In this document: piece after piece, positions 1-32,000 of the stretch
Layout: each line of letters begins with the position of its first letter
Position numbering within the stretch: position 1 is the stretch's first letter
Assembly: GCF_000020385.1 (NCBI RefSeq)
Contig: NC_010814.1
Location: forward strand, 1,350,001 to 1,382,000
Direction: 5' to 3'
Source of the DNA: Trichlorobacter lovleyi SZ
GTDB lineage: Bacteria; Desulfobacterota; Desulfuromonadia; Geobacterales; Pseudopelobacteraceae
DNA: 32,000 nt
Notes under the pieces: generated by a model
What the model was told of the DNA's origin: nothing
Database searches by the model: none
The model's input: only the letters and a program-made list of their open reading frames with translations
Made by a program: the position numbers and the translations under genes

Positions 1-472
1 TATCAAGCTGCTTGACGCCGTTTCTGCTGTAATAATAGCGCAGTTTGTTTTTTTGGGCCGTGTCGCGGCCACCCTGGGGGAGTCCGAATACTCTATGCCA
101 ATCCATGATGAAGCCATCCAGAAAACCGCCACCCTGGAGGGTTACCGGGAGTTCAAGGCCCAGCTCAAGCCTGTCGGTTATGCCGTAACGTCCGGCCAGG
201 GTCCAGCGGTAGAGCTCGCCATCCAGCAGGATATGTTCATTGGCAGTGCTCTTGGTGCTGTACAGGCTGGCAATATCCTGGGTCAACTGCAGCTGGGAAC
301 TGCCTGCGGCAAGCACTGTGGATGAGGTCTCTGACGGCAATCCGTAAATCTGTATCAGCGGATTGAGGTTTGTTGTACGGAAGGGAGTGATCTCAACGGC
401 GAAGGCACTGTTTGCCCAAACCGCGGATACAAAAGCCATGATCAACAAGCGGAATGAAAAAGGCAGATTCAT
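1..472 (-). CDS. Secreted/outer-membrane protein, N-terminal 157 codons (DUF3187-like); 3' end off-window
   Basis: Minus-strand frame is open from ATG (472..470) to the window edge. It is absent from the ORF track because no stop lies in-window. My translation: MNLPFSFRLLIMAFVSAVWANSAFA/VEITPFRTTNLNPLIQIYGLPSE..., a Sec signal peptide with an AFA cleavage site. GGGGAG lies about 8 nt upstream of the ATG. The family call rests only on remembered NPL..IYGLP-type motifs. Confidence 0.6.
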   Translation of the reverse strand, partial: MNLPFSFRLLIMAFVSAVWANSAFAVEITPFRTTNLNPLIQIYGLPSETSSTVLAAGSSQLQLTQDIASLYSTKSTANEHILLDGELYRWTLAGRYGITDRLELGLELPVTLQGGGFLDGFIMDWHRVFGLPQGGRDTAQKNKLRYYYSRNGVKQLD

Positions 473-624
473 GTCAAATACTCCCCGGAAAACTGGTAAA
501 ATAAAAAAAGTATGCTCGTGAAAAAAAGAGTCTGCTGTATCGGGTGGAGTAATACCGTGTTACTCTCAGCTTGTCCAGCAGAAGCAGGTTGTATTGGCAA
601 CAGAGCCACGGAAGGAGTCGTGTA

Positions 625-1239
625 ATGAACTATAGAGCTGTTGTATGGTCCCTGTGTAGCCTGCTCCTGCTTTGGGGCTGTTCCTCTGCTCCGTTGTTGC
701 AACCGTTGCCACCCGATGCCGTTGTCCTGGCTTTTGGCGACAGCCTGACGGCCGGTACCGGCGCAACGCCTGAAACCAGCTATCCCGCTGTCCTAAGCCG
801 TCTGATCGGACGCACGGTGGTGAATGCCGGGATACCCGGTGAGGTGACCGCGGCAGGCCTGGCGAGGCTGGCCGAGACACTGGACCGGGAAAAACCGGCA
901 CTGGTGCTGCTCTGTCTGGGAGGGAACGATTTTTTGCAGCGGCTTGATCAGGCCAAGACCGGGGAAAATCTGCGCAGCATGGTCCGCATGATGCGTGAAC
1001 GGGGGATCGCTGTGGTTTTGATCGGAGTGCCGCGGTTGGGATTCGGGGTGGATGTACCGGGGTGGTATGCTGAACTGGCCAAAGAAGCGGGTGTGCCGTA
1101 TGAAGGCAAACTGCTGAAACGGATTCTGGCCGACCGTTCACTCAAGTCGGACCCGATCCATCCCAATGCTGCCGGTTATCAGCAGCTTGCGGAGGGACTG
1201 GCTGCAGTCTTGAAGAAAAACGGGGCGCTGCCCAAATAA
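625..1239 (+). CDS. SGNH/GDSL-family lipase/arylesterase (TesA-like), lipoprotein
   Basis: FGDSLTAG block I with nucleophile Ser, GGNDF block III, and D..HPN block V near the C-terminus. Lipobox LLLWGC. ATG 625 follows GGAG (614-617). The upstream extension of the ORF to 571 has no RBS. Confidence 0.85.
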   Translation: MNYRAVVWSLCSLLLLWGCSSAPLLQPLPPDAVVLAFGDSLTAGTGATPETSYPAVLSRLIGRTVVNAGIPGEVTAAGLARLAETLDREKPALVLLCLGGNDFLQRLDQAKTGENLRSMVRMMRERGIAVVLIGVPRLGFGVDVPGWYAELAKEAGVPYEGKLLKRILADRSLKSDPIHPNAAGYQQLAEGLAAVLKKNGALPK

Positions 1240-1268
1240 TGCCGGTTAGAGCGGGCAGGGGGGATTGC

Positions 1269-1982
1269 TCAGGCGGCCACAATGGCGCGGTTTCTGCCCC
1301 CCAGCTTGGCCTGGAACAAGGCCTGGTCAGCACGGGAGATCGCTTCAAAAATGTTCTGGTCCGGCTTGTACTCGCAGACGCCCAGGCTGATGGTAAGCTG
1401 GATCCCCGGCCGGTTGACCTTGAATTCGGTCATGGCAACTGATTCGCGGATCTTGTTGGCAACGGCAAGGGCACCGTCAAGTTGGGTCTCCGGCAGCAGA
1501 ACCAGAAATTCTTCGCCACCCCAGCGTGAACAGATGTCTTCATTGCGCAGGCAACCGCGCAACACGCGGGAGACCTCTACCAGAACATCGTCACCGGTGT
1601 TGAAACCATGGGTGTCATTAACCTTTTTAAAGTAGTCAAGGTCGGCCATGATGATGGAGGCTGGCCGTTGGTGCCGGTGTGCCCTGCTGAACTCCTGTTC
1701 AATCATTTCCATGATGGCCCGCCGGTTCGCAAGGCCGGTCATCGGGTCAATTCTGGTTGCAAGGTCCAGAGAACGGTTCATGTTTACCAGCTGGGTTTGC
1801 AACTGGGCCTTTTCCTTGATCATCCGTTCGGTACGCTGGGACAGGGTGCGATAAAGCTCATGCAGCTGTTGCAGTTCCGGCAAAAGGGGATTGTCCTTGA
1901 AACGTTCATCCGCCATAAGTTGCTGAAAACGATCGGCCTCAATAGCTTCAAGACTTCCGATGAGATCGCGGTCTGTTGCCAT
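1269..1982 (-). CDS. Diguanylate cyclase (coiled-coil N-terminus + GGDEF domain)
   Basis: DPMTGLANRR, DLDYFKKVNDTHGFNTGDDVL, RWGGEEF and QAKLGGRN motifs. An RNED (RxxD-type) I-site lies 5 residues before GGEEF. Start chosen at the internal ATG (1982..1980) after AAAGGGG; the ORF could extend to 2057. Confidence 0.85.
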   Translation of the reverse strand: MATDRDLIGSLEAIEADRFQQLMADERFKDNPLLPELQQLHELYRTLSQRTERMIKEKAQLQTQLVNMNRSLDLATRIDPMTGLANRRAIMEMIEQEFSRAHRHQRPASIIMADLDYFKKVNDTHGFNTGDDVLVEVSRVLRGCLRNEDICSRWGGEEFLVLLPETQLDGALAVANKIRESVAMTEFKVNRPGIQLTISLGVCEYKPDQNIFEAISRADQALFQAKLGGRNRAIVAA

Positions 1983-2102
1983 AGTACAGAACCCCTTTGG
2001 AGTTGTGGGTGAAATGGGAATATTATGGTATTGTAACGCTAATCCTGAATAATTCAATGGAAAGTAGGCCTTCGAGCTGCATTATCGAAGAGAGGAGCGA
2101 AC

Positions 2103-2459
2103 ATGGCTCTGAGCGGTAATCTTCTGGCTGCGCTTCCTGATGCCAAAGAAGCAGAGCTTTTTGAGGCGTTATGCGCTGTAGACGGTGTGCGGATTGAGCG
2201 GATTGTCTCACACGGACAGGCCACTCCGGCGGGCGAGTGGTATGATCAGGACTGGCATGAATGGGTTCTGCTGGTGGAGGGTGAGGCGCTGCTACTGCTT
2301 GATGGCGAACAGGAGCCGCATCGGCTGTTGCCGGGGCGGTGGCTGCTGTTGCCGGCAGGCTGCCGTCATCGGGTGGAATGGACCGTGCCGGGCCGGAACA
2401 CGGTCTGGCTGGCGTTGCACTGGCCGGAACAGAGACAGGGTAAAGAAGGAGGAGGCTGA
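2103..2459 (+). CDS. Cupin domain protein
   Basis: Small beta-barrel signature (GEWYDQDWHEWVLLVEGEA...LLPAGCRHRVE). GAGGAG RBS precedes ATG 2103. Confidence 0.75.
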   Translation: MALSGNLLAALPDAKEAELFEALCAVDGVRIERIVSHGQATPAGEWYDQDWHEWVLLVEGEALLLLDGEQEPHRLLPGRWLLLPAGCRHRVEWTVPGRNTVWLALHWPEQRQGKEGGG

Positions 2460-2734
2460 TGATGCCGATTATGGTTGAACAGGAACCGTCCCGTGAGCGT
2501 CTTGAGGCGCTGGGGGTCTTCTCCTGGCCGGTCTGGAGTTGTGAGGTGTCGGAGTTTCCCTGGAGCTACGACCAACGTGAGGTTTGCTATCTGCTTGAGG
2601 GCAGAGTGGTGGTGACCACGGAAGAAGGTGCTTCGGTTGAGCTGAAGGCCGGTGATCTGGTGCTGTTTCCTGCCGGACTAAGCTGTCAGTGGGAGGTTGA
2701 GCAACCGGTACGCAAGCATTACCGGTCAGGGTGA
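2459..2734 (+). CDS. Cupin domain protein (cupin_3/DUF861-like)
   Basis: W..WSCE.S.F.W.Y...E.CYLLEG.V.V....G......GDLV.FP.G..C.W.V...V.KHY pattern. The ATG overlaps the upstream TGA (TGATG), indicating translational coupling. Confidence 0.75.
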   Translation: MMPIMVEQEPSRERLEALGVFSWPVWSCEVSEFPWSYDQREVCYLLEGRVVVTTEEGASVELKAGDLVLFPAGLSCQWEVEQPVRKHYRSG

Positions 2735-2739
2735 TCGTT

Positions 2740-3582
2740 ATGCCCGGCCTATACCGTCTACTGCTGCTGGTTGTATTCGGCTATGTTGGCTATGCCCTGC
2801 TGTTGCTGCTGTTTCAAGGCCATCTGATCTACCCGGGGCGCAGCCTTGTGCCTGCAACGGTCCCATCGGGCGTTGCCGCAGCTGCGGAGACGTTCTGGAT
2901 TGTCACCAGCTTTGGAAAGGTGGAGGGACGCTTTGTGGCGCCCAAAAGTGCCGGGCGTCAGCCAGTAGTCATCTTTTTTCATGGCAATGGGGAGCTGGTG
3001 GATGATCTGAGCCCTGAACTGGAGCGGCTCCACCGGATCGGCTGCGGGATTCTGCTGGTGGAATACCCCGGTTACGGCCGTTCTTCCGGGCGGCCCCACC
3101 AGCGCAGTCTGGCTGAAACTGCACTGGCAGCCTTTGATAGGGTGGTGCAACGACCGGAGGTTGATCCGAAACGGGTTGTCTCTTTCGGGGTTTCATTGGG
3201 GGCTGGCCCGGCGATTGCATTGGCAGTGCAGCGGCCGGTACGGGCTCTGATTCTGGCAGCTCCTCCGGCCTCATTGCGCCCATTTGCCCATAAACGGCTG
3301 CTTCCTTCCTTTCTGTTGCGGGACACGTTTGACAACGCGGTATTGATCAAGGGCTTTAACGGACCAACGCTTGTACTGCACGGAGATCATGATGCGATCA
3401 TGCCGTTTTCCCATGGCCAGCAGGTAGCCTCTGCAGCGGTACAGGGACAGTTGGTGTCCATTTCCGCGGATCACAATGACCTGCTTGGCCTACCTGGCTT
3501 CTGGAAGGCTGTGGAACGTTTTCTTGCTGTTGCAGGGGTGACCGCTCTGCCTGCTGCAACCCCGGGTGCCGCTGCGAAGTGA
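2740..3582 (+). CDS. Membrane-anchored alpha/beta hydrolase (serine aminopeptidase S33/BAAT-like)
   Basis: N-terminal TM helix (LYRLLLLVVFGYVGYALLLLLF), HGNG oxyanion motif, GVSLGAG nucleophile elbow, and a C-terminal HGDHD...ADHNDL acid/His region. The start could be GTG 2731, which overlaps the upstream stop. Confidence 0.8.
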   Translation: MPGLYRLLLLVVFGYVGYALLLLLFQGHLIYPGRSLVPATVPSGVAAAAETFWIVTSFGKVEGRFVAPKSAGRQPVVIFFHGNGELVDDLSPELERLHRIGCGILLVEYPGYGRSSGRPHQRSLAETALAAFDRVVQRPEVDPKRVVSFGVSLGAGPAIALAVQRPVRALILAAPPASLRPFAHKRLLPSFLLRDTFDNAVLIKGFNGPTLVLHGDHDAIMPFSHGQQVASAAVQGQLVSISADHNDLLGLPGFWKAVERFLAVAGVTALPAATPGAAAK

Positions 3583-3661
3583 CGGTGATGTCTGATCGGC
3601 TTGTCAATTACCAGTTCTCTGTTATTCTTAAAGATAACCATGTGCTTAGAGGAGGCGTGCG

Positions 3662-4537
3662 ATGCATCCATTGGCACTGTTGTTAAAGGAACATGAAGGC
3701 TGGCTGGTGCGCCGGGTCAGCGATTATGCTGTCGAGCGGGAGTATAACCGCTATACCTCGCCGCTTGAGGAGGCCTGGCGAGTCTCGGTTGCAGGACTTA
3801 CCGACTCTATCTGCGCCGCCCTGGAGTTGTCATCCGACCCTTGGGAGCTGGGGCCGGATGATGATTTTATGCATGACCCGGTGGCGGCTTTCGGAGTGCA
3901 GGAGGCGCAGAAACATCGCACCCGGGGTGTTACCCTGGAGATGTTTCTCGGGCTGATGAAGTATTACCGTCAGGGGTACCTTGATCTGGTGGCGGCTCAG
4001 CAGGACGAGCCGACGTTACTCAGGCAGTACGCCCGGTTTATTGAGCGGATCTTTGATCGTATCGAGATTGCTTTCTGTGCCGAATGGAGCCGTAGCGATG
4101 CCATGACTTCTGCTATCAGGGATCTGCAGGAGGCAAACCGCCGGATAACCAACGAAAAGAACCAGTTTCTGACTATTTTTGAAAGCCTGCCGATCCCGGT
4201 TTTTCTGTTAAATGACCGTCTGCGGATCAATCAGATGAATCAGGCTGCTTCAAAGCTTTTGTTGAGCAATGAGCGAGCGGGCAGCTATTATTATTCCAGA
4301 CGCAAGACGGACACGCCGTTTCCCTGGTTCGGGCATGAGGTCGGAGAGTTTCTGGCGGCTGATGAAGAGGAGAGGAACTTCTTTGCTACGCTTGCAGCAG
4401 GGAACGGGGAACACCGCTACCGGGTGTCTCTACGCTGGATGCAGGATATCAGCAGGAAGTTTACCGGCATGATCGTTATCATGAACGATATTACTGAACA
4501 GTGGCGGCTTGAACAAAAACAGGAGACAGGTGGATAG
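3662..4537 (+). CDS. Stand-alone sensor protein: N-terminal all-helical RsbR_N (non-haem globin)-like module + PAS domain, no output domain
   Basis: GAGGAGG RBS before ATG 3662. The C-terminal half runs FLTIFESLPIPVFLLNDRLRINQMNQAASKLL...IVIMNDITEQWRLEQ, which is PAS-like and ends where a PAS-HisKA linker normally begins. The N-terminal 150 aa resemble RsbR N-domain helices (assignment from memory). Confidence 0.6.
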   Translation: MHPLALLLKEHEGWLVRRVSDYAVEREYNRYTSPLEEAWRVSVAGLTDSICAALELSSDPWELGPDDDFMHDPVAAFGVQEAQKHRTRGVTLEMFLGLMKYYRQGYLDLVAAQQDEPTLLRQYARFIERIFDRIEIAFCAEWSRSDAMTSAIRDLQEANRRITNEKNQFLTIFESLPIPVFLLNDRLRINQMNQAASKLLLSNERAGSYYYSRRKTDTPFPWFGHEVGEFLAADEEERNFFATLAAGNGEHRYRVSLRWMQDISRKFTGMIVIMNDITEQWRLEQKQETGG

Positions 4538-5456
4538 TGTGCATACAGATGGGTCTGCTGTGTCCCCCCCTTCAACGGGGCGGGTGCTGTTCTTTCTGGT
4601 GCTGACCACGTTTTTCTGGGGCGGCAGTTTTCTCTTTACCAAGATTGGTGTCAGGGAGGTGCCGCCGCCGTTTTTTGTGCTGTTGCGTTTTTCACTGGCC
4701 TCCGTTGTGATGGGACTGCTCTGCCTGCCGCGGCTTGGCCGGCTTAACCGCCAGACTATCCTGCGTGGGACCATCGTTGGTCTGGCACTGGGGATCACCA
4801 ACCTGACCTTTGTGGTTGGGGTGCAGGGAACCAGCATCTCCCGCGCAGGAGTCATCAATAATCTGTTTGTGCTGTTTATTCCGCTCATCGCGAGGATTGC
4901 CTGGAAAGACCGGATCGGCGGCATCAATACCGCAGGAATCGGGCTTGCTTCGCTGGGGATCGCCCTGCTGGCCGGAGGGGGCGGTGAGGGGTTCAACCGT
5001 GGTGATATGATCTCCACCCTGTGTGCCTTCTTTATTGCAATCCATATCATTACGGTTTCCAGGGTCTTGAAGGATGAAGATGTCTGGCTGGTCTCCTTTG
5101 TGCAGTTCTGTGTCGTTGCACTGATGGCTGCAGTGATAACGCTGGTGGTGCCGACGCCACCGTTTTCCCTGGGACTGACCTCCCTTGCTACGATCATCTA
5201 CTGTGCCATCCTGCCAACGGTGGTCTGTTTTACCCTGCAAAACAGGTATCAACGCTATGTGACACCCACCCAGGCCGGTCTGATCTATACCCTGGATCCG
5301 GTCTGGAGCCTCCTGGCAGGTTTTGCGGTTCTGGGTGAACGGCTGACAACGCGGGAGTGGTACGGCTGTGGCTTGATCTTTCTGGCGGTGCTGATCCCGT
5401 TGGGGATCCGTTTTGCAATCGAACGTCGCCTGGTTTTCCGCTACTTGCATCGCTGA
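4530..5456 (+). CDS. EamA/DMT-family transporter (10 TM)
   Basis: Two EamA-like halves with about 10 hydrophobic helices (FFWGGSFLFTKIGV...; YTLDPVWSLLAGFAVLGERL). Start is uncertain: TTG 4509, GTG 4530 or GTG 4539, with AGGAGA at 4521-4526. Confidence 0.8.
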   Translation: MDSVHTDGSAVSPPSTGRVLFFLVLTTFFWGGSFLFTKIGVREVPPPFFVLLRFSLASVVMGLLCLPRLGRLNRQTILRGTIVGLALGITNLTFVVGVQGTSISRAGVINNLFVLFIPLIARIAWKDRIGGINTAGIGLASLGIALLAGGGGEGFNRGDMISTLCAFFIAIHIITVSRVLKDEDVWLVSFVQFCVVALMAAVITLVVPTPPFSLGLTSLATIIYCAILPTVVCFTLQNRYQRYVTPTQAGLIYTLDPVWSLLAGFAVLGERLTTREWYGCGLIFLAVLIPLGIRFAIERRLVFRYLHR

Positions 5457-5480
5457 CCGGCAGGATAGGTTTCCGCTGGG

Positions 5481-5508
5481 TTGTGTATAGCAGGTAGAGT
5501 GGTATAGT
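5481..5508 (+). promoter_or_regulatory. Sigma70-like promoter candidate upstream of the kinase-like gene
   Basis: TTGTGT (5481-5486), 16-nt spacer, TATAGT (5503-5508), about 50 nt before ATG 5558. Confidence 0.35.
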
Positions 5509-5557
5509 CACATCAATTGCAAGCAGTCGCTGAACCTTGATTACAGGGAGTGAAACC

Positions 5558-6451
5558 ATGCAGAAGCTGAGTGATGAACAACTGGTTGAAGAACTGAAAT
5601 TCCGCCTGGATCAGAGCCGCAAGTCATTACGGGATCTGTCGATAGTTAATCGTAAGCTGGTTGAACTGAACCATAAACTGGAAGAGTCCGAGGCCCTGAA
5701 AAGTAATTTCCTTTCAAACATACGCAATGAAATCAATAATCCTCTTAACTCCATCATTGGACTGGCCGCGCAACTTGCGGCTATTGTGAAAAGACCCGAG
5801 GTGAGCGAGCTGGTTGCCATGATCTTTTCCGAGGCCTTTCAGCTGGACTTCCAGCTGCGCAACATTTTTATTGCTGCCGAACTGGAGGCCGGTGAGGCGA
5901 TGCCGAGCATAGAACATGTCGAAGTGATCTCAGTTATACGGGGAGTACTGGATAATTTCAGGACTCATGCTGCCGAAAAGCAGGTCTCGGTCAGTTTTTC
6001 TGTTACCGGGGCAGAGGCGGATACCCTGCTGTACTTTCCCACCGATTCCCAGAAACTTCAGGTGATAGTTGCGAATCTGGTGGCTAATGCGGTCGAGTTC
6101 AGCGGTCCGGGCAGCGAAGTAAGGGTGCAGCTTGATCAGACCGAGGGGGGATTGATGATTCAGGTCCAGGATCAGGGGGTTGGTATTGCAGAAGCCGATC
6201 TGAAAAGGATCTTTGACCGTTTTGTGCAGCTGGATAGCGGCCCCACCCGTGCTCACCTCGGCCATGGACTGGGGTTAAGCGTGGTCAAGTCGCTGCTGGA
6301 TCTGCTGCAGGGTGACATACAGGTCAGTAGTACGCCTGCTGTTGGTTCACTCTTTACGGTTATGCTGCCAGCCGCAGCTTACGGGGCTGACGGAATTACC
6401 TTTGCCGAAGGCGGCAACCTGTTCCTGTTCGGGCAGATGGACGAGAAATAG
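5558..6451 (+). CDS. Histidine-kinase-like protein (coiled coil + DHp + HATPase_c) with Asn at the phospho-His position
   Basis: H-box-like FLSNIRNEINNPLNSI compared with the canonical FLANMSHELRTPLNAI. N box (NLVANAVEFS), G1 (DQGVGI), F (IFDRFVQ) and G2 (GHGLGLS) are present. GGGAG RBS precedes ATG 5558. No TM or sensor domain. Confidence 0.8.
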   Translation: MQKLSDEQLVEELKFRLDQSRKSLRDLSIVNRKLVELNHKLEESEALKSNFLSNIRNEINNPLNSIIGLAAQLAAIVKRPEVSELVAMIFSEAFQLDFQLRNIFIAAELEAGEAMPSIEHVEVISVIRGVLDNFRTHAAEKQVSVSFSVTGAEADTLLYFPTDSQKLQVIVANLVANAVEFSGPGSEVRVQLDQTEGGLMIQVQDQGVGIAEADLKRIFDRFVQLDSGPTRAHLGHGLGLSVVKSLLDLLQGDIQVSSTPAVGSLFTVMLPAAAYGADGITFAEGGNLFLFGQMDEK

Positions 6452-6454
6452 CGC

Positions 6455-6940
6455 ATGTCTGAGCAGGACGGATCACCCATACGTAAATACTTTCTCTTTC
6501 CCGGCGCTACCCATGTTGATGCCGAAGAATGCGAGATCACGACCGTTCTGGGATCGTGCGTGGCTGTCTGTCTCTGGGATCAGCGCCATGGCGGGGGGGG
6601 GATGAACCATTTCATGTTGCCGCTCTGGAACGGTGAGGGGTTGGCAACCCCCAAATATGGGTCCATCGCCATGGAGCGTTTGCTGGAGCAGGTGCTGGCT
6701 ATCGGTGCCCGTAAAGAGCATCTGGTTGCAAAGGTCTTTGGTGGAGCAAACCTGCTGTCAACCAGCAGTGCCGCCTGTCCGATCGGTGAGCGGAATATTG
6801 AGCTGGCCATGACACAACTTGAGGAATGGCGGATCGCAGTAGTCGCTACTGATCTGGGTGGCCGGGTCGGGCGTAAGATAATTATGAATACCATGACCGG
6901 TGTGGTGCTTTTGGGGCGGGGCAAGCAGCAAAATCAGTAA
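6455..6940 (+). CDS. cheD: Chemoreceptor glutamine deamidase CheD
   Basis: TTVLGSCVAVCLWD (catalytic Cys region), GGMNHFMLP (His), KVFGGANL and ERNIE motifs. The ATG lies 3 nt after the upstream TAG. Confidence 0.85.
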   Translation: MSEQDGSPIRKYFLFPGATHVDAEECEITTVLGSCVAVCLWDQRHGGGGMNHFMLPLWNGEGLATPKYGSIAMERLLEQVLAIGARKEHLVAKVFGGANLLSTSSAACPIGERNIELAMTQLEEWRIAVVATDLGGRVGRKIIMNTMTGVVLLGRGKQQNQ

Positions 6941-6958
6941 GTAGTTGTTATATGGCGT

Positions 6959-6987
6959 TTGACTTTCGCTGGTTCTTTTCCTAGTAT
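6959..6987 (+). promoter_or_regulatory. Sigma70-like promoter candidate
   Basis: TTGACT (6959-6964), 17-nt spacer, TAGTAT (6982-6987), 42 nt upstream of ATG 7029. Confidence 0.45.
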
Positions 6988-7028
6988 CATTTTTACGTTA
7001 CGCATTAACTTGGGGGCTGGTAACTGCT

Positions 7029-7367
7029 ATGCAGAAGATACCGCTTAACCTGGCAGCCGCCGAAATGGTACTGGCCCGGGACATCTTTAAAAACGACAGT
7101 CCGACCGGTATGCCGATCTGCGGCAAGGGGACTGTGCTTTCAGATTCACTGATCAGCCGTTTGCAGCAGATGGGGGTGCAGTCGCTCTACGTTGAAGGCC
7201 ACCCGGTCTGGCAGGAGGGGGATCGTTGTCTCTCCGAGCAGCTGGCTGACCTTGAAAAGCGGTTCTCCAAGACACTGGATAATCGTCACAATGCGGTCCT
7301 GCTTGATATTTATCGCAATCATCTTACTACAGCGATGGGAGATAACGGTGGACGAACGGAGGAGTGA
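7029..7367 (+). CDS. Small hypothetical protein resembling the N-terminal accessory module of HD-GYP/HD-domain signalling proteins
   Basis: KIPLNLAAAEMVLARDIF.....G.PICGKGTVLSDSLISRLQQMGVQSLYV matches the (pos)L..GM.LA.DI....G..L...G..L....I..L...GI..V.V pattern. Promoter-like element upstream. No enzymatic motif. Confidence 0.55.
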   Translation: MQKIPLNLAAAEMVLARDIFKNDSPTGMPICGKGTVLSDSLISRLQQMGVQSLYVEGHPVWQEGDRCLSEQLADLEKRFSKTLDNRHNAVLLDIYRNHLTTAMGDNGGRTEE

Positions 7368-8202
7368 TCTCAAAAAGATCATCATGGACACCAAGACGCT
7401 GCCAACGCTGCCCGGTGTCATCAATAAGCTGAACTCCCTTTCCAATGACGACAAGTCTTCGGTTCAGGAAATGGCGCGGATTGTCTCTGCTGATCAGGTG
7501 CTGTCAGCCCGGATTCTGCGTTTGGCCAACTCACCGTCCTATGGCTTCTATCGCGTCTCCACCATATCCAATGCCATGATTTTGCTGGGGGTTAACGTGG
7601 TCAAGTCCCTGGCGCTGTCCTCATCCATCTTTGAGATCATGGAAAAAAACAGCGTCGGGCTTTGGGAGCATTCCCTGGGAACTGCCACTGCTGCAGGTAT
7701 CATCGCCCGCAAACTGGCATTGCCGGAGGTTGAGGAAATTACCACTGCCGGTCTGCTGCATGATATCGGCAAGGTGATCATCGGTCTCAAGTGCGCCGAG
7801 CAGATGCCGGAGATCCGGCGCAAGATCAAGCTGGATGAGCTTTTTATCAGCGATGCCGAAAGGGCTGTCCTGGATACGGATCATGCTGAAGTGGGGGGCT
7901 GGCTTTCCAAGAGCTGGTTCCTGCCGGACAAACTTTCCGAGCCGATTGCCTTCCATCATAATGTGAGTGGTTCTGAAGACCATCGGATCAAGACCTCAGT
8001 GGTGCATCTGGCTGATGTGCTGATCAAGGCCAGTGGTTTTGGCGACAGTGGAGACACGTATGTGCCGCCGATCCAGCAGGTCGCCTGGGATGCCTTGAAA
8101 CTGGATGAGGCCCTGCTGCATGAGATGGTAGTGGACCTGGAGGATAAGCTGGTGGAGGTGAAGAACTTCAGTCTTGAGCTTGCCAATGCCGCAGCAGTCT
8201 AG
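7348..8202 (+). CDS. HDOD domain protein
   Basis: LPTLPGVINKL......SSVQEMARIVSADQVLSARILRLANSPSYG and AGLLHDIGKVII motifs. GTG 7348 sits 5 nt after GGGAGA; ATG 7384 is the alternative. The ORF-track start 7192 would overlap the upstream gene by 176 nt. Confidence 0.8.
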   Translation: MDERRSDLKKIIMDTKTLPTLPGVINKLNSLSNDDKSSVQEMARIVSADQVLSARILRLANSPSYGFYRVSTISNAMILLGVNVVKSLALSSSIFEIMEKNSVGLWEHSLGTATAAGIIARKLALPEVEEITTAGLLHDIGKVIIGLKCAEQMPEIRRKIKLDELFISDAERAVLDTDHAEVGGWLSKSWFLPDKLSEPIAFHHNVSGSEDHRIKTSVVHLADVLIKASGFGDSGDTYVPPIQQVAWDALKLDEALLHEMVVDLEDKLVEVKNFSLELANAAAV

Positions 8203-9124
8203 GATTGCCCTCATCTCAAGTCAGATGCAGCTTTCGTCACTGCTGCAGTTGCGCCTGCAAAGCAAGGGCTACCAGGTTATGGTTGTGGAGAAGACCGCGG
8301 CTGCCCTGGGGGCATTTTACTCTGATCCGCCTGACCTGATCATCGTGGATTTTTCCTCACCCTGTGTCGGCTGTCACGATATGCTCTGCATGGTGCGCAG
8401 TGACAGTTTCTTCAGCCCCATTCCCATTATCGGGATTTTTCCCATGGGGACAGAGCAGGAGTCCTGGGACGATTTTCCCCTTGATGACTTTGTGACCACG
8501 CCGGTCAACTTTGCTGAACTGGTCAGCCGGATCACGCTGTCGCTGTCACGCATCAAGCGGATCTTTGATAACAACCCCCTGACCAGATTGCCCGGTAATA
8601 CCTCAATTCACCGTGCCATTGAAGAGTCACTCGGCCTGCCTCTGGCGGTCTGCTACGTTGATATCAATCACTTCAAGCCCTATAATGATGTCTTTGGTTT
8701 TTCCCATGGAGATGAAGTGATCAGGATGTTGGCCAGGATTATGGCGAATGCCGTGCGTGAATCCGGCGGCGGGTTTTGCGGGCATGTGGGGGGGGATGAC
8801 TTTGTGTTTATCGTCCCCCGCGAACGGGCAGAGCCTGTCTGTTCAACTATTATCAGCCATTTTGATCAAATCGTACAGACCCTGTTTGACGAGGATATCA
8901 AGCAGCAGGGCTACTACTTGGCTCTTAACCGTAAGGGCGAGAAGGAACAGATGCCTATTCTGGGAATCTCCATTGCCGTCGTACCAATGGACTCCACTGC
9001 CATCACCCATGCCGCGCGGGTTTCTGAAGTGGCGGCTGAGCTGAAGAAGCTGGCAAAAGGAAAGACGGGGAGTTGTTTTGTGGTGGACAGGCGGTCAGGT
9101 TCGCCGGAATCCGACCAGTTGTAA
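8186..9124 (+). CDS. Degenerate receiver (pseudo-REC) fused to a GGDEF-family domain with a GGDDF motif
   Basis: REC-like fold: IALISSQ / LIIVDF / PIIGIFP / DDFVTTPV. GGDEF-like: NPLTRLPGN, VDINHFKPYNDVFGFSHGDEV, GHVGGDDFVFIV. Start ATG 8186 (TTG 8174 possible) overlaps the HDOD stop. Confidence 0.8.
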   Translation: MPQQSRIALISSQMQLSSLLQLRLQSKGYQVMVVEKTAAALGAFYSDPPDLIIVDFSSPCVGCHDMLCMVRSDSFFSPIPIIGIFPMGTEQESWDDFPLDDFVTTPVNFAELVSRITLSLSRIKRIFDNNPLTRLPGNTSIHRAIEESLGLPLAVCYVDINHFKPYNDVFGFSHGDEVIRMLARIMANAVRESGGGFCGHVGGDDFVFIVPRERAEPVCSTIISHFDQIVQTLFDEDIKQQGYYLALNRKGEKEQMPILGISIAVVPMDSTAITHAARVSEVAAELKKLAKGKTGSCFVVDRRSGSPESDQL

Positions 9125-9157
9125 CATTCTATGAAAGTTGTACAGGGGGTTGTTAAG

Positions 9158-9793
9158 ATGTTCAGAATAATTGCAGTTTCAGTTGCCTTGTTTGCACTGC
9201 TGTTTGTTGCCGGGTGCGGATCATCCCAGGCACCGGCGACACCAACCGGTTTGACGGTTACCGCAACCGGGCCGATTACCTTGAGTTGGACCGCCTCGTC
9301 AGGGGCCTCGAGCTATGTCATATTCCGGGGTACAGCTTCCGGTGCCATCACCACGAAAACCCTTCTGGCAGCCGGTGTCAGCGGAACGAGCTATGCTGAT
9401 TCATCGGCTCTTGCTGGTCCTACTTACTACTATCAGATTACGGCCCTGAATGACGATGGACAGTCAAGCCCATCAACTGAGATAGGTGCCACGCTTACTT
9501 CGTTTACTCTAACCGGGGTTGCTGGCTCTTTGCAGGCTGAGCTGGCTTGGGCTAGCGTCCCTAATGCAACTAGTTATAACGTGTATCGCGGTATGTCTTC
9601 TGGTGATATTTCCGGTAAAACAGTAATACCAGCAGCAGCAGGTCTTACCGGCTTGACCTATATTGATACCTCTGTTACAGCGGGTACCACGTATTACTAT
9701 CAGGTTGAAGCTGTTTATCCTGCTGGGACCACCCCTGTTTACCCTTCAGGAACCCTGGTTTCTAGCGAAGTATCCGTAATACCAAGTAATTGA
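9158..9793 (+). CDS. Lipoprotein with two fibronectin-type-III-like repeats
   Basis: Signal peptide plus lipobox (LLFVAGC). Two about 90-aa repeats each carry L.W......SY.(I/V)(F/Y)RG.(A/S)SG.I....(L/I).....G.(S/T)Y.D.S...G.TYYYQ(I/V).A. ATG 9158 follows GGGGG; ATG 9131 is also possible. Confidence 0.7.
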   Translation: MFRIIAVSVALFALLFVAGCGSSQAPATPTGLTVTATGPITLSWTASSGASSYVIFRGTASGAITTKTLLAAGVSGTSYADSSALAGPTYYYQITALNDDGQSSPSTEIGATLTSFTLTGVAGSLQAELAWASVPNATSYNVYRGMSSGDISGKTVIPAAAGLTGLTYIDTSVTAGTTYYYQVEAVYPAGTTPVYPSGTLVSSEVSVIPSN

Positions 9794-9929
9794 TGGTAAC
9801 AGATGCGATGGCCTGAGGATAGATAGCGGTAAAAGATTTGTGCCGCCTCCATCAGTTGTGTAGGCTTGTATCTTGATGGAAGATTTATCAGCAAGCCTGC
9901 TGTATGAGCAGAATAGCTAACATCACAAG

Positions 9930-9960
9930 AAAGGCGCTACCCGTTATGGGCAGCGCCTTT
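9930..9960 (-). terminator. Rho-independent terminator of the cytochrome gene (possibly bidirectional)
   Basis: AAAGGCGCT(9930-9938)/AGCGCCTTT(9952-9960) plus CCC/GGG inner stem with a 5-nt loop. On the minus strand it is followed by TTTCTTGTG. It lies 31 nt after the stop at 9991. Confidence 0.6.
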
Positions 9961-9990
9961 CTGTTACGCTCTGGTATCCCTGAGGGGGAT

Positions 9991-10998
9991 TCAGGACTTT
10001 TTATGACACTTGGCGCAGTCACCCTTAACGGAGAAGGCGGTCTTGCCGTCGTGGCAGGCGCCACAGGATTTGCCCTGGGCCATATCAGCCATGGTCATCC
10101 GCTTGCCTCCACCATAAGGGAAGGTTTTGGTGTGGCAGTCAGAACATTTGTACGCAGCGGTATGGAAGTCATGGCTGAAATAGCCGACCACGGTACCGCG
10201 GCTGTTTTTGAAGGTCAGGTTGGCCGGTTTGTAGCCCGCGTGACACTTGTTACAGTCACCGGTTGAAGCGAAGGCGGTTTTGCCATCGTGGCAGCTTCCG
10301 CAGGACTTGCCTTTCGCCATGTCAGCCATACTGGCTTTACGGGAGCCTTGGCGATAGTCGTACTTCTTGGTGTGACAGTCGCCGCACTTGTAGGCCTGTA
10401 CGTGGAAGTCATGACTGAATACCGCATCATTAACAGGCTTTGACTTGTATTTAAGAGTCTTTGTGGCCAGACCGCGGTGGCAGGAACCGCAGTTTGCAGC
10501 GGCAGTAAAAGCGGTTTTTCCATTGTGGCATGAACCGCAGGATTTACCTTTTTCCATTTCGGCCATGCTGACACCACGGCGGATCGGACCACCTTTGTGA
10601 CAGCTCTTGCAGCCGAACCCTTTGCCGTTGACGTGTGAGTCATGGCTGAACACGGCGTTGCCGGCAGGGATACGATAGGTAATGGCGCTGGGGGTACCGC
10701 GGTGGCATTTACTGCAGTCTTTTTCAACAGCGACACTGAAAGCCTTCTTGCCGTTGTGGCAGGCTCCGCAGGAAAGTCCCTTCTCCATTTCCGCCATGGA
10801 ATAGGAACGCTTCTTGGAAAGATTGAAAATTGCGCTGTGGCAGGTCTTGCAGTCTTTGTTCTTTGCAAGGTGTGTGTCGTGGCTGAAGACAACGGCTGGA
10901 GCGTTCTTGAAACTGAACCTGATGTCCTTGGCCTGCACGGAGACAGCCATAAGCATGACCATAGCCGCTGCAAAGAAGGTAATAATGCGCCTGTTCAT
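9991..10998 (-). CDS. Periplasmic dodecahaem c-type cytochrome, polymer of four c7-type trihaem modules (GSU1996-like)
   Basis: 12 CXXCH motifs (C50, 77, 95, 130, 154, 170, 205, 233, 249, 285, 312, 328). Signal peptide ends VQA/KD. The FSHD.H motif recurs at residues 38, 117, 194 and 274. AAGGGGGA RBS. Confidence 0.9.
   Translation of the reverse strand: MNRRIITFFAAAMVMLMAVSVQAKDIRFSFKNAPAVVFSHDTHLAKNKDCKTCHSAIFNLSKKRSYSMAEMEKGLSCGACHNGKKAFSVAVEKDCSKCHRGTPSAITYRIPAGNAVFSHDSHVNGKGFGCKSCHKGGPIRRGVSMAEMEKGKSCGSCHNGKTAFTAAANCGSCHRGLATKTLKYKSKPVNDAVFSHDFHVQAYKCGDCHTKKYDYRQGSRKASMADMAKGKSCGSCHDGKTAFASTGDCNKCHAGYKPANLTFKNSRGTVVGYFSHDFHTAAYKCSDCHTKTFPYGGGKRMTMADMAQGKSCGACHDGKTAFSVKGDCAKCHKKS
9994..10920 (-). 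repeat. Four tandem, diverged intragenic repeats of about 235-240 bp (one trihaem module each)
   Basis: Recurring DNA blocks on the plus strand: gtcatggctgaaatagcc (~10169), gtcatgactgaataccgc (~10408), gtcatggctgaacacggc (~10639), gtcgtggctgaagacaac (~10876). Protein periodicity is 77-80 aa. Confidence 0.75.
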
Positions 10999-11037
10999 CG
11001 AAATCCCCCTTGAAGCTGATAAAATTTAAAGCGCCTT

Positions 11038-11066
11038 ACTTTAAGGGCCATAGTGGCGATTGTCAA
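11038..11066 (-). promoter_or_regulatory. Sigma70-like promoter for the cytochrome gene
   Basis: Minus strand reads TTGACA (11066..11061), 17-nt spacer, TAAAGT (11043..11038), about 40 nt upstream of ATG 10998. Confidence 0.45.
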
Positions 11067-11186
11067 TTGATAATTGTATACAGTTGTCATACACCCTTGA
11101 TGCTCCTTAAAAACCAGTTTGAATGCGGTTGCGGGGGTGGGTGAGGTGTGGTATACAAACATCCAATTTCCATGACGGGACGAGGT

Positions 11187-12014
11187 ATGATGCTGACCCT
11201 TGACGATATTATTAAAAATGCCCTGCGGGAGGATATTCACACCGGGGATCTGACCACCCAGGCCGTGGTTCCTGAGCCACGGCCTGCCACGGCCCGTCTG
11301 GTTGCCAAGGAGCCCTTGACCGTAGCCGGTATGGCGGTGGCAGCCCGGGTTTTTGGTTTGCTTGATGCAAGCATTGTCTTTGAATTCTGCTGTCAGGATG
11401 GTCAGATCCTTGAAGAGGGGACTGTTCTGGCCCGGATCTCAGGTGATGCATCCCAATTGCTGCAGGGGGAGCGGGTGGCCTTGAATCTGCTGCAGCGGAT
11501 GTCGGGTATTGCGACGTTGACCTCAAGCTATGTGCAAGCGGTTAAAGGCACCGGGGCACGCATTGTTGATACCCGCAAGACAACACCCGGTTTGCGGGTG
11601 CTTGAAAAGTATGCCGTGAGGGTTGGTGGTGGGATCAATCATCGCACCGGTCTGTATGATGGTATCCTGATCAAAGAAAATCATATTGCAGCTGCCGGGG
11701 GGATTACCGAGGCGATTCGTCGGGCGCGTGCCTATATTCCCCATACGCTGAAGATCGAGATTGAAACCGAGACGGTTGAGCAGGTGCAGGAAGCCCTGGC
11801 TGCCGGTGCTGACATCATCATGCTGGACAATATGGATTGTGAGACCATGCGTCACTGCGTTGGGTTGATCAACGGCCAGGCGTTGGTTGAGGCCTCGGGC
11901 GGTGTCAACCTGACCACGGTCCGGGCCATTGCCGAGACCGGTGTTGATATCATTTCAATTGGGGCCCTGACCCATTCCCCGCGTGCCATGGATATCTCCA
12001 TGCTACTGGATTAA
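11187..12014 (+). CDS. nadC: Nicotinate-nucleotide pyrophosphorylase (carboxylating)
   Basis: ALREDI.TGDLTT, ERVALNLLQRMSGIAT, DTRKTTPGLR..EKYAV..GGG.NHR and IMLDNM motifs. Start is ambiguous (ATG 11172, 11187 or 11190; GTG 11148). Confidence 0.9.
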   Translation: MMLTLDDIIKNALREDIHTGDLTTQAVVPEPRPATARLVAKEPLTVAGMAVAARVFGLLDASIVFEFCCQDGQILEEGTVLARISGDASQLLQGERVALNLLQRMSGIATLTSSYVQAVKGTGARIVDTRKTTPGLRVLEKYAVRVGGGINHRTGLYDGILIKENHIAAAGGITEAIRRARAYIPHTLKIEIETETVEQVQEALAAGADIIMLDNMDCETMRHCVGLINGQALVEASGGVNLTTVRAIAETGVDIISIGALTHSPRAMDISMLLD

Positions 12015-12019
12015 GCAAT

Positions 12020-13006
12020 ATGCCGCGCCGTATGATATCGTCTGAACTGCTGAAGTTGTTGCGGGCCGGCGGTGATGGCGTTGTATCGGGAGAACAGCTC
12101 AGCCGTGAACTGGGGGTCTCGCGCACGGCGATCTGGAAACAAATTTCAGCTCTGAGGGTAGCCGGATACCGGATAGAGGCCGTCCCCTCGCAGGGGTACT
12201 GCTTGCTTGCGGAGCCTGATCTGCTGGATCAACAGGCGATACGGGCCGGCCTGGCGAGTGGCTGCCTGTTGGGACGTCGGCTTGTCTGCTGTTCAGAAAC
12301 CGCCTCTACCAACAGTGATGCCTTCCACTTGGCTGAAGAGGGGGCCGAGGAGGGGACGGTGGTGCTGGCAGACCGTCAGTTGGCCGGCAAAGGGCGCCTT
12401 GGCAGGCGCTGGGAATCTCCTGCCGGCGTTAACCTCTACTGTTCAGTGGTCTTGCGCCCTGAACTTCCGCCCTATGAGGCACCACAACTGACCTTTCTCT
12501 CTGCAGTGGCGGTTGCCCGAGCCATTCACACAAGCACCGGCCTGCAGCCGGTCATCAAATGGCCCAATGATCTGTTGCTGAACGGTCGCAAGGTTGCCGG
12601 GTTGTTGAACGAAATGAATGCCGAGACTGATCGGGTCGGCTTTGTGATCCTGGGGATCGGGGTTAACCTGAATATGCGGGAGGATCAGTTTCCTCCCGAT
12701 CTACGTTCTCCAGCCACCTCTCTGCTGCTTGAGACCGGTTCAGCGGTCGTCCGCCAGGCCTTTGCCGTTAATCTGTTGCGTGAGCTTGAACGGGAATACC
12801 TCCGGTTTACACAGAACGGTTTTGGGCCGGTACGCGAGGACTGGACCCGCTACTGTAACGCCTTTGGACGTGAAGTGCGAGTGGAAATGGGGCCACACAC
12901 CTTGCAAGGGCCTTTTGCCGGCATTGATCATGACGGCGCCTTGTTGATGACGTTACCGGATGGACGGATTGAGCGGATACTGAGTGGTGATGTGACGGTT
13001 ATCTGA
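12020..13006 (+). CDS. birA: Bifunctional biotin-[acetyl-CoA-carboxylase] ligase / biotin operon repressor
   Basis: N-terminal winged HTH (SGEQLSRELGVSRTAIWKQISALRVAGYRIEA) and biotin-binding loop GKGRLGRRWESP, followed by KWPNDLL..GRKVAGLL. Confidence 0.9.
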   Translation: MPRRMISSELLKLLRAGGDGVVSGEQLSRELGVSRTAIWKQISALRVAGYRIEAVPSQGYCLLAEPDLLDQQAIRAGLASGCLLGRRLVCCSETASTNSDAFHLAEEGAEEGTVVLADRQLAGKGRLGRRWESPAGVNLYCSVVLRPELPPYEAPQLTFLSAVAVARAIHTSTGLQPVIKWPNDLLLNGRKVAGLLNEMNAETDRVGFVILGIGVNLNMREDQFPPDLRSPATSLLLETGSAVVRQAFAVNLLRELEREYLRFTQNGFGPVREDWTRYCNAFGREVRVEMGPHTLQGPFAGIDHDGALLMTLPDGRIERILSGDVTVI

Positions 13007-13030
13007 GCAGGACGGAGAAAGGAGAGGCGT

Positions 13031-13795
13031 TTGCTCCTCGTTATAGATGTTGGCAACAGCAATATTGTACTGGGTATCTACGACGGTGAACTGCTGGTGC
13101 GCCACTGGCGTATCTCGACTGATAAGTCCCGTACTTCAGATGAATACGGGGTCATGCTGAACAGCCTTTTCTCGCTGGCATCCCTGTCCTTTTCTCAGGT
13201 TAAGGCGATTATCATCTCCTCGGTGGTCCCGCCTCTTACCGGTGTGCTTGAATCACTCTGCCGCGATTTTTTTGCGCTGCCTCCCTATGTAGTCGGTCCC
13301 GGCATCAAGACCGGCATGCAGATTCAGTATGATAATCCCCGTGAGGTCGGGGCTGACCGGGTTGTCAATGCGGTGGCCGGTTTTGAAAAACACCGCAGCC
13401 CTTTGATCATTGTCGATTTTGGTACTGCCACTACCTTTGATTATGTGAACAGTAAGGGAGAATACTGCGGAGGTGCCATTGCACCTGGCCTAGCCATCTC
13501 GCTGGAGGCTCTGTTCCAGCGTGCCAGCAAACTGCCGCGGGTGGATATCTGTCGTCCCCCCCATGCCATAGCCAAAAATACGGTCAACTCAATGCAGGCT
13601 GGTATTTTTTACGGGTATGTGGGATTGGTGGATGGTATCGTGGAGCGGATCAAGCTGGAGAGCCGGGATCAGCCACGGGTGCTTGCCACCGGCGGTCTGG
13701 CAGCCCTGATTGCACCTGAATCAAAAACCATTGATGAAGTTGATGAATTTCTTACTCTGGAGGGGTTGAGGATTTTGTACGAACGGAACCGGTAG
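13031..13795 (+). CDS. coaX: Type III pantothenate kinase
   Basis: [30 protein letters not shown] and ATGGLA motifs. TTG start follows AGGAGAGG. Confidence 0.9.
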
Positions 13796-13843
13796 CTTAT
13801 GAAAGTTGTCATGCACCTATCAACGTAGACAAGGAGGCAGCGC

Positions 13844-15928
13844 ATGGGGACGTATCCAACGGAGAAGATTCGTAATCTGGGCATTGTGGCACACGGTGGG
13901 GCCGGTAAGACCTCGCTGGCTGAGGCGATCCTGTTCAATACCGGCATGATCGACCGGCTGGGGCGGGTTGATGACGGTACCGCCACCATGGATTTTGAGC
14001 CTGAAGAGACCAAACGCAAGATTTCAATCTCGTCGGCCTTTGACCACTGCGAGTGGAACGGTCATTCGATTCACTTTGTTGATACCCCCGGCTACGGTGA
14101 TTTTATCGGTGATACCCGTGCCTGTATGCGTGCCCTGGATTGTGCCGTGGTGATCCTTTCAGCCATTTCAGGGGTTAAGGTTCAGACGGAAGAGGTCTGG
14201 GAATGGGCGAACGAATTTGAGATCCCCCGCATCGCCTTTGTCAACAAGATGGACAAGGAACGGGCCAACTTCCTGCGCGCTATCGACGATATGGAGAAGA
14301 GTCTCAAGGCGCGCGGTGTGGCGATCCAGATGCCGATCGGTGCTGAGGAGTCCTTTGAGGGAGTGGTTGACCTGATCCGGATGAAGGCCTGCAAGTACGC
14401 CAAGGATGGCTCGGGCGGCTGTCAGGAGATCGAGATTCCGGCTGAGTATCTTGCTGAGGCCCAGCGCCTGCGGGAGCATATGGTTGAGATCGTGGCTGAG
14501 GCCTACGACGCTCTGACCGAAAAGTATCTGGAGGCCGGCGAGCTGACTGAAGAGGAGATCCTTGACGGCCTGCGGGTCGGTACCATGCGTAACACCTTCA
14601 CCCCGGTACTGTGCGGCTCTGCCACCCTGAACGTTGGAGTACGGCAGCTGTTGGGTGCTGTCTGCGACTTCCTGCCGTCTCCGCTGGATCGGACCAAGGC
14701 GGTTGGCACCAATCCTAAAAACAATGATCTGGTGGAACGTGGGCCGGATGAAAAAGAGCCGTTTTCGGCGCTGGTGTTCAAGACCACTTCTGACCCCTAT
14801 ACCGGTAAGATCACCATCTTCCGGATCTATTCAGGCACCCTTAACTCCGACTCTACCATCTATAATGCCAGTAAAGGGGTGGAGGAACGGATCGGCCAGA
14901 TCTATGAGCTGGAAGGTAAAAAACAGAAGCCGCTCAAGCAGGCCTTTGCCGGCGACATTGTGGCGGTTGCAAAATTGAAGGAAACCGTGACCGGTGATAC
15001 GCTTTGTGATCCGGCTCATCCGGTTGTCTATGAGCCGGCCAGACAGCTGTTGCCGGTGATCTCCTATGCGATTGAGCCGAAAACCAAGGCGGATGAAGAC
15101 AAGATCCATAATGCCCTGCACCGGCTGATCGAAGAGGAACCGACCCTGGAATCCCATCGTGATCCCCAGACCAAAGAGTTCATCATCTCAGGTCTTGGTC
15201 AGGTTCACCTGGATGTGATAGTTGAAAAATTGAAACGCAAATTCAATGTGGATGTGGTACTGAAGACTCCCAAGGTTCCCTATTTTGAAACCATCCGTGG
15301 GACTGCCAAGGTGCAGGGCAAGTACAAGAAACAATCGGGCGGTCGTGGTCAGTACGGTGACTGCTGGATTGAGATGAGCCCCACCGGGCGTGGCGATGGC
15401 TACATCTTTGAAGACAAGGTTGTGGGTGGCGTAGTCCCCCGTCAGTACATTCCTGCCGTTGATAAAGGGATTCAGGAGGCCGCTCTTGAGGGTTTCCTGG
15501 CAGGATACCCGGTGGTGGACTTCAAGGTGGCCCTATATGACGGCTCCTTCCATACGGTTGATTCTTCTGAGATGGCCTTCAAGGTCGCCGGTTCACTGGC
15601 CTTTAAAAAGGCGATGGAACAATGTAAGCCGGTGTTGCTGGAGCCGATCGTCAATCTGGCCGTGACAGTGCCCGATGAAAATATGGGGGACGTGATTGGT
15701 GACCTCAACTCCCGTCGTGGCAAGGTGGTTGGTGTTGAACCCAAGGCAAACTCCCAGACAATCAAGGCGGTGGTCCCGATGTCAGAGGTGCTGGCCTACT
15801 CCAACGACCTGAAGTTCATGACCAGCGACCGTGGCTTGTTCAGTACCGAATTTTCGCACTATGAAGAAGTGCCGACCCATATGGCACAAAAAGTTATTGC
15901 TGAAGCGCAGGCGGCAAAGAAGGATTAA
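13844..15928 (+). CDS. fusA: Elongation factor G paralogue (EF-G II type)
   Basis: Full five-domain EF-G length (694 aa). G1 AHGGAGKTS, G3 DTPGYGDF, G4 NKMD, domain IV/V blocks (KKQSGGRGQYGD, HTVDSSEMAF). It lies outside the str operon. AAGGAGG RBS. Confidence 0.9.
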   Translation: MGTYPTEKIRNLGIVAHGGAGKTSLAEAILFNTGMIDRLGRVDDGTATMDFEPEETKRKISISSAFDHCEWNGHSIHFVDTPGYGDFIGDTRACMRALDCAVVILSAISGVKVQTEEVWEWANEFEIPRIAFVNKMDKERANFLRAIDDMEKSLKARGVAIQMPIGAEESFEGVVDLIRMKACKYAKDGSGGCQEIEIPAEYLAEAQRLREHMVEIVAEAYDALTEKYLEAGELTEEEILDGLRVGTMRNTFTPVLCGSATLNVGVRQLLGAVCDFLPSPLDRTKAVGTNPKNNDLVERGPDEKEPFSALVFKTTSDPYTGKITIFRIYSGTLNSDSTIYNASKGVEERIGQIYELEGKKQKPLKQAFAGDIVAVAKLKETVTGDTLCDPAHPVVYEPARQLLPVISYAIEPKTKADEDKIHNALHRLIEEEPTLESHRDPQTKEFIISGLGQVHLDVIVEKLKRKFNVDVVLKTPKVPYFETIRGTAKVQGKYKKQSGGRGQYGDCWIEMSPTGRGDGYIFEDKVVGGVVPRQYIPAVDKGIQEAALEGFLAGYPVVDFKVALYDGSFHTVDSSEMAFKVAGSLAFKKAMEQCKPVLLEPIVNLAVTVPDENMGDVIGDLNSRRGKVVGVEPKANSQTIKAVVPMSEVLAYSNDLKFMTSDRGLFSTEFSHYEEVPTHMAQKVIAEAQAAKKD

Positions 15929-16022
15929 CAGACGGCAAGGGAGGTGTGAGTTATGGTACCGGAGATCTGGCCGGTCTACCAGCCCGCATCCTCCTTGATC
16001 CAGTTTTTACGGAGGTGTGAGC

Positions 16023-17024
16023 ATGGACTTCAAGTTTAATAGCGAGACGACTGAGGGTGAGACACCGGCTCAGCCCCAGGAGAAAGGTCGTCAGACCGGT
16101 CTGCTGGTGTTGTTGCTGCTGCTACTGGGGGGATTCGGCTATCTCTATTTCTTCACCGGCCTGATTCGGCCCCAGGAACAGCCACCAGCACCCCAGCCTC
16201 CGCCACAGGTGGTAAAACAACCGTTGCCGGCCCGTGATGCAGCACCTGCCGAAACGGCAAAAACTGCTGAACAAAAAGGACAGGTGTCGCCGCCACCGGT
16301 ATCTCCGGCAGCAAAGCCCGTGCCGAAACCGGCTGATCCCAAGGTCGCAGCAGCACCTGCTGCAAAACCGGAGGAAAAGAAACCAGCTCCTGTAAAGCCG
16401 GTTACAAAGCCTGAACCGGCAAAGGGCGCGTCACCCCCGGCAATAAAGAAGCCGGAGCCTGTAAAGCCTGCTACACCGGTCAAGCAGACTGAGAAGGCGG
16501 CGGTAACGGCAAAGAACGTTCCACAAAAGATGGCTGAGCCTGTCAGGAAGGCCGTTGCCGTTCCGAAGAAAAGTGGTCCCTGGACGGTTGTGGCTGGACT
16601 CTATGTGGTTGAAGAAACGCTTGCTGCTGATCTGCCAAAGGTAAAAAAGGCCGGTCTGACACCGCTGATGACCAGTGGTCCCAGGCGCCCGGTTTCCATG
16701 CATCGCCTCTTTTATAATGAGTATAGCGATAAGGACCAGGCCCGTCAGGCAGTAGAGATGTTGCGCAGTAAAGCCGGTGATGGCTTTTCGGTGCAACGTG
16801 GTGATAAGCATGAGGTCTATGCCGGTTCCTATGCCGTGCAGAGCGGCGCACGGTCTGAACAGCAACGTCTTGCTGCGGCCGGTATCAATGTAACGATCAG
16901 AAAGAGTCAGGTACCCCTTGCCTCCCGCAAGCTGACAGCAGGTACCTTCACTGACCGCAAGGCCGCTGAAGAGGCTCTGAAGAAGCTGAAGGGAGCCGGT
17001 ATAGCGGCGCCGGTACTTGAGTAA
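16023..17024 (+). CDS. SPOR-domain protein: TM anchor, long Pro/Ala/Lys-rich linker, C-terminal SPOR-like repeats
   Basis: TM helix LLVLLLLLLGGFGYLYFF. PxK-rich low-complexity region (KPVPKPADPK..KPEEKKPAPVKPVTKPEPAK..). C-terminal beta-alpha-beta-beta units (HEVYAGSYAVQSGARSEQQRLAAAGI; LTAGTFTDRKAAEEALKKLKGAGI). ATG 16023 sits 7 nt after GGAGG. Confidence 0.7.
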   Translation: MDFKFNSETTEGETPAQPQEKGRQTGLLVLLLLLLGGFGYLYFFTGLIRPQEQPPAPQPPPQVVKQPLPARDAAPAETAKTAEQKGQVSPPPVSPAAKPVPKPADPKVAAAPAAKPEEKKPAPVKPVTKPEPAKGASPPAIKKPEPVKPATPVKQTEKAAVTAKNVPQKMAEPVRKAVAVPKKSGPWTVVAGLYVVEETLAADLPKVKKAGLTPLMTSGPRRPVSMHRLFYNEYSDKDQARQAVEMLRSKAGDGFSVQRGDKHEVYAGSYAVQSGARSEQQRLAAAGINVTIRKSQVPLASRKLTAGTFTDRKAAEEALKKLKGAGIAAPVLE

Positions 17025-17035
17025 CGGAGGGGCTG

Positions 17036-17956
17036 GTGTCTGAGCCGGTCAAGATAAATATCCCGGCATCTGTGGCAGCGTTTGTGCGGCCGGGGACGCC
17101 ATTACAGGAACGTTTGCGGGGGGCTGGAGGTGCTGTTGACCTCCCCCCGCGTGAACTGCTGTTGCTGCTTTTCTGTCTTGGCAAGGATACTGATCAGGAG
17201 GTGTGTACACGTGCAACCTCCAGCATGGCCTCATTGCCCCCGGGCCTGATATGTGCTGCCCTTGAAGGCGGTGAGTATCATCCGGCTGTCCTGCATGCTT
17301 TGGCCTTGAACCGTGGAGCAACCACCGAGATCAGGACTGCCCTGTTGGAACGGCCCGAACTGTCTGATGTGACGCGGGAGCTTCTACAGACGTTTCATAC
17401 GGCTGTGTCCGAACCGGAAGAGATCGGAGCTGCAGGGACGGATGTCGGCGGGCTTCCTTTGGATGATGAGGAGTTGCTTCCTGATGAGCAGTTTACCGAA
17501 TCTGAGCATGATCAGGAAGCTGAACCGGGTGAATCGGATGAAGAATATCTGAGTAAATACCAGTTGGCCCAGGAGATGGGAATTGGCGAAAAGATCAAGA
17601 TGGCGCTGACCGGTGACAAGGAATGGCGCAAAATTCTGGTTAAGGATGCCAACAAGCTGGTGAGCGCCGGGGTGCTTAAGAATCCACGGATGTCCGAGCC
17701 GGAGGTCTTGACGCTCTTGAAGTCCGGGGTACAGAACGATGAGATCATGCGGCTGATCTGTGCCAACAAGGAATGGGTGAAAAACTACCAGATCCGTAAG
17801 GCGCTGATAGAAAATCCAAAGACTCCCTTGGCTAATGCACTGCGTTATCTGGGTACCATGAATGAAAAGGATGTTGCCGGTTACGCCAAAAGCCGCAATA
17901 TTTCTTCCGTGGTATCAACCCAGGCCAAACGGATGCTGCTGAATAAAAAACGCTAG
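17036..17956 (+). CDS. Hypothetical helical-repeat protein (HEAT/leucine-rich-variant-like NPxxP repeats) with an acidic linker
   Basis: GTG 17036 sits 5 nt after GGAGG. Repeats of the type LKNPRMSEPEVLTLLKS / LIENPKTPLANALRYLG. Acidic stretch DDEELLPDEQFTESEHDQEAEPGESDEEY. No catalytic motif recognised. Confidence 0.55.
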   Translation: MSEPVKINIPASVAAFVRPGTPLQERLRGAGGAVDLPPRELLLLLFCLGKDTDQEVCTRATSSMASLPPGLICAALEGGEYHPAVLHALALNRGATTEIRTALLERPELSDVTRELLQTFHTAVSEPEEIGAAGTDVGGLPLDDEELLPDEQFTESEHDQEAEPGESDEEYLSKYQLAQEMGIGEKIKMALTGDKEWRKILVKDANKLVSAGVLKNPRMSEPEVLTLLKSGVQNDEIMRLICANKEWVKNYQIRKALIENPKTPLANALRYLGTMNEKDVAGYAKSRNISSVVSTQAKRMLLNKKR

Positions 17957-17980
17957 AAGACTGAACAAGGCCCTTCCTTT

Positions 17981-18793
17981 ATGGCGGTTATTAATCACGC
18001 AAAGCGTGAAATAAATGCGAAAATTGTCTATTTTGGTTCCCCTGGCTGTGGCAAGGGGGCGCTGTTTCAGTTTATACATCAGAGAATCAAGCCAAGCCTG
18101 TGCGGGCCGCTCAAGTCGATGCCTGCCGGTCAGGACTCGTTACTTTTCTTTGACTATATCCCGTTTGAAGCCTCCAGTCTGGATGGTTATCGTATCCGTT
18201 TTCATCTCTATACCATGACCGGTCCGGTTGCCAACCCGGGGACCTGGAAGATGACCTTGAAGGGGGTTGACGGAATTGCCCTTGTAACAAACGGGAGAGC
18301 ATCCGGCCATGATGCGGTTGACAGTCTGCGAGTCTTAAAATCAATGTTGGCCGGTTACGGTAGAGATTTGCGCAGTCTGCCCCGAATCTGGCTCCCAACT
18401 GATCTTTCTGATAGCGGCGATGCCGGCTCTGAACTCATGACCTGTTTTGATACAAGCCGTACGGTCGTCTGCTCGACGACAAACGGTGAAGGGGTGTTGC
18501 AGGGTCTGGCAGTGCTTTCCCAGGAGGTGTTACAGGGGCTGCGGGATGAGTACGAGCCGGCACGTGAGCCTGCTATTACTTCAATGCTGCCGGTTGAACC
18601 GCCTGATGAGCTGTTCGCAGATTCCGGCCAGGGCGCGCCACTTCAGTCATTTAAATCAGTTGTGCTGCCTGAACTCAAGGTGTCTCTGGCAGGGAATACA
18701 ACAGTCACCATCCCCTTGTCCATTCAGCTTGGAGACTCTGTTAAACGCTGTAACCTGCGTTTTTCAGTTCAGCTTGAAGAAGAGTCGTTATGA
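17981..18793 (+). CDS. MglA-family Ras-like small GTPase homologue with degenerate nucleotide motifs and a ~110-aa C-terminal extension
   Basis: INHAKREINAKIVYFGSPGCGKG....I and RFHLYTMTGPV...K.TLKGVDGI align with M. xanthus MglA [24 protein letters not shown] and RFHLYTVPGQV...KLILKGVDGV (MglA sequence recalled from memory). Confidence 0.7.
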   Translation: MAVINHAKREINAKIVYFGSPGCGKGALFQFIHQRIKPSLCGPLKSMPAGQDSLLFFDYIPFEASSLDGYRIRFHLYTMTGPVANPGTWKMTLKGVDGIALVTNGRASGHDAVDSLRVLKSMLAGYGRDLRSLPRIWLPTDLSDSGDAGSELMTCFDTSRTVVCSTTNGEGVLQGLAVLSQEVLQGLRDEYEPAREPAITSMLPVEPPDELFADSGQGAPLQSFKSVVLPELKVSLAGNTTVTIPLSIQLGDSVKRCNLRFSVQLEEESL

Positions 18794-19476
18794 TCTTATC
18801 CTCATTTGAGATACAGTTGCTTATACGTCTGTTACTGGCAACCTTGCTGGGCGGCTTGATCGGTCTTGAGCGGGAACTCCATGGTCGTCCGGCCGGTTTC
18901 CGTACGCATTTAATGGTGGCGTTGGGAGCAGCCCTCTATATGGGGGTCTCGTTGCATTTCTACCAGGTTTATGGTGCTCTTTCAGGGAATCTCGCGGTAC
19001 GGGTAGACCCTGGTCGTGTTGCTGCCCAGATTGTCGTCGGGATCGGCTTTTTGGGGGCTGGGGCGATAATTCGTGAGAATGCCTCTGTACGTGGTCTGAC
19101 AACGGCAGCCTGCCTTTGGGTGGCAGCAGCTATCGGTACGGCCTGTGGTGCCGGAATGCTCTTGATTGCTGTGGTGGTGACCGCTATTTCTCTCGTCAGT
19201 CTGCTCGTTTTAAAGCGGGTGGAGGAGGGATTGAGCCGGGATATTTACCAGCAGGTAATGGTGTCGAGCGAATACCGTGAGGGGCAATCGGAGCGGATTG
19301 CCCAGGCGGTACGGGATTGCGGCTCTGATTTGATGGAAAGCGGTATTGCGCGGGATGTTGAAGCTGGTACAGTGACATTTGAATTTCGTGTCAGGGTAAT
19401 CAGTGGGATTGCAACCTGCAAACTGGTTGATGTCCTGTCAGGCATTGAAGGGGTGAAACTGGTTAGTCTGCGCTGA
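18790..19476 (+). CDS. mgtC: MgtC/SapB-family membrane protein
   Basis: LLLATLLGGLIGLERE..GRPAGFRTH..V..G(A)AL signature. About 4-5 TM helices plus a cytoplasmic ACT-like C-terminal domain. The ATG overlaps the upstream stop (ATGA, 18790-18793). Confidence 0.85.
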   Translation: MILSSFEIQLLIRLLLATLLGGLIGLERELHGRPAGFRTHLMVALGAALYMGVSLHFYQVYGALSGNLAVRVDPGRVAAQIVVGIGFLGAGAIIRENASVRGLTTAACLWVAAAIGTACGAGMLLIAVVVTAISLVSLLVLKRVEEGLSRDIYQQVMVSSEYREGQSERIAQAVRDCGSDLMESGIARDVEAGTVTFEFRVRVISGIATCKLVDVLSGIEGVKLVSLR

Positions 19477-20059
19477 TTTGCCGATTCAAGCGGGGCAAGA
19501 GGAACGGGACGTCGCGCTGGTATTGGCGGTAGGTGTCGCCAAACAGTCGAATCATCCTGCGTTCTTCAAGCAGGGCCCCAAAGATAAAGTAAGGGATGCT
19601 GAACAGGGTCAAAACGAGCCAGCGTGTTGTGATAACCGGGTTTAACAGCAAAAACAGTATGCCGAGCAGATAGAGCGGATGTCTGACTACGGCATAGCAA
19701 CCGGTAGTTATCAGCGCGGGACGCTCATGCAGACTGGCTATATCCGTGCCCAGAAAGCCTGCCAGACCGGTCTGACGAAGACAGGCCAGGCCTGCCCAGA
19801 TTATGATAAATTGCAATCCATACAGCACAAGGCTCCATACGCCTGGCAGGACATAGATAACGCTGGTTGATTGCCACGCCAGCATAACCCAGCCAAAAAG
19901 CAGCATTGAAAACAGGTTGTAGATAAGGCGATACCCGGCCAAGGGGCGTCCTGCTAAATGCTCTATGCGCTCCTTGATACGCGGTGCCGCCAGCAGTGAA
20001 TGGGTGATGCAGAAAACGGTAAGGCGTAGCACGAAGTCCAGGCTGTCCGGCACGGTCAC
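19463..20059 (-). CDS. Membrane methyltransferase-family protein (ICMT/PEMT-like)
   Basis: Multi-TM protein with C-terminal LITTGCYAVVRHPLY...EERRMIRLFGDTYRQYQRDVP, the ICMT/phospholipid-methyltransferase-type signature. Confidence 0.7.
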   Translation of the reverse strand: MTVPDSLDFVLRLTVFCITHSLLAAPRIKERIEHLAGRPLAGYRLIYNLFSMLLFGWVMLAWQSTSVIYVLPGVWSLVLYGLQFIIIWAGLACLRQTGLAGFLGTDIASLHERPALITTGCYAVVRHPLYLLGILFLLLNPVITTRWLVLTLFSIPYFIFGALLEERRMIRLFGDTYRQYQRDVPFLLPRLNRQISAD

Positions 20060-20165
20060 CTCCTTTGTCAGAGTCGTACCCTAGCATTGCCGTCTTGTAC
20101 AGACAAGCGGAACGTGTTAGGTTCTTGCCGTATACAATTAGTTTGAACCGGAGGAGTGCATTAAA

Positions 20166-20993
20166 ATGCCGATTATTACGATTTCCCGTGAAATGGGAAC
20201 CGGTGCTTATGGTGTAGCCAAGGAGTTGGCAAAAAAACTGAAGTATACACTGGTTGACGGTCCCAAACTTGCCGCTTGTGCCGCTGAATACGGACTCAGC
20301 CTGGAACTGCTGCAGGCGGTGGATGAAAAGCCTCCTTCTTACAACACGGTGGAAGATCGGGCCCGGGCTGCTTCGTTAAACTCCATTGAACTCATTCTGC
20401 TTGATCTTGCCAAGAAGGGAAACGTCATTCTCTACGGCCGCGGCGGGCAGGATCTGCTGCAGGGTTGCGGCAATGTCCTTCGCTTGAGGTTTGTTGCGGA
20501 TTTTGAAGAGCGGGTTGAGCGTTTTGCAGAGCGGGAGTGGATTGACCCTGATCTTGCGCAGGAGCTGATCCGGCGTAGTGATCATCAACGGGGCGGATTT
20601 ATCCATTTCTATTTCGATCGTGACTGGAATGACCCTCTGGGATACGACCTGACGTTCAACACATCCCGGCTTTCTCCTGGCGCCATTATTGATATTATCG
20701 TGGCTGCCGTGAAGGATTCGCAGCTGAAAGAAGCTGACTCCTGGTCTGCCGATGAGATTGAAAATACCATTTTGGTGAAAAAGATAGAAACCGCTCTGCT
20801 GCGTTCTGAAGAGCTTGAGTATCGTCCGTTCAGGATTGAAGTGGAAGACGGGCAGGTCACCCTGTCCGGGTACATCGGTTCAGAACAGGAAAAAAAGGCT
20901 GCACTGAAGGTAGCTGCAGCCATCAAGGGTGTTGAAAGTGTGGTTGATAATCTGCACGTGGTTAACTATAGGGAATATAAGGAAAAATGCTGA
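20166..20993 (+). CDS. Cytidylate-kinase-like family protein with a C-terminal BON domain
   Basis: N-terminus MPIITISREMGTGAYGVAKELAKKL.Y..VD is typical of the Cytidylate_kin2 family. C-terminus VTLSGYIGSEQEKKAALKVAAAIKGVESVVDNLHV is BON-like. Confidence 0.7.
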   Translation: MPIITISREMGTGAYGVAKELAKKLKYTLVDGPKLAACAAEYGLSLELLQAVDEKPPSYNTVEDRARAASLNSIELILLDLAKKGNVILYGRGGQDLLQGCGNVLRLRFVADFEERVERFAEREWIDPDLAQELIRRSDHQRGGFIHFYFDRDWNDPLGYDLTFNTSRLSPGAIIDIIVAAVKDSQLKEADSWSADEIENTILVKKIETALLRSEELEYRPFRIEVEDGQVTLSGYIGSEQEKKAALKVAAAIKGVESVVDNLHVVNYREYKEKC

Positions 20994-21860
20994 TTAGTTA
21001 GCTCGGGTCGAGCGTTCGGCAGCACGTTTGCGTAAGGGCGGGAGCAAGGCATCGGAAAAACGTATGCCTCCCCGCCCTTTTCCTATTTGATCATGTTCCT
21101 CAATACCGTGGAAATCCGAACCGCCGGTTGGCATCAGCTGTAAACGATTTGCCAGACTCTGCAAAAACATGGTCTCCTGATCTGTTGCCAAGGAGTTGTA
21201 TATTTCGATGCCATCCAGTCCAAGCTCTTTCAACTCAGAGATCAGCTCCGTTAAAAGCTGTTGGTCGCGGGTGATGCTGGTTGGATGGGCCAGTACTGCA
21301 ACCCCGCCAACGCGTTGAATCGTTGCCAGTGCCTCTTCCATGGGCCAGTAGGTTTTGGGCACGTCACACGGGACAAGATAACGGGAAAAAGCGTCTTCCA
21401 TGCCGGTTGCGTAGCCACGCTGCAGCAGGGCACGGGCAATGTGCGGGCGTCCCATGACACCGTCAGCAAGTGCCTCAACTTCGTTAAACGCTAACGGCTC
21501 TTTTGCCTGCTGTTGCAGTGCCTGATTTACAGCCATAACAATTTCTCGATTGCGGTTGGCTCTGCGAAAGGCGAATCTGTCCAGTTGTTCTGTCAATTCC
21601 GGGGCATAAATATCAATCCAGTATCCCAGTAGATGAACATCGGAAAATCCTCTAAAGCAGACAGAAAGTTCAACTCCGGGAATGACCTCTATGCCTTGTT
21701 CTTTTCCGGCCAGGGTAGCGGCTTCAACCCCGGCAACCGTATCATGGTCGCACAAGGCAATTGTGCTGAGTCCTGATAGTTGTGCGGCAGAAACCAGCTG
21801 CGCCGGAGCCAGGATGCCGTCAGAGCAGCTTGAATGCAGATGGAGATCAATCATCATCAT
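20994..21860 (-). CDS. PHP-domain phosphoesterase (TrpH/YciV-like)
   Basis: IDLHLHSSCSDG, ALCDHDT, LAHP and GGSDFHG metal-binding motifs. Start is one of three consecutive ATGs (21860, 21857, 21854) after AAAGGA. The ORF-track extension to 21959 has no support. Confidence 0.85.
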   Translation of the reverse strand: MMMIDLHLHSSCSDGILAPAQLVSAAQLSGLSTIALCDHDTVAGVEAATLAGKEQGIEVIPGVELSVCFRGFSDVHLLGYWIDIYAPELTEQLDRFAFRRANRNREIVMAVNQALQQQAKEPLAFNEVEALADGVMGRPHIARALLQRGYATGMEDAFSRYLVPCDVPKTYWPMEEALATIQRVGGVAVLAHPTSITRDQQLLTELISELKELGLDGIEIYNSLATDQETMFLQSLANRLQLMPTGGSDFHGIEEHDQIGKGRGGIRFSDALLPPLRKRAAERSTRAN

Positions 21861-21948
21861 ATCCTTTCTGGCAGCATGATGCCGCTGCAGGGATAAAAAA
21901 GCAAGCCTCCGGTTGCCAGCTGAGGAGGCATGGGGTACTATTACTTCC

Positions 21949-22605
21949 ATGCGCGACAATCAGATTCATCACGTTATGACTGTTTTGGCAGAGGAGTGCC
22001 GGCAATGGGAGACTCCTTCGGTAACCGTCATTTCAGAACAGCACCGTTCAGCCTTTCATGTTCTGGTCTCCTGCATAATCTCGCTGCGCACCAAGGACGC
22101 CGTTACAGCCGCTGCCTCGGCCCGTTTGTTTGAGCGGGCAGCCTCTCCCGAGGCAATGATCTGTCTTACGCCTTCTGAGATAGCTGATCTGATCTATCCT
22201 GCGGGCTTTTATCGTACAAAAGCTGAACAAATTCATGCAATCTGCAGAACGTTGCTTACAGAGTATAATGGCAGCGTGCCGGATAATCTTGAACAGCTGC
22301 TCCGCCTCAAGGGGGTCGGTCGTAAAACTGCAAATTTGGTGATGACCCTTGGGCATGACAAACAGGGGATCTGCGTCGATATCCATGTGCATCGCATAAC
22401 AAACCGCTGGGGCTATGTTAACAGCGGCTCCCCTGACGAGACAGAACAGTTTCTGCGTGAAAAACTGCCTGCGGAGTATTGGAAAAAAATCAATGATCTT
22501 CTGGTCTGCTATGGCCAGAATCTGTGCTATCCTGTTTCTCCGGCCTGTTCCCGGTGCCGATTGCTGGACTGCTGCAGCAGGGTTGGGGTACAACGTAGCC
22601 GCTAG
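21949..22605 (+). CDS. nth: Endonuclease III-family DNA glycosylase (HhH-GPD with a 4Fe-4S cluster loop)
   Basis: HhH motif LLRLKGVGRKTANLV, DIHVHRITNRWG, and C-terminal C-x6-C-x2-C-x5-C (CYPVSPACSRCRLLDCC). ATG 21949 gives an 88-bp divergent intergenic region with the PHP gene. Confidence 0.8.
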   Translation: MRDNQIHHVMTVLAEECRQWETPSVTVISEQHRSAFHVLVSCIISLRTKDAVTAAASARLFERAASPEAMICLTPSEIADLIYPAGFYRTKAEQIHAICRTLLTEYNGSVPDNLEQLLRLKGVGRKTANLVMTLGHDKQGICVDIHVHRITNRWGYVNSGSPDETEQFLREKLPAEYWKKINDLLVCYGQNLCYPVSPACSRCRLLDCCSRVGVQRSR

Positions 22606-22732
22606 TGTGATAATATTTTAAACCACGGTTGTAGATAAAAATCATGGTTGCCACAGTACCGCTTTCGGTGTAATAAATGCAAAGCTGCTTTTGGATAACA
22701 TTATTTTATTTTATTAATAGGAGGAACTGGAG

Positions 22733-23599
22733 ATGTTACGAAAGATCGGTTTTATCGGTTTAGGCACAGTGGGACGGCATATGGCGGCCAATCTCGTCAG
22801 GGGGGGCTATGATCTTGCGGTTTTTGATACGGACCCATCAAAGATGGACGAGCTAGTGGCTCTTGGAGCAACCGGTGCTGAAACTGCTGCAGAGGCGGCC
22901 CGTGGTCGTGAACTGGTTATCTCCATCGTTTCTGAAGGGGATGAGCAGGGCCCTCTGTTCTGTGGTGAAACCGGTATTTTGGCAGGCATTGAGCCGGGCA
23001 CCATTTTTGCCGATATGGGGACGACTTCGCTTGAAACAACGCTCCAGATGGCTGAAGAAACGGCTAAAAAGCGGTGTTTCTATCTTGATGCCCCAGTGTG
23101 GGGCAACAAGGATCATGCCGCAAGTGGCTTGTTGACCATAATTGTTGGCGGTGACCCGGGTATCATTGGTAAGTGTAGAGAACCTTTTAGTATTTTTGGC
23201 TTGAATACCATTACTGTCGGTGAGATTGGTGATGCCACCAAGATGAAGTTTATTGTCAATATGGTGCAGGGTACCTTGGTTCAGGTGCTCGCTGAAGGTT
23301 TGGTCTTTGGTGAAAAAATGGGTTTCAGTGCCGATAAAATTCTTGAAGTGCTGGATACCCGCGGCGTTGCCTCTCCGATCTTCCATCTCAAGGGGAGAGC
23401 CATGTCCCGCAACGAGTTTACACGTAGTCTTGCTATGAAATATGTGAATGACGGTATGCATCTGGTTATGAATGCTGCCCGTCTGGTTGGGTTGCATCTG
23501 CCTGCTGCCGAGGCGGCTAGCAAGATGTATGAAAAGGGGGTTGAGGCTGGCTATGGTGAAGAAGATTTCTCGGCCGTTATCAAGGTTCTGAGAAAATAG
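22733..23599 (+). CDS. NAD(P)-dependent beta-hydroxyacid dehydrogenase family (3-hydroxyisobutyrate / succinic semialdehyde / glyoxylate reductase-like)
   Basis: Rossmann motif IGFIGLGTVGRHMAANL, DAPV.G and K.(F)VN motifs. AGGAGGA RBS precedes ATG 22733. Confidence 0.85.
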   Translation: MLRKIGFIGLGTVGRHMAANLVRGGYDLAVFDTDPSKMDELVALGATGAETAAEAARGRELVISIVSEGDEQGPLFCGETGILAGIEPGTIFADMGTTSLETTLQMAEETAKKRCFYLDAPVWGNKDHAASGLLTIIVGGDPGIIGKCREPFSIFGLNTITVGEIGDATKMKFIVNMVQGTLVQVLAEGLVFGEKMGFSADKILEVLDTRGVASPIFHLKGRAMSRNEFTRSLAMKYVNDGMHLVMNAARLVGLHLPAAEAASKMYEKGVEAGYGEEDFSAVIKVLRK

Positions 23600-23626
23600 T
23601 CTGGTCACAGCCAGGTATGTTTTTTA

Positions 23627-23654
23627 CAAAAGGCGTTCTTCGGAGCGCCTTTTG
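23627..23654 (+). terminator. Rho-independent terminator
   Basis: CAAAAGGCGTTC (23627-23638) pairs with GAGCGCCTTTTG (23643-23654) around a TTCG tetraloop (one G.T wobble), followed by TGCTTG. It lies 28 nt after the dehydrogenase stop. Confidence 0.6.
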
Positions 23655-23678
23655 TGCTTGCGGAGAGGAGGTACTGTC

Positions 23679-25277
23679 ATGGGGACCAGTTTCAGGTCGC
23701 GCCCTGTGTATCTGGCCGCTTCATGGATGGGGCCGGTTGGACGTTATACAGGCAAGGATCGAGAAGAGCTTACCTTTCTTGAAATGGCCGAGCAGTGTGG
23801 ACAGGTCTTTGCCGGAAGCCCGGTGCGCCGTCGACATATTGATGCCGTTGTGGTTGGTAGTCAGAACCCGGCTGCTTTTTCAGGGGTGGATAATACTGCT
23901 GCAAAAATGTCAGGCATTCTAGGTATTTCAGGAGTCAAGTCGGTATTGATCGATACCGCCTCGTCTTCAGGTGCCTCAGCCTTTGAAAATGCCTATCTTG
24001 AAGTGGCATCAGGTCGCCATGACCATGTCCTGGCGATTGCTGTTCAGAAGATGAGTGATGCCTCGACCCTTGAGGCAACACGGATTATTGCAGGTGTGAT
24101 TGATCGTAACGAGGCTGAGTACGGCTTGACCATGCCGGCCTGCGGCGCTCTGGTGGCACGATCACTGCAACTCCGTCTAGGTCTATCCGACCTGGAATGG
24201 TCGGCCTATTCAGCGCTTCTCTCTCAGCGCAGTCATCGCTTTTCAAGCCAGAACCCCGATGCCCATCTGCGACAGCAGCTACCGGTCGAGGAGTACTTCA
24301 GGCAGGTTGCCACGGGTGAAAACTACCGCTACTGGTCACCATTACGTTATCACGATTACTGCCCCATGTCCGACGGTATGGCTGCCGTTATTCTCACCTC
24401 CCGTCCCCAGGAGGTGATGGTGGCAGGACTGGGCAGTGCAACAGATATCCCGACCATTGCTGACCGTCATTACTTTCATTCGTTTCCAGCCACGGTTACG
24501 GCTGCCGGGTATGCTTATGGTATGGCTGGCTTGAGGGATGTCCGGGCGCTTGAGGGGGAACTGCATGTTAACATGCATGACCCTTTTAACGGATTTGGCC
24601 CGATCAATCTGGTCGATCTGGGAATAGTGAGTCGTAACCGGCTTTTTGATGCCCTGCTTGATGATCGTTTGACTGGCCCGGGAGGGGGCTTTCCCACTAA
24701 TCTGACTGGCGGTTTAAAGGGCCGAGGGCATCCTCTGGGGGCCACCGGCATGATCCAGGTGGTTGAGAACCATCGCCTGATTCGTGAAGCCGGTTTTGAG
24801 GCCGGACTTTCACACTCAATTGGCGGTCCTATTAATAATAATGTTGTGATTCTGTTGGAACGCAGTGAACATTATCATAACCGTCCCCATGAACCGTATC
24901 GCCCCTGGGGGCTACCATCGCTCGGACGCCCCAAGCCCAAACAGGTAACCATTGATGCGCTGCTAGCTGAAACGGGGAGTTGTGTTGGGCAGTTTGTGAC
25001 GTCTACGACCCGTTACCATCATAAGACAGGGCAGCCGGAGGTGATTCTGGTGATCGTTGCCTGTCGTTTTCTGGGTGCGAACTATCGCTTTCTCTTTGGT
25101 CTTGACGGCAGTCATGCTCCGCAGTTATCCGGCTTGTCGACGGGGGATGAACTGGCGCTTGAGCGTCAGGCAACGAGCATTACACTGAATCGCCTGCCGG
25201 TACGGCGTCTGTACCAGCGGACCTTGCAAGGTATGCGAGACCTTGCCGAGTCCGGTTGGCGGAGGCTGAAGGGCTAG
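23679..25277 (+). CDS. Thiolase-superfamily protein (SCP-x/DitF-like) with Ser at the nucleophile position and a ~130-aa C-terminal extension
   Basis: VLIDTASSSGASAFENA (canonical ..aC(A/S)SG..A), GGLKGRGHPLGATGM (His loop), SIGGP. GGAGAGGAGG RBS precedes ATG 23679. Confidence 0.65.
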   Translation: MGTSFRSRPVYLAASWMGPVGRYTGKDREELTFLEMAEQCGQVFAGSPVRRRHIDAVVVGSQNPAAFSGVDNTAAKMSGILGISGVKSVLIDTASSSGASAFENAYLEVASGRHDHVLAIAVQKMSDASTLEATRIIAGVIDRNEAEYGLTMPACGALVARSLQLRLGLSDLEWSAYSALLSQRSHRFSSQNPDAHLRQQLPVEEYFRQVATGENYRYWSPLRYHDYCPMSDGMAAVILTSRPQEVMVAGLGSATDIPTIADRHYFHSFPATVTAAGYAYGMAGLRDVRALEGELHVNMHDPFNGFGPINLVDLGIVSRNRLFDALLDDRLTGPGGGFPTNLTGGLKGRGHPLGATGMIQVVENHRLIREAGFEAGLSHSIGGPINNNVVILLERSEHYHNRPHEPYRPWGLPSLGRPKPKQVTIDALLAETGSCVGQFVTSTTRYHHKTGQPEVILVIVACRFLGANYRFLFGLDGSHAPQLSGLSTGDELALERQATSITLNRLPVRRLYQRTLQGMRDLAESGWRRLKG

Positions 25278-25290
25278 TTGTCTCCAGGGG

Positions 25291-25319
25291 TTGATTTTTG
25301 TCAGCTGGATTGTTATAGT
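25291..25319 (+). promoter_or_regulatory. Sigma70-like promoter candidate for rpoH
   Basis: TTGATT (25291-25296), 17-nt spacer, TATAGT (25314-25319). A second weaker pair is TTAGCA (25321-25326), 18 nt, TAAAAT (25345-25350). Confidence 0.4.
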
Positions 25320-25371
25320 TTTAGCAGTCTTGTGTGTCGAGTGCTAAAATCTGGGGGCGAGGTGATCTGCC

Positions 25372-26229
25372 ATGTATGCCGCTATTCCGGTTACAACAGA
25401 TAGTTTTTCAAAATATCTGTCTGAAATAAAATCTTTTCCACTGCTTGATGAGCAGGAGGAACATCGCTTGGCTGTGCGCCTGTTTGAAGAGAATGATTTG
25501 AGTGCTGCGCAGACTCTGATTACGTCAAACCTGCGCTTTGTTGTAAAGATAGCTGCTGAGTACCGTAACTACGGACTTAAGATGCTGGACTTGATTCAGG
25601 AGGGTAACATTGGCCTGATGCTGGCGGTGAGAAAGTTTAATCCGTACCGCGGATTCCGTTTGATTACCTATGCTGTGTGGTGGATCAGAGCGCAGATTCA
25701 AAGTTACATTGTTTCTTCATGGAGCCTGCTTAAGATCGGCACAACTCAGGCTCAGCGCAAACTCTTCTTTAAATTGAAGCAGGCGAAGAATGCCATTCTT
25801 AGCATGAACGGTGGCGATGAGGGGGATCTGCCGGCAACTGCGCTTTCGCTTGACGTCCGTGAGGCGGAGGTTGAAGAGATGGAGCTGCGCTTGATGGGCG
25901 AGGTCTCGCTGGATGCGGAGCAGGTCGCTGGTGAAGGTGGGAGTCTTTTGGAGACTCTGGTTGATGACCGTCCCAATCAGGAGAGCCAACTTGCGGATTT
26001 GCAGGAGCAGCAAGCCTTGAGGGTGGTTGTTGCTGATGCCGTGTCACGACTTGGCGAGAAAGAGCAGTTTGTTGTCAAACAGCGAATCGTGGCAGATGAC
26101 CCCATGACGTTGCAGGAGATTGCAGACCACTTTTCAATATCACGTGAGCGCGTCCGCCAGATTGAGGAAAATGCGCTCAGGAAAATCAAGGGCTTTTTAG
26201 GGGCGAGCATGCAACTCCAGCACGTGTAA
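25372..26229 (+). CDS. rpoH: RNA polymerase sigma-32 (heat-shock) factor
   Basis: Region 2 LRFVVKIA..Y...GL...DLIQEGNIGLM.AV.KF.P..G.RL..YA.WWI.A. RpoH box QRKLFFKLK. Region 4 LQEIADHFSISRERVRQIE..AL.K. Confidence 0.9.
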   Translation: MYAAIPVTTDSFSKYLSEIKSFPLLDEQEEHRLAVRLFEENDLSAAQTLITSNLRFVVKIAAEYRNYGLKMLDLIQEGNIGLMLAVRKFNPYRGFRLITYAVWWIRAQIQSYIVSSWSLLKIGTTQAQRKLFFKLKQAKNAILSMNGGDEGDLPATALSLDVREAEVEEMELRLMGEVSLDAEQVAGEGGSLLETLVDDRPNQESQLADLQEQQALRVVVADAVSRLGEKEQFVVKQRIVADDPMTLQEIADHFSISRERVRQIEENALRKIKGFLGASMQLQHV

Positions 26230-26283
26230 GCGGTGGGTTACGTGTGTGAGTCGGTGGGGTTTGAAAAAAAACCAATAAAAAAC

Positions 26284-26312
26284 TTGACAATCTTTTGTCA
26301 CTGCAGTAAAAG
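26284..26312 (+). promoter_or_regulatory. Strong sigma70-like promoter with an A-rich UP-like element for the tRNA-tuf operon
   Basis: TTGACA (26284-26289), 17-nt spacer, TAAAAG (26307-26312). An A-rich tract (GAAAAAAAACCAATAAAAAA) lies immediately upstream. The first tRNA starts at 26340. Confidence 0.55.
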
Positions 26313-26339
26313 CACAAATTCAACGCTTTGCCGAGGATT

Positions 26340-26415
26340 GCTGGCGTAGCTCAATTGGTAGAGCAGCTGACTTGTAATCAGCAGGTTGCGGGTTCGAGTC
26401 CCATCGCCAGCTCCA
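26340..26415 (+). tRNA. tRNA-Thr (anticodon UGU)
   Basis: Acceptor GCTGGCG/CGCCAGC. Anticodon stem GCTGA/TCAGC with loop CTTGTAA. GGTTCGAGTCC T-arm. Encoded CCA. Confidence 0.95.
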
Positions 26416-26443
26416 GTCAAGCAATATAAGCAGTATCATCCCT

Positions 26444-26528
26444 GGAGGGATTCCCGAGCGGCCAAAGGGAACAGACTGTAAATCTGTCGTCGTAGACTTC
26501 GGAGGTTCGAATCCTCCTCCCTCCACCA
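26444..26528 (+). tRNA. tRNA-Tyr (anticodon GUA), long variable arm
   Basis: Acceptor GGAGGGA/TCCCTCC. Anticodon loop CTGTAAA. Long variable arm (CGTCGTAGACTTCG). GGTTCGAATCC T-arm. Encoded CCA. Confidence 0.95.
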
Positions 26529-26637
26529 TACAAGTTCACCGGCTACGATAGGTGGCCCGGATCCAGGAGGCAGATTTATTGTCGCATGAACTGGTCAAGG
26601 GTTCGTTTAGGGTGGCCAAAGCAGTGCATACCGTTGT

Positions 26638-26714
26638 GCGGGAGTAGCTCAGTTGGCTAGAGCATCAGCCTTCCAAGCTGAGGGTCGCGGGTTCGAGTCC
26701 CGTTTCCCGCTCCA
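26638..26714 (+). tRNA. tRNA-Gly (anticodon UCC)
   Basis: Acceptor GCGGGAG/TTCCCGC. Anticodon stem TCAGC/GCTGA with loop CTTCCAA. GGTTCGAGTCC T-arm. Encoded CCA. Confidence 0.95.
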
Positions 26715-26736
26715 ATCTTCATGATATTCGTGAAAT

Positions 26737-26812
<76 letters not shown>

Positions 26813-26904
26813 TTTCTTTAGATGAAATCGTGTAGATGTAGAGAGCGAATGCGCACGCAATTCAAAGATCAGGCAATCAATGTACAAACAGGAGGGACCA
26901 GTCG

Positions 26905-28095
26905 ATGGCCAAGGCTAAATTTGAGCGTAATAAGACGCACGTAAACATCGGAACAATTGGTCACGTTGACCATGGTAAGACCACATTGACCGCAGCGATC
27001 ACGAAGGTGCTTGCTGGCAAGGGTCAGGCCGAATACAAGGCGTTTGATCAGATTGACAACGCCCCTGAAGAGCGTGAGCGTGGTATCACCATTGCTACTG
27101 CCCACGTTGAATATGAGACCGACAAGCGCCACTATGCTCACGTCGACTGCCCTGGTCACGCTGACTACGTCAAGAACATGATCACCGGTGCAGCACAGAT
27201 GGACGGTGCCATTCTGGTTGTATCTGCAGCAGACGGCCCGATGCCCCAGACTCGCGAGCACATCCTGCTTGCCCGTCAGGTAGGCGTACCTTATATTGTT
27301 GTCTTCCTGAACAAGGCAGACATGGTCGACGACGCTGAGCTGCTTGAGCTGGTTGAACTGGAAATCCGTGAACTGCTTTCCAGCTACGACTTCCCGGGTG
27401 ACGATATTCCAATCATCAAAGGTTCTGCTCTGAAGGCCCTCAACGGCGACAAGGACGAGCTGGGCGAAGACTCAGTCAATGCACTGATGGAGGCTGTTGA
27501 CAGCTACATCCCGGATCCTGAGCGTGCTATTGACCGTCCGTTCCTGATGCCGGTAGAAGACGTCTTCTCCATCTCCGGTCGTGGTACTGTTGCCACCGGT
27601 CGTGTTGAGCGCGGTATTGTAAAGGTTGGCGAAGAAATCGAAATCGTCGGCATCAAAGCCACCGCCAAGACCACCGTAACCGGTGTAGAAATGTTCCGCA
27701 AGCTGCTTGACCAAGGTCAGGCTGGCGACAACATCGGCGCCCTGCTGCGTGGTGTTAAGCGTGAAGACATCGAGCGTGGTCAGGTGCTTGCCAAGCCCGG
27801 CAGCATCACTCCGCACACCAAGTTCAAGGCAGAAGCCTACATTCTCACCAAAGAAGAAGGTGGTCGTCACACCCCATTCTTTAACGGCTATCGTCCGCAG
27901 TTCTACTTCCGCACCACTGACGTAACCGGTGTGGCTGAGCTGCCTGCGGGCACCGAGATGGTAATGCCTGGTGACAACATTGCCATGACCGTAAACCTGA
28001 TCACCCCGATCGCCATGGACGAAGGTCTTCGCTTCGCCATCCGTGAAGGTGGTCGTACCGTAGGCGCCGGCGTCGTCAGCGCAATTATCGAGTAA
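26905..28095 (+). CDS. tuf: Elongation factor Tu
   Basis: [36 protein letters not shown] and NKADMV motifs over the full 396 aa. GGAGGG RBS. Confidence 0.98.
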
Positions 28096-28115
28096 GATAC
28101 AGGATGTGCCGGTGG

Positions 28116-28144
28116 GCGTTGTCTGTCGTAAAGACTGACAACGC
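28116..28144 (+). other. Stem-loop between tuf and rpmG (weak terminator or processing/stability hairpin)
   Basis: GCGTTGTC (28116-28123) pairs with GACAACGC (28137-28144), with an inner GTC/GAC stem. The trailing sequence TTGCTCGCG is not a clean U-tract. Confidence 0.35.
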
Positions 28145-28170
28145 TTGCTCGCGTCTGAAAAGGAAGAGCG

Positions 28171-28320
28171 ATGAGAGACATCATTACCCTTGCATGTACT
28201 GAGTGCAAGCAAAGAAACTACACAACAACCAAGAACAAAAAGATCACTCCTCAAAAGTTGGAGTTCAGTAAATATTGTCGTTTTTGTCGCAAGCATACCC
28301 CCCATAAGGAAACAAAATAA
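28171..28320 (+). CDS. rpmG: 50S ribosomal protein L33 (Cys4 zinc-ribbon form)
   Basis: Not in the ORF track (49 aa). My translation: [58 protein letters not shown] precedes the ATG. Canonical position between tuf and tRNA-Trp/secE. Confidence 0.9.
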
Positions 28321-28338
28321 GGGTAGCGACATAGTTGC

Positions 28339-28415
28339 AGGCCAGTAGCTCTAATTGGTAGAGCGCCGGTCTCCAAAACCGGATGTTGGGGGTTCGAATC
28401 CCTCCTGGCCTGCCA
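28339..28415 (+). tRNA. tRNA-Trp (anticodon CCA)
   Basis: Acceptor AGGCCAG/CTGGCCT. Anticodon stem CCGGT/ACCGG with loop CTCCAAA. GGTTCGAATCC T-arm. Encoded CCA. Confidence 0.95.
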
Positions 28416-28483
28416 TTTACTTTTAGTCTTGAGTGTTGATTCGTCATGCAGTTGTATGTCAGACGCATTTTCAGGAGAGTATT

Positions 28484-28666
28484 GTGCAGAATGTGAAGAC
28501 ATTTTTCGAGTCAGTTAAACTCGAGCTAAGCAAGGTGACCTGGCCGACGCGCAAGGAAACTGTTGCTACAACCGGTGTGGTGATCATGATTGTATTTATG
28601 GTCTCTATATATCTCGGTTTGTGTGATGTGGTCCTGTCCAAGCTAATGCGCTTGGTATTGGGATAA
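28484..28666 (+). CDS. secE: Preprotein translocase subunit SecE
   Basis: FFESVKLELSKVTWPTRKETVATTGVVIMIVFMVSIYLGLCDVVLSKL is the single-TM SecE signature. GTG 28484 sits 6 nt after AGGAGAG. The ORF-track start 28433 lies 18 nt downstream of the end of tRNA-Trp (28415) and has no ribosome-binding site, so the upstream extension is unsupported. Confidence 0.85.
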   Translation: MQNVKTFFESVKLELSKVTWPTRKETVATTGVVIMIVFMVSIYLGLCDVVLSKLMRLVLG

Positions 28667-28679
28667 CGGGAATTAAACT

Positions 28680-29207
28680 ATGAGCCAGAAATGGTATGGC
28701 GTACATACATATTCAGGATATGAAAATAAAGTCCGCCTCAATCTGACTGAGCGCGTCAAAAACGAGAAGATGGAGGATCTCTTTGGTGAGATTCTGATTC
28801 CCTCGGAGACTGTAGTTGAGCTCAAGAAGGGCGAGAAGAAGACTTCATCGCGTAAGTTCTTCCCGGGTTATATTCTGATTAAGATGGAGCTGACTGACGA
28901 GACATGGCATATCGTTAAGGAAACTGCCAAGGTTACCGGCTTTGTTGGTGGCAATACTCCTTTTCCCATTCCTGACGAAGAAGTTAACAAGATTGCCCGC
29001 AGGATGGAAGAAGGGGCTGAAAAACCACGCCCCAAGGTTGAATTTGATGTGGGTGAAACCGTTCGTGTCGTTGACGGACCGTTCCTGAACTTTACCGGGG
29101 TGATTGAAGATGTTAAGCCGGACAAAGGCAAGCTGCGTGTTGCTGTAACAATTTTCGGACGTTCTACTCCAGTTGAGCTGGAGTTTATGCAGGTAGAGAA
29201 GTGCTGA
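28680..29207 (+). CDS. nusG: Transcription termination/antitermination factor NusG
   Basis: KWY.VHTYSGYENKV NGN domain and C-terminal KOW (GE.VRV.DGPF..F.G.IE.V). Confidence 0.95.
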   Translation: MSQKWYGVHTYSGYENKVRLNLTERVKNEKMEDLFGEILIPSETVVELKKGEKKTSSRKFFPGYILIKMELTDETWHIVKETAKVTGFVGGNTPFPIPDEEVNKIARRMEEGAEKPRPKVEFDVGETVRVVDGPFLNFTGVIEDVKPDKGKLRVAVTIFGRSTPVELEFMQVEKC

Positions 29208-29261
29208 CAAAATCCGTCATCTTTTGTTGAAGACGGTACGTAATAAAAGGAGTGCATCCCA

Positions 29262-29687
29262 ATGGCTAAGAAAATTACCGGCTACATAAAACTGCAAATT
29301 CCCGCGGGCAAGGCTAACCCCTCGCCGCCTATCGGACCTGCTCTCGGTCAGCATGGTGTCAATATCATGGAATTTTGCAAGGCTTTTAACGCTAAGACAC
29401 AGGCCGATGAAGGTACAATTACACCAGTAGTCATAACTGTCTACGCAGACCGGTCTTTTTCTTTTATTACCAAAACTCCTCCGGTACCGGTTTTGATCAA
29501 GAAGACGATTGGTATTGAGAGTGGTTCAAGTGTGCCGAACAAGAACAAGGTCGGTAAACTGACCAAGGCTCAGGTAGAAGAGATTGCCAAGAAGAAAATG
29601 CCGGATCTGAACGCCGCCTCTGTTGAAGCAGCCATGCGGACAGTAGAGGGTACTGCTCGTTCCATGGGTGTAGATATTGTAGAGTAA
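29262..29687 (+). CDS. rplK: 50S ribosomal protein L11
   Basis: [43 protein letters not shown]. Confidence 0.97.
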
Positions 29688-29733
29688 GATTGGCTTTTGC
29701 CGAGGAAACAGAGTTCAGTAGGAGAGGACGGAC

Positions 29734-30435
29734 ATGTCAAAGAGTACAAAAAAACATAGCGCCGCAATGACCAAAGTTGACCGTAGTACGGTTTATCCCC
29801 TCAAGACAGCGGTCGAAGTGGTAAAAGATACTGCTTATGCCAAGTTTGATGAGACAGTTGATGTAGCGGTCAAGCTGGGTGTTGATCCTCGTCATGCCGA
29901 TCAAATGGTGCGTGGTGCGGTTGTTCTGCCTAATGGACTGGGTAAGAATGTACGGGTGCTGGTATTTGCCAAAGGCGAGAAGGAAAAGGAAGCTCTGGAT
30001 GCTGGTGCCGATTATGTTGGCGCAGATGATCTGGTGGCTAAAATTCAGGAGGGTTGGTTCGAATTTGATACCGCCATAGCTACTCCTGATATGATGGGAG
30101 TTGTTGGCAAGATCGGTAAACTTCTCGGCCCTCGCGGTTTGATGCCTAACCCCAAGGTAGGTACTGTTACTTTTGAAGTTGGTCGCGCAGTAAAAGAGTC
30201 AAAGGCCGGTAAGGTTGAATTCCGTGTGGAGAAGGCTGGAATTGTCCATGCACCTATTGGCAAGGTTTCATTTGACGCTGAAAAATTGCAGGGAAACTTG
30301 GTCGCGCTGGTGGAAGCACTGGTAAAAGCCAAACCTTCTGCGGCAAAAGGTACCTATATCAAGAAGATTTCTCTCTCATCAACGATGGGACCTGGAATCA
30401 ACCTTGATATCAGTGATGTAACCGCAAATATATAA
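29734..30435 (+). CDS. rplA: 50S ribosomal protein L1
   Basis: [45 protein letters not shown]. Confidence 0.97.
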
Positions 30436-30586
30436 ACGATTTTAGCCAAAGTCACAGACAGCAGGCGCATGCCAGCATAAAGACGTAGTCGGTCTGCCTG
30501 CCGAGACTTGGGTTCGCAAGACTAACTTGCGCTCCTGACTTTGGCATGGGGATCTCCCCAGAAACCAAAAGAAAGGAGGACGACGC
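30436..30586 (+). promoter_or_regulatory. rplJ (L10) leader, autoregulatory L10/L12-binding RNA structure
   Basis: Perfect 10-bp long-range pairing GCCAAAGTCA (30445-30454) / TGACTTTGGC (30536-30545) encloses about 80 nt. A GGGGATCTCCCC hairpin (30548-30559) lies just before the AAAGGAGGA RBS. Position matches the known L10 leader. Confidence 0.5.
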
Positions 30587-31111
30587 TTGAAAAAATCTGT
30601 CAAGCAGGAACAAGTAACGCAGATGCACGATAAGCTGTTGCGTGCAAAAGCAGTTTTTCTGGCTGACTTCCGCGGAATGAATGTGGATAAGGCTACAACA
30701 CTGCGCAACGAGCTCCGGTCTGCCAGCGTTGAGTACAAGGTGTTCAAGAACACCCTGTTCGATATCGCTGCAAAAGAAACCGAGGCTGCGTGTCTGGCTC
30801 CGTATCTTGCTGGTCCAACAGCGGTAGCTATATCTTATGATGACCCTGTCGGTGCAGCCAAGGTGCTGTCCAAATTCGCCAAGGATTCAAAAGGCGTGTT
30901 TGTACTCAAAGCCGGTGTGCTTTCCGGTAAGGTGATTGATGTTAACCAGATTCAGGCACTTGCAGATCTCCCATCACGGGAAGTGTTGATTGCCAAGATG
31001 CTCGGCTCAATGCAGGCACCAGCTACGAACTTTGTTGGCGTGCTGGCTGCACTGCCCGGCTCACTGGTTCGCGCTCTGGATGCAATCAGGGCAAAAAAAG
31101 AAGGCAACTAG
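30587..31111 (+). CDS. rplJ: 50S ribosomal protein L10
   Basis: TTG start 6 nt after [21 protein letters not shown]...LR..LR......KV.KNTL and PSREVL.AK..G....P motifs. Confidence 0.95.
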
Positions 31112-31167
31112 AGCTTCTCGTTGTATTAATACTCAATTAAACACTCGATACCTATATGGAGGATATC

Positions 31168-31548
31168 ATGGCTGAAATTACTAAGGCAGACGTAGTTGCA
31201 TTTATTGAGAAGATGACCGTTCTTGAACTGGCCGAGCTGGTTAAGGAGCTGGAAGAAAAGTTCGGTGTGTCTGCAGCTGCTCCTGTTGCTGTTGCTGCTG
31301 CTGCTCCTGCTGCCGCTGCTGAGGCTGCTGAAGAGAAGACCGAGTTTGATGTTATTCTGAAGAGTGCTGGTGCCAACAAGATCAACGTGATCAAGGTTGT
31401 ACGTACTCTGACCAGCTTGGGCCTGAAAGAAGCAAAGGATCTGGTTGACGGTGCACCAAGCCCCGTAAAGACCGGTATTTCCAAGGCTGAGGCTGAAGAA
31501 GCTCAGAAGCAACTGGTTGAAGCTGGCGCAGAAGTAGAAATCAAATAG
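31168..31548 (+). CDS. rplL: 50S ribosomal protein L7/L12
   Basis: [34 protein letters not shown], an Ala-rich hinge, and C-terminal [24 protein letters not shown] 31168 follows GGAGGA; the ORF-track start 31156 is unlikely. Confidence 0.95.
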
Positions 31549-31571
31549 TTGCGCAGTGCAATACCTGCAGG

Positions 31572-31602
31572 AAGCCAAGGTCGCCTGGTGCGGCCTTGGC
31601 TT
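31572..31602 (+). terminator. rplL-rpoB intergenic attenuator/terminator hairpin
   Basis: 13-bp stem AAGCCAAGGTCGC (31572-31584) / GCGGCCTTGGCTT (31590-31602) with one G.T pair and a 5-nt loop, followed by GTCCTGTTTTGTT. Confidence 0.65.
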
Positions 31603-31712
31603 GTCCTGTTTTGTTAATTCCTCCTGGCATGTGACCTGAGATTTAATTTATTTAAATCAATGGGTTGCGTGCTGATGTCTGTTCTTTTATGCTACTTGCC
31701 GAAGGAGAAGGT

Positions 31713-32000
31713 ATGGCCTACTCGATCGCCAACAACCACCTGCTGCGCAAAAACTTTGCCACTATCAAGAATATCATTGATATCCCTAACCTGATTGACA
31801 TTCAGAAAAACTCCTACCGTCGTTTTTTGCAGTCTGACGTCCCGTTGGACTTGCGTAAAAACATCGGTCTTGAAGCTGTTTTTCGGTCTGTTTTTCCTAT
31901 AAAGGACTTCAGCGAAACATCATCGTTGGAGTATGTCTCCTATACGCTGAGTAAGCCCAAGTATGATGTTGAGGAATGCCATCAACGGGGTATGACCTAT
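31713..32000 (+). CDS. rpoB: DNA-directed RNA polymerase beta subunit, N-terminal 96 codons (continues off-window)
   Basis: GAAGGAGAAG RBS. My translation: [40 protein letters not shown]...ECHQRGMTY, the canonical RpoB N-terminus. Confidence 0.95.

Follow-up and report, generated by a model that had tools for sequence, protein, structure and literature searches.

The locus examined here raises the question of how a group of signalling genes that lack most canonical phosphotransfer residues might work, and whether they serve one pathway. It comprises five co-directional, tightly packed genes of Trichlorobacter (Geobacter) lovleyi SZ, lying in a window of 32,000 nucleotides (contig NC_010814.1, positions 1,350,001 to 1,382,000). 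A first-pass annotation had described them as a single cassette mapping to no described pathway. All five genes, their spacings, stop and start positions and overlaps, and nearly all residue calls held up. The interpretation that we favour, with somewhat better than even confidence, is that the region consists of two separately conserved, phosphotransfer-incompetent signalling modules, with the roles proposed below, and that these modules have become neighbours in Trichlorobacter and in a small number of other Geobacterales. Of the two, module A consists of a histidine-less kinase-like protein (HKN) and CheD, and module B is a triad of a small protein, an HDOD protein and a pseudo-receiver-GGDDF protein.

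Gene content and conservation

The features of the region are listed in Table 1. Profile-HMM searches, as suggested in the first-pass annotation, matched HisKA, HATPase_c, CheD, HDOD and GGDEF, while Response_reg remained below the Pfam cut-off.

Table 1. Features of the T. lovleyi signalling region (positions in the window)
Feature	Position	Strand	Description
PAS protein ("stand-alone sensor")	3662-4537
HKN	5558-6451	+	Soluble HisKA/HATPase_c protein, 297 aa; ATG 5558, stop TAG 6449-6451; Asn57 at phospho-His column; Pfam HisKA 5e-7, HATPase_c 1e-28
cheD	6455-6940	+	CheD-family deamidase, 161 aa; ATG 6455, 3 nt past HKN stop; Pfam CheD 6e-26
Promoter-like element	6959-6987	+	TTGACT-17-TAGTAT; consensus match; boundary between modules A and B
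Small stand-alone protein	7029-7367	+	First triad gene; 112 aa; no match in Pfam and NCBIfam searches
HDOD protein	7348-8202	+	284 aa from conserved GTG 7348; 20-nt overlap with small ORF; Pfam HDOD 4e-57
Pseudo-receiver, helical linker and GGDEF-fold domain	8186-9124	+	ATG 8186; 17-nt overlap with HDOD gene; GGDDF at 8789-8803; GGDEF 1e-13, Response_reg 1.6e-3 (below Pfam cut-off)
Fibronectin-III-like lipoprotein	9131-9793	+	fn3 5e-5, below Pfam cut-off

Departures from consensus, taken alone, speak for recent decay of genes becoming pseudogenes. This explanation was rejected and its probability is practically negligible: the ORFs are intact, and identical substitutions are fixed in hundreds of homologous sequences from several phyla, with a mean column identity of 64-75% and invariant neighbouring motifs. 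Each feature, taken singly, recurs in dozens to hundreds of independent sequences, which is more than chance would give. Since orthologues share the same substitutions, which was the annotation's own test for decay, the loss of canonical His-Asp residues is a conserved design, as had been proposed. The absence is not wholly systematic; the kinase His and the receiver DD, Thr and Lys are replaced, but the receiver acceptor Asp (D55) is still there. Because the losses are real and conserved, the earlier proposal that the genes may signal by contacts between proteins, by binding of nucleotides, by deamidation or through a cyclic nucleotide, without a phosphorelay, is reasonable.

HKN and CheD

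The H-box of HKN, FLSNIRNEINNPL, was aligned to FLANMSHEIRTPL of a solved kinase, which placed Asn57 (codon 5726-5728) at the phospho-His column, in agreement with the annotation. Asn was found there in 90 of 91 homologues in one set and in 120/120 top homologues in another. The Glu at +1 (89/91) and the Asn at +4 (87/91) were kept, and Pro at +5 is strictly retained too. HKN is unable to autophosphorylate on His because Asn occupies that position. Its ATP-binding domain is intact, as annotated, with G1 and G2 glycines invariant among homologues. The protein has an N-terminal coiled coil, no sensor domain, a conserved C-terminal tail (EGGNLFLFxxMxEK) and an unusually Asn-rich DHp helix 1 (N50, N54, N57, N60, N61 and N64, at least 95% conserved).

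HKN and cheD form an obligate gene pair: cheD was located directly downstream of the HKN gene in 66/66 loci, and CheD is the sole constant neighbour of HKN. The catalytic-type residues Thr30, Cys35 and His52 of CheD are invariant in 75/75 homologues. Among 32 well-flanked loci, at least 13 are in che clusters, 12 adjoin the triad and seven do neither. Based on called genes and Pfam matches in examples, the host operons have the content CheA-MCP-CheW-CheR-CheB/CheV, and a CheV or CheB gene is found immediately 5' of HKN in che loci (with a 4-nt overlap in locus L114). Many of these clusters hold a second, divergent CheD. A neighbour-joining tree without support values places the che context at the base and shows it to be widespread, and the 3' part of chemotaxis-type operons is the widespread, probably ancestral home of the pair. 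The pair therefore does belong to a described type of system in relatives, contrary to the first-pass annotation. The window itself has no CheA, CheW or MCP genes.

HKN may be a natural kinase-dead form with a phosphatase or adaptor role together with CheD. Its target would be a receiver protein of the Che system (CheY, CheB or CheV), and binding to CheD would determine how active or available HKN is, as in the CheC-CheD partnership (CheY-P phosphatase and receptor deamidase) of Bacillus subtilis and Thermotoga maritima. The two systems share a catalytically intact CheD beside a fixed partner in chemotaxis operons, and HKN could supply the phosphatase function; no CheC, CheX or CheZ genes were seen in the che cluster fragments examined. 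Unlike CheC, the partner here is a HisKA/HATPase_c protein with an ATP-binding domain, and both its interaction with CheD and its phosphatase activity are predictions.

We infer the phosphatase role from retained motifs only. Thr or Asn at +4 is required for the phosphatase activity of HisKA proteins and for nothing else, and the His is dispensable (PMC3510030). Like the HisKA mutants NtrB/NRII H139N, CrdS H371A and the EnvZ His mutants, which have lost kinase but not phosphatase activity, and like pseudo-histidine kinases such as DivL, HKN has no phospho-acceptor His; it has the same His-to-Asn change as NRII H139N, which is a phosphatase only (bioRxiv 10.1101/122606), and likewise keeps the +4 Asn and the ATP-binding domain. 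Unlike a laboratory mutant, HKN is a natural, invariant family; it also differs in having no sensor domain, in being always coupled to CheD and in its conserved C-terminal tail. Loss of the His also abolishes phosphatase activity in some HisKA proteins, as in PleC H610A (PMC3510030), and a review finds phosphatase activity to be no general explanation for pseudo-kinases (PMC12632262).

HKN could instead be a DivL-type ATP-binding scaffold, neither kinase nor phosphatase, which reads a receiver protein or CheD and relays a conformational signal. Its ATP-binding boxes are invariant despite the absent phosphoryl acceptor, the tail resembles a docking peptide, and pseudo-histidine kinases are a recognised class, the His being missing in 0.9% of HisKA domains (PMC12632262). 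The strict retention of Glu+1, Asn+4 and Pro+5 seems beyond the needs of a pure scaffold, which makes this role somewhat unlikely, although a binding surface could also conserve these residues.

HKN might also be a substrate of CheD or a receptor mimic, its DHp four-helix bundle imitating a chemoreceptor, so that CheD deamidates a conserved Asn/Gln or is sequestered from receptors. The constancy of CheD beside HKN and the Asn-rich helix agree with this, as does the second CheD of many che clusters, which would be available for receptors. A precedent is the receptor mimicry that reportedly underlies the binding of CheC to CheD, as described by Chao et al. in 2006. By eye, however, the receptor deamidation consensus is unmatched in HKN, and CheD is known for the deamidation of Gln, not Asn; we consider this idea quite unlikely. 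The phosphatase or adaptor role remains our working proposal for HKN.

The small protein, HDOD and GGDDF triad

Among the best 80 of 532 matching genome loci, the three genes of module B occur together and overlapping in 79, the 80th (L028) being incomplete upstream. The triad is translationally coupled, and both overlaps had been called correctly in the first-pass annotation. It has representatives in Geobacterales, Nitrospirota, Acidobacteriota and Desulfobacterales, and in most cases module A is absent. In some loci a PilZ gene, a canonical REC-GGDEF gene or a second HDOD gene lies directly 3', in keeping with the cyclase role proposed below.

The small protein, encoded in 79 of these 80 loci, comes from a family with 351 cluster representatives, almost all of which are about 100-130 aa long. 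It has an N-terminal beta module of about 55 aa followed by two helices; in fold, its model (pLDDT 78) weakly resembles RNA polymerase beta/beta' insert modules and MoeA. The likeness to HD-GYP N-terminal domains that had been noted earlier is faint, DUF3391 being matched by one of 20 family members (E=0.0055).

Across loci, the HDOD gene keeps its GTG start and the 12 codons that follow (VDxxRxELKKII). The best structural match is 3HC1 of G. sulfurreducens (E=3.6e-29), which binds two irons via five His and one Asp (PMC12075610). The triad protein shares the HDOD fold and has the full ligand-type set (His96, His126, Asp127, His167, His191 and His192), invariant in 91-92 of 92 homologues; its likeness to 3HC1 is only about 30-35% in the core, and the two are not orthologues. 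This metal pocket is the likely input site of the triad. By analogy with the adaptor SadB (PMC12075610), a partner role in c-di-GMP-related regulation is plausible for the HDOD protein; SadB differs in lacking the metal ligands and in carrying a YbaK domain. We know of no report of an HDOD protein in a fixed triad with a cyclase.

Alignment of the third protein to PleD confirmed the annotated substitutions in the receiver, namely SS for DD, F for Thr and T for Lys. The DD, Thr and Lys are replaced throughout the family, and the substitutions are identical with or without an adjacent HKN. The phospho-acceptor Asp (D55, in IIVDF) is kept in 81/92 homologues. The annotated GGDDF motif, present in 119/120 top homologues, and RESG where an RxxD I-site would be expected were confirmed too; the alignment further showed an insertion of two residues there. 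An AlphaFold model (pLDDT 81) predicts a full GGDEF fold, the closest folds being WspR, Leptospira DgcR and PleD, with which the protein shares the REC, helical linker and GGDEF architecture. It differs from these in the lost receiver residues, the GGDDF motif and the missing I-site. A receiver that lacks DD, Thr and Lys is not switchable by phosphorylation; with neither the Mg-binding acidic pair nor the Thr/Lys switch residues, the cyclase domain would be regulated by the HDOD protein and the small adaptor through protein contacts. Control of a GGDEF enzyme by a small partner protein, not by phosphorylation of its own receiver, would resemble SiaC-SiaD, as an analogy only: the partners are unrelated in sequence and SiaC-SiaD control operates through SiaC phosphorylation.

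The triad is thus read as probably a phosphorylation-independent cyclic-dinucleotide synthase controlled via the HDOD metal site. A precedent for a catalytically active GGDDF is GSU1937, a G. sulfurreducens HAMP-GGDDF "Hypr" cyclase, whose GGDDF domain was active in fusions (PMC8835794). Both are Geobacterales proteins with no EAL or HD-GYP partner domain. They are not orthologues: GSU1937, a HAMP protein that spans the membrane, has Ser as its base-reading residue and makes cGAMP. The triad protein keeps the base-reading Asp, so GTP is its predicted substrate. The most likely predicted product is c-di-GMP, given that the Asn and Asp that read guanine are retained and that GGDDF is active elsewhere.

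The alternative is that the GGDDF domain is catalytically dead and the triad works as a receptor or adaptor complex for a nucleotide or c-di-GMP, which we regard as possible but on the doubtful side. The motif departs from GG[DE]EF, the Pfam alignment covers only profile positions 29-110 of 161, and GGDEF domains with degenerate motifs, such as that of PA3258, mostly lack activity (PMC8835794). Two PleD Arg positions are replaced, with an invariant His before GGDDF and Ser/Asn for the Arg of GRN; given these changes and the inactivity of full-length GSU1937 in E. coli, the domain may bind nucleotide rather than synthesize a product. Against a dead domain are the Asp, Asn and Asp columns for metal and substrate binding, which are invariant among homologues, the predicted full fold and the active GGDDF domain of GSU1937. 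In addition, with no I-site, c-di-GMP is unable to bind in the usual allosteric way. A synthase thus remains the preferred assignment.

Relationship between the two modules

The gene-neighbourhood search suggested by the annotation found each block to be conserved, but joined in only nine of the 80 best triad loci, and the single five-gene cassette was not borne out. Loci with HKN-CheD beside the triad are limited to a subset of Geobacterales. The five-gene order is repeated in about 25 loci, those of Oryzomonas and Geobacter sp. FeAm09 among them, and the loci fall in two separate tree clades.

In the first-pass annotation's view of one dedicated pathway, HKN would dock kinase-like on the pseudo-receiver without phosphotransfer, and CheD, the HDOD protein and the small protein would modulate the complex. 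The close packing of the five genes and the repeated order fit this, and HKN-CheD is recurrently beside HDOD or c-di-GMP genes: an EAL-HDOD gene ends the che cluster in five loci (L082, L083, L100, L134 and L159), and a REC-PilZ gene lies 3' of the pair in L144 and L152. We nevertheless judge a single pathway unlikely. No HKN-CheD is nearby in 70/79 complete triad loci, and at least 30 HKN-CheD loci belong to che clusters that have no triad. The conserved HKN columns are the same in che and triad contexts, so the HKN surface is identical in both, and the pseudo-receiver substitutions are independent of HKN adjacency. Finally, between cheD and the small ORF there is a gap of 88 nt that contains a promoter-like site. 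The module boundary is placed at this gap because synteny supports it; the annotated promoter-like element is present as a sequence match, but is weak evidence alone, since a scan for this promoter type found 10 sites against 4.1 expected.

Two modules may still communicate. The recurrent proximity of HKN-CheD to c-di-GMP-type genes suggests that module A may feed into module B in T. lovleyi, and che-type genes are linked to c-di-GMP enzymes in the genome in Wsp-type chemosensory systems as well. Adjacency in about 25 loci from two clades could reflect a real functional coupling, perhaps underplayed by the two-module reading.

Flanking genes

The PAS protein, which had been described as a stand-alone sensor next to the five genes, adjoins them in the Trichlorobacter clade alone. 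The fn3-like lipoprotein gene begins 6 nt 3' of the GGDDF gene and is limited to close Trichlorobacter relatives (L003, L006, L087, L088 and L158); it may be co-transcribed here, outside the conserved unit.

Gene organization

A first-pass annotation had read five genes of the window as one signalling cassette operating without phosphotransfer. The same five co-directional genes were found at the same coordinates (see table). They encode a histidine-less kinase-like protein (HKN), CheD, a small protein, an HDOD protein, and a protein (a predicted cyclase, hereafter the cyclase) carrying a degenerate receiver and a GGDDF-type GGDEF domain. The cyclase shares 99% identity with a protein assigned to Trichlorobacter (formerly Geobacter) lovleyi. 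The overlap of 17 nt between the HDOD and cyclase genes also agrees with that reading, as does the 20-nt overlap of the small ORF with the HDOD gene, which follows from the conserved GTG start of the latter. Based on profile searches against Pfam and NCBIfam, the HisKA and HATPase_c, CheD, HDOD and GGDEF assignments were upheld; the receiver scored 19.1 against a Pfam cut-off of 30.2, and the small ORF gave no match in these searches.

Signalling genes of the window and neighbouring features
Feature	Position (nt)	Strand	Remarks
GGDEF gene, canonical, full-length	1269-2057	-	Pfam 1.8e-47; ~3.5 kb upstream of the five genes
PAS-only protein gene	3662-4537	+	Stops exactly where a HisKA domain would start; overlaps start of EamA gene by 29 nt
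EamA transporter gene	4509-5456	+	
HKN gene	5558-6451	+	Stop TAG 6449-6451; co-directional with the other four genes
HKN C-terminal tail	6395-6448	+	Last ~14 residues, EGGNLFLFGQMDEK; kept family-wide; Gly-Asn, two Phe and Glu invariant
cheD	6455-6940	+	Between HKN gene and 88-nt gap
Promoter-like TTGACT-17-TAGTAT	6959-6987	+	Inside 88-nt gap 3' of cheD
Small ORF	7029-7367	+	112 codons; first triad gene
HDOD gene	Likeliest start GTG 7348	+	GTG and next 12 codons kept across many loci
Receiver-GGDEF (cyclase) gene	8186-9124	+	Overlaps HDOD gene
Lipoprotein-like gene	9131-9793	+	Two fibronectin-III-like repeats; starts 6 nt past cyclase gene stop
Multihaem c-type cytochrome gene	9991-10998	-	
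nadC, birA, type III pantothenate kinase (coaX), EF-G paralogue	11148-15928	+	
306-aa ORF	17036-17956	+	Lies, like the next ORF, between a SPOR-domain and an MgtC-family gene
270-aa ORF	17981-18793	+	In the same interval as the 306-aa ORF
tRNA cluster (Thr, Tyr, Gly, Thr)	26340-26812		
EF-Tu gene	26905-28095		
tRNA-Trp	28339-28415		

Two separately conserved modules

A scan with the cyclase profile, using one genome per species, returned 532 loci, the best 80 of which were examined; these came from Geobacterales, Nitrospirota, Acidobacteriota and Desulfobacterales. In 79 of these 80 loci the small ORF, HDOD and cyclase genes (the triad) formed a block of constant gene order; the remaining locus (L028) is truncated upstream of its HDOD gene. 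The upstream neighbours of the triad were variable, and HKN and cheD adjoined it in only nine of the 80. CheD, on the other hand, lay directly 3' of HKN in each of the 66 loci with enough sequence. The five genes are therefore read as two modules, HKN-CheD and the triad, a single five-gene pathway being unlikely; the first interpretation is thus supported in part, and the underlying observation of missing phosphotransfer residues, and the conservation of the substitutions, stood.

Scanning metagenomes with the HKN profile added 80 loci. The 32 HKN loci with good flanks comprised 13 chemotaxis-type (che) operons, 12 with the triad downstream and seven with neither. In a neighbour-joining tree of HKN the che-embedded forms were basal and widespread, and the triad-adjacent forms fell into two Geobacterales clades; as the tree carries no support values, the number of relocations of HKN-CheD is uncertain. 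Residues specific to one context were sought in HKN, and none of the conserved columns differed between che-type and triad-type proteins. The HKN surface was thus not re-tuned by the move beside the triad, which argues against a special pairing between HKN and the degenerate receiver.

The histidine-less kinase-like protein

HKN is a soluble protein of ~297 aa consisting of a coiled coil, a DHp domain and a catalytic domain, with no sensor domain. Alignment of its H-box (FLSNIRNEINNPL) with those of solved kinases (FLANMSHEIRTPL) confirmed Asn57 at the column of the phospho-acceptor His, so that a defining feature of HisKA-type kinases is absent. Asn was found at this column in all 120 best homologues and in 90 of 91 sequences in an alignment built from the fetched loci. 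The H-box is invariant and departs from the consensus only here and at the usual Arg-Thr, which is replaced by Asn-Asn. Conservation reaches at least 95% all along the two DHp helices. The tail (EGGNLFLFxxMxEK) is likewise conserved and looks like a candidate docking peptide.

The ATP-binding domain was correctly annotated as intact: HATPase_c was matched at 1.4e-28 (Pfam), and the N, G1, F and G2 boxes are present, with N177, D205/G207/G209, F219/F222 and G235/G237/G239 invariant. The closest analogues of HKN are engineered His-to-Asn kinase mutants and pseudo-kinases of the DivL type, and a role as a pure ATP-binding scaffold like the latter is a somewhat unlikely alternative to the enzymatic role considered next.

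Pseudo-histidine kinases are recognised but rare, the His being missing in 0.9% of HisKA domains (PMC12632262). In HisKA proteins a Thr or Asn four residues after the His is needed exclusively for phosphatase activity and a Glu at +1 for kinase activity, the His itself being dispensable for the phosphatase (PMC3510030). NRII carrying the same His-to-Asn change (H139N) has phosphatase activity only (bioRxiv 10.1101/122606). The +4 position of HKN is Asn61, a putative phosphatase feature present in 87 of 91 HKN sequences. HKN may accordingly be regarded as a candidate natural kinase-dead protein which would bind a Che receiver protein, probably dephosphorylate it, and act together with CheD, much as CheC does in Bacillus and Thermotoga. 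The first DHp helix bears conserved Asn residues in an unusual, ladder-like series, which would instead suit a receptor-like decoy or substrate for CheD, a reading that is distinctly improbable.

CheD and the chemotaxis operons

CheD was matched by its Pfam profile at 6e-26 and has the catalytic set (Thr30, Cys35 and His52, invariant in 75 of 75 sequences), and its scores against NCBIfam equivalog models were all under their cut-offs. Che domains were not detected among the window ORFs scanned; in relatives the pair is accompanied by chemoreceptor, CheA and CheW genes. The usual order in these operons is CheA-MCP-CheW-CheR-(second CheD)-CheB or CheV-HKN-CheD, and this context was upheld by called genes and Pfam matches. 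In L114 the CheV gene overlaps the start of HKN by 4 nt, and L134 has CheY genes upstream of CheA. None of the che clusters examined contained genes for CheC, CheX or CheZ.

Between CheR and CheB, the loci L084, L100, L101, L114, L126, L134 and L159 carry an additional, divergent CheD of about 34% identity. Its presence in many HKN-CheD che operons points to the HKN-linked CheD being a specialised paralogue.

The small protein and the HDOD protein

The HDOD protein was recognised by Pfam at 4.2e-57, and its closest structure is that of a G. sulfurreducens protein (PDB 3HC1, E=3.6e-29), a di-iron protein whose metal ligands are five His and one Asp (PMC12075610). The six ligand columns are all aligned and are invariant among the homologues of the present protein, predicting a metal site.

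A profile search of 1.8 billion representatives assigned the small protein to a family with 351 cluster representatives, almost all of which stand alone at a length of about 100-130 aa. Its model (pLDDT 78) predicts a small N-terminal beta module with weak fold matches to RNA polymerase beta/beta' insert modules and a MoeA domain (E 0.016-0.4). The earlier description of this protein as similar to the N-terminus of HD-GYP proteins is plausible, since one of 20 family members matched DUF3391 at a marginal E=0.0055, but is not established, the protein of the window itself giving no match. Pfam support for clear DUF3391 membership is marginal, and the profile search brought out almost exclusively stand-alone proteins as opposed to fusions with HD-GYP proteins.

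The pseudo-receiver-GGDDF protein

In an AlphaFold model of the cyclase (pLDDT 81) a helical linker joins the receiver to the GGDEF domain, the best structural matches being WspR, DgcR and PleD. The modelled receiver has the (beta-alpha)5 fold and can be superposed on those of PhoB and MtrA (TM about 0.85, rmsd about 2.1 A). Alignment with PleD bore out the annotated substitutions, in which SS takes the place of the acidic pair, Phe that of the Thr and Thr that of the Lys; the receiver is not wholly degenerate, however, as the acceptor Asp (D55) is still there and is kept in 81 of 92 homologues. It is the only member of the catalytic quintet (acidic pair, acceptor Asp, Thr/Ser, Lys) present. 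In the homologues the acidic pair is mostly Ser/Thr, the Lys mostly Leu/Thr and the Thr hydrophobic. With neither a Mg-binding acidic pair nor switch residues, the domain cannot be driven by phosphorylation, and is probably a dimerisation or docking domain.

In the GGDEF domain the consensus GG[DE]EF is replaced by GGDDF, as annotated and as in 119 of the 120 best homologues. The RxxD inhibitory site is also absent; the RESG noted in its place was confirmed, together with a two-residue insertion, and the fourth position is Gly in 83 of 92 sequences. The model has the GGDEF fold, and the metal-binding Asp (D159) and the guanine-reading N167 and D176 are each present in 90 of 92 sequences. The mark of Hypr cGAMP synthases, a Ser where the guanine-reading Asp would stand (Ser348 of GacA), is therefore missing, Asp176 lying in HGDEV. 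A weak Pfam hint of a Cas10-like palm (E=0.009) was discarded because all top fold matches were diguanylate cyclases.

The closest analogues of the protein are cyclases of the WspR/DgcR type, with the Wsp pathway, and GSU1937. A fusion of the GacA receiver with the GSU1937 GGDDF domain produced cGAMP and c-di-GMP, and mutation of the motif to GADDF abolished this (PMC8835794); a GGDDF motif can thus be active. Orthology with GSU1937 was rejected: GSU1937 is a HAMP protein with transmembrane segments whose base-reading residue is Ser, whereas the present protein has a pseudo-receiver and keeps Asp. A binding-only role for the GGDDF domain is possible, because two Arg positions of PleD are replaced by an invariant His and by Ser/Asn, and because the Pfam GGDEF alignment covers only the central part of the domain.

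Conserved substitutions and a possible link to c-di-GMP

Each of these proteins comes from a known superfamily but lacks one or more of the catalytic features that define its family. Decay confined to this genome had been named as a possible refutation, but the orthologues also proved to be without His, DD or Lys. Recent decay was rejected on the grounds that the substitutions are fixed across families. Residues expected to serve other activities are invariant: in HKN the glycines and Asp that bind ATP, in CheD the Thr/Cys/His set, in the HDOD protein the six metal-ligand residues (five His, one Asp), and in the cyclase the metal Asp together with the Asn and Asp that read guanine. Judged from these alignments, the substitutions are conserved design.

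Several neighbourhoods suggest that HKN-CheD is functionally connected with c-di-GMP signalling. The last gene of the che cluster encodes an EAL-HDOD protein in L082, L083, L100, L134 and L159, a REC-PilZ gene follows HKN-CheD in L144 and L152, and the triad does so in about 25 loci. The triad is itself directly followed in some loci by a PilZ, a canonical REC-GGDEF or a second HDOD gene, which fits a role in c-di-GMP signalling. The recurrent HKN-CheD neighbourhoods fall short of tying the five genes into an obligate unit.

The closest analogue of the HKN-CheD pair is CheC-CheD. On an unlikely and speculative reading, HKN-CheD would be an unrecognised chemosensory accessory unit in which HKN replaces CheC as the partner of CheD and as phosphatase or adaptor, the arrays being coupled to c-di-GMP turnover via HDOD enzymes; in Trichlorobacter the pair, having moved out of the che operon, would directly control the phosphorylation-independent triad. 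Literature searches found no described CheD/pseudo-kinase pair, HDOD-GGDEF-Geobacter system, HKN-CheD pair or triad.

Pseudo-kinases and pseudo-receivers are common in bacteria, their mechanisms being mostly unknown, and both modules provide clean, widely conserved test cases. The constant association of HKN with CheD offers a testable idea for signal termination in che pathways without CheC, CheX and CheZ, and for roles of CheD beyond receptor deamidation. A dead-receiver cyclase tied to a metal-site HDOD protein could give the HDOD domain a function as input to, or partner of, a cyclic-dinucleotide synthase, and the triad could extend the evidence for active GGDDF enzymes. Both modules occur in metal-reducing Geobacterales, whose growth on surfaces and electrodes is governed by c-di-GMP and cGAMP.

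Neighbouring genes

With the canonical GGDEF gene upstream, the neighbourhood contains a further c-di-GMP synthase, of ordinary type, and other Trichlorobacter loci also have a related gene upstream. The NCBIfam PnpS match of the PAS protein (positions 35-170) abuts that of HKN (163-390). This suggested one kinase split in two by the EamA gene, an idea set aside because the PAS plus HisKA layout is generic and PAS-EamA neighbours are confined to the Trichlorobacter clade. An anti-phage defence system was rejected, PADLOC models giving only generic ATPase and HD-domain matches. The 306-aa and 270-aa ORFs had no Pfam match at E<=1e-5. The tRNA genes flanking the EF-Tu gene form the usual tuf region, which has no bearing on the signalling genes.

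The lipoprotein-like gene is found only in close relatives and may have been added to the transcript in this lineage. In some 20-30 loci of Geobacterales the triad is followed by the same block of cytochrome, nadC, birA, coaX and EF-G genes.

Follow-up and report, generated by a model that had tools for sequence, protein, structure and literature searches.

To our knowledge, the small Ras-like GTPases of bacteria are understood almost solely through MglA and SofG, and pseudoGTPases have been described almost solely in eukaryotes. The mechanism of MglA depends on an intrinsic arginine finger together with Gln82, positioned by MglB (PMC4316618). An insertion between G1 and G2 is a feature of the bacterial MglA family (PMC4316618), for which a G3 motif of the TxxG type, accompanied by Asp58, has also been described (PMC3000849). 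SofG, the second studied member in M. xanthus, is an orphan MglA paralogue without MglB that acts in polarity (PMC4316618). Among eukaryotes, the psGD of AAGAB, the pG domains of p190RhoGAP and CENP-M employ the G fold as an interaction module in which catalysis has been lost (PMC12490416; PMC5593906).

The lineage considered here has stood at the margin of these studies. In their survey, Fremgen et al. 2010 tabulated a set of "Group II MglA2 proteins" that includes the 291-aa G. sulfurreducens protein NP_952979.1, the motifs of this group not being analysed in that work (PMC3000849). In 2015, prokaryotic small GTPases were classified without proteins longer than 240 aa (PMC4316618), a limit that left the lineage out. 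Literature on GSU1929-GSU1932 was searched for and nothing was found, and recent papers use the name "MglA2" for other groups. Likewise, no paper was found that covers the decay of the motifs, the C-terminal hairpin, the series of orthologues or the neighbouring genes described below, and the earlier statement that the protein has no assigned function agrees with the searchable literature. What is new here is the recognition of less decayed Geobacter forms as positional orthologues, of a C-terminal hairpin common to long MglA proteins, and of consistent X306 and SPOR neighbours. The features of the locus in the window (the whole 32,000-nt stretch of Trichlorobacter lovleyi SZ DNA that was analysed) are collected in Table 1.

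Table 1. Features of the MglA-like locus, with positions counted from the first letter of the window.
Feature	Position	Strand	Evidence and remarks
EF-G paralogue, head of same-strand gene run	13844..15928	+	Pfam; conserved in 76/82 loci
SPOR-domain bitopic membrane protein	16023..17024	+	Pfam SPOR E=1.3e-12; position kept in 78/82 loci
X306, 306 aa, candidate partner; two predicted alpha-solenoid (ARM/HEAT/LRV-like) domains	17036..17956	+	AlphaFold; synteny
MglA-derived ORF, predicted pseudo-GTPase, 270 aa plus stop	17981..18793	+	ATG start; phmmer, AlphaFold, Foldseek
G domain, aa 1-191, MglA fold	17981..18553	+	pLDDT mostly >90; TMt 0.85; dN/dS 0.10-0.14
Degenerate P-loop GSPGCGKG (MglA: GPGLCGKT)	18035..18058	+	G19, G24, K25 kept; Mg-binding Thr26 -> Gly; alignment to MglA
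Switch I/beta2 GQDSLLFFDY, aa 50-59	18128..18157	+	R53 -> S, T54 -> L, D58 kept; aligned to MglA TDRTLFFDF
G3/switch II TMTGPVANPGTWKMT, aa 78-92	18212..18256	+	T78, G81 kept; catalytic Q82 -> P; TGPV aligned with MglA PGQV
G4 remnant WLPTDLS (MglA: IQYNKRD)	18389..18409	+	Register set by predicted strand beta5, aa 135-139
Disordered linker, aa 192-228	18554..18664	+	pLDDT <50 (aa 196-221); column conservation 0.29; dN/dS 0.7-1.06
Amphipathic C-terminal beta-hairpin, aa 229-266 (...TVTIPLSIQLGDSVKRCNLRFSVQLE)	18665..18778	+	pLDDT 80-88; conserved; dN/dS 0.21-0.36
MgtC-family gene, variable neighbour	18790..19476	+	ATG overlaps MglA-like stop (ATGA); in 13/82 loci only

An MglA Fold behind Decayed Motifs

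The 270-aa protein is a descendant of MglA-type small GTPases and has the MglA fold. This homology, put forward in the initial annotation, is supported by phmmer searches of the PDB, in which M. xanthus MglA (6hjh) was matched with E=3.9e-25 over aa 1-136 of the 270-aa ORF and T. thermophilus MglA (3t12) with E=7e-23 over aa 1-184, MglA being the sole family matched among the PDB chains. Structure comparison leads to the same result. An AlphaFold2 model, for which 63 homologues were used (mean pLDDT 83.9), served as a Foldseek query against the PDB and matched the MglA-GDP structure 6hjo with E=3e-18 and a target TM of 0.85; MglA structures occupied the top of the ranking and Ras-type proteins appeared far lower. 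The target TM of the model is 0.81-0.85 with the GDP-state MglA structures, compared with 0.77-0.80 with the MglB-bound GTP-analogue complexes, and the free GTPgammaS structure 6h17 (TM 0.82, same model) falls inside the GDP-state range. The bacterial insertion between G1 and G2 is present, as aa 1-100 align to M. xanthus MglA without a gap, and by descent the protein belongs to Group 1 of the MglA family, to which it is similar in sequence and fold across the whole G domain. On the other hand, scans of the protein with Pfam and NCBIfam gave no match, and the Pfam small-GTPase models did not detect it even at E<=1, which reflects the extent of motif decay.

Motif counts for the close lineage refer to 82 species-level sequences. 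The readings of the P-loop, switch I, switch II and the guanine-specificity motif that had been made by eye all kept their register upon alignment, so no intact G1-G4 motif had been missed through a shifted reading, and the substitutions are shared by the orthologues among the 82 sequences. Being family-wide, they are conserved and do not reflect the chance state of a single genome.

In the P-loop, the Walker A pattern GxxxxGK[S/T] is broken at its last position in the window protein, where the lineage shows Ser in 28/82, Gly in 27/82, Asn in 9/82 and Arg in 9/82 sequences, while K25 is found in 82/82 and G19 is invariant. In switch I, position 53 of the lineage is Asn (41/82), Ser (18/82) or Thr (13/82) and never Arg (0/82), and position 54 is Leu in 80 of the 82 sequences; D58 is retained in every one of them (82/82). 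The G3 motif of the window protein has TxxG in place of DxxG (T78-M-T-G81) along with the compensating Asp58. Within the lineage T78 is kept in 73/82 and G81 in 81/82 sequences, and the adjacent position 82 is variable (P 21/82, T 12/82, K 10/82, I 10/82), with the catalytic Gln surviving in 7/82. The remainder of switch II carries a family-specific and near-invariant motif, NPxTWKM, with N85 in 81/82, P86 in 79/82, W89 in 82/82 and M91 in 81/82 sequences. In G4, TDLS occupies the place of NKRD directly after strand beta5 (RIWLP), and the NKxD positions hold Asn in 59/82, Lys in 12/82 and Asp in 14/82 sequences of the lineage. Altogether, the window protein is devoid of all the elements by which a functional MglA-type GTPase is recognized: the Mg-binding Ser or Thr at position 26, the arginine finger R53, Thr54 of switch I, Gln82 and NKxD.

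A Graded Series and a Shared Locus

When 1.84 billion representative proteins were searched with a profile, 4741 matched, 1140 of them with E<=1e-30. The best 150 of the 4741 matches form a series that runs from intact long proteins through intermediate to degenerate ones. The long canonical forms (300-660 aa) have GKTT, DRT, PGQ and NKRD all intact. The intermediate forms (280-320 aa) keep the arginine finger and NKxD, have Met at position 54, lack Gln82 and vary at position 26, and the third kind consists of fully degenerate forms that resemble the window protein.

Cross-tabulation of 437 distinct sequences, 377 of them non-canonical, gives an overview of what is kept in the latter. Thr or Ser at position 54 is retained in a single non-canonical sequence (1/377) and Gln82 in 22/377, followed by Ser or Thr at position 26 (102/377), R53 (140/377) and NKxD (163/377). 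The P-loop K25 (376/377), T/S78 (370/377), G81 (367/377) and D58 (362/377) are near-universal among these same 377 sequences. R53 and NKxD are mostly retained or lost together: 123 of the non-canonical sequences have both, 197 have neither and 57 are discordant.

Forms with lost motifs share a common chromosomal locus. All four intermediate-form loci examined, from Geobacter sp. AOG1, one Desulfuromonadales MAG and two metagenome contigs, have the order nadC-birA-coaX-EF-G-SPOR-X-MglA-like-...-CMK/BON-PHP-nth, i.e., the intermediate form sits exactly where the window gene does. The intermediate forms are therefore positional orthologues and not additional paralogues, and the idea that they are separate paralogues residing in the same genomes was rejected because the identical locus is occupied. 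When the G domains are placed in a neighbour-joining tree, the proteins nest in the order short canonical MglA, long canonical, intermediate, degenerate, and the root-to-tip distance grows from ~0.3 to 0.6, 1.0 and finally 1.3-1.6 from canonical to degenerate; the tree carries no support values and the order of loss read from it is indicative only. Taken together, these observations show one orthologous lineage at a fixed locus in Geobacterales/Desulfuromonadales in which the GTPase motifs appear to have been lost stepwise. T54 and Q82 would have disappeared at the beginning, with T26 relaxing alongside, and R53 and NKxD would have followed later. The window protein had been called a paralogue; given the fixed locus, it is more than that, namely the member in which decay has gone furthest along a single series of orthologues.

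The series also gives a place to the protein tabulated in 2010. A 291-aa Geobacter protein of the lineage, close to the syntenic protein of Geobacter sp. AOG1, is 39% identical to MglA, as was listed at that time. Since both the length of 291 aa and the 39% identity match, NP_952979.1 is very probably the G. sulfurreducens orthologue.

Distribution, Selection and the C-Terminal Extension

Relatives of the MglA-like protein number 490 at 90% clustering, a total that also includes canonical MglA; the closest 120 of them are nearly all full-length, 260-290 aa long and without a name. When one genome per species was scanned, 165 species had a relative. Of the best 80 of these 165, nearly all bear the label Geobacter, Trichlorobacter, Geobacteraceae, Pelobacter or Desulfuromonadales; for a few, the name given to the metagenome bin is only broad or is discordant. 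Trichlorobacter thiogenes, with 73% identity, is the nearest relative in culture.

The MglA-like gene is under strong purifying selection. Comparison with two close relatives gives dN/dS values of 0.10-0.14 for the G domain and 0.21-0.36 for the C-terminal hairpin; the linker between them, at 0.7-1.06, evolves neutrally. Conservation is not evenly spread along the G domain. It peaks in the N-terminal strands (column conservation 0.88 for aa 1-20), in switch I and the interswitch strands (0.79, aa 44-63) and in switch II and helix alpha2, which bear NPxTWKMTLKGxDG (0.82, aa 69-100), and it is much weaker at the back of the domain (0.48-0.59, aa 101-192).

The MglA-like part had been put at some 160 aa, followed by a novel tail of about 110 aa. 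A tail does exist, yet the G domain extends over ~191 aa and leaves an extension of ~80 aa. As to its structure, the AlphaFold model has a disordered linker followed by a two-stranded beta-hairpin (strands aa 239-250 and 253-264, both at pLDDT 80-88). The hairpin follows the motif hPhxh...G...RRxhxhxh, that is, hydrophobic-P-hydrophobic, a Gly turn and RR-x-h-x-h-x-h, to which the window protein conforms; P245 is present in 79/82 and R256 in 70/82 sequences of the close lineage. The extension is not a novelty of this protein. A disordered acidic linker and the same hairpin motif occur in most long forms, canonical, intermediate and degenerate alike, and the combination is common to hundreds of MglA-like proteins, some of which have fully intact G motifs.

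Neighbouring Genes

Directly upstream of the MglA-like gene, in 81/82 loci and in all further loci that were looked up, lies the gene for a 306-aa protein, here called X306. It is preceded by a GGAGG ribosome-binding site and is separated by 11 nt from the SPOR gene and by 24 nt from the MglA-like gene. AlphaFold predicts that X306 has two alpha-helical repeat domains (aa 11-124 and aa 167-305) with a disordered, acidic linker between them, and its C-terminal 135 aa are near-invariant (p-distance 0.24, versus 0.59 for the N-terminal domain). X306 has no Pfam family; one source names a homologue "leucine rich repeat variant", and Foldseek returned for X306 weak armadillo matches alone (designed armadillo repeats, E>0.05), so that no name more specific than generic alpha-solenoid is warranted. 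The searches with X306 (1348 matches) and with the MglA-like protein (490 and 1573 matches, both including canonical MglA) gave similar counts, which are compatible with co-occurrence.

The SPOR gene upstream of X306 has its likely ATG start at 16023, after a GGAGG. The short cytoplasmic N-terminus of its product is a conserved peptide, M-D/E-F/I-K-F-x-K-D (MDFKF... in the window protein), and a tie between this membrane protein and the MglA-like/X306 module is possible. When 12900-20300 was scanned for promoters and terminators, shuffled controls yielded just as many, so the operon structure is read from the short gaps alone.

Several results bear on how far this adjacency can be taken. The whole region, housekeeping genes included, is syntenic across the same taxa, and for this reason adjacency to X306 and SPOR does not discriminate. 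In a mirror-tree test, the partial r of the MglA-like protein was 0.16 with X306 versus 0.53 with the unrelated PHP gene, i.e., the MglA-like protein and X306 display no rate covariation beyond shared phylogeny. In addition, when 80 metagenomic loci of canonical MglA, both short and long, were searched by tblastn with X306, SPOR and EF-G, nothing matched, indicating that X306 is not common to the sampled active long forms. Concerning MglB, its absence from the window, as the initial annotation had noted, agrees with Pfam scans of the sizeable ORFs of the 32,000 nt, which found no Roadblock/LC7 domain. Nor did the genes called at the orthologous loci include one with Roadblock/LC7; the coupled MglB within four genes that marks a functional MglA-type GTPase is absent.

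From Switch to Probable Binding Module

The most satisfactory reading of these data is that the MglA-like protein is probably a non-hydrolysing pseudoGTPase that acts as a locked binding module and has abandoned GTP/GDP cycling. It unites a G-domain fold, the loss of catalytic residues and evident selection, the combination by which pseudoGTPases are recognized. Hydrolysis has almost certainly been lost, because the arginine finger, Gln82, an adjacent MglB and the Mg ligands are all absent. Selection is focused on the hairpin and on what was once the switch face, which points to a constitutive protein-binding module whose conformation would be independent of the GTPase cycle. The binding surface would be the former effector face, namely the conserved switch region, and the amphipathic hairpin on its flexible tether would provide a further site of contact, passed down from long MglA ancestors that were active.

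The protein had previously been described as nucleotide-dead. The absence of hydrolysis is well founded, considering that the motif losses are conserved under purifying selection; as regards binding, the term goes beyond the evidence, for K25, D58, T78 and G81 are near-invariant. These four residues could point to continued binding of phosphate or could have a structural role, and the loss of NKxD and S/T26 in the clade of the window protein argues for an empty pocket. It is in this respect that the main competing explanation arises, according to which the protein would still bind a nucleotide in a non-canonical pocket devoid of Mg and base specificity, the ligand (GTP, ATP or another phosphorylated compound) fixing the switch regions; in a weaker version, X306 would supply the missing catalytic residues in trans. 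We regard this as rather unlikely. It would account for the near-invariance of K25, D58, T/S78 and G81, the phosphate- and Mg-contacting core of MglA, in 377 divergent sequences whose adjacent catalytic positions drift, and it fits the retention of NKxD and R53 in Geobacter orthologues as well as the GKS P-loop of many distant members (S26 in 28/82). Nevertheless, the window protein has Gly26 and TDLS instead of NKxD, Leu54 in 80/82 sequences means that the usual switch I ligands of Mg and the gamma-phosphate are missing, the Pfam small-GTPase models do not recognize the protein at E<=1, and K25 and D58 could have been conserved as a salt bridge with a structural role, the pocket being empty.

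It could also be imagined that the protein regulates the canonical MglA/MglB polarity module or serves as its decoy, binding MglB, RomR/RomX or MglA effectors and never being switched off. Geobacter species do have a canonical MglA (82% identical to that of M. xanthus) with an adjacent MglB (PMC3000849), and the MglA-like scaffold of the switch region is retained. However, the switch II/alpha2 surface is family-specific, with NPGTWKM versus YDASRKL in MglA, which makes recognition by MglA partners unlikely, and in ~90 loci there is no genomic link to mglB or to named motility or polarity genes; a decoy role thus appears quite improbable. As for a decaying remnant without function, all catalytic motifs are indeed gone and the gene evolves faster than its neighbours (mean p-distance 0.45 versus 0.12-0.40), but this notion is hardly credible when none of the sequences recovered has a broken reading frame (82 loci of the 165 species-level matches and several hundred metagenomic proteins), long stretches of the protein are invariant, and the dN/dS of the G domain stays at 0.10-0.14 while the linker is neutral. 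With such a dN/dS in the G domain the gene is therefore not a pseudogene, and that reading was rejected.

Returning to the locked binding module, its partner may be the alpha-solenoid X306, which, judged by gene order alone, is the most plausible candidate. Gene order likewise is all that connects the module with the SPOR protein, which suggests a link to the division site; through this membrane protein, the complex may, speculatively, mark or read the division site or the new pole. An extended scenario can be drawn in which an ordered conversion of GTPase into pseudoGTPase, starting from a parent clade of membrane-tethered long MglA-like GTPases, would have yielded a nucleotide-independent landmark that marks the division site or new pole together with X306 and the SPOR septal protein. 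In this scenario, living orthologues at the Geobacterales locus would still record the order of the conversion, with the residues for hydrolysis lost before the arginine finger and base recognition, and with the phosphate-binding core and effector face retained. Taken as a whole this scenario is speculative and unlikely. If it were true, the parent clade, with its disordered linker, beta-hairpin and MinD-like amphipathic tail, would represent a bacterial counterpart of the hypervariable-region anchor of Ras.

Regardless of the final step, a graded series from intact to half-decayed to fully decayed proteins could show which GTPase features are needed once switching has been abandoned. The analysis also brings to light long MglA-like proteins as a large family that is still uncharacterised, and an unannotated, lineage-specific unit of three genes in Geobacter-type bacteria, which are environmentally and electrochemically important. 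The practical impact is modest pending a phenotype.

Comparison with Known Systems

The closest described relatives of the window protein are MglA of M. xanthus and T. thermophilus, with which it is collinear over aa 1-190 at an identity of 32-39%. It shares with them the fold, the extra N-terminal strand MxxINxxxxEINxKIVY, the G1-G2 insertion, TxxG and D58. In contrast to MglA, it is without S/T26, R53, T54, Q82, NKxD and an adjacent MglB, and has an 80-aa extension and a different switch II surface. The Geobacter sensu stricto orthologues stand in between, having kept NKxD and, for the most part, the arginine finger, both of which the window protein has lost. SofG, according to its published description, is a protein of 239 aa that keeps the arginine finger and GTPase activity (PMC4316618).

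A second likeness exists with the long canonical MglA-like GTPases (uncharacterised proteins such as P0381, P0313 and P0281), which have an MglA-like G domain at the N-terminus, a long disordered acidic linker and the same hairpin motif. These proteins differ in their intact G motifs (GKTT/DRT/PGQ/NKRD) and in their length of 300-660 aa, and about one third of them also end in a MinD-like membrane-targeting tail. They are found in the context of TPR, DUF4388, GGDEF and histidine kinase genes, and no X306 neighbour was found for them in the metagenome sample. Finally, the eukaryotic pseudoGTPases belong to unrelated lineages in which the P-loop is usually fully degenerate, whereas the lineage of the window protein keeps the P-loop Lys and the D58/T78/G81 core.

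Conservation of the EF-G-SPOR-X306-MglA-like gene run

The MglA-like ORF belongs to a same-strand run, EF-G-SPOR-X306-MglA-like, in which the EF-G paralogue is the first gene and is kept at that position in 76 of the 82 loci. The SPOR-domain gene that follows probably starts at ATG 16023, which is preceded by GGAGG, rather than at GTG 16017. Across loci L001-L088, in most of those carrying a degenerate MglA-like gene, the SPOR-domain protein displays a conserved cytoplasmic peptide at its N-terminus, M-D/E-F/I-K-F-x-K-D, as well as a juxtamembrane motif, (E/D)KG(R/K)Q. The N-terminal peptide is different where the MglA-like gene is of the intermediate form, with its G motifs partly kept.

The alpha-solenoid protein X306, encoded directly upstream of the MglA-like ORF, matches no Pfam family. 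Its C-terminal 135 aa are almost invariant, with many columns at least 90% identical as compared to 50% identity overall; the N-terminal domain is variable, and the linker is acidic and disordered. At the downstream end, the MglA-like stop codon and the ATG with which an MgtC-family gene begins share the sequence ATGA (18790-18793), an overlap that suggests translational coupling between the two genes; even so, MgtC occupies the position after the MglA-like gene in just 13 of the 82 orthologous loci.

Elsewhere in the window, a signalling cluster spans 1269-9124. The window also encodes a multihaem cytochrome (9991-10998), and in Trichlorobacter ammonificans a similar gene is found at the equivalent position.

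Coordinates of genes in the window and at a comparison locus (L168)
Feature	Coordinates	Strand
GGDEF protein (signalling cluster)	1269-2057	-
PAS protein (signalling cluster)	3662-4537	
Histidine kinase (signalling cluster)	5537-6451	
CheD (signalling cluster)	6455-6940	
HDOD protein (signalling cluster)	7192-8202	
Protein with partial GGDEF match (signalling cluster)	8174-9124	
Multihaem cytochrome, 335 aa, four cytochrome c7-type domains	9991-10998	-
EF-G paralogue, apart from the window's ribosomal-protein genes	13844-15928	+
SPOR-domain protein	16017-17024	+
X306, upstream of the MglA-like ORF	17036-17956	+
RpoH/RpoD-type sigma factor	25372-26229	
Sigma factor, then tuf, nusG, rplA, rplJ (whole stretch)	25372-31111	
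Canonical long MglA-like gene (301 aa), TPR protein either side, DUF4388 protein after (whole group)	L168:4977-9377	

Long MglA-like GTPases with intact G motifs

At L160, another locus with a canonical long MglA-like gene, a TPR protein gene likewise lies upstream. Among 58 long MglA-like representatives in which every G motif is intact, about 20 bear a basic amphipathic C-terminal tail (P0381, P0359, P0319, P0325 and P0367, among others; e.g., ...KKGLLSRLFGGG and ...KKRGFFSRLFGG); none of these is encoded in the window. The membrane-targeting sequence of E. coli MinD, KGFLKRLFGG (PMC5471200), is nearly identical to these tails, and this sequence likeness suggests that the tailed proteins represent a bacterial clade of small GTPases tethered to the membrane.
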